31,609 nucleotides of DNA, taken from positions 39,451-71,059 of the forward strand of contig JAWBTQ010000007.1 of NCBI GenBank assembly GCA_038841535.1. The letters are read 5' to 3'. This document shows, piece after piece, positions 1 to 31,609 of the stretch; within the stretch, counting starts at the first letter, position 1, and each line of letters begins with the position of its first letter. Made by a program: the position numbers and the translations under genes. The notes below the pieces were generated by a model. It made no database searches and was not told where the DNA came from. It was given only the letters and a program-made list of their open reading frames with translations. The DNA is from Sulfolobales archaeon (lineage in GTDB: Archaea > Thermoproteota > Thermoprotei_A > Sulfolobales > NBVN01).

Positions 1-263
1 TTACCAGTGTAAAACTCTACTTCGAAACTATCCGGAACAGCGCACGACTCTAGGTCGGCTACCTTAACAATAGACTCCAGTTCCGCACTAAGTTCAGCTT
101 CGTTAGAACAGTCCATACACGTACTAGTAAACCAGCATCCACCAAGTAACTGCCTAACACTTAAAACACTAGCGCTATATCTTCGGCGACTAATGAAGTC
201 CCTCGCTATGACGACCTCATCAACCCATTTGCTAATCGATACTACGTCTCTCCGCTTTATCAT
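1..263 (-). CDS. Partial CDS running off the window; possible TldD/PmbA-family N-terminus
   Basis: Open frame from ATG at 263: MIKRRDVVSISKWVDEVVIARDFISRRRYSASVLSVRQLLGGCWFTST... The segment SVRQLLGGCWFTST resembles the TldD GVRVLxxGxWGFAST motif. Not in the ORF track because it is truncated. Confidence 0.5.
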   Translation of the reverse strand, partial: MIKRRDVVSISKWVDEVVIARDFISRRRYSASVLSVRQLLGGCWFTSTCMDCSNEAELSAELESIVKVADLESCAVPDSFEVEFYTG

Positions 264-437
264 AACCGTACTACAGAGTTTTTCAGAAGTAATAACTCCA
301 ATACTGCTCCCAAGTCTTCAAGTGTGCTACTTTGCGAACTTTCCGGTAGACCGTTTTCGTAGACCTTCGTATCGGTTGATATCTAGCCTCTAAACTATCT
401 TCATCTTAAAGCCCGTAGAAGCCCTTTACCGCAATAA

Positions 438-697
438 CCGTTTGTCCTCGGGTATTCGCTATTGGTGTTCTTTAGTGTTTAGGGACTTCCACACTATTCA
501 CTCGGACCTCTACATCTGCGTGGGTTCGTGAGTGGCTGTCGAGCCCGATGGAACGGTGCTCCACATAGGTTGATCGACTCATACTCCGGGTGGCTTAGAG
601 CAGTGGTCGCTGTAGAAATATCAAAAGAAAACAGCTCAGTGGAGGGTTTCTGAGGTAGTTTTACGCATTAGTCACGTAACAACTAAAAAGGTGAATA
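438..697 (-). repeat. Dispersed ~260-bp non-coding element, copy 1 (homolog at 9971-10227)
   Basis: Shares colinear blocks with 9971-10227: ccgtttgtc (438/9971), gagtggctgtcgagc (530/10069), cttagagcagt (594/10135), cacgtaaca (673/10183). Confidence 0.75.
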
Positions 698-720
698 GAT
701 TCAGTTCACTGGTGTGCTAA

Positions 721-1527
721 ATGAGTAAGCAAAGAGCGTGGATTTTTACCTTAGGGACAGAGGTCGTTAGAGGAATAGTTGTTAACACTAATGCTGCCTT
801 TCTCGGCAAAAAGCTTTCTCAGCTAGGGTTTACTGTTGAGGGAGCAGTTTCCTTAATTGACGACAAGGAGCTCGTCGCGAAGTTCCTCAAGTACGTTGTG
901 AGCGAGTACGAGCCAGAGCTAGTTGTAACGACAGGGGGTTTAGGACCTACTTACGACGATATAACTCTTGAGGTTGTAGCGAAGGCTTTGAGTAAACCCC
1001 TAGTACTCAATAGTGAAGCTCTAGAGATGCTGAAAGAGAAGCTGGCTTCTAAGGGTTACGAGCTAACTAAAGAGAGAGTGAAAATGGCATACATGCCTGA
1101 AGGAGCGTCACCCATCCCCAACACTGTTGGTACGGCTCCGGGAGCCTTAATTAGGTATGGGAGCACTACTATAGTATGCCTACCGGGGGTTCCGCGTGAA
1201 ATGGAGGAGATGTGGTTGTACGTGGAGAACATGATTAGGGGCTCGATCGAAGTCTTCATGGCTGAAGGCTCTTTCGTATCCGTTGGAGTCCCCGAGGCAA
1301 TGCTAGCCCCAGTTCTAAAGAAGCTTTATGAAACCTATAGCTCCTCTTACATCAAGTCCCACCCTCGAGGTTACGAGCTATCGAACCCTGTCGTCGAGAT
1401 ATACGTTTCAGTGACGTCTAATAGCGATGCTAGTGCGAGGGCTTTAGTTAGAGAGATATGCAGTAAAATAGTTGAAGACGTAGTTAAACTTGGTGGGTCC
1501 ATCAGGGACTTCAGGTGTTCACCTTGA
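721..1527 (+). CDS. CinA-like molybdopterin-binding domain protein (NMN deamidase-related family)
   Basis: GTEVVRGIVVNTN, TTGGLGPTYDDIT, NTVGTAPG and LPGVPREM motifs. Confidence 0.88.
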   Translation: MSKQRAWIFTLGTEVVRGIVVNTNAAFLGKKLSQLGFTVEGAVSLIDDKELVAKFLKYVVSEYEPELVVTTGGLGPTYDDITLEVVAKALSKPLVLNSEALEMLKEKLASKGYELTKERVKMAYMPEGASPIPNTVGTAPGALIRYGSTTIVCLPGVPREMEEMWLYVENMIRGSIEVFMAEGSFVSVGVPEAMLAPVLKKLYETYSSSYIKSHPRGYELSNPVVEIYVSVTSNSDASARALVREICSKIVEDVVKLGGSIRDFRCSP

Positions 1528-1892
1528 GCACTATAGTGGCGCACGTAGAGCTTGGTGAATTAAGAGAGCAGAAGCTAGTTGAGAGTTCCGTTGAAGATGC
1601 TGTGAGGAACCTGCTCTTCGAGGTGCTGAGCCTATGGGACCCGAGGAGGTCTGACCTAGTGGTTACTAGAGAGAGGTTGCTGGACATTAAGCCGGAGCTC
1701 GCCGAGTACGGAGATGTGGATGTATACGTAGTTAGCTACGATATCGAGTGGCGAGACGATAGCGTTGTAGATAAAAGATTCTTTATTGTTATGAAGAACT
1801 TGGGTGAAGTTAGTACTGAGGTTATTTCTGAGCTCGTCAATCTCTCTAGGGTAGCGTTACTTGAGTTCGAGAAAGAAGTTAAGAGTATCTAA
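1515..1892 (+). CDS. Hypothetical protein
   Basis: 125-aa ORF overlapping the upstream stop, with protein-like acidic composition. The true start may be TTG at 1524. Confidence 0.65.
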   Translation: MFTLSTIVAHVELGELREQKLVESSVEDAVRNLLFEVLSLWDPRRSDLVVTRERLLDIKPELAEYGDVDVYVVSYDIEWRDDSVVDKRFFIVMKNLGEVSTEVISELVNLSRVALLEFEKEVKSI

Positions 1893-3869
1893 GTTATCGT
1901 AATTAGCATTGCTACCGTTCCTCGCATTGCTCTTTATGCTTAACGCTTTATACAGCTCGAGAACTAGCCGGACTTCATTCCTCTTCTTAGGTTCAAAAAA
2001 GTAGCCTAACTTGTAGCGCTCCAGTTTGTCGATGTATACTGACGCTATCGGGCAGACCTCTAGGCATATCCTACACGAAGAGCACTTTCTCTGGTCTACC
2101 TTAGGTCCATCTTCAGCTACGACCACGGCGTTATTCGGGCACCAGAAGCCACAGTTTCCACACTTAACGCACTTGTACCACCTAGAGACCAGCCTAACTA
2201 AGTTATACGCTACATCAGCAGCTTCGCTACCCTCGATCACGGCACTCCTTCTGTACAGTAAGACCTTAGTAGCAGAGTCTTTCGCTGGTTTAACTAGTAA
2301 GACAGTGCCGTCCTCACTAGTCCTACTCACAACTAGCCCCAGCACTGACTTCTGCGATACTATGGGTGTAGCTATATCGTAGAGTACTGATTCTATTACT
2401 AGAGACTTATCGAGAGGTTTTACCGTAACCTCTAGTCTGCTTCCTCTTAGCGGTCTAGTACGGTCAGCCGGAGTTCCCTCTGTTACTCTAGTTATGCCGA
2501 GGTACCTCGCTATCCTCTGCCTCCCTGGAGAGTTTCTCCTAAGCCACCTCCACAAATGGTATTTAACCCATTCATACGGCTGCTCAGTGACGTTTTGCCA
2601 TTTCAGAAGCTCGCGAACCCAAGTATTCCACAAGTCTGGATAGAGTCTTTCCACTAGGCAATACTCAGCTATGTTAGCGGATGGACAGAGGTAGCAACCA
2701 AGTCTATCAAATCCTTTCTTATAGAGTGTGTTGTAGGGGAGCTTGCGCTCAAATATGTAAAGCCACTCAGTCAGCTGGTCCCACGCCTGTATTGGAGACA
2801 TGTTGAGTACTGATGGAAGCCACTTGTTCCTCCAGAGATATCCTGACCTAAACCTATGTAGGGACTCGTAAGCTCTTTGACCGACTATAACGAGGGCTCC
2901 AGAGGGATGGTTTTCTCTATAGTATTTTGCTATAGGTGCGAGTTTAACTACTTTACAGCACCACCTGTAGTCTTTAGCTGGAGGTCCGTATGTATCTAGC
3001 GCTCGCCAGAAGATATCGCCGGAACTAACGTAGTCGAGCACGAGATTGAACGATCTCGACACCTCCTTAACGTTGCTCAACGTATCTGGTAACTCGAGTC
3101 CAGTATCGTTAAAGAGCATTCTTGGTTCAAGCCCTACCTCAAGACATATGTGCAGTGCCACGAGAGAATCCTTTCCACCAGAATAGGAAGCCACCAAGGG
3201 CTTCCGCAGCTTTTCAGTCAGAGAGTAAGCCTTAGATGCCGCTAGTGAAACGAACCTTCTCAGCCTGTACTCGTTACCCCTAAGTACATCTTCGATTGAC
3301 GCTCTCGGGCTAGCTATCGGGTAATTTGGAACTCTCTTAAAGACCTTCTGAACCCTGAAGACCCCTCCACGACTTACTGCTAAAGCAATGAGTCGACCTC
3401 CGCCGTCCACGACCGGTAGCTGTGAGCCCTCGGGACCTCCACACTTAATTACCTCTAAGGGTTTGACTCTGTCTCTCACTACGTAATCTACTTTTCTGTT
3501 ATCTATGAGCACCTGAGCTGAGGATTCAGAAAGCCTCCACCTCCAGGTCATACTCTTGATATCGAAGAGCAGCCTACCGATAACAACACCTCCAATGACG
3601 ACCTCTTTCATGTCGTCTATGAATGGAACCTTATTGAGAAAAGTCGAGCCCTCCGATACCCCCAGCAGTTTTTCGATGCTCGTATCACTAAACTCAGTGT
3701 AGAGAGCTTTACTTATATGGGCTAAGTCTTCTTCGAAGGCGGGGCGAATATCACCGGGATCTGTTAGACATACTCTAACTCCAACACTACCGCACTTTGA
3801 GCACTGAGGCTCTCTAAGGGGTATATTGCAGTTAGAGCACCACCATAGAGGTATCTTTATGGCTCTCAA
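1857..3869 (-). CDS. PAPS reductase family protein with N-terminal Zn ribbon and C-terminal 4Fe-4S dicluster domain
   Basis: SYSGGKDS PP-loop, RWCCKVVK and RLGCYLCP motifs; C-terminal CVKCGNCGFWCP and CSSCRICLEVCP. Confidence 0.88.
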   Translation of the reverse strand: MRAIKIPLWWCSNCNIPLREPQCSKCGSVGVRVCLTDPGDIRPAFEEDLAHISKALYTEFSDTSIEKLLGVSEGSTFLNKVPFIDDMKEVVIGGVVIGRLLFDIKSMTWRWRLSESSAQVLIDNRKVDYVVRDRVKPLEVIKCGGPEGSQLPVVDGGGRLIALAVSRGGVFRVQKVFKRVPNYPIASPRASIEDVLRGNEYRLRRFVSLAASKAYSLTEKLRKPLVASYSGGKDSLVALHICLEVGLEPRMLFNDTGLELPDTLSNVKEVSRSFNLVLDYVSSGDIFWRALDTYGPPAKDYRWCCKVVKLAPIAKYYRENHPSGALVIVGQRAYESLHRFRSGYLWRNKWLPSVLNMSPIQAWDQLTEWLYIFERKLPYNTLYKKGFDRLGCYLCPSANIAEYCLVERLYPDLWNTWVRELLKWQNVTEQPYEWVKYHLWRWLRRNSPGRQRIARYLGITRVTEGTPADRTRPLRGSRLEVTVKPLDKSLVIESVLYDIATPIVSQKSVLGLVVSRTSEDGTVLLVKPAKDSATKVLLYRRSAVIEGSEAADVAYNLVRLVSRWYKCVKCGNCGFWCPNNAVVVAEDGPKVDQRKCSSCRICLEVCPIASVYIDKLERYKLGYFFEPKKRNEVRLVLELYKALSIKSNARNGSNANYDNLDTLNFFLELK

Positions 3870-4020
3870 TACCCGCTTTCCAAAATCTCTAGCTAATTCT
3901 AGTATTAAGTACCAACCAGAGGAACAACCTACTTAAACCTTCGACTTTTGGGTATTAGAGCCGCTTTTTGTGAGCTAGATCGCATACCGAGAAATCGAGG
4001 TTACAGCAGACGAGCCCAGC

Positions 4021-4233
4021 TATATAAGAGAGCTAAGACTCTAACTTATGGTAGTAGATGGCGGTAGATGTTGAAGAATCCGGGATCTGATGTTTCAGCA
4101 TATGATGTAGCTTAACTTAGCTGAACTACGTAGGTTCTCGCCACTACTAAGTTGAAGCTAACCAACGTATCGACCAACCTTGCACCATTAGAATAGCACC
4201 AACCAGTACAAATCGATGTTGAAACCAAAACGG
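4021..4233 (+). ncRNA. Putative promoter plus structured RNA cassette ending in AAAACGG
   Basis: TATATAAG at 4021-4028; tagtagatggcg (4052-4063) pairs with cgccactacta (4139-4149); A/C-rich tail ending AAAACGG at 4233; no ORF. Confidence 0.4.
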
Positions 4234-4511
4234 TAAGCGTGGTCTTGTAGTTGTTTTAGTGAAGGTTTATTGAGGTTTCGGTATTGTTTTTACGTTAGTG
4301 ATGGGTTTAGTGTATTCTCCGACCTTAGGGGTGTTGGCGGGGTATGCCCGGAGTTTCTCGGTGATGAATAAGGAGGTTTATATGCGGACCCCGTGCTGCC
4401 GGGATTGAAGGGGCTTGTGGCTCCTGTGTGGGGTATTCGGTAGCGACGTTGAACCGCGGGGTCTAGACCCAGCCGCTCCAGAAAAGCCTAAAGAAACCTC
4501 GGGTGGAAACG
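4234..4511 (+). mobile_element. Putative non-autonomous IS200/605/607-derived (tnpB-end-like) element
   Basis: gaccccgtg/cgcggggtc and ctgccg/cggtag stems; GTGATGA at 4361; tail ccagaaaagcctaaagaaacctcgggtggaaacg resembles 30137-30170. Confidence 0.4.
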
Positions 4512-4656
4512 ATATAAAAACTTCGTCACTCAGGCATACTTTGCGAGAACTACGCTATCTTTGCGAGCTCTGAGTACTTAGAGAAGGGGTTCTACGCTTT
4601 ATGAAGTAGACTGCGTTGAGTATTTGCTGTCTCAGGAGCTTTCGCACGACCATGAG

Positions 4657-5745
4657 TTAAGTTATCTGGAGACCTCTCGAGAGGATCCAGTCTCTAAGTA
4701 GGCCTACTACAACAATGGGGCTCTTCCTCACTTCACTTAAGGTGCTCACACCTAGGGAAGCTAGCAGAGATTTCATGCCAGCTACGAATCCCTCCAAGAA
4801 CTCGTTAAGCTGGTTCTTTGAGTAAGCAACTAGTATAGGTCTCGCTAGACCTACGACGTTAGCTCCCAGTCTTAGAGCTTTTACTGCGTCATAGGGGGTC
4901 CTTATCCCACCACTCCCGATGATCGTGATGTCGTCGGAAACGCTTCTAACTTCTACTATAGAGACTGCTGTAGGTATTCCAACCTCTTTTATTCCATCGG
5001 CAATATACCGTTTAACGGCGTTGTTGGTAGATATAGCTCTGTGTAGCTCCACGAGGGCCCAGTTAGTGCCGCCACAACCAGCAACATCGATGTATCTCAC
5101 CCCACTAGAGTATAGCTCAACAGCGAATTCTCTACTAATGCCGAAGCCAACTTCTTTTACAACTATTGGCACTGGACTTAATTCAGCAGTCTTAGAAAGA
5201 ACTTCGAGGCCTTTCGATAGGCCGGCGAGCCCCTCAGGCTGAACTATTTCTTGGAAGTAGTTTAGGTGTATTGCTATAGCATCGACTTCCAAGATCGATA
5301 CTAGAGAATCTACTACGGCAGGTCCGTATCTAATTAGCTCGCTAATACCCAGGTTACCTACTACAGGTATCTCCGCACACACATCTCTAACAACTTTATA
5401 CGTATAGGCAAGCTCCTCCGATTCGAGAGCAGCTCTCTGGCTACCCAGGCCTAGAGCTATATTGAACCTGCACGCAGCTTCAGCGAGAGACCTATTTATT
5501 GCTTCAGTTCCAGGAGCTCCTCCTGTCATTCCAGTTATCATTAGTGGAGCGGATATCTCCTTCCCTAGGAAACTGAAGTTGATCGACACTCTCTCCGGGT
5601 CTACGACTGGTAGTGCTCTATGAGGTAGGAAGACGTACTCAAACCAAGTTGTCGCAGGTCCCTCAACAGGCTTAGTTAGGACTATCTCGATGTGCTCTAG
5701 CTTCCTTTTAGCTGTTTTCTCACTCTCACCTTCTTTCAGTAACAT
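4657..5745 (-). CDS. fni: Type 2 (FMN-dependent) isopentenyl-diphosphate delta-isomerase
   Basis: RKLEHI, ITGMTGG, GSQRAA, HLNYFQEIVQPEG, VKEVGFG, DVAGCGGT and GSGGIR motifs. Confidence 0.95.
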   Translation of the reverse strand: MLLKEGESEKTAKRKLEHIEIVLTKPVEGPATTWFEYVFLPHRALPVVDPERVSINFSFLGKEISAPLMITGMTGGAPGTEAINRSLAEAACRFNIALGLGSQRAALESEELAYTYKVVRDVCAEIPVVGNLGISELIRYGPAVVDSLVSILEVDAIAIHLNYFQEIVQPEGLAGLSKGLEVLSKTAELSPVPIVVKEVGFGISREFAVELYSSGVRYIDVAGCGGTNWALVELHRAISTNNAVKRYIADGIKEVGIPTAVSIVEVRSVSDDITIIGSGGIRTPYDAVKALRLGANVVGLARPILVAYSKNQLNEFLEGFVAGMKSLLASLGVSTLSEVRKSPIVVVGLLRDWILSRGLQIT

Positions 5746-6527
5746 ACTACTGAACCCACAAAGTTATCTGATGTGAGAGCACTATAAAGGTTGTTCTCAA
5801 TGAAGCCACCCACGATCTTGACCGTAACGTTGCGCAATCCGAGAGCCCTCCCCTCGTAGAGCTTTCTCACCATACCCCCCGTTACATCTACTTCAGAAGA
5901 GCTCTTAGAGAGAAAGCTCAAGACCTCGTCTATGGAAGCTTTCGCAATCTTTCTAGCACTGGGGTTTATCTTTGGGTCATTGTCATAGAGACCATCAACA
6001 TCTGTTACAAACAGTATTTCACCTATTTTTAGCTCTCTAGCGATATACCAGGCTAGCGTATCACCTGAGATAACCTCGAATCCCCAATTCGAGGGAACTA
6101 CGTCACCATACGTAAGTGGTATCAGCCCCCTGTAGAGAAGAGTAGCTAGAGTTTCAATATGGCATACAGGGTCTTTAGACGCTATAGAGCAGAAACTTCT
6201 AGGAGGTAAAGAGACTACGGGTAGCCCAGCAGCTATAGCGTATTTCTTCAAGACGTAGTTGAGAGTGTCCATAGAATCAGCAGTTTTAACGTAACAGTCT
6301 CTATCAATAACGCCATGCCTCGAGACGCATTCTTTGACTATGGGGTGACCGTAGCTTCCGCCCCCATGTATAACCACGACTCTAGCACTCTCACCGGACT
6401 CCCTATAGTATCTAGCGAGCTCACCGATAAGCCTCTTAGCAACATCTACTCTAAGAGCCTTAAACTTATCCTTGATAGTGATAACAGAACCCCCTAGTTT
6501 GACCACCTTAGTTGCTACTTGTTCCAA
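5736..6527 (-). CDS. ipk: Isopentenyl phosphate kinase (amino-acid kinase family)
   Basis: KLGGSVIT, HGGGSYGH, SGD, TDVDG and DVTGGM motifs; overlaps fni. Confidence 0.9.
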   Translation of the reverse strand: MEQVATKVVKLGGSVITIKDKFKALRVDVAKRLIGELARYYRESGESARVVVIHGGGSYGHPIVKECVSRHGVIDRDCYVKTADSMDTLNYVLKKYAIAAGLPVVSLPPRSFCSIASKDPVCHIETLATLLYRGLIPLTYGDVVPSNWGFEVISGDTLAWYIARELKIGEILFVTDVDGLYDNDPKINPSARKIAKASIDEVLSFLSKSSSEVDVTGGMVRKLYEGRALGLRNVTVKIVGGFIENNLYSALTSDNFVGSVVCY

Positions 6528-6683
6528 GCAGCTACCCCCGCAACTAAAGAAGCGACCGCAATAAAACAGATAACCACGCAGGCAAAGACATCAAGCAATT
6601 CATTAGTGGTATTTTACTCGAGCCGATACTACGCTATGTAAGTGGAGCTCTAAAGCTAAACTGTGTGGTGAGTAGCTAGTTCT

Positions 6684-7160
6684 TTATTCGATGTTTTTTA
6701 GACTTTCTCTTAAAAACTCCTCTGGAAGCGAAGTGTGTTGCTTAACGACGTTAACGATAATTGCTGGACACAGTTCTCTAACTCCGCTAAGTCCCTCTAT
6801 CTCTTTTATCTTAGATAGTAGCTCTTTAGCGTTCTTGGCCCATACTTCAGCCATAATCTCGTGGTCTCCAGAGGTTATAGCCACGAATGTCGTATCCTGT
6901 CTATTGGATAGAATGTCGGCTATCTCAACTACTTTACCTGGTTCAGCGTTTATTCCAATTAAAGCTACAGCCTCATACCCGAGTTCTCTCGAGCTTACTA
7001 TTAGTCTGTAGCCTAAGACCACCTTACTATTCTCTAGCTTTTGTAGTCTCTTCTTTGTTGCTACATCTGATACCTTTATGGCACTAGCTATCGAGGTGAT
7101 AGTTGCCCTAGCGTTTTTTGCCAATAAAGCAAGTATGGCTTTATCTTTATCGTCTATCAA
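6684..7160 (-). CDS. Lrp/AsnC family transcriptional regulator
   Basis: DDKDKAILALLAKNAR N-terminal HTH followed by a RAM domain (TSGDHEI). Confidence 0.9.
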   Translation of the reverse strand: MIDDKDKAILALLAKNARATITSIASAIKVSDVATKKRLQKLENSKVVLGYRLIVSSRELGYEAVALIGINAEPGKVVEIADILSNRQDTTFVAITSGDHEIMAEVWAKNAKELLSKIKEIEGLSGVRELCPAIIVNVVKQHTSLPEEFLRESLKNIE

Positions 7161-7178
7161 AACTATCTACCGGCCTTA

Positions 7179-7502
7179 TTAGCCAAATAACGCCGAAATC
7201 CCTTCAGCAATAGCTTCTTCTCCAACTTCTTCCTTTTTCTCTTCTTCCTTCTTTTCTTCAGATGGCTTTGCTGCTGTTTGAACTGGTGCTGTAGTAGCTG
7301 GTTGAACAGCTACAGCAGGTGCAAACGTAGTTGCCTGACGGATTACGTCATTTATGTTTATTTCTCTTAAAGCAGTAACTATCATCTTTAATCTAACCTC
7401 ATCTACAGCTATTCCAGCGGCTTCCAGCACCCTCTTCAGAGCTTCCTCACTTATTTCCTTCCCAGCAGAGTGCAGGAGTAGTGAGGCGTATATGTACTCC
7501 AT
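7179..7502 (-). CDS. rpl12: 50S ribosomal protein P1 (L12)
   Basis: MEYIYASLLLH N-terminus, Ala-rich hinge, acidic tail ending ALFG. Confidence 0.97.
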   Translation of the reverse strand: MEYIYASLLLHSAGKEISEEALKRVLEAAGIAVDEVRLKMIVTALREININDVIRQATTFAPAVAVQPATTAPVQTAAKPSEEKKEEEKKEEVGEEAIAEGISALFG

Positions 7503-7574
7503 GCTCCTATTACCCCCAAACTTTTAGGTTAGTACTTTAAAAGCTTTGCGAATCCTTGTTCATTCGGGGAGCAT

Positions 7575-8654
7575 ATGTACAAGCTTAAATGCCTTAAGTG
7601 TGGGCGAGAGGTAAGTCCTCTATCTACAAGTAGCGTGTGTCCTGAGTGCCACGAGCCTCTCTTCCTAGATATCAGCTTAGATAAAGCAACTACTAGAGAA
7701 GGTGTTAGTAGCTTAGTACCCGAAGAACTCAAGAAGGTGACTCTAGGGGAGGGGAGGACCCCGCTAATAGATCAAGGGAGGTTCCTATTTAAACTAGAGT
7801 TCTTAAACCCTACCGGCTCTTTTAAAGATAGGGGTGCGGCTCTAACCATATCGAGAGCATTAATGGCGGGATGGAAAACTGTTATTGAAGATTCTTCAGG
7901 TAATGCCGGAATAGCTACCGCCGCCTACTCCGCTAGAGCAGGCATTAAGGCAAAGATCTACGCTCCAGCTGACGCACCTCAGGGTAAGCTGAGACTCATA
8001 AGAGCTTTCGGGGCTGAACTTGAGACTGTTAAGACAAGAGATGATGCCCATAGAGCAGCTCTAGAAGATCGAAGTGGTGTCTATATTGGCCACGTTGTTG
8101 AACCATTCTTTATAGAGGGTATGAAGGACATAGCCCTCGAGCTGGTTTATTCGGGGAAGAAGTTTGAAGCAGTAGTAGTACCGGTGGCTTCGGGTACTAT
8201 GTTTCTAGGCCTATACAAAGGCTTCGAAGAGCTCGTTAAGCTGGGGATAGTGAGCGAAATACCTACTCTAGTACCCGTTGAAGCTTGTGGGTACGCTAAG
8301 CTCTCCCACCACTTAAAGAAAGTATCAATAGCGTGTGAAGAAGGTGGGAAAAGCCTCTTAGCTGATGCACTTAGGTTGACCATAGTACCTCGACTCCACC
8401 AGATTACTGAACGAGTCAAGAAGGTGTCTCCTTACGTAGTCATAGTTGGAGACGACTGTATTGGAAAGGCTGTTAGAGAGCTCTACTCGATGGGTCTTCC
8501 AGTAGAGCCGAGCAGTGCGGCAGTATACGCAGCAGCAAAATATGTTGCTAAAGACTTTGGTGGGAGAGTAGTTGTCCCATTAACTGGTAATGGACTAAAG
8601 TACGTGCCAACACCTAGCGAGCCTCTCGATAGATACCTATACGGAGGACCTTGA
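7575..8654 (+). CDS. Threonine synthase-like PLP-dependent enzyme
   Basis: N-terminal CxxC..CxxC, LGEGRTP, NPTGSFKDRG, DSSGNAG, EPSSA and TGNGLK motifs. Confidence 0.85.
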   Translation: MYKLKCLKCGREVSPLSTSSVCPECHEPLFLDISLDKATTREGVSSLVPEELKKVTLGEGRTPLIDQGRFLFKLEFLNPTGSFKDRGAALTISRALMAGWKTVIEDSSGNAGIATAAYSARAGIKAKIYAPADAPQGKLRLIRAFGAELETVKTRDDAHRAALEDRSGVYIGHVVEPFFIEGMKDIALELVYSGKKFEAVVVPVASGTMFLGLYKGFEELVKLGIVSEIPTLVPVEACGYAKLSHHLKKVSIACEEGGKSLLADALRLTIVPRLHQITERVKKVSPYVVIVGDDCIGKAVRELYSMGLPVEPSSAAVYAAAKYVAKDFGGRVVVPLTGNGLKYVPTPSEPLDRYLYGGP

Positions 8655-8747
8655 CTGCCGTGTTTATACTGAGCAGCCACTTTAGGCTGTCTCTGCGATG
8701 CGTAATTAAAGCTACTCGATATTTAGGTTTAAACACAGTAATTATGT

Positions 8748-9680
8748 TTGGATAGAGTAGGTCTGGTAAGTATGTTGAGTAAACCCTGTGCGGAATTGGG
8801 CGATAGAGTTGCTCTATCGAAGATCCTGTCTATAGCTGAGGTTAACTCGCTAAAAGCTCTAATCACGCTCTCCGAGTGCTTAGTTAGAGAGCCTAAGTCC
8901 GCTGTTATCGGGATTACGGGTCCGCAGGGAGTGGGTAAGTCAACGATAATTTCATGCCTTATTAGGGAGCTAAGTAGTAGAGGCTATAGAGTTGCTGCTC
9001 TATTAGTAGACCCTTCCTCCCCCCTTACTGGTGGTGCTGTCTTAGGCAACAGACTGAGGATGGCAGACCTACCGAGTGATACTTTCGCTAGGAGCATATG
9101 GGCGGAAGATGAAAGGTCTATTCCGCTTAGAGCAGTAACTTCACTCGAGGTACTGGAGTCTGCCGGCTATGATTTCATATTCGTTGAAACCCCGGGTGCT
9201 GGTCAAGTTAATACAGGTATTCTGAGAGTTAGTGACGTAGTTGTTGTAGTCTTGATGCCGTTCCTAGGGGACGAGGTTCAGGTAATAAAAGCGGGTCTAA
9301 TGGAGATCGGGGATATCTACGTAGTGAATAAGGCTGACGTACCTGAGGCAGACCTTATGTACGGGTACGTCAAGTCTCTTGTAAAAGACAAGCCGGTAGT
9401 CAAGATCTCGGCACTATATAGGAAGAACGTGGGTGAGCTGATCGAGACAATAAGGGTGGAACTCGAGAGAAGGGACTTAAAGGGTGAGAGAGTAAGAAAG
9501 AGAGTGGAGAGAAGAAAGTACATAGTAGAGGAAACTCTAGTAGAACTACTACACCAGTTAGTTAGAGAAGAGCTCAGCACAGTCGGTGGTGAGGAGCTTT
9601 TAAAGAATCCCAGTGATTTTACAGATTTACTAAGAGGCTTAAAAACCAGGCTAGCAAAAAGAATTGTGGAGGGCCCGTAG
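8748..9680 (+). CDS. meaB: MeaB/ArgK-family GTPase
   Basis: GPQGVGKST P-loop, DPSSPLTGGAVLGNRLRM, ETPGAGQ, KAGLMEIGDIYVVNKAD. Confidence 0.85.
   Translation: MDRVGLVSMLSKPCAELGDRVALSKILSIAEVNSLKALITLSECLVREPKSAVIGITGPQGVGKSTIISCLIRELSSRGYRVAALLVDPSSPLTGGAVLGNRLRMADLPSDTFARSIWAEDERSIPLRAVTSLEVLESAGYDFIFVETPGAGQVNTGILRVSDVVVVVLMPFLGDEVQVIKAGLMEIGDIYVVNKADVPEADLMYGYVKSLVKDKPVVKISALYRKNVGELIETIRVELERRDLKGERVRKRVERRKYIVEETLVELLHQLVREELSTVGGEELLKNPSDFTDLLRGLKTRLAKRIVEGP
9639..9645 (+). promoter_or_regulatory. Probable TATA box of tRNA-Pro, inside the meaB CDS
   Basis: TTAAAAA about 26 nt upstream of the tRNA 5' end. Confidence 0.55.
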
Positions 9681-9766
9681 TTTAGCTTGGCAGAATGCGG
9701 GGTTCGGGTCCTCTCTTCACACGGCGGAAATCCCCGTGGTCCGGGGTTCAAATCCCCGCGGGCCCA
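9671..9766 (+). tRNA. tRNA-Pro(CGG) with a 22-nt canonical intron (9709-9730)
   Basis: Acceptor stem GGGCCCG/CGGGCCC-A; anticodon stem CGGGG/CCCCG with CGG at 9705-9707; T arm CGGGG-TTCAAAT-CCCCG; bulge-helix-bulge (TTCG pairs with CGGA, bulges GG|T and AA|T); CCA not encoded. Confidence 0.95.
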
Positions 9767-9970
9767 CTCACCACACTACAGCTTTGTGGTTACTTCCAAC
9801 CACTTTGAGGTGATGGCACTCGGCTCTACGAGATAGAATGGCCTTTGTTTATTTCAAGAAGGAACGACGGTAGGCTGAGGCGTTAAGGCGGCTTTAGCTA
9901 TCTGCGCTTCTCAATACTTGCGGGTTCTATCAGTGATACTCTCCACGTTTAACACTACTTTAAGTAGGTA

Positions 9971-10227
9971 CCGTTTGTCTTCGGATGTTCACTCGTGTTC
10001 TTTGATGTTCTTTTATATCTAGAGATTTCTACCTCGCCCACGTTAACCTAGGTATTCACTGGATTCACGAGTGGCTGTCGAGCACGGCGGCTCGAGGCCT
10101 TCCATCTAAGCTGAATGACCCGTCCTCTAGGTGTCTTAGAGCAGTAGTTACATCACCACCAAGAGTCACACAACATACTAAGCACGTAACACAAGCAAGT
10201 GAGTTTACAAAGCCTACGAACATTCCG
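9971..10227 (-). repeat. Dispersed ~260-bp non-coding element, copy 2
   Basis: Colinear similarity to 438-697; ends GACAAACGG on the minus strand. Its other end (cggaatgttc) resembles the inverted right end (cggatgttc). Confidence 0.75.
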
Positions 10228-10235
10228 CAGAGACA

Positions 10236-10901
10236 TCAAGAAGATAATAGCCCGATCAAGCAATCTACTGTTGCGTTAGGAAATAGAGAAGTGAGTCTCC
10301 CCACTTCGTTCGAGTATATCATCAGGAATATGTACTTTACGTCGACTTTTCTGCTTTCTGCTTTAACTCTAGTAAGCTCCTTAATTATCTCCTCATCAGC
10401 CATAATTAGGATCATTATTGAGTTACCTATGTTCTTGAGCCTAGAGCCACTTCGCATTACGTGTATATTTAAAAGAGATGACTTGAGTCTGTGCGCAACG
10501 TGTGAAGCTATTAGTACGGCTTCACTTGATGTCAGTATAGTTTCAACGCGGCTCCCATGAAACACGCTCACAATTTTCTCGAGTATCGATAAAGCTATGA
10601 GCTTCGTGAAAGACGTGTCCATTAAAAGATCAACTAAGCTCTCGTTCCTTAAGTACTCCATAACTACTTCTCTCACGAGCTTCGCGTCAGTCAAGATCTT
10701 GACTAAAGATATGCTCTTAGAGGTTTTCGGCCTAATCCTTCCGTTCGCGTACTTACTCAAAGAGGTTTCACGAACACCGAGGATCTGACTTAAAGAAGTC
10801 AGCTTAGAGAACCTTCTATACACCGATAACAGATCGACGAGGTCTACGTAGAGTAGGGACTCAGCGTATTTATGCGGTAATAGGCTGTAAGTCTTACTCA
10901 T
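10236..10901 (-). CDS. XRE-type HTH protein with degenerate phosphoribosyltransferase-like C-terminal domain
   Basis: LSQILGVRETSLSKYANGRIRP HTH; the RVETILTS...LIASHVAHRL segment resembles a PRT fold. Confidence 0.65.
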   Translation of the reverse strand: MSKTYSLLPHKYAESLLYVDLVDLLSVYRRFSKLTSLSQILGVRETSLSKYANGRIRPKTSKSISLVKILTDAKLVREVVMEYLRNESLVDLLMDTSFTKLIALSILEKIVSVFHGSRVETILTSSEAVLIASHVAHRLKSSLLNIHVMRSGSRLKNIGNSIMILIMADEEIIKELTRVKAESRKVDVKYIFLMIYSNEVGRLTSLFPNATVDCLIGLLSS

Positions 10902-11260
10902 TGCGAACTACCTAACTATACTATACTATTCTTTCACCGTTAATCAACTTTCAAAGTCTTTGCCTCACAGCAGTTTATAGCAATAGTTAATTTGCCTTAT
11001 CCCCTCCCGCAGAATCCTCGGAATGGCTAACTTTGAGAGGATCCTTGAAGTAGCTTGAGCATCTCACACCTAGAGTGCTGAAATCTTCTAAGTTACTGCT
11101 GTCACTCACATCCTGGGTTGCGTAGTAGGACCCTCTAAGTAGGCTGGAGCTAGAGCGTCTTCTCACCTTTATCTTATACTCGTTAATGTAGTGCTGGAGT
11201 CGATTAATAAGCCTCTCGGTTTTTAAATCAACTTCTTGCAGTACAGGTCATGGATGGTTC

Positions 11261-11578
11261 ATGGCGGTAAATGTAGTCGTTGGTGTAGTTAGTGACGAAA
11301 TCTCGGAAGACCTCGTTAGGATAGTGTGGGAAGTAGCACAGAGGATCTTCAAAAAGTATGGACTGGAAGTCTACGTAGTACCTGTAGCAGTAAACTCTCG
11401 GTTTCCATACATCTCTATAAACGGTATAAGAGTAGTAATTAGGAGTCCTCCAAGTGTTACAGAGTTAGAGGACTTAATACTATCAGTGGCCATGTACTCC
11501 GAGGGTAGCGATGATGAAGTCGACCTCTTAGCTTCTTTGGAGGACCCTGTAATAGCTGATGCCGTATTTGTGTCTTAA
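11261..11578 (+). CDS. Hypothetical protein (possible thioredoxin-like fold)
   Basis: 105-aa ORF with PYISING motif; TTTTAAA upstream. Confidence 0.65.
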   Translation: MAVNVVVGVVSDEISEDLVRIVWEVAQRIFKKYGLEVYVVPVAVNSRFPYISINGIRVVIRSPPSVTELEDLILSVAMYSEGSDDEVDLLASLEDPVIADAVFVS

Positions 11579-12468
11579 GGACATATATCGCAGAGAGTGA
11601 CATCTAACCATCGTCCGTACCTACCCGCTAAAATGACTCCGTAGTCTTTAAGGACTCTTTGTACTCCGCCGACATCTCCCTCCATCCTAAAGTACTTGAT
11701 GAAGAAGGGTCTTACGAGCCTGACGGGCCCCTCAATGAGCTTGAGTCTCTTAAGCTCGACTACAGCCTGGCTTGCTAGCTCAGCTTTGAGGGATCCTCTC
11801 CCAATGGGTATGAAAGCGTAGATAAGCCTGCCTAGCGGATGCTTACCGTAGCTAACAACGTAACCTAGAGAGTGGCCTTTGCGACCAACAAGCACCTTGG
11901 TGTATTCCCCCAGCTTTGTGTCAGAGATTACGAGGAGAGCGTGTGCGGATGAATACTCTAAGTAATCTACTAGCTTATTTAGACCGCTCTTAGATAGAAA
12001 GTAGTGGAGGGGTAGGGTGTTTACGAGCTCTTCGTACTCTACTTCATAGTGATACGTTTTTACGTGTTTAGACTGTAGGCTTACTTTAGAGATAGGTGAA
12101 AAGACTCTAGTGGCTCTAGACTTAGTGAGAAGCCTCCTGTAATACGCACACACAGGGTGCTCTGGAACTAGAACTTTCCCGCTGAAGCCTATGAATGACC
12201 TACTAATATCACCTAGCTTCTCAGCTACGTTGGCCTCAAAACCCTCGATAACGATCTCTACATCTACATCTCTTAAGTTACTACCAAAAAGCTGTTGGCA
12301 ACAACTCCTACGAAGAAATACGGGTATGCGGTCTAAGCAAGATGAACCCAAGCTCCACCCGTAGAGGTCGCTACCACCTTCCCAGAAGTCGATAATTACG
12401 TCATCTTCTCTTGCTAGAAGGTTTGTCGTTAACGAATTCCCTAAGAATACCCTTCTCGCCTTCCTCAC
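11575..12468 (-). CDS. Hypothetical protein, distantly FAD-oxidoreductase-like
   Basis: Degenerate N-terminal Rossmann motif (VFLGNSLT), YEELVNTLPL, C-terminal GVILAGRYGRW. Confidence 0.55.
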   Translation of the reverse strand: MRKARRVFLGNSLTTNLLAREDDVIIDFWEGGSDLYGWSLGSSCLDRIPVFLRRSCCQQLFGSNLRDVDVEIVIEGFEANVAEKLGDISRSFIGFSGKVLVPEHPVCAYYRRLLTKSRATRVFSPISKVSLQSKHVKTYHYEVEYEELVNTLPLHYFLSKSGLNKLVDYLEYSSAHALLVISDTKLGEYTKVLVGRKGHSLGYVVSYGKHPLGRLIYAFIPIGRGSLKAELASQAVVELKRLKLIEGPVRLVRPFFIKYFRMEGDVGGVQRVLKDYGVILAGRYGRWLDVTLCDICP

Positions 12469-12742
12469 TCGCCTCCCTTGTAGTTGGTACTCCGATTTTC
12501 TTATACCTTTTAGTGTGCCAATGAGTCCTCATGTGATTTATTAAGTCCTCCACCGAGATAAAGAGAGGTACGTCAGCAACCGGGAGGTTACCCTCGCGAT
12601 TACTGGGACAGAGATCCTCGATGCTTATAGTGCTGCAGACCGGGCAAACCATTAGTGACGTAGTGAGGTCGAGACACGTAACAACAGTAATCCCGTAAGA
12701 ACTGAGTTCCCTCCTTACCCAGCGAGGCTCCCAGTAACTCAT
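12401..12742 (-). CDS. C2H2-type zinc-finger protein
   Basis: CPVC ... LINHMRTH; start overlaps the upstream stop. Confidence 0.7.
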   Translation of the reverse strand: MSYWEPRWVRRELSSYGITVVTCLDLTTSLMVCPVCSTISIEDLCPSNREGNLPVADVPLFISVEDLINHMRTHWHTKRYKKIGVPTTREASEEGEKGILREFVNDKPSSKRR

Positions 12743-12951
12743 TTGCCCAGCTCCTCTAAGCGCTTGAGTCTACTCAACACGCTATCCAGCCCCTTAGTAT
12801 CTACATCGTAACCGAGGCTCTTCAACTTATATAATATGGCTAACCTTAGCGCTTCACTACGGCAACTAACGACACCAGCCCTAACTAGGTGATCAATGAG
12901 TTCCACAACATCTCCAGGAAGTCGAACTGATATTAAAGCATCGGCATTCAC
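12739..12951 (-). CDS. Ribbon-helix-helix (CopG/MetJ) protein
   Basis: ISVRLP..VELIDHLV..G...RSEALRLAI. Confidence 0.8.
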   Translation of the reverse strand: MNADALISVRLPGDVVELIDHLVRAGVVSCRSEALRLAILYKLKSLGYDVDTKGLDSVLSRLKRLEELGK

Positions 12952-13121
12952 ACTAACCCCCTTTACTGGTATATCTAGGCGTATTTATTTGCGCATTTCG
13001 AAAGAATAGCCCAACGCAGTGAGACTATCTTTGCTGTACACGAAGACTTAGTAAAACCGTTTGAGACCTTAGGACCTAAGTCACTTTTAGTTTAGATAAT
13101 GCGCGCACTAGTCACCGCAAC

Positions 13122-13808
13122 CTAGCTCTTAGTATTTCCAGAATTCATGATCACATTTAAGTCTGAGTAAACTAAGCTCATAACCTCTGTTAGGTCAACA
13201 GATATCTCGTTACCTATAGTTATCCTAGCACTCTTTATTTCCTCTCCGCTCTTGAGGACGTATATCTTAACAGAGTACTTATTTAGTATTGAGGCGACCA
13301 AGTCCTTACTACCGCGCTCGTAGAGCCTCCTTATGAGAGCTAGCAGACTGCGCGCCAGATCTCGGTCACAGCTCTTTAACTCACTCGCCTTCTCTAGTAC
13401 TGCCAGAGTTAGTGCTATTGCTATAAAGTCCTTAGACTCACTAGCTACGTAAACGATGCTTTCAAGGTCTGAACACCCTATGTCGCCAGTAAGTGCTTTA
13501 CCTACGTCATCTAGGCTGTGACTCCCGGCACTAGGGTAGTATATGCCTGCCTCGCGGGTGTTGAATGCCTCTATGAACTTCACGATGCTATTGCCGTACT
13601 CTGAGGGAAGGGAGTTGACTACACTGAGAGCTATTCGAGCGTTTTCCTCCGGGTCTCTCTCGAGGAAATCCGATAAGACCTTGAATAACCTTATAATACA
13701 TTCTTCACGCTTACTACATGAACTCAGAACCCTCTTCATTCTCTCGAGCAGTAGCTTCCTCCTCGTCGAGTAGTCCTGAGCAACTTTAAGAAAGTCTAGA
13801 AACGTCAT
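13122..13808 (-). CDS. Hypothetical alpha-helical protein
   Basis: 228-aa ORF co-oriented with its neighbours; no recognised motif. Confidence 0.65.
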   Translation of the reverse strand: MTFLDFLKVAQDYSTRRKLLLERMKRVLSSCSKREECIIRLFKVLSDFLERDPEENARIALSVVNSLPSEYGNSIVKFIEAFNTREAGIYYPSAGSHSLDDVGKALTGDIGCSDLESIVYVASESKDFIAIALTLAVLEKASELKSCDRDLARSLLALIRRLYERGSKDLVASILNKYSVKIYVLKSGEEIKSARITIGNEISVDLTEVMSLVYSDLNVIMNSGNTKS

Positions 13809-13817
13809 AGTAGGTCC

Positions 13818-14246
13818 CTAAGACTTACTTCTCTTAGCTATGCGAACGCAGTCTGCTATGATCTTGTTAACAAGGTCTTTATGCTCCAATCTCACGTGTC
13901 TCTCAGGGTTCATGGTCAAGACCTTCTCGCATACAGTGCAGTAATAGCCTCCTGGGACTCTAATCACTATCGGAGTTAGGTTACATAGGGAACTGTACGA
14001 AACCTTGATGACGTACTGAGCTACTCTGTAGTTACCCGCTTTCTCGATTACCCTCTGTATGTACCCTCTCAGCTTAAACTTCCCTATTCTGTACTTGTGG
14101 CTCAATATGGATGGAGACTCTCCGTCGAGTAAGTACTCCTTGAGAGCGTGGAGAGTAACGAAGTCGCCAGCTAGCACCTTAACTACTAAGTACTTTAGTG
14201 ACTCTACAACGTTTTCAGACATTCCCTCACCTACAATTCCTCTCAA
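13818..14246 (-). CDS. Putative DNA-binding protein (HTH-like region plus C-terminal C2H2 finger)
   Basis: ESPSILSHKYRIGKFKLRG; CTVC...HVRLEH. The start may be the Met at codon 9. Confidence 0.6.
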   Translation of the reverse strand: MRGIVGEGMSENVVESLKYLVVKVLAGDFVTLHALKEYLLDGESPSILSHKYRIGKFKLRGYIQRVIEKAGNYRVAQYVIKVSYSSLCNLTPIVIRVPGGYYCTVCEKVLTMNPERHVRLEHKDLVNKIIADCVRIAKRSKS

Positions 14247-14338
14247 CGAGTTGCTTCTTTTAAAGCAAACAACCTAATCAGCTTCCGTGGTGCTGACACA
14301 CCGCATTGCAGTTAGTGGCCTCTATCTCGGGCTCTGGG

Positions 14339-16120
14339 CTAGCTAGAGAGACACGCACGTAAAAACGTTATAGAGTAGAGCAGGTACTTCTCCATAGCTT
14401 TAACGTCTAAGCTTATGGCGTGCCCGATGTCGGGGATGACGTGGAGCTCGAACGTCTTGCCCAGCTCCATGAGTTTGTACGCAAACTTCATTATCGGTCT
14501 GAGTGGGCACCTAGAGTCGTTCTGCGGGTGGATTATACACAGAGGTGACTTGATGTTGTTTATGTAGGTTGCTGGAGACCTCTCTAGAAAGAGCTCTTTC
14601 TTACCTGCGAACAGTATTTCATCGTATCTTTTGAAGAAAGCGTCCGCAAGCTCGTAGTCTTCCTCCCAATCAGTCACTCCGGCACCGGCTACACCACACT
14701 TCCACAGGTCAGGGTACTTCACCATAGCCATGAAGCTTAAGTAACCTCCATAGCTATAGCCAAACACAGCTAACTTCTTACTGTCTGCTATACCCGCACT
14801 TACTGACCAAGTAGCTGCATTCGCTACATCCGCAAGGTCACCACCACCTGGATCCCCTAAATCGAGCTTTCTGAACTTCTCACCGTACCCTGTCGACCCT
14901 CTGAAGTTTGGTGCTACTACGTGGTAGCCTAGAGCTACTAGCAGAGCTAACATAGGCGACCAAGAGTTAGAAACCTCAGCCCAAGGACCTCCGTGTGGAT
15001 AGACTACGGTAGATCCGGGCCGGGGGCTCTTCGAGCTCACTAATACGTACGCAGGAGTCTTGATGCCGCCTTCTGACTCGATTTCCGCGAATAGCACTTC
15101 ACGCAGTGACTCCAGTACCTCACTTGGGGGTTCTGCTCCAGCAACTAGCTGGTGCTCCGAGGTCGTTAAGTTTACTCTGAAGACTCTGGGTGGTTCCCTT
15201 AGCGATGAGTGGGTTATGTAAGCATAGCCATCTCCTACTTCAGCACTGAGGACCATGCCTTCAGGAGTCTTCACCTCGGCACCGTCTATGAATAGCTTCG
15301 AGTTACCCTGCTTCTTACCTATAGCCCAAACCCTACCGTCAGCAGTCCACCCGAAGTCGACGAATTCAACAGGTCCGTACTTATCCATGTGGTCGTAGCT
15401 CGTCTTAAGTCTCTGAACTTCCTGAGTCTCTATATCGTAGATGTAGAGCTTGAACGTATCGAGGTCCTCGTAGTTGCTCTCAAACAGTATCTTAGACCCG
15501 AAGAGCTTTGGATCTCGGTTGACACTCCCCTCTCTCGGGGTAAACACTTTCATCTGGCGAGTCTGTATGTCTAGGACGAAGAGCTCAGTACTAAAGGGGT
15601 CGTCCCTGAGGTGTCCAGACCCGGCTATGTATCTGTCGCTTACATCAGAAACATGCTCTCTACCCTTAATCTCAGCCACAACTTCAGCTACTCCACTAGA
15701 GACTGTAGACATGCATATGTAGGCTTTCGGGCCGAACGAACCTGACCAAGCAATTCTAAAACCATCATAACCGAGACCTACTATCCTGTGCGGTTCGACT
15801 CCATCCGAGAGACTGCGGACTTCGCCTGACCTAGCGTCTATACCGTAGACCACTACTTTCTCGTAACCTCTACTAACATCAATAGTATACAGCACGACAT
15901 CAGAAGCTTTCGAAGTTCTCGCAATCATGTATACCGGTTGGTCGACGAGCTTGCTTATTTCGCCAGATGCTGGCTCGACTTTGTATAGCTTGTACACACC
16001 CTCTATAGTGGAGCCGAATACTACGTAGTCGCTCTTGGTTACTCCCACTAAGTTGTATCTGGGGACTGTGACTACTTTCCTAATCAGCCTGACTAATTCC
16101 TCTAACTCCAAAACGAGCAC
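14339..16120 (-). CDS. S9 family acylaminoacyl peptidase
   Basis: HGGP, NFRGSTGYG, GYSYGG nucleophile, NDSRC Asp, GH His; beta-propeller N-terminus. Confidence 0.92.
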   Translation of the reverse strand: MLVLELEELVRLIRKVVTVPRYNLVGVTKSDYVVFGSTIEGVYKLYKVEPASGEISKLVDQPVYMIARTSKASDVVLYTIDVSRGYEKVVVYGIDARSGEVRSLSDGVEPHRIVGLGYDGFRIAWSGSFGPKAYICMSTVSSGVAEVVAEIKGREHVSDVSDRYIAGSGHLRDDPFSTELFVLDIQTRQMKVFTPREGSVNRDPKLFGSKILFESNYEDLDTFKLYIYDIETQEVQRLKTSYDHMDKYGPVEFVDFGWTADGRVWAIGKKQGNSKLFIDGAEVKTPEGMVLSAEVGDGYAYITHSSLREPPRVFRVNLTTSEHQLVAGAEPPSEVLESLREVLFAEIESEGGIKTPAYVLVSSKSPRPGSTVVYPHGGPWAEVSNSWSPMLALLVALGYHVVAPNFRGSTGYGEKFRKLDLGDPGGGDLADVANAATWSVSAGIADSKKLAVFGYSYGGYLSFMAMVKYPDLWKCGVAGAGVTDWEEDYELADAFFKRYDEILFAGKKELFLERSPATYINNIKSPLCIIHPQNDSRCPLRPIMKFAYKLMELGKTFELHVIPDIGHAISLDVKAMEKYLLYSITFLRACLSS

Positions 16121-16168
16121 CTACCTATAGTTAAGGGAGGAAATAAATACCTTGGCTTGTAGCTATAG

Positions 16169-17230
16169 TTGGTGCTTCACATGGTTAAAGCTACAGTAAG
16201 TGTAATCGTTAATGGCTATGGAGTCATAGGTAAGAGAGTTGCTGATGCCGTTCTCCACCAGCCTGATATGAGGCTGGTTGGTGTCGCTGACGTAGTCGCA
16301 GACTGGAGGATCAAGCTAGCAGCCTATAAGGGCCTGTCCGTATATGCTTCGACTGCTGATAGGGCTACCGATATGGTTAAGAAAGGCTTAAAGCTGAGTG
16401 GTGTGCTTGAGGAGCTTCTGAGAAGTGGTGCTGTTGATGTAGTTGTTGACTGCACTCCAGCTAAGGTAGGAGCTAGAAATAGAGATCTCTACGAGAAGTA
16501 CGGTGTTAAAGCGGTCTTTCAGGGAGGTGAGAAGCACGAGGTTGCTGGAGTATCGTTCGTTGCTCAAAGAAACTATGGTGAGGCCCTAGGGCGCCGGTTT
16601 GTCCGAGTAGTTAGCTGCAATACTACAGCTATATGCAGAGTAGTCGGAGGGATCCACGAGAAGATCGGTGTGAAGAAGGCGAGAGTAGTAGTATTTAGGA
16701 GAGCTGTTGATGTGTGGGAATCGAGTAGGACTGGCATTATGAACACCGTAGTACCCGAACTCCAGGTTCCATCACACCACGGACCCGACGCTCAAACCGT
16801 TATAAAGGACTTAGACATAGTGACCATGGCAGCTAAGGGGAGCCACAACCTATACCACCTACACATGGCCATGGTCGAATTGAGGAGTAGGGTCACACTA
16901 GAGGATGTGCTCAGAGTTATAGAGGAAGAACCGAGAGTCCTATTTGTGAGTGGTGAAGACGGTGTTGACGGTCTAAACGCCATATTCGAGCTATCGAGAG
17001 ACTTGGGGAGACCTAGGGGAGACCTCTACGAAATACCTGTGTGGAGGGACAGCATCTCTGTCTCGCGAGATGGGTCGGAGGTGTACTTGATGTGGGCAAC
17101 GCCGAATGAATCCAACGTAGTCCCAGAAAACGTAGATGCCATTAGAGCAGTAGCAGAGCTTGAGACGGAGGCTAAAGCGTCTATTTCGAAGACAGACAGG
17201 TACCTGGGTGTGGTAAAGAGAGTGTACTAG
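16169..17230 (+). CDS. gap: Archaeal type II glyceraldehyde-3-phosphate dehydrogenase
   Basis: NGYGVIGKRVADA, FQGGEK, VVSCNTT catalytic Cys, PSHHGPD, VPENVDAIRA. Confidence 0.95.
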   Translation: MVLHMVKATVSVIVNGYGVIGKRVADAVLHQPDMRLVGVADVVADWRIKLAAYKGLSVYASTADRATDMVKKGLKLSGVLEELLRSGAVDVVVDCTPAKVGARNRDLYEKYGVKAVFQGGEKHEVAGVSFVAQRNYGEALGRRFVRVVSCNTTAICRVVGGIHEKIGVKKARVVVFRRAVDVWESSRTGIMNTVVPELQVPSHHGPDAQTVIKDLDIVTMAAKGSHNLYHLHMAMVELRSRVTLEDVLRVIEEEPRVLFVSGEDGVDGLNAIFELSRDLGRPRGDLYEIPVWRDSISVSRDGSEVYLMWATPNESNVVPENVDAIRAVAELETEAKASISKTDRYLGVVKRVY

Positions 17231-17305
17231 GTCAGCCAACACTAGAGATACACTAAGGCACTCTAGGTGTTTAAGAATTAGTGGTGGGAGCTGTTGACTA
17301 GCTCT

Positions 17306-17884
17306 TTATGTAATCGATAGGCTCATAATCGACTGGTTGGTCCCTAAATCGACTATAGAGGCTGTTAGAGTATCGCAGTCTATTACTCCGTACGTGACTT
17401 CCCGCGCTAGATAACCCGATAGCGCTCCCGGGTTAAGTACGTAGCTCGAGCACTTCTTGTTCAGTCTGTACCTATGTGTGTGTCCGTACATAACGATACC
17501 GTAGTAGTTGGAGCAAGCTAAGCTATCGACTACTCTCTCCGTAAGCTCAGGAGATTTAAACCCGTGGAGGAGCAGCGCCTTAGTCCCGCAGACCTCTACC
17601 TCAGTGGGCTGGTCTTCTACGTCTTTAGCGATCTTGCTTAAGAGCACCTTGTCGGCATCGTTGTTTCCTAATACTACCTTGAGGCTAAGCCTCTCCGGTA
17701 GTGCACCCACTATAGACTTCAGTGTAAACGGTGATACCACGTCCCCTAAGTGTATTAAGTATCCTGGCTCGAGAGACTTCCCCACTATTTTGAGGAACTT
17801 CTCGAGAGTGTCTAGCCTATCGTGAGTATCAGATATTACGTAGACCTTCAAGTACACACCCACAGAAAGAGTTAGAGACCTCAA
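17306..17884 (-). CDS. YfcE/MJ0936-family metallophosphoesterase
   Basis: SDTHD, HLGD, GNND, HG, GHTH and NPG motifs. Confidence 0.9.
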   Translation of the reverse strand: MRSLTLSVGVYLKVYVISDTHDRLDTLEKFLKIVGKSLEPGYLIHLGDVVSPFTLKSIVGALPERLSLKVVLGNNDADKVLLSKIAKDVEDQPTEVEVCGTKALLLHGFKSPELTERVVDSLACSNYYGIVMYGHTHRYRLNKKCSSYVLNPGALSGYLAREVTYGVIDCDTLTASIVDLGTNQSIMSLSIT

Positions 17885-17928
17885 ATATGGTTACTCACTA
17901 AAAGCTGTTCTCTAAGGACTTTCTACTG

Positions 17929-18999
17929 CTAGAAGTACGTGAGCTCCCTACTCCTGTACTCACCCACTATGTTTAGCTTATAGCCGCACTTCGGGCACAT
18001 GTTTCCTTGCTTCAAGTTCCAGTCTATGATGTAGAAGCCGTACCTTCTTACTGCTAGGTACCCGCACTTAGGGCAGTACGTGTTCTCTAGCTTGTGGCCT
18101 GGGATGTTACCTAGGTACACGTGCTTTAAGCCTTCTTCAATAGCTACTTGAGCCAGCTTCTCGAGGGTCTTTACGTCGGTTGGGGGTAGGTAGCTCAGCT
18201 TGTAGTGAGGGTAGAACCTCAGAAGGTGGAACGGTGTTTCTGCACCGATCTCGTCAGCTATCCACCGAGCTATCCTCTTTATGTCGGCTGGTTCCTCCCC
18301 ATACCTCGGAACTACCAGATTCGTAATCTCAACGAAAATGCCTTTCCTCTTCATCTCCGATATGGTGCTGAAGACCGGCTCTGGGTCGTGAACACCCATG
18401 TACTTTAGGTAGAAGGTCTTGCTGCCACCTCCCTTAAAGTCTACGGTAGCTGCGTCCATGTACTTAGATAGCTCACTGAGGGCTTCTTCGCTTATGTACC
18501 CGTTAGTCACCATAGTGTTAAACAACCCCTCTTTTTTCGCTAACTTCGCTACGTCGTACATGTACTCGTAGAATATGGTTGGCTCATTATAGGTGTAGCT
18601 AACACCATCGCTTCCAGCTCTCTTAGCTAGCTTAACTAGCTCTTCGGGGTCGACGTATTCACCGAATATCTCGTCTCTTCTTGATTGCGAGAGAGTCCAG
18701 TTCTGGCAGAAGGAGCACATGAAGTTGCATCCAGCGGTCGAGATAGAGAAGACTGCTGAACCTGGGTGGAAGTGCATTAGCGGCTTCTTCTCTATTGGGT
18801 CGACATTAGCTGCTGTTAGTAGTCCGTACACTAGAGTGTAGAGAACTCCCCTCTCGTTGTATCTAACTCCACAGGCTCCGAAGCCCCCATCAGCTATCGG
18901 GCAACGCTTGTAGCATAAATCACACCTGACTTTATCGCCCTCTAGCTTCCTCCAGAAGAGGGCTTCGCGGACCCAAGGTCTATCTAATCTTGGCTTCAT
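17929..18999 (-). CDS. amrS: AmmeMemoRadiSam system radical SAM enzyme
   Basis: DPIEKKPLMHFHPGS, CNFMCSFCQNW, YTYNEP, and N-/C-terminal Cys motifs. Confidence 0.9.
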   Translation of the reverse strand: MKPRLDRPWVREALFWRKLEGDKVRCDLCYKRCPIADGGFGACGVRYNERGVLYTLVYGLLTAANVDPIEKKPLMHFHPGSAVFSISTAGCNFMCSFCQNWTLSQSRRDEIFGEYVDPEELVKLAKRAGSDGVSYTYNEPTIFYEYMYDVAKLAKKEGLFNTMVTNGYISEEALSELSKYMDAATVDFKGGGSKTFYLKYMGVHDPEPVFSTISEMKRKGIFVEITNLVVPRYGEEPADIKRIARWIADEIGAETPFHLLRFYPHYKLSYLPPTDVKTLEKLAQVAIEEGLKHVYLGNIPGHKLENTYCPKCGYLAVRRYGFYIIDWNLKQGNMCPKCGYKLNIVGEYRSRELTYF

Positions 19000-19019
19000 G
19001 TCTACCTACGAATACTCCT

Positions 19020-19874
19020 CTAGGTCTTTTTTAAGCTGGAATCTCTGAGGGCTTTTAGTACAGTGTACTTAGTGATTACTCCAAGTAACTCTCCACTGCC
19101 GCTAGCAACTGGTAATACGTCGACGTTATTTCGAACTATTATTTGAGCTACTGAAGCTAGGTCGTCCTCTAGCTTCACAGTCACGACGTCAGTATCCATG
19201 ATCTCCGACACCATGACTGCTGGATATACCTTTATAGCTGTCTCGAGCCCTCTAGGGGAGATCCCCCTGACTCTCAGAGGCTTCTTAATGCCTGTTGCCG
19301 CCATACTCAAGAAAGCTAGGTCTCTCGCTGTTACTACACCTACTACCCTACTCTTGTCTACTACTACTACGGGCTGTCCTACCACTACCTTCTCTATGGC
19401 GTAGAAAACCGAGTGCTCAGGGCTGCATGTTTGGACTTCCTTCTCGATGTAGTCTCCTACTTTGTGTAGACCTTCGAAGTTCTCGGAGTATGCTCTAACT
19501 AAGTCGGTTCGCGTAATTATGCCAGTTATCTTCATTGTAGCTATATCCCTCACTATAACTAGTGAGCCCACGCTCTTCTCGAGCATTCTTCTTGCTGCGT
19601 ACGTTACGCTCCTCGTTGGTAGTATGGCGTAGACGGGTTTAGACATAATGTCTTGGGCTTTAATGTCCGTGAGTGGTTTATATAGCCACTTCCGGTTGTA
19701 CATTAGCTTGACGAAGTCGCTCCTACTGATCATTCCATGAGGTCTCTCATCTACTGATATGACTATGTGCCCAACTTTGTACTTTAGCATGAGGTTTCTA
19801 ACTCTCGCTAGGTTGTCTTGTGGGTGTGCCGCTACTACTGGGTGGCTCATGTAGTGCTCTACTTTTACTCTCAC
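19020..19874 (-). CDS. CBS domain protein (4 CBS)
   Basis: Repeated M..V...P and GIIT..D motifs. Confidence 0.9.
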   Translation of the reverse strand: MRVKVEHYMSHPVVAAHPQDNLARVRNLMLKYKVGHIVISVDERPHGMISRSDFVKLMYNRKWLYKPLTDIKAQDIMSKPVYAILPTRSVTYAARRMLEKSVGSLVIVRDIATMKITGIITRTDLVRAYSENFEGLHKVGDYIEKEVQTCSPEHSVFYAIEKVVVGQPVVVVDKSRVVGVVTARDLAFLSMAATGIKKPLRVRGISPRGLETAIKVYPAVMVSEIMDTDVVTVKLEDDLASVAQIIVRNNVDVLPVASGSGELLGVITKYTVLKALRDSSLKKT

Positions 19875-19885
19875 ACAACCACCTC

Positions 19886-20812
19886 CTAGGACCCAAGTAC
19901 TGCGTACATTATATCTCTCTCTGTTAGTATTCCCTGTAGGACTCCTCCTTCGGCTACTAGTCCGTAGTCGAGGTTCTTTTCGAGCATCTTCCTCACTAAG
20001 TCTTCGAGCGGGGTTGATGGCTCGACTACTATTACGTCTCTATCTGCTAGACTTACTGCCTTCATGCTGAGAACTTCGCTTACTACACCGCTTTCGGAGG
20101 CTGCGAATATCTGGTGGGACCCTACGAAGTCAAGTATGCTGCGCCACGTAACTACTCCCCTTATCTTTCTGTCACTTGTTGTTAGTGGGATCCTCCTCAC
20201 ACCAGTTGATACCATCAGCTTGAGTACGTCTGTTAGTGGGCTTTCTTCATCTGCTGTTATTACGTTTTTAGTCATGTAGCTGCCTGCGGGCTTCATACCG
20301 ATTCTTCCTGAGTAGAGCTTGACTATGCTTCCCTCAGTTACTGCTCCCACTAGCTGCTTGTCTAGTCCTAGGACGGGTATTAATCCGTAGCCGTAGGTCA
20401 CCATTAGCTCGAGGACTTTGCTTAGGGTATCGCTAATGCTGGCGTATACGACGTTCTTGCTCATTAGCTCTTGTACTGGTACTGCTAGAGCTTTGTAGAT
20501 GTTGCTTCCGTATCTTTCGACTACTATCTTGTGCCTCCCCCCTCCACCTAGGTAGTCTGCGATATCGTGAAAAGTTATTATGCCCGATAGCTCACTAGCT
20601 TTAACAACTATGGCCGCTCTAAACCTCGATCTATGCATTTCTTCAGCGCACTTTATGAGGGGTGTCTGGGGTGATACTACTGGGATCTCTGTTACTAGTA
20701 GAGACCTTATCTCAGGCTCTCTCCCGCGGATAGCTGTCTTGAAGTTCGGTTTTCCGTCGCTTCTCAACCACCTCGCTTTCTCGTACATCCTCCTAGGGTT
20801 CGGGAGCTTCAT
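19886..20812 (-). CDS. CBS domain protein (4 CBS)
   Basis: GIITFHDIADYLGGG, GAVTE, GVVTW, GILTERD. Confidence 0.9.
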   Translation of the reverse strand: MKLPNPRRMYEKARWLRSDGKPNFKTAIRGREPEIRSLLVTEIPVVSPQTPLIKCAEEMHRSRFRAAIVVKASELSGIITFHDIADYLGGGGRHKIVVERYGSNIYKALAVPVQELMSKNVVYASISDTLSKVLELMVTYGYGLIPVLGLDKQLVGAVTEGSIVKLYSGRIGMKPAGSYMTKNVITADEESPLTDVLKLMVSTGVRRIPLTTSDRKIRGVVTWRSILDFVGSHQIFAASESGVVSEVLSMKAVSLADRDVIVVEPSTPLEDLVRKMLEKNLDYGLVAEGGVLQGILTERDIMYAVLGS

Positions 20813-21609
20813 TTTCCCACCTGCTTTAGCTTTAGGTATGCTCTACACACGTCACTCCTATCTACTATACCCCGTAGACTGCCTTTACTGTCGACTACGG
20901 GTACTCTACCGATGTTGTTTCTTACCATTAGCTCTGCTGATGTATACATGTCTTCACCTCCTCCTACGGTTAGTGCTGGAGAGGTCATGGCCTCCCTGAC
21001 CTTAGGGGTCCTCGGTCCCGACTCTGACTCAAGCTCTATCCTCGTGTAACCCTTCTTCAGTAAGTCGTGTTGAGTCACTATACCCACGACTCTTCGGTCT
21101 CTCCCGCTCCTCACTACTGGGAACCCTGCGTACTTAGTCTTAACCATCTTCCTCCACAGCTTAGCCACCGAGTCCTCCGGGGTGACGTACTCTACTTCAG
21201 ACGACATGTAGTCTCTAACTAACCCCAAGCTCCTCTTCTCCGAGAGCTCTAGTAGAGCACTCTTAATGAAGCCGTCGATCTCGAGAACCCCCTCGTACCT
21301 ACCCGCAGGAGAGACTACAGGAGCATACCACTCGTCGAGCTCCAGCATAACCCTTAAAGCAGTCCAGAGGTCTTCGTCGAGCCCGAAGACCACTCTAGGA
21401 GACTCCATAACGTCCCTCACTAGAACGTTAGACCTAGTCGAAGTAACCACTAACACACTCTCCCTAGTTAAAACCCCGACGACTCTACCACCATCAACAA
21501 CAGGAACCATCCTCAAACCCAGATCCCTCATCAAGGACCTAGCGTGAGTAAGCAAGTAATCCCTACCTAAAGTAGGATACCTCAAGCTAAGAATACTCCT
21601 AACCCGCAT
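20809..21609 (-). CDS. CBS domain protein (4 CBS)
   Basis: PVVDGGRVVGVLT, GIVTQHDLL, GRVPVVD...GIVDRSD. Confidence 0.9.
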   Translation of the reverse strand: MRVRSILSLRYPTLGRDYLLTHARSLMRDLGLRMVPVVDGGRVVGVLTRESVLVVTSTRSNVLVRDVMESPRVVFGLDEDLWTALRVMLELDEWYAPVVSPAGRYEGVLEIDGFIKSALLELSEKRSLGLVRDYMSSEVEYVTPEDSVAKLWRKMVKTKYAGFPVVRSGRDRRVVGIVTQHDLLKKGYTRIELESESGPRTPKVREAMTSPALTVGGGEDMYTSAELMVRNNIGRVPVVDSKGSLRGIVDRSDVCRAYLKLKQVGK

Positions 21610-21726
21610 ACTTATACCAATAAGATATCTACCTCAAGGCTAATATCTCGCTAACAACCCACAAACCGAGGAAGACAAAGCTACTGCCAAAGCTAAATAA
21701 ACCCCACAAACCACGCTCCAACTTCA

Positions 21727-21833
21727 CTTTCAGTCTTTTCTGATTGCTTCCTATCTTTGCTCTATTTCGGGGTTTTTATAAGTTTTCATGGTTAATTTCG
21801 GAAAACCCATCAAACCCCATCAGGAGCCGGATG
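21727..21833 (-). CRISPR. CRISPR leader plus a single repeat (GAAGCAATCAGAAAAGACTGAAAG at 21727-21750); left arm of the 107-bp inverted repeat
   Basis: Reverse complement of 30857-30963 with 2 mismatches; BRE/TATA GAAAACTTATAAAA; no second repeat seen. Confidence 0.9.
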
Positions 21834-22752
21834 TTGGTGTTGTTATTGTGGTGTGTCCGAAGCCTATTGCTCTCGATGTTCCTATTCCGAGTGTGAGTGC
21901 TGTTGCGAACGTTTCTTCCAGTAGTGCTTCTGTGTTTATGCCTTTGGCTGTGTATAGATCTAGGTAATGTTTATTGAGGTAGAGGTTTACGTACCCTATG
22001 AGAGCTGGTATCGGGTTTTTACCTTCTTCATATTTGAGCCGTATGACCTTGATTGTTTTGTGGATTGAGTACGGTTCGTTGAGTAGCCTGTGGAGTATTA
22101 TCAACATCCTTATAAGGTGCTTCTGTTTAAGCTTGCCTGTAAGGTAAAGGTTCACATAGACCGGTGTGGAGAATATGTTTATCGGTGTAGGTGTTAGAGA
22201 CTTGTGCTTCCCGATTCTAAAGGGGTCCCTCAGTAGAGTGGGTGATGCAAAGACCACTCTTATCTTACCCAACTTAATGAGGTCATGCACCGCTTTCTTA
22301 GCCTCACTTACCACGTCTACGGTCTCTGCAGATACTAGCTCAACGTCGAATACGTTCGCCCCGAAGCGTCTGCGACCGCTTAAGTTTAGGATGGCATCGT
22401 ACACATCGTTGAACTTGGGGCTGATGGCTGTAGACGTCTCGATGAACCCTACGTAGAAGCTGTACCTAGAGGAGCCGTTGACGTACCTAAGCGAGTGTAT
22501 GCACTTCGTGCGTAGCTTTCCACCCTCAACTCTCTCGATGTAGAGGGGAGTTATATGGACGAGCTTGGGGGATCTTCCGGAAGCCTTCTCGAAGAAGGGC
22601 TTCAGCCTAGGGTTGCCGTCTATCAGCAGGGACTTCACTAGCTTTCCGGAGAAGGAGTCAGCTCTCGATCTTCCCCCACCGCCCCGATTTTCAGCCCTCT
22701 CGTTAACCTTGACTACAGCCCTAAGTAAGTACTTCTCCATCCCTCTACCCAC
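21820..22752 (-). CDS. cas6: CRISPR pre-crRNA endoribonuclease Cas6
   Basis: C-terminal G-rich loop GIGTSRAIGFGH; FASPT motif; locus context. Confidence 0.88.
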   Translation of the reverse strand: MGRGMEKYLLRAVVKVNERAENRGGGGRSRADSFSGKLVKSLLIDGNPRLKPFFEKASGRSPKLVHITPLYIERVEGGKLRTKCIHSLRYVNGSSRYSFYVGFIETSTAISPKFNDVYDAILNLSGRRRFGANVFDVELVSAETVDVVSEAKKAVHDLIKLGKIRVVFASPTLLRDPFRIGKHKSLTPTPINIFSTPVYVNLYLTGKLKQKHLIRMLIILHRLLNEPYSIHKTIKVIRLKYEEGKNPIPALIGYVNLYLNKHYLDLYTAKGINTEALLEETFATALTLGIGTSRAIGFGHTTITTPTSGS

Positions 22753-23413
22753 CAGCTCCTACATAGATTAAATGTCCTAGCTCGGTTAGCCTTACAACAT
22801 CGCTGTCAACGACCACTAACCCTCTTTGAGTCAGGCTTTTGACAAGTTTGTACACAGCTGACTCCGAAAGCCCTGCCTCACGCGAAGCTGTCTCGACCAG
22901 CCGGCTCCTCTTCACCTCACCGTGGCTGTGGATGATTCTCATTACGGCTAGCCCGCTCCTAGGTATAGTTACGTAGAACGACTCTAGCGGGAGAGCTACG
23001 TCGTACAGCCCGTCTTCGCGCATCAGGAGCACCTTGCTTCTCACCTGCTGGAACCTGCCGAGCCTGTAGAGCGTGAGTAGCGCGAAGAGGACCTCGAAGA
23101 TCACCAGCCTCATACCGCCAGCAAGCACGGCTACCACTTCATCGGCTTTCTGCTCTTTCAGAGATCTCAGCACTACCGCCACATCGTCGTAGAAGCTCGT
23201 CCCAGATACCTCCACCTCGACAACCCCAGCACCAGTACTCCGAATGATTTCCTTAAGCACCTCAACAGCTCTCCCAACCTTCTTAACCTCGAACTCCCCA
23301 CCGGTCTTCGAGTAGACGAGCATGACCGTGTCGCTGACATCTACACCAACCTTCAGCATCCCCCTCAGCGGAAGCTTCTCATCGAATCCGACAGTAACTA
23401 CTACTAATTTCAT
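22745..23413 (-). CDS. csa3: Csa3 CARF-wHTH transcriptional regulator
   Basis: VTVGFDEK and LAGGMR CARF motifs; C-terminal wHTH (LSESAVYKLVKSL..RGLV...LTELG). Confidence 0.9.
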   Translation of the reverse strand: MKLVVVTVGFDEKLPLRGMLKVGVDVSDTVMLVYSKTGGEFEVKKVGRAVEVLKEIIRSTGAGVVEVEVSGTSFYDDVAVVLRSLKEQKADEVVAVLAGGMRLVIFEVLFALLTLYRLGRFQQVRSKVLLMREDGLYDVALPLESFYVTIPRSGLAVMRIIHSHGEVKRSRLVETASREAGLSESAVYKLVKSLTQRGLVVVDSDVVRLTELGHLIYVGAGG

Positions 23414-23432
23414 ATTACTTACCTCTAATATC

Positions 23433-23460
23433 TACTAATCTAGTAAAATTTATAAGTTTT
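23433..23460. promoter_or_regulatory. Divergent cas promoter: TATA/BRE plus TACTA-N3-TAGTA palindrome
   Basis: tttataagtttt at 23449-23460 is identical to leader 21775-21786; palindrome at 23433-23445. Confidence 0.5.
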
Positions 23461-23525
23461 GATTGCAGTATTCCTAGCGGTGGTAGATTGAAGCAGAAGA
23501 GAATAGGAAAGGGAGGTGTCTCGAC

Positions 23526-25244
23526 TTGAGCCTGGGTGCTTTACTCTACGGGGTCCCGGTGTACAGGGAGAGCGGTAGTACGTATTCGGTTAAGGTACCG
23601 TTAGTAAGGATCCACCTCCACAACGACGTTGTTGCCAACGCGTACAAGTACGTGGTCTACAGGTTCTCCCAGTACGCATACCTCCGGATGGGCGTTATCA
23701 TCAGGAACTACACTCCCCCAGCCGGAACCATAGACGTAGAGGTTCCAGCTGAAGCCCTGCCGAGCGGTAGGAGCGCAGAGAAGCTCGTGCTAAGCTTGTA
23801 CAGGGAGTTCGTAGAGCAGTACCTTGCACCAAGACTCATCGAGAGAATACGCACGGCTAGTCTCGACGACCTGCTAGCAGTATTCTACAGGAGACGCAAC
23901 GAGGGAGGACCACAAACCGGGCTCACGTCCGTGATTCTACCTCTGAAGTACATGAAAAACTACATCGAGGACATTAAGTTGAACAAGTGGGCTATACAGA
24001 AGCAAAGCATTGAAGCCCTGAAGAAAATAGAGGGGAAGATCAGCAAGGAGGTTCAAAGGCTAAAGGACAAAGGTGTTAAAAAAGACGACCTGGTTATCGT
24101 AGGGAAAAACGGAGACGTAGTACCCCTTGAGACGGCGAGGATTCAGGAGGAGCTCGGGAAGACCTCGCTCTTCAGCGACGACGTAAAGTACGTGAGCAGG
24201 AATACTAAAAGGTGTTGCTACTGTGGATCGGAGATAAAAGAACCGGGTTTCCCGGCTACGGGCAAGCTGGGTGTTGGCAGGTACAGGCTTCCACAGGTGG
24301 AGAAGACCAATTTATCCGGTGAGGCGCTTGTCTGCCTCAGGTGTGTTCTCCTTTCAATGTACTACGTTCTCGAAGGCGGTGAGAACACTCTACTCTACAC
24401 GTTCAACGGCTTGCTGGGTGTTTTCATAGCCGAGGGGAGGCTTCCCAGCGGTACAACGGTGGACTTCGCAGTTGCCTTAGCAAAGCAGTTGGCGAGGAAA
24501 CCGGCTGAGCTGACCGCGTCGATGGTGATGAACAGCGCTTTCGGAGAGGAGAGAGCAAAGCTCCAGGTGGAGAACCTGAACGAGGTTGCTGTTGAAAGGC
24601 TCGCTCTCCTAGCGCACGTGTTTCCACTAGCTCTACACGACGAAGCCGTGCAACGAGAACTCATCAACTACATGTTCTCCGAACCCCCTGCTTTCATATC
24701 CCACCTGGTCTACGTTCTGTTGAAGCAATTGGAAAAGGGGGGAGGTATGAGCTACGTATCGAAGGAAATACCCAGGTACATAACCCCCTACCTCTACAGG
24801 GAGAAGGAGTTGAGAGTAGCGTACACACTGGCGGCAATAGCCGAGGGAGTGATCCACCGCCTAAAGCAGGACGGAGCAGACAACTACACCCTCAAAGAGG
24901 TCGCGAACAACCTCACCACAGGCGGGTTAACCACAGCACTATCCTACGCCATCCAGAGAATGGAAACCCCACCCTCAGCGATCGCACTATCCAAGTTCAT
25001 CGATAGAACACTAGCTAAGGAAGTACTCGGCGAGTACGGGTTCAGATACGATGAGGGGGAGGATGGCACCATACTCGTCTACTTGAACACCATACCATCA
25101 GCCGAGGTAAAGATCCGCGAAGAGCTCGGCCAAAGAGTCTTCAACAGAGCATACGATGTACTGCTAGTACTATCACCCGAGATAGCCACCCGGAAGAAGG
25201 GTGAATCAGAAGAGTCCAAGGGTGAAAGCGTTGCCCAGGGCTAA
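23526..25244 (+). CDS. Type I effector large subunit (Cas8/Cas10d-like, no HD domain) with C-terminal small-subunit domain
   Basis: First gene of the effector operon; Zn finger CCYC...CLRC; GGAGGTG SD before the TTG start; helical C-terminus. Family assignment rests mainly on position. Confidence 0.7.
   Translation: MSLGALLYGVPVYRESGSTYSVKVPLVRIHLHNDVVANAYKYVVYRFSQYAYLRMGVIIRNYTPPAGTIDVEVPAEALPSGRSAEKLVLSLYREFVEQYLAPRLIERIRTASLDDLLAVFYRRRNEGGPQTGLTSVILPLKYMKNYIEDIKLNKWAIQKQSIEALKKIEGKISKEVQRLKDKGVKKDDLVIVGKNGDVVPLETARIQEELGKTSLFSDDVKYVSRNTKRCCYCGSEIKEPGFPATGKLGVGRYRLPQVEKTNLSGEALVCLRCVLLSMYYVLEGGENTLLYTFNGLLGVFIAEGRLPSGTTVDFAVALAKQLARKPAELTASMVMNSAFGEERAKLQVENLNEVAVERLALLAHVFPLALHDEAVQRELINYMFSEPPAFISHLVYVLLKQLEKGGGMSYVSKEIPRYITPYLYREKELRVAYTLAAIAEGVIHRLKQDGADNYTLKEVANNLTTGGLTTALSYAIQRMETPPSAIALSKFIDRTLAKEVLGEYGFRYDEGEDGTILVYLNTIPSAEVKIREELGQRVFNRAYDVLLVLSPEIATRKKGESEESKGESVAQG
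24747..25244 (+). CDS. Putative internally translated Cas11 small subunit (165 aa, MSYVSKEIPRY...)
   Basis: In-frame ATG (codon 408) preceded by AAGGGGGGAGGT, which encodes a KGGG linker. Confidence 0.55.
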   Translation: MSYVSKEIPRYITPYLYREKELRVAYTLAAIAEGVIHRLKQDGADNYTLKEVANNLTTGGLTTALSYAIQRMETPPSAIALSKFIDRTLAKEVLGEYGFRYDEGEDGTILVYLNTIPSAEVKIREELGQRVFNRAYDVLLVLSPEIATRKKGESEESKGESVAQG

Positions 25245-26421
25245 GGAGAAGAAAGAAAGCGACCAGTCCGAAGACCAGTCGGTGAAAGAGAGCAGAAAAG
25301 GAAAGGGAGATGTGGAGATCGACGTTAAGTCCGCCGACGACCTCCTGTTCGCCGGTTGCAAACTAGTCAACATGGCTATCTACGCTATGCTGGAAGCACC
25401 GCAGGAGCTGTACTTCGGTAGTCATACTGAGAGAGGTCTGAACGTGCTGGAGAAGGTAACACTACAAGTGGAGATCGGCGAAGGAGAAAACACGAAGTAC
25501 GTTACCGTAGAGAAACCCTTCTATAGTCCAACCAAGCAGAGAGGCGTAGAGAGGAGAGCCATAGCCTACTCCAAGGTGAGAACATCCAGCGGTGCAGAGA
25601 TGCCGTACTACAAGTTCTTCAATCTAAGCATAGACGTCACCAACACCTACCCGAACGGGCAACCGGACCCAAGGGACATACTGACCTTTCTGTGGGGCGC
25701 CACGTGGACTAAACCCACCCTCTACCTCCGTGGCAGAGTAGGCTACGGTGGTGGAGTAGCCGTTCAGCCGAGATCAATACTCATCAAGCGCAGGAACCGC
25801 GTTGAGTACAGGTTCTTCGAGCGCGTCGAGAAGGAGGAGAGAGAGGGAGCAGGGGTGACAGCTCAGACGACGTGGCTCAAGGAGTACGTTGAACCCCACG
25901 TTCTCATACCCGTCTACCGTAGCTACACGTTGCTCGGGGTTAAAAACATGGAGCCTCACGCAATAGCCTACGCTTTCCTGATGGGACTAAGGCTAGCTGG
26001 TGCAGGAACCCCAAAGGGAATGGACGTGCTGGAAGCCTACTGGCTGAGCAAAGACACCAAGGAGAGAGTCATCGTAGTCGACGTGAGCGCATCGCTACTG
26101 CCTGAACCCGTGGTGATCTCGCCGGCGATACTATCGGTTCAAGCGGCTTTAGAGGAGTTCGGAAGGAAAGCCCTCAGCGTAGACGAGAAAAACCTCTGCA
26201 GAGGTTTTGACAACCCAGACCAAGTGTTCGACAAGGCGCTGAAAGAAGGATACTGCAGGCTCATCGGAAACACAGCGTACAGTTTCCTCAGGAACTTAGC
26301 AGAGAAGTTCGCAGAGAACTACCTGATGAAGATAGATGCACCTGAACTACTCAGAGTTAAAGAAACATCCAAGGAAAAGTGTGAGGAAGAGCAGAAAACA
26401 GCAAAAGAGGAGCAGAAGTAG
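25231..26421 (+). CDS. cas7: Cas7, Csc2 (type I-D)-like
   Basis: KQRGVERR, FLWGA, GRV, EYVEP and GAGT match the order of Csc2 motifs. Probable start is TTG at 25231 after GGGTGA (ORF track gives 25201). Confidence 0.78.
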   Translation: MPRAKEKKESDQSEDQSVKESRKGKGDVEIDVKSADDLLFAGCKLVNMAIYAMLEAPQELYFGSHTERGLNVLEKVTLQVEIGEGENTKYVTVEKPFYSPTKQRGVERRAIAYSKVRTSSGAEMPYYKFFNLSIDVTNTYPNGQPDPRDILTFLWGATWTKPTLYLRGRVGYGGGVAVQPRSILIKRRNRVEYRFFERVEKEEREGAGVTAQTTWLKEYVEPHVLIPVYRSYTLLGVKNMEPHAIAYAFLMGLRLAGAGTPKGMDVLEAYWLSKDTKERVIVVDVSASLLPEPVVISPAILSVQAALEEFGRKALSVDEKNLCRGFDNPDQVFDKALKEGYCRLIGNTAYSFLRNLAEKFAENYLMKIDAPELLRVKETSKEKCEEEQKTAKEEQK

Positions 26422-26432
26422 AGGTAGGGGCT

Positions 26433-27395
26433 GTGAAGCTGTACAAGCTAAGGGTTCTTTTTTTATCGCACTCCTTTCTCCCCGTATCCCCCATCCGCGA
26501 GTACTGGACCACTACACACACGCATCTGCCTCCCTCAACGCTCTCGGGTCTCTTCCTGAGAGCTGTGCTCTTCTCCATCAACCCGAGGAACGTGTACGGG
26601 GACTACACACCCTGCCGCATTGGGAGAGGACTACTCCTAAGGCTAAAGGGGATGCGTGCTGAGTGGTTCATCGCCGAGAGAGAAGAAGCTATCGAGGATG
26701 CTAAACCACCCTACCTCGAATACCACTTCAACGCAGTATCCCTCGGAGCCTACGACGAGGCAACACTACTGGGAAAGTCCTCCAAGTGGGGGTACATAGA
26801 GAAGTACTGGAACACGCTGAAGTACATAGACTACGAAGATGAGAACCTCCTAGCACCGTTCCACGTTGGAATAAAGACCTGGTTCTTCGCCGCGGCTGAC
26901 GGTGCAAGAATAACCGTACCCGGCGTGAAGGGGAGGAAGACGTTCATGACCTACGATGTGGTTAAAGTCAGGTTCGACATCCCCATGTCACACCTCCACG
27001 GGTTCATCCTGGTCGACGACGCTAAGCTCGAATCAGTAGTAGAGTTGCTCTTCAATGGATGGTTCATAAACAAATCGAGGCTTAAGACCCTTGTAGCTGT
27101 GAAGCTCGATGAAGTGCTGGTACCAGCAACGGAGAAAACGGGGAGACTGCTCGTTGTACCCTCCATCAGAATGCCCAGTAAACCCGTTAGGACAGTAGTC
27201 TCAAGCCTAATCTCCAGGGATGCCCTAGCGGGTAGAAGACGGGACATCTTCGTTGAGAAAGGCTTTCTCTACATCGAGAAACCCGAGGACGTGAACTTGG
27301 ACGACAAGCTCTTGTTCAAGGGGAGAAACGGTTCTCTCTACGCAGTCGACAAGTCCTGGCTCAACTACCTGAAATCACCCGGAGGAGGCGCGTAG
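26433..27395 (+). CDS. cas5: Cas5 (Csc1-like)
   Basis: N-terminal beta strand followed by THTHLPPSTLSGLF Cas5 signature; follows cas7. Confidence 0.72.
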   Translation: MKLYKLRVLFLSHSFLPVSPIREYWTTTHTHLPPSTLSGLFLRAVLFSINPRNVYGDYTPCRIGRGLLLRLKGMRAEWFIAEREEAIEDAKPPYLEYHFNAVSLGAYDEATLLGKSSKWGYIEKYWNTLKYIDYEDENLLAPFHVGIKTWFFAAADGARITVPGVKGRKTFMTYDVVKVRFDIPMSHLHGFILVDDAKLESVVELLFNGWFINKSRLKTLVAVKLDEVLVPATEKTGRLLVVPSIRMPSKPVRTVVSSLISRDALAGRRRDIFVEKGFLYIEKPEDVNLDDKLLFKGRNGSLYAVDKSWLNYLKSPGGGA

Positions 27396-27397
27396 AC

Positions 27398-28246
27398 TTG
27401 GCATCCGTTGCACGCGTGGTTCTCCGCGGCAGAGTATCTGGTGAGAGTTACGAGGCTGTAGCCGTAGCGCTGGACAGCCATCAGGAAGCAGTAGCTGAGA
27501 TAGTGGAGAAGCTCTTCGTGGACCCGGAGCTCTTGAAGAGCGTAGCGCTCGTACACGACAAGTTCAAGCCGGCTACGATGAGGCTTGAAGCACGCGGTGG
27601 AGAACAAAGGGTTGGGTTCAAAGGACACCCCTACATGCTCTCCTTCACCGACTTCGAGAACACGGGTGCCGGGTACAGCGTAGCAGACGTAGCGGTTGCC
27701 ACAGCCATCGGTAGGCTACACCACTTCATCAACGTCAGAGACGTCGACAGCTTCGTGTACACCATGGCCTTAGCAAAGTCCTACCTGGATTCGCGAGGAG
27801 CACACGTAAAGCTGAGCGATCTGAAGAAGAGAGTACTCCACGGTCTCCTCATACTGCACGTTGCAGACATGGTAGCCGGGTTCGCTGAGCAAGCCCTCCT
27901 GGAGAACACCGGTGAAGCAGAGCTCTACGACACTGAGTCGCTAGAAGCCGTTGAACCACATCTACCCCTCTCCATGACCATCAGCTTCGCGGGCGACGGA
28001 GCTGAACTACGGGTTGTACTGCACGGGCTAAGCGATGTTCTCCGCGGAGGAGTGCTCGAGAACGGTGCATCGTTCGACCTCAACTACCAGGTGTGCAAGG
28101 GTACTCTACACGTCCTCGGTGGAACCGGAAGAGCCGTCTTCGAGCCCGACTCCTGCACCACCAGGGTTATACACGTCAGCGTTGTCCACAAGCGAAGGTT
28201 GATCAATGAAAAACTGATCAGGGGTAAAACCGAATTGGTGATGTAA
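27398..28246 (+). CDS. cas3'': Stand-alone Cas3'' HD nuclease
   Basis: LDSH, VHDKFK, GHP, RLHH and VAD form the H-HD-K-H-HH-D pattern. Confidence 0.82.
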   Translation: MASVARVVLRGRVSGESYEAVAVALDSHQEAVAEIVEKLFVDPELLKSVALVHDKFKPATMRLEARGGEQRVGFKGHPYMLSFTDFENTGAGYSVADVAVATAIGRLHHFINVRDVDSFVYTMALAKSYLDSRGAHVKLSDLKKRVLHGLLILHVADMVAGFAEQALLENTGEAELYDTESLEAVEPHLPLSMTISFAGDGAELRVVLHGLSDVLRGGVLENGASFDLNYQVCKGTLHVLGGTGRAVFEPDSCTTRVIHVSVVHKRRLINEKLIRGKTELVM

Positions 28247-28248
28247 GC

Positions 28249-29865
28249 TTGGTCGAGTCAAGCAGGGATTACTACAGGCGGTTCTTCAAGCTGGTAACAG
28301 GGTTCGAACCCTACGAATGGCAAGTGGAGGTTGCAGAGAGACTTTTCGAGCTGGAGGAGAAAGGAGGTGTTCTGATCCTCAGAGCTGAAACGGGTAGCGG
28401 TAAGACTGAGGCATCGGTTCTTCCGAGCTTATTCCTCGGCAGACAGGTCATCATCGTGGAGCCCTATAGAGCACTGATCGAGGACATGGTGGCGAGATTC
28501 GAAAAATATCTTGCGAAGCTATCGAAAACCCTTGGCGTTGGATGCACCCTTGGGGTAGACTACGGCGGTAGACACTATATCTACGAGTGCACCGAGAACG
28601 AGTGTGGAGAGAGACCGACTATGAAGCCGTTCGGAGCAGACATCCTAGTCACAACGATCGATGAAATGGTCTACAGGATCCTGTCGATAGGGACCCCCAG
28701 GAAGGCGAGCCTATACACCTCCCTAGTTAGGAGCAGTAGACCTGTGGTCTTCTTCGATGAGGCGCACTCCTATACGAGCGAAGCCTTCAACCCGATGGTG
28801 ACCCTCGTACACTTAACCGCATCCCTCCCTATGTACACTCCAGTCGTCATCGCCACCGCGACCCTACCCAAGAGCGTTGAGGAGCACCTAGAGATCGTAG
28901 CTAAGAGGAACGGTGTTAGCTTAATCAAAGTCGGCACTCCCAAGCCAGAGAAGAAGCCTCCGAAGGCACGCATTGAGCTGGACCTCAGAGAGTTCAAAGA
29001 TCATGAAGAGCTGGTCAGAGCTTTAGTCGAGCACGCCGATAAGTACGTAAGTAAGGGCTTCCGCAAGATCCTAGTAAGGGTGGTCACGCCGGAGATAGCC
29101 TACTCCGTGTACGCTAGGCTATTAAAACACGTGAGCCAAGGGTATGGGGTTGGAGTGCTCCACGGTAGGATTCCCATATACGATAGAGAGAGGGTGTATA
29201 GAGCGGTTAGAGATGACGTAAGTAGAGACGAGAATGTGATACTGGTGTCGACCTCAGTTATAGAGGCTGGTGTAGACCTCGACTTCGACGCCGGGGTCCT
29301 CGAGCTAACACCGTATAGAAGTCTGGAGCAGACCATGGGCAGGGTGAACAGGAGGTATGCGAAGAAGAACTCCGAAGCGACTATAGTGAACACCTTGGAC
29401 AGTACGTGGGGGATACTGGAGGAGCTGAAATACCTCGAAGAGGTTAGAAAACTGCTCGCAGAGCTGGGAAGTGGGGTCGAGTGGGATGGAGACCTATCGC
29501 CGAAGCTGAAGGAGATCGACGAGAGGTACACCAAGGATAGACTGTCGGTAGCCAACCTCGTGGACGCCTACAACAGCCCCTACTCTAGGATTCTAGCCAT
29601 ATCTCTCTACTCCCTCTTCCACCTAGAGGGAACATTCCTCGAGCACTTGCTAGCCCTATCAAAGACGGAATACGAAACGAGAGGTACCCTAGACATAGAG
29701 GTAGAGGTCGAAGGTGAGCCAAGAAACGTACTAAGGATACCGTATTCGATAGCAAGGGAGTACGGCATAAACGCAACAAAAACAGTACCCAAGGAGCTCT
29801 TAGTAGACCACAGCTACGTGAGGAATGAGAAGAGAATAGAAGCTAGAGGTCTTATATCCACATGA
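28249..29865 (+). CDS. cas3': Cas3' SF2 helicase
   Basis: PYEWQ, AETGSGKT, DEAH, TAT, LHGR, STSVIEAGVDLDFD, QTMGRVNR. Confidence 0.93.
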   Translation: MVESSRDYYRRFFKLVTGFEPYEWQVEVAERLFELEEKGGVLILRAETGSGKTEASVLPSLFLGRQVIIVEPYRALIEDMVARFEKYLAKLSKTLGVGCTLGVDYGGRHYIYECTENECGERPTMKPFGADILVTTIDEMVYRILSIGTPRKASLYTSLVRSSRPVVFFDEAHSYTSEAFNPMVTLVHLTASLPMYTPVVIATATLPKSVEEHLEIVAKRNGVSLIKVGTPKPEKKPPKARIELDLREFKDHEELVRALVEHADKYVSKGFRKILVRVVTPEIAYSVYARLLKHVSQGYGVGVLHGRIPIYDRERVYRAVRDDVSRDENVILVSTSVIEAGVDLDFDAGVLELTPYRSLEQTMGRVNRRYAKKNSEATIVNTLDSTWGILEELKYLEEVRKLLAELGSGVEWDGDLSPKLKEIDERYTKDRLSVANLVDAYNSPYSRILAISLYSLFHLEGTFLEHLLALSKTEYETRGTLDIEVEVEGEPRNVLRIPYSIAREYGINATKTVPKELLVDHSYVRNEKRIEARGLIST

Positions 29866-29947
29866 ATGCTAAGGAGGTCTAAAACATAAGGCTCTAAGTA
29901 TTTCTGGAATACAGCCGTCAACCTCATACCATCGGGATACGGATTCA

Positions 29948-30171
29948 CGGGTGTGTAACTGTTTTAGTGTGCTAGGTTTTTGTAGGTCTCTCTAGGATGC
30001 TTAGAGCTCTTGACGTGATTAAGTTTAGCAAGGTTTATAAACTAGTGAGTACATATAAATGCTTTGGTGACCCTGGGTTTCCGAGACCTACGGCAGACCG
30101 TGGGGAGGGGGCTCAGGGAAACCGTGATGACCCGCCCCAGGAAAACCTACAAAACCTAGGACGGGAAACGG
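29948..30171 (+). mobile_element. Putative non-autonomous element with inverted subterminal motifs, internal promoter and structured RNA
   Basis: ctaggtttttgtagg (29972-29986) is an imperfect inverted match to cctacaaaacctag (30146-30159); TTTATAAA at 30034; stems ggtttcc/ggaaacc and cctacgg/ccgtggg; GTGATGA at 30124; ends AAACGG. Confidence 0.5.
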
Positions 30172-30231
30172 TAGGGAGCCACGGAAGGGGGATGTGATAA
30201 ACTCCTCGATAGACTGTGTCTTCTGTAAAAG

Positions 30232-30466
30232 TTTTTAAGCTGTTTTAGCTACTATAAGTGTTTGGAGGATGTATCCCGCCTCGATGACGGCGTGGTAGCC
30301 ATCAGAGGCGGGAGGATACATATATACCTCGAGGCGGGCTCTGTGGTGCCCGTCGATGTAGCTCCCAATGACCCTGCGAACAATGAGCAGGTGATGAGGG
30401 AGAAGCCCGTGTCGACAATACCCAAGACAATCAAAACACCTAAACAAACCCAAACAAACGACACGG
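30232..30466 (+). mobile_element. Second tnpB-3'-end-like structured cassette, fused to the cas1 remnant
   Basis: TTTTTAAG at 30232; hairpin atgtatcccgcctc (30269-30282) / gaggcgggaggatacat (30305-30321); cgggct/agcccg stem; GTGATGA at 30391; A/C-rich tail ending ACGG. Confidence 0.45.
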
Positions 30467-30468
30467 GC

Positions 30469-30870
30469 AACCACTTCCTCTACGCTGTGCTCTACGGAGT
30501 CGTAACTAAAGCAATAGTTACTACTGGGTTAGACCCCTTCTATGGGCTAGTTCATGCGTTGAAGAGCGGTCGATTATCGCTTACGTACGACCTCTCAGAG
30601 GTGTTTAAACCACTAGCCATCCACGCTGTCATTCAAGCAAGTAGAAAAGCAAGACTGAGAACGCTGAGAGGCTCGAGAATGCTAACACCTAAAACGATTG
30701 AAGTAATCACTAGCCATTTGTATGGTAGGATATCGCGTGAAGGTGAGAGACTGTACAATAGAAAATCGTTATGGATACTACCTATAAGAGAGATTGCGAA
30801 ATTCAAGGACTCGATATTAAAGAGATTTAAATATGAAGCATACACTTATGATCCGGCATCCGGCTCCTGA
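30469..30870 (+). pseudogene. cas1: cas1 C-terminal fragment (N-terminal part missing)
   Basis: NHFLYAVLY...GLDPFYGLVH...SLTYDLSEVFKP are Cas1 catalytic His/Asp-Glu motifs. The first ~69 codons of ORF 30262-30870 are not Cas1-like. Confidence 0.85.
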
Positions 30871-31035
30871 TGGGGTTCGATGGGTTTTCCGAAATCAACC
30901 ATGAAAACTTATAAAAACCCCGAAATAGAGCAAAGATAGGAAGCAATCAGAAAAGACTGAAAGCACGTCGGGCGACGTGATCGTTGAGATGAGGCAGGCG
31001 GTCGACGGTATGAAGCAATCAGAAAAGACTGAAAG
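30857..31035 (+). CRISPR. Leader plus mini-array: 2 repeats GAAGCAATCAGAAAAGACTGAAAG (30940-30963, 31012-31035) and one 48-nt spacer
   Basis: Two identical 24-nt repeats; TTATAAAA at 30909-30916. Confidence 0.9.
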
Positions 31036-31092
31036 ATGAGAGCGTAGGTGGTTGGCTAGGTTTGACTTGTACTTAAACTGCTTGCTGCAGAA

Positions 31093-31609
31093 CTTTCAAT
31101 TCTATCCTTTAGATTCAGTTCAACGTGACTAGGGCGGAGATTAAGCCGCACATAGGCTTTCAATTCTATCCTTTAGATTCACCACGCTACTGCGTCGTTA
31201 AGCAGTAGAGCCAGCAAGGGGTCTTTCAATTCTATTCTTTAGATTCAAGATCTAGGCTGATAGGTATAATGTTCTTGGCGATTGCTGCTTTCAATTCTAT
31301 TCTTTAGATTCGGAACTCATCGTGTGTGTAGATGTGGTACGCTAGGTTAGACTCTTTCAATTCTATTCTTTAGATTCACTATCTTGTCTTCGGTAGGTAG
31401 CGACTCCCAGAACTTCCTTTCAATTCTATTCTTTAGATTCTCAAACACATATCTCCACACACCCTCAAGTACTAGAAAAAATCTTTCAATTCTATTCTTT
31501 AGATTCGGGCTAGCACGTCTATATCAAACCCTTCATCTTCTAGCTTTCCTTTCAATTCTATTCTTTAGATTCGTTTGGAGGGTTGTTGAGAGTGGTTTGG
31601 AGGACGGTC
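31093..31609 (-). CRISPR. CRISPR array trailer end, repeat GAATCTAAAGAATAGAATTGAAAG; 8 repeats, probably continuing beyond the window
   Basis: Repeats start at 31093, 31157, 31223, 31288, 31354, 31417, 31483 and 31549, with 39-42 nt spacers. The two leftmost repeats carry one substitution; ATTGAAAG 3' end indicates minus orientation. Confidence 0.97.

Follow-up and report, generated by a model that had tools for sequence, protein, structure and literature searches.

The window analysed here, a stretch of 31,609 nucleotides from the 84%-complete genome of a hot-spring Sulfolobales archaeon, ends where its contig ends. It carries an intact effector operon of five co-directional, tightly packed ORFs (23526-29865 in the ORF listing), flanked by cas6, csa3, CRISPR repeats and the remnant of a cas1 gene (Table 1). 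All 10 comparisons of the effector ORFs give dN/dS values of 0.11-0.37, as under purifying selection, and the same DNA, in many pieces with 0 differences, was recovered in contigs of four runs from four studies. The order LS-cas7-cas5-HD-helicase, where LS stands for the large subunit, is kept in 11 of the 17 archaeal-type loci; the remaining six end at contig ends and show the same order as far as they are readable. Cas6 scores under the cut-offs of TIGR01877 and PF10040, and an ORF of 302-311 aa is present at the cas6 position in seven other loci, L003 and L004 among them. Csa3 matches PF22662 Csa3_N (4e-17) and the PADLOC models Csa3 (2.1e-24) and CARF3 (9.6e-29), and obtains 59.3 bits with TIGR01884, for a cut-off of 60.2.

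Table 1. Features of the locus, in positions of the window
Feature	Position	Strand	Description
solitary cognate repeat	21727..21750	-	no spacer; exact reverse complement of the copy at 30940; outer end of left leader copy
left leader copy	21751..21833	-	inverted duplicate of 30857-30939; overlaps final 14 nt of cas6
cas6	21820..22752	-	310 aa; PADLOC Cas6 PDLC01127, 1.3e-43
csa3	22745..23413	-	222 aa; CARF + wHTH regulator; divergent from effector operon
LS	23526..25244	+	572 aa; predicted short HD-less Cas8 with CxxC...CxxC (C230, C233, C270, C273) and fused Cas11-like tail
putative internal cas11	24747..25244	+	small subunit, 165 aa; start Met408, ATG behind GGGGGGAGGT
cas7	25201..26421	+	406 aa (codon 8 an alternative start); Csc2-related backbone subunit without Cys knuckle
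cas5	26433..27395	+	320 aa; assigned from position and weak homology
cas3''	27398..28246	+	282 aa; predicted stand-alone HD nuclease, between cas5 and cas3'
cas3'	28249..29865	+	538 aa; SF2 helicase without HD
two repeated MITE-like insertions	about 29950-30169 and 30213-30472	.	separating cas3' from cas1 remnant
cas1 remnant	30473..30870	+	C-terminal third only; ORF 30262-30870 starts inside insertion
right leader copy	30857..30939	+	inverted duplication with left copy
mini-array	30940..31035	+	cognate repeat, 48-nt spacer, repeat
second CRISPR array	31093..31609	-	different repeat, reverse complement ends ATTGAAAG; 8 copies, runs off contig end

The 24-nt repeat GAAGCAATCAGAAAAGACTGAAAG, with 3' end ACTGAAAG, had been considered cognate to the operon in an earlier note made from the sequence, and orthologous loci bear this out, as it flanks the operon in L003 (25 + 14 copies) and L004 (6 + 4 copies). 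The source genome contains only three copies, at positions 30940 and 31012 and, inverted and solitary, at 21727. The solitary copy is part of an inverted duplication of 107 nt (21727-21833 and 30857-30963), identical at 105 positions; a full array is found at the position of the left leader copy in both L003 and L004, and orthologous loci carry from 4 to 31 repeats at the position of the mini-array. The second array probably belongs to another system. In the four runs, contig depth is 20-70 times as high over the MITE-like insertions as over the cas genes, with joints that skip 220 nt and 260 nt, and partial copies are present on nine further contigs of the genome. Residues 72-130 of the ORF containing the cas1 remnant match positions 194-253 of the 283 positions of PF01867. 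No other Cas1 match exists in the genome at its 84% completeness, where cas2 has no match and cas4 only a sub-cut-off match away from the locus. Although intact and subject to purifying selection, the module is almost unarmed, with one spacer, a solitary repeat and a truncated cas1 invaded by MITE-like repeats.

Among the effector proteins, Pfam, NCBIfam and PADLOC recognise only the Cas3' helicase, Cas7 being recognised by PADLOC alone, and find no match for LS, Cas5 and the HD protein, the Cas8b, Cas5b and Cas3 models included. The alignments suggest for LS a short Cas8 that has four cysteines, lacks an HD and is fused to a Cas11-like tail. The residues nearly invariant in 17 relatives (C230, C233, C270, C273, G251, R252, R254, and T261) include no histidine. 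By hhalign, LS matches bacterial Cas8b-type large subunits (PDLC01527-type group) over 234 collinear columns (74.5%, E 2.7e-5), while HMMER gives E values of 0.17-0.23 in one direction and nothing in reverse, and the single Thermus LS gives 1-3% by hhalign. PF09706 (Cas_CXXC_CXXC) has no match anywhere in the genome. Feature matches in the ESM Atlas, at 0.95, are Cas8b1/Cst1 and Cas_CXXC_CXXC clusters, and with a Deinococcota protein of 766 aa the Atlas model of LS, which is poor (pTM 0.36), reaches a TM of 0.53.

The 3' part of the LS gene may also encode a separate Cas11. All 11 archaeal LS genes compared have an in-frame internal start (ATG in ten, TTG in one) with a G-rich tract upstream. 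In some relatives the gene is divided at precisely this point. In L006, for example, ORFs of 428 and 164 aa meet at this site with an ATGA overlap; elsewhere, P0007 ends at the same breakpoint and the 163-aa P0073 begins there. Internal Cas11 starts are described for types I-B, I-C, and I-D (PMC10212523; PMC11899642), and the conserved start and natural splits point to a comparable, putative product here. By hhalign, the Cas11-like tail matches neither Cas11d (0.1%) nor Csa5 (0.6%) nor the bacterial LS tail.

Cas7 matches the PADLOC profile PDLC01388 ('Cas7b, CAS-I-B') over 321 residues (2.4e-41), as do all 35 family members scanned, and its archaeal and bacterial forms match each other at 100% (hhalign). 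The family behind this model is itself Csc2-like. As a whole it matches Csc2 at 96.6%, versus 1.0-1.6% for Csa2/DevR; five of the 35 members match the Cas7d model (best 2e-5), and no other Cas7 model is related. At the level of profile comparison, Cas7 of the I-B-typed family is a distant relative of the Csc2 of type I-D, and the Csc2-like character that the earlier note had attributed to Cas7 thus holds for the family. It does not show in the window protein by itself, which matches no Csc2 model: the archaeal clade alone reaches 17.6% with Csc2, and TIGR03157 (Csc2) has no match in the genome, versus matches in 10 of 201 sampled genomes. Furthermore, a four-Cys knuckle (C..C..CPxC..[FYW]G) is present in 46 of 47 bacterial-type relatives and in 6 of 10 Csc2 proteins, and in none of the 16 archaeal-type Cas7. 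In the PDB match list examined for this link, the sole Cas protein is the Csc2 4txd, at a non-significant E of 0.73. As for Cas5, 11 of its 12 best cross-group HMM matches among 967 ORFs are the gene after cas7 (E 9e-4 to 0.09), and these matches are reciprocal and position-specific. It matches bacterial Cas5b at 31.5%, Cas5a at 4.3% and Cas5d at 0.2-1.2% (hhalign), and Cas5-family clusters at 0.94 in the ESM Atlas.

The HD protein has the conserved residues H28, H53-D54, H77, H108-H109, H154, and D157, and it has 16 relatives. It matches bacterial split HD proteins at 93.2% (E 2.9e-7), the N-terminus of fused Cas3 at 81.9% and I-A Cas3'' at 58.7% (hhalign); the bacterial split HD proteins, for their part, reach 100% with the HD domain at the N-terminus of fused Cas3. 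The helicase exceeds the cut-off of TIGR01587 cas3_core (124.8 versus 102.45 bits), matches PF00270 and PF22590, and has Cas3a1 (2.1e-43) as its top PADLOC model; with TIGR03158, the I-D Cas3' model, it obtains 28.3 bits for a cut-off of 69.1. Among its best PDB sequence matches are 7r2k and 7tr8 (about 1e-18), the latter, labelled only 'Cas3' by the tool, being presumably the P. furiosus I-A Cas3'. Archaeal and bacterial-family helicases match at 100% (hhalign). In the Cas3 tree, the archaeal helicases form a clade (100) sister to the bacterial I-B-typed family, with an SH-aLRT of 91 that lies below the mark of 95 in a quick search without bootstraps and with long-branch warnings. They stand apart from the I-A clade (99; 12 helicases) and from the I-D group (96), and split and fused Cas3 forms are interleaved. 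A Cas3 helicase and an HD protein with homology to the HD domain of Cas3 thus lie beside Cas5, Cas7 and a large subunit, as in type I systems.

The order LS-cas7-cas5-(HD)-helicase is also that of 57 bacterial-type metagenome loci and of Thermus pTT27. Among the non-identical bacterial-type metagenome loci, HD and helicase are separate in 15 and fused in another 15; PADLOC names their subunits Cas8b (PDLC01527), Cas7b (PDLC01388), and Cas5b (PDLC01389). The Thermus thermophilus pTT27 member has been studied as type I-B and is described as functional, with a TTC PAM (PMC12102369). The operon is therefore best read as a complete type I interference module (Cas8-Cas11, Cas7, Cas5, Cas3'', Cas3', with divergent cas6 and csa3), which probably represents the archaeal branch, from hot-spring Thermoproteota, of the I-B-typed family that includes T. 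thermophilus pTT27. The archaeal clade is unnamed, unannotated and very divergent. It is also rare, with 15 LS representatives among 1.84 billion protein representatives, and the source names of LS, Cas7 and HD relatives, where any are given, all read 'hypothetical protein', so that standard pipelines would report a lone Cas3', Cas6, and Csa3 and miss a complete Cascade.

By analogy, Csa3 would control the divergent promoters and Cas6 would cut 8 nt from the 3' end of the 24-nt repeat, which would yield the 5' handle ACUGAAAG. This handle would be capped by Cas5 and the spacer coated by multiple Cas7 subunits, roughly 8-9 copies being implied by the 49-54 nt spacers of L003. The PAM would be read by the Zn-finger part of Cas8 (about 407 aa), and several copies of the Cas11 of about 165 aa, made from Met408, would build the minor filament. 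R-loop formation would then bring in the helicase Cas3' and, as a protein of its own, the HD nuclease Cas3'', and the DNA would be degraded.

The earlier note had proposed a hybrid combining an I-D-like backbone with an I-A-style split Cas3, possibly new. Several of its observations stand: LS, at 572 aa, has no recognisable HD domain; a separate HD gene lies between cas5 and cas3', with conserved H and D residues and a match to bacterial split HD proteins; and the locus fits neither canonical I-A, as Cas7 (1% with Csa2/DevR) and LS (0.2% with Cas8a) do not resemble their I-A counterparts, nor canonical I-D, as LS resembles Cas10d at a Zn finger only. The hybrid itself is not supported, because the helicases are sister to those of the bacterial I-B-typed family and the I-A HD gene follows the helicase. 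Nor is the arrangement unprecedented: since the same split order occurs in the 15 bacterial-type loci, in a family named I-B, and HD-less I-D-like modules are already catalogued (variant VI-4, PMC3973734; 'Cas10_Id' in PADLOC), the gene set matches, as far as the wider family goes, an already named variant, an outcome that the earlier note had listed as refuting its reading; the archaeal clade as such has no name.

Without its I-A part, the core idea of the earlier note becomes a reduced I-D variant, with a Csc2-type backbone, a shrunken HD-less Cas10d, an internal Cas11d and the HD as a gene of its own. We consider this unlikely, although the Cas7-Csc2 similarity of the family and the Cys knuckle common to its bacterial members and Csc2 agree with it. 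Type I-D also shares with the operon a small subunit encoded within or after the LS gene. PADLOC 'Cas10_Id' models (616-670 positions) match loci of the same phylum (L034-L037) with HD-less Cas10d variants of 587-664 aa and a separate Cas11d, and in L037 Cas3'' is separate too. According to Vestergaard et al. (2014), VI-4 of Methanocella conradii is an I-D-like module whose large subunit has no HD, the HD being in Cas3 (PMC3973734). Finally, the Zn finger at which LS aligns to Cas10d is the stretch that also links short and full-length Cas10d (27.4% versus 90.8%). However, LS lacks the N-terminal HD of I-D Cas10d, reaches at most 27% with Cas10d by hhalign and matches no PADLOC Cas10d model; similarity of Cas5 to Csc1 (Cas5d) and of the tail to Cas11d is undetectable, the Csc2 model is absent from the genome, and Cas3' lies far below the I-D cut-off and outside the I-D group. 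The gene order of L037 is also different (cas3'-cas3''-cas10d-cas11d-csc2-cas5d). A divergent form of I-A, the commonest type I in Thermoproteota, with csa5 lost and genes rearranged, would account for the split Cas3, the Csa3 regulator, the host phylum, Cas3a1 and 7tr8 among the best helicase matches, and the repeat end GAAAG, as in crenarchaeal repeats. It is nevertheless extremely improbable: Cas7 is not of the Csa2/DevR type, and PF01905 has no match in the genome, though it has one in 51 of the 121 genomes sampled from the phylum; LS, tail and Cas5 show no similarity to Cas8a, to a separate Csa5 or to Cas5a; the 12 I-A helicases form a clade of their own; and the HD gene lies 3' of the helicase in 11 of 12 I-A loci, i.e. 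in all those where an HD was found, the reverse of the order observed here.

In a further alternative, the archaeal clade would be a lineage of subtype level, misfiled under I-B, that branches between I-D and the subtypes with Cas8 and perhaps takes in the Thermus-type family. In its favour, none of the three libraries recognises three of the five effector proteins, Csc2 is the only Cas7 model to which the Cas7 of the I-B-labelled family is related, LS is the shortest of the family, with Cas11 fused, and intermediates of this kind have been proposed by Vestergaard et al. (PMC3973734). Synteny and four of the five proteins, however, tie the clade to the I-B-typed family, and subtype rank is a matter of convention, which makes this reading very unlikely. 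It is doubtful, but somewhat easier to entertain, that the clade is a distinct type I lineage, ranking as a variant or a subtype, with a Csc2-derived backbone lacking the Zn knuckle, the smallest Cas8-Cas11 fusion of the family and a stand-alone Cas3'', and that with the Thermus-type 'I-B' family it bridges I-D and the Cas8-bearing subtypes. Were this true, the I-B label on the family would be a misnomer. With the favoured placement, as an archaeal branch of the I-B-typed family, the I-B label covers a Csc2-type backbone, and the family extends to hyperthermophilic archaea, where it is compact, Cas8 and Cas11 together taking up 572 aa. The operon also offers biochemistry a small thermostable Cascade, with spacers of about 50 nt in relatives. 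Classification is not overturned, as HD-less I-D-like variants and split-Cas3 family members are already in profile sets and the literature.

Compared with canonical I-B, which has a single fused cas3 and adjoining cas4-cas1-cas2, the locus has separate cas3'' and cas3' genes and only the cas1 remnant. Relative to the Thermus-type I-B family, LS is shorter by about 200-290 aa in the archaeal clade (554-589 versus 735-870 aa), and Cas5 measures 305-338 aa versus 246-311 aa; the archaeal Cas7 has lost the four-Cys knuckle and has a longer N-terminus; Csa3 stands in place of the WYL regulator of Thermus; adaptation genes do not adjoin the operon; and LS, Cas5 and the HD protein lie under the detection limit of the I-B models. 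The two groups share the gene order, a homologous Cas7, sister Cas3' helicases, a large subunit with CxxC...CxxC and, in the 15 bacterial relatives, the split cas3''-cas3' pair, and by hhalign the archaeal HD protein reaches 93%, LS 75% and Cas5 32% with the respective bacterial counterpart.

The window forms the final 31.6 kb of a 71-kb contig in an 84%-complete genome of 40 contigs. The 538-aa helicase (Cas3') is the only operon member matched in Pfam and NCBIfam (DEAD, Cas3-like_C_2 and TIGR01587 cas3_core, the last at 124.8 bits vs a cut-off of 102.45), the I-D and I-G Cas3 models remaining far under their cut-offs in the same scan. PADLOC adds a single match, recognizing the 406-aa Cas7 as PDLC01388 'Cas7b, CAS-I-B' (2.4e-41). 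The 572-aa large subunit, the 320-aa Cas5 and the 282-aa HD protein (Cas3'') have no match in Pfam, NCBIfam or PADLOC, and searches of PDB sequences with single sequences and profiles of these three proteins and Cas7 returned nothing significant. The genes csa3 and cas6 lie upstream of the operon in divergent orientation. That the operon genes are real follows from dN/dS values of 0.11-0.37 in all 10 comparisons with the orthologues of two related archaeal loci, L003 and L004, and from recovery of the operon on contigs of four hot-spring metagenome runs from four different studies, many pieces showing 0 differences. At least 74% of sampled words are present in 11 runs from 5 studies, and the window may originate from one of these samples. 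Identity with the orthologous operons is a mosaic, as L004 shares 95% with the window in Cas3', only 62% in the large subunit and 67% in Cas7, the corresponding values for L003 being 81%, 76% and 86%; these values point to recombination between the operon's Cascade and Cas3 portions. The MAGs with L003 and L004 carry labels of different orders (Desulfurococcaceae and Pyrobaculum), owing perhaps to gene transfer or to a binning error.

Relatives of the large subunit are rare: a word-indexed search returned 7, HMMER returned 15 at E ≤0.001 among 1.84 billion protein representatives, those with a name all being 'hypothetical', and only four loci in three MAGs encode it among 185,579 species genomes. 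Similarly, a Cas7-family profile matched none of 400 further genomes sampled from the phylum. When the Cas7 alignment was used to scan metagenome contigs, 139 stretches were confirmed and 80 retained; Cas7 could be placed in 70 of the 80, which makes 74 loci with the 4 genome loci. Seventeen loci are of the window's own, archaeal type (at least 48% identity) and 57 of a bacterial type (~30% identity). The full order large subunit-cas7-cas5-HD-helicase is found in 11 of the 17 archaeal-type loci, and the other 6 end at contig ends, their visible part being consistent with it. After removal of identical sequences, 15 bacterial-type loci have a split form, in which cas5 is followed by a 245-347 aa protein and a 584-718 aa helicase, and 15 a fused form, with a single protein of more than 800 aa (860-955 aa) after cas5. 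The bacterial type includes the pTT27 plasmids of Thermus thermophilus HB8 and HB27 (plasmid collection, 15 Thermus records), where the neighbouring genes are annotated 'hypothetical', cas3 and cas6. PADLOC names the Thermus proteins Cas8b (PDLC01527, 1017 bits), Cas7b (PDLC01388) and Cas5b (PDLC01389), and gives the same names in three metagenomic split-type loci, whose HD proteins are barely or not recognized. In the accessible text of PMC12102369, the HB27 system is treated as type I-B, its PAM is TTC and its Cascade has been purified; we infer from the names that the pTT27 match is this studied system.

Correspondence between the two types was evaluated with hhalign, using alignments of metagenome loci because single Thermus sequences were uninformative for the large subunit, Cas5 and HD. 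Archaeal and bacterial alignments match at 100% for both Cas7 and Cas3', at 93.2% for HD (E 2.9e-7, 145 columns, with the H, HD, GH, LHH and D motifs in register), at 74.5% for the large subunit (E 2.7e-5, 234 collinear columns) and at 31.5% for Cas5 (N-terminal 46 columns). In addition, the N-terminus of the fused Cas3 is matched by the bacterial HD at 100% and by the archaeal HD at 81.9%. Among the 967 ORFs of all fetched loci, 11 of the 12 best cross-group matches of the archaeal Cas5 HMM fall on the gene immediately downstream of cas7 (the twelfth lies one ORF further), the HD HMM selects the gene at the HD position, and reverse searches recover Cas5 and HD of the archaeal type as well as its large subunit, the last only weakly (E 0.17-0.23). 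In the ESM Atlas, the clusters nearest to the large subunit are Cas8b1/Cst1 and Cas_CXXC_CXXC (0.95) and those nearest to Cas5 are Cas5-family clusters (0.94); the Atlas model of the large subunit, which is poor (pTM 0.36), has a TM of 0.53 to a 766-aa Deinococcota protein. On these comparisons, the operon probably represents a compacted and highly divergent archaeal branch of a family that is classed as type I-B already, the large subunit and Cas5 assignments being the weakest links of this reading.

The earlier note had read the operon as a hybrid, with an I-D backbone and a split Cas3 of I-A style. Its Csc2-like Cas7 stands at the family level, as hhalign gives the whole family 96.6% (E 5.3e-10, 183 columns) against ten Csc2 proteins from the phylum and only 1.0% against twelve DevR/Csa2 proteins (control Csc2 vs DevR, 0.1%), but not for the archaeal half alone, which matches Csc2 at 17.6% vs 94.1% for the bacterial half. 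All 35 Cas7 family members scanned match PDLC01388, 5 match a Cas7d model (best 2e-5), three to four match the Csc2 models of PADLOC, NCBIfam and Pfam, and none matches any other Cas7 model. A knuckle of four Cys with a subsequent [FYW]G occurs in 46 of 47 bacterial-type Cas7 and 6 of 10 Csc2, and in none of 12 DevR or 16 archaeal-type Cas7, the latter having TYxNGxPDPRDILTFLWGATW at its site. In the Cas7 of Thermus and its relatives (bacterial-type loci L055-L121 and L041), the motif reads CG[IV]PxTCxxxxCPICx[VI][YF]G and is aligned with the Csc2 Cys cluster. Thus, the family called I-B has a Csc2-type Cas7; its 'Cas7b / I-B' label conceals a backbone protein of I-D-like character, whose most recognizable motif was lost in the archaeal branch. 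The other parts of an I-D backbone are absent: hhalign gives at most 27% for the large subunit vs Cas10d (Zn finger only), 0.2-1.2% for Cas5 vs Cas5d and 0.1% for the large subunit tail vs Cas11d, and TIGR03157 has no match in the window's genome.

The I-A side of the hybrid fares no better. In 12 I-A loci of the phylum, the order is csa5-cas7-cas5a-(cas8a)-cas3', with the HD gene after the helicase in 11, and hhalign gives 0.2% for the large subunit vs Cas8a, 0.6% for its tail vs Csa5 and 4.3% for Cas5 vs Cas5a. In a tree of 63 Cas3 helicases (quick IQ-TREE, LG+G4, supports from SH-aLRT alone, long-branch warnings given), the 11 archaeal-type helicases form one clade (100), sister (91) to 31 bacterial-family proteins (98) and apart from 12 I-A (99) and 9 I-D (96) proteins, and split and fused forms are interleaved within the bacterial family. 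A split Cas3 thus belongs to this family itself and is no loan from I-A. The misfit to textbook I-A and textbook I-D was correctly noticed; the proposed chimera is not supported, and the same split cas3''-cas3' occurs in many members of the family filed under I-B. The earlier observation was thus largely right and its interpretation half right.

The large subunit was said to lack an HD domain, and indeed no His is found among its nearly invariant residues across 17 relatives, these being four Cys (CxxC...CxxC), G251, R252, R254, T261 and a few in the tail. At residue 408, 10 of 11 archaeal genes have an in-frame ATG and one a TTG, preceded by a G-rich, Shine-Dalgarno-like tract (GGGGGGAGGT directly 5' of the ATG in the window). 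In L006, another archaeal-type locus, the gene is split at this point by an ATGA overlap (428 + 164 aa); similarly, among related proteins, P0007 (428 aa) ends there and P0073 (163 aa) consists of the tail alone. Production of Cas11 by internal translation is described for I-B, I-C and I-D in the accessible parts of PMC10212523 and PMC11899642, and by analogy a putative Cas11 could be made in this way from the large subunit gene of the window operon. No sequence similarity was detected between this tail and Cas11d, Csa5 or the tail of the bacterial large subunit.

Features of the window and their coordinates
Feature	Coordinates	Strand	Description
tRNA-Pro (CGG)	9671-9767	+	96-97 nt, long enough for an intron; overlaps end of ORF 8748-9680
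Radical SAM enzyme gene	17929-18999	-	AmmeMemoRadiSam system (TIGR04337, 324 bits); adjoins YfcE-type phosphodiesterase and type II GAPDH
CBS paralogues	19020-21609	-	Three in tandem, four CBS domains each; directly adjoin cas6
Solitary cognate repeat	21727		Inverted
Inverted duplication	21727-21833 and 30857-30963		105/107 identical; covers leader, first repeat and last 14 nt of adjoining ORF
Effector operon	23526-29865	+	Five co-directional ORFs (572, 406, 320, 282 and 538 aa); overlaps or gaps ≤44 nt
MITE-like insertions	29950-30472		Two, repeated, ~220 and ~260 nt; between cas3' and cas1 remnant
Repeated piece	30130-30173		~44 nt; also on ≥7 further contigs of the genome, 86-95% identity
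Mini-array	repeats at 30940 and 31012		One 48-nt spacer between
Second CRISPR array	31093-31609 (to contig end)	-	8 copies of a different repeat, reverse complement ending ATTGAAAG

The repeat with a ACTGAAAG end, already proposed as cognate, is indeed the cognate one: copies lie on either side of the orthologous operon in L003 (25 and 14 copies, spaced 73-78 nt, with spacers of ~49-54 nt) and L004 (4 and 6 copies). Its form in orthologous loci is GAAGCAATCA[A/G]AAAA[G/A]ACTGAAAG, and the predicted crRNA 5' handle would be ACUGAAAG. The loci L050 and L051 are flanked by a related repeat, with a spacing of ~62-72 nt. Spacers of ~49-54 nt with a 24-nt repeat, as in the L003 arrays (1562-3438 and 11828-12832 of that locus), are unusually long. 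Only 3 copies of the cognate repeat occur in the window's genome, and the inverted leader duplication makes the locus a cassette framed by two outward-pointing leaders, both almost spacerless. Neither the L003 array, searched against a phage collection, nor a 30-nt core of the window spacer, searched against viral contigs, matched a protospacer, so that no PAM can be inferred. Contig joints indicating other or missing mini-array spacers in other samples were too weak to be retained (depths 2-16, sides of 25 nt). In the second array, the two repeats closest to the cas genes show a T-to-C change (CTATCC); effector genes matching this array were not found in the assembly, and Rfam has no CRISPR-DR family for either repeat. 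The 'cas1' ORF, the only Cas1 match in the assembly, covers only model positions 194-253 of 283, cas4 is matched only below cut-off, and cas2 was not found in this 84%-complete assembly. In four metagenome runs, contig depth over the MITE-like insertions is 20-70 times the depth over the cas genes, and joints bypass 220 and 260 nt of them, the second joint ending exactly at the start of Cas1 similarity; 9 further contigs of the genome carry partial copies. From its sequence, the module in this genome looks functional but nearly unarmed, and without adaptation genes of its own.

The neighbourhood of the radical SAM gene is an ordinary chromosomal context, so the cas locus does not lie on an obvious mobile element. 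The CBS paralogues score 37.8-58.5 bits against the NCBIfam 'CBS domain-containing anti-phage protein' model, far under its cut-off of 260.

Nothing on the archaeal clade was found in the accessible text of the 2025 classification (PMC12669027), whose external data files may bear on it. In its accessible text, Vestergaard et al. 2014 (PMC3973734) catalogue four type I variants, none of them crenarchaeal. One of them, VI-4 from Methanocella conradii, resembles I-D; its large subunit is HD-less, Cas3 carries the HD, and the authors regard the variant as a possible intermediate. Among the Csc2-positive loci of the phylum, the I-D variants L034-L037 (genomes G034, G070, G153 and G013) likewise encode a 'Cas10_Id' protein without HD (587-664 aa) and, separately, a small subunit of 143-187 aa; L037 also has a separate 247-aa Cas3'' adjoining a 921-aa Cas3'. 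Given VI-4 and the 'Cas10_Id' loci, the pairing of an HD-less large subunit with a Csc2-type backbone is not in itself new.
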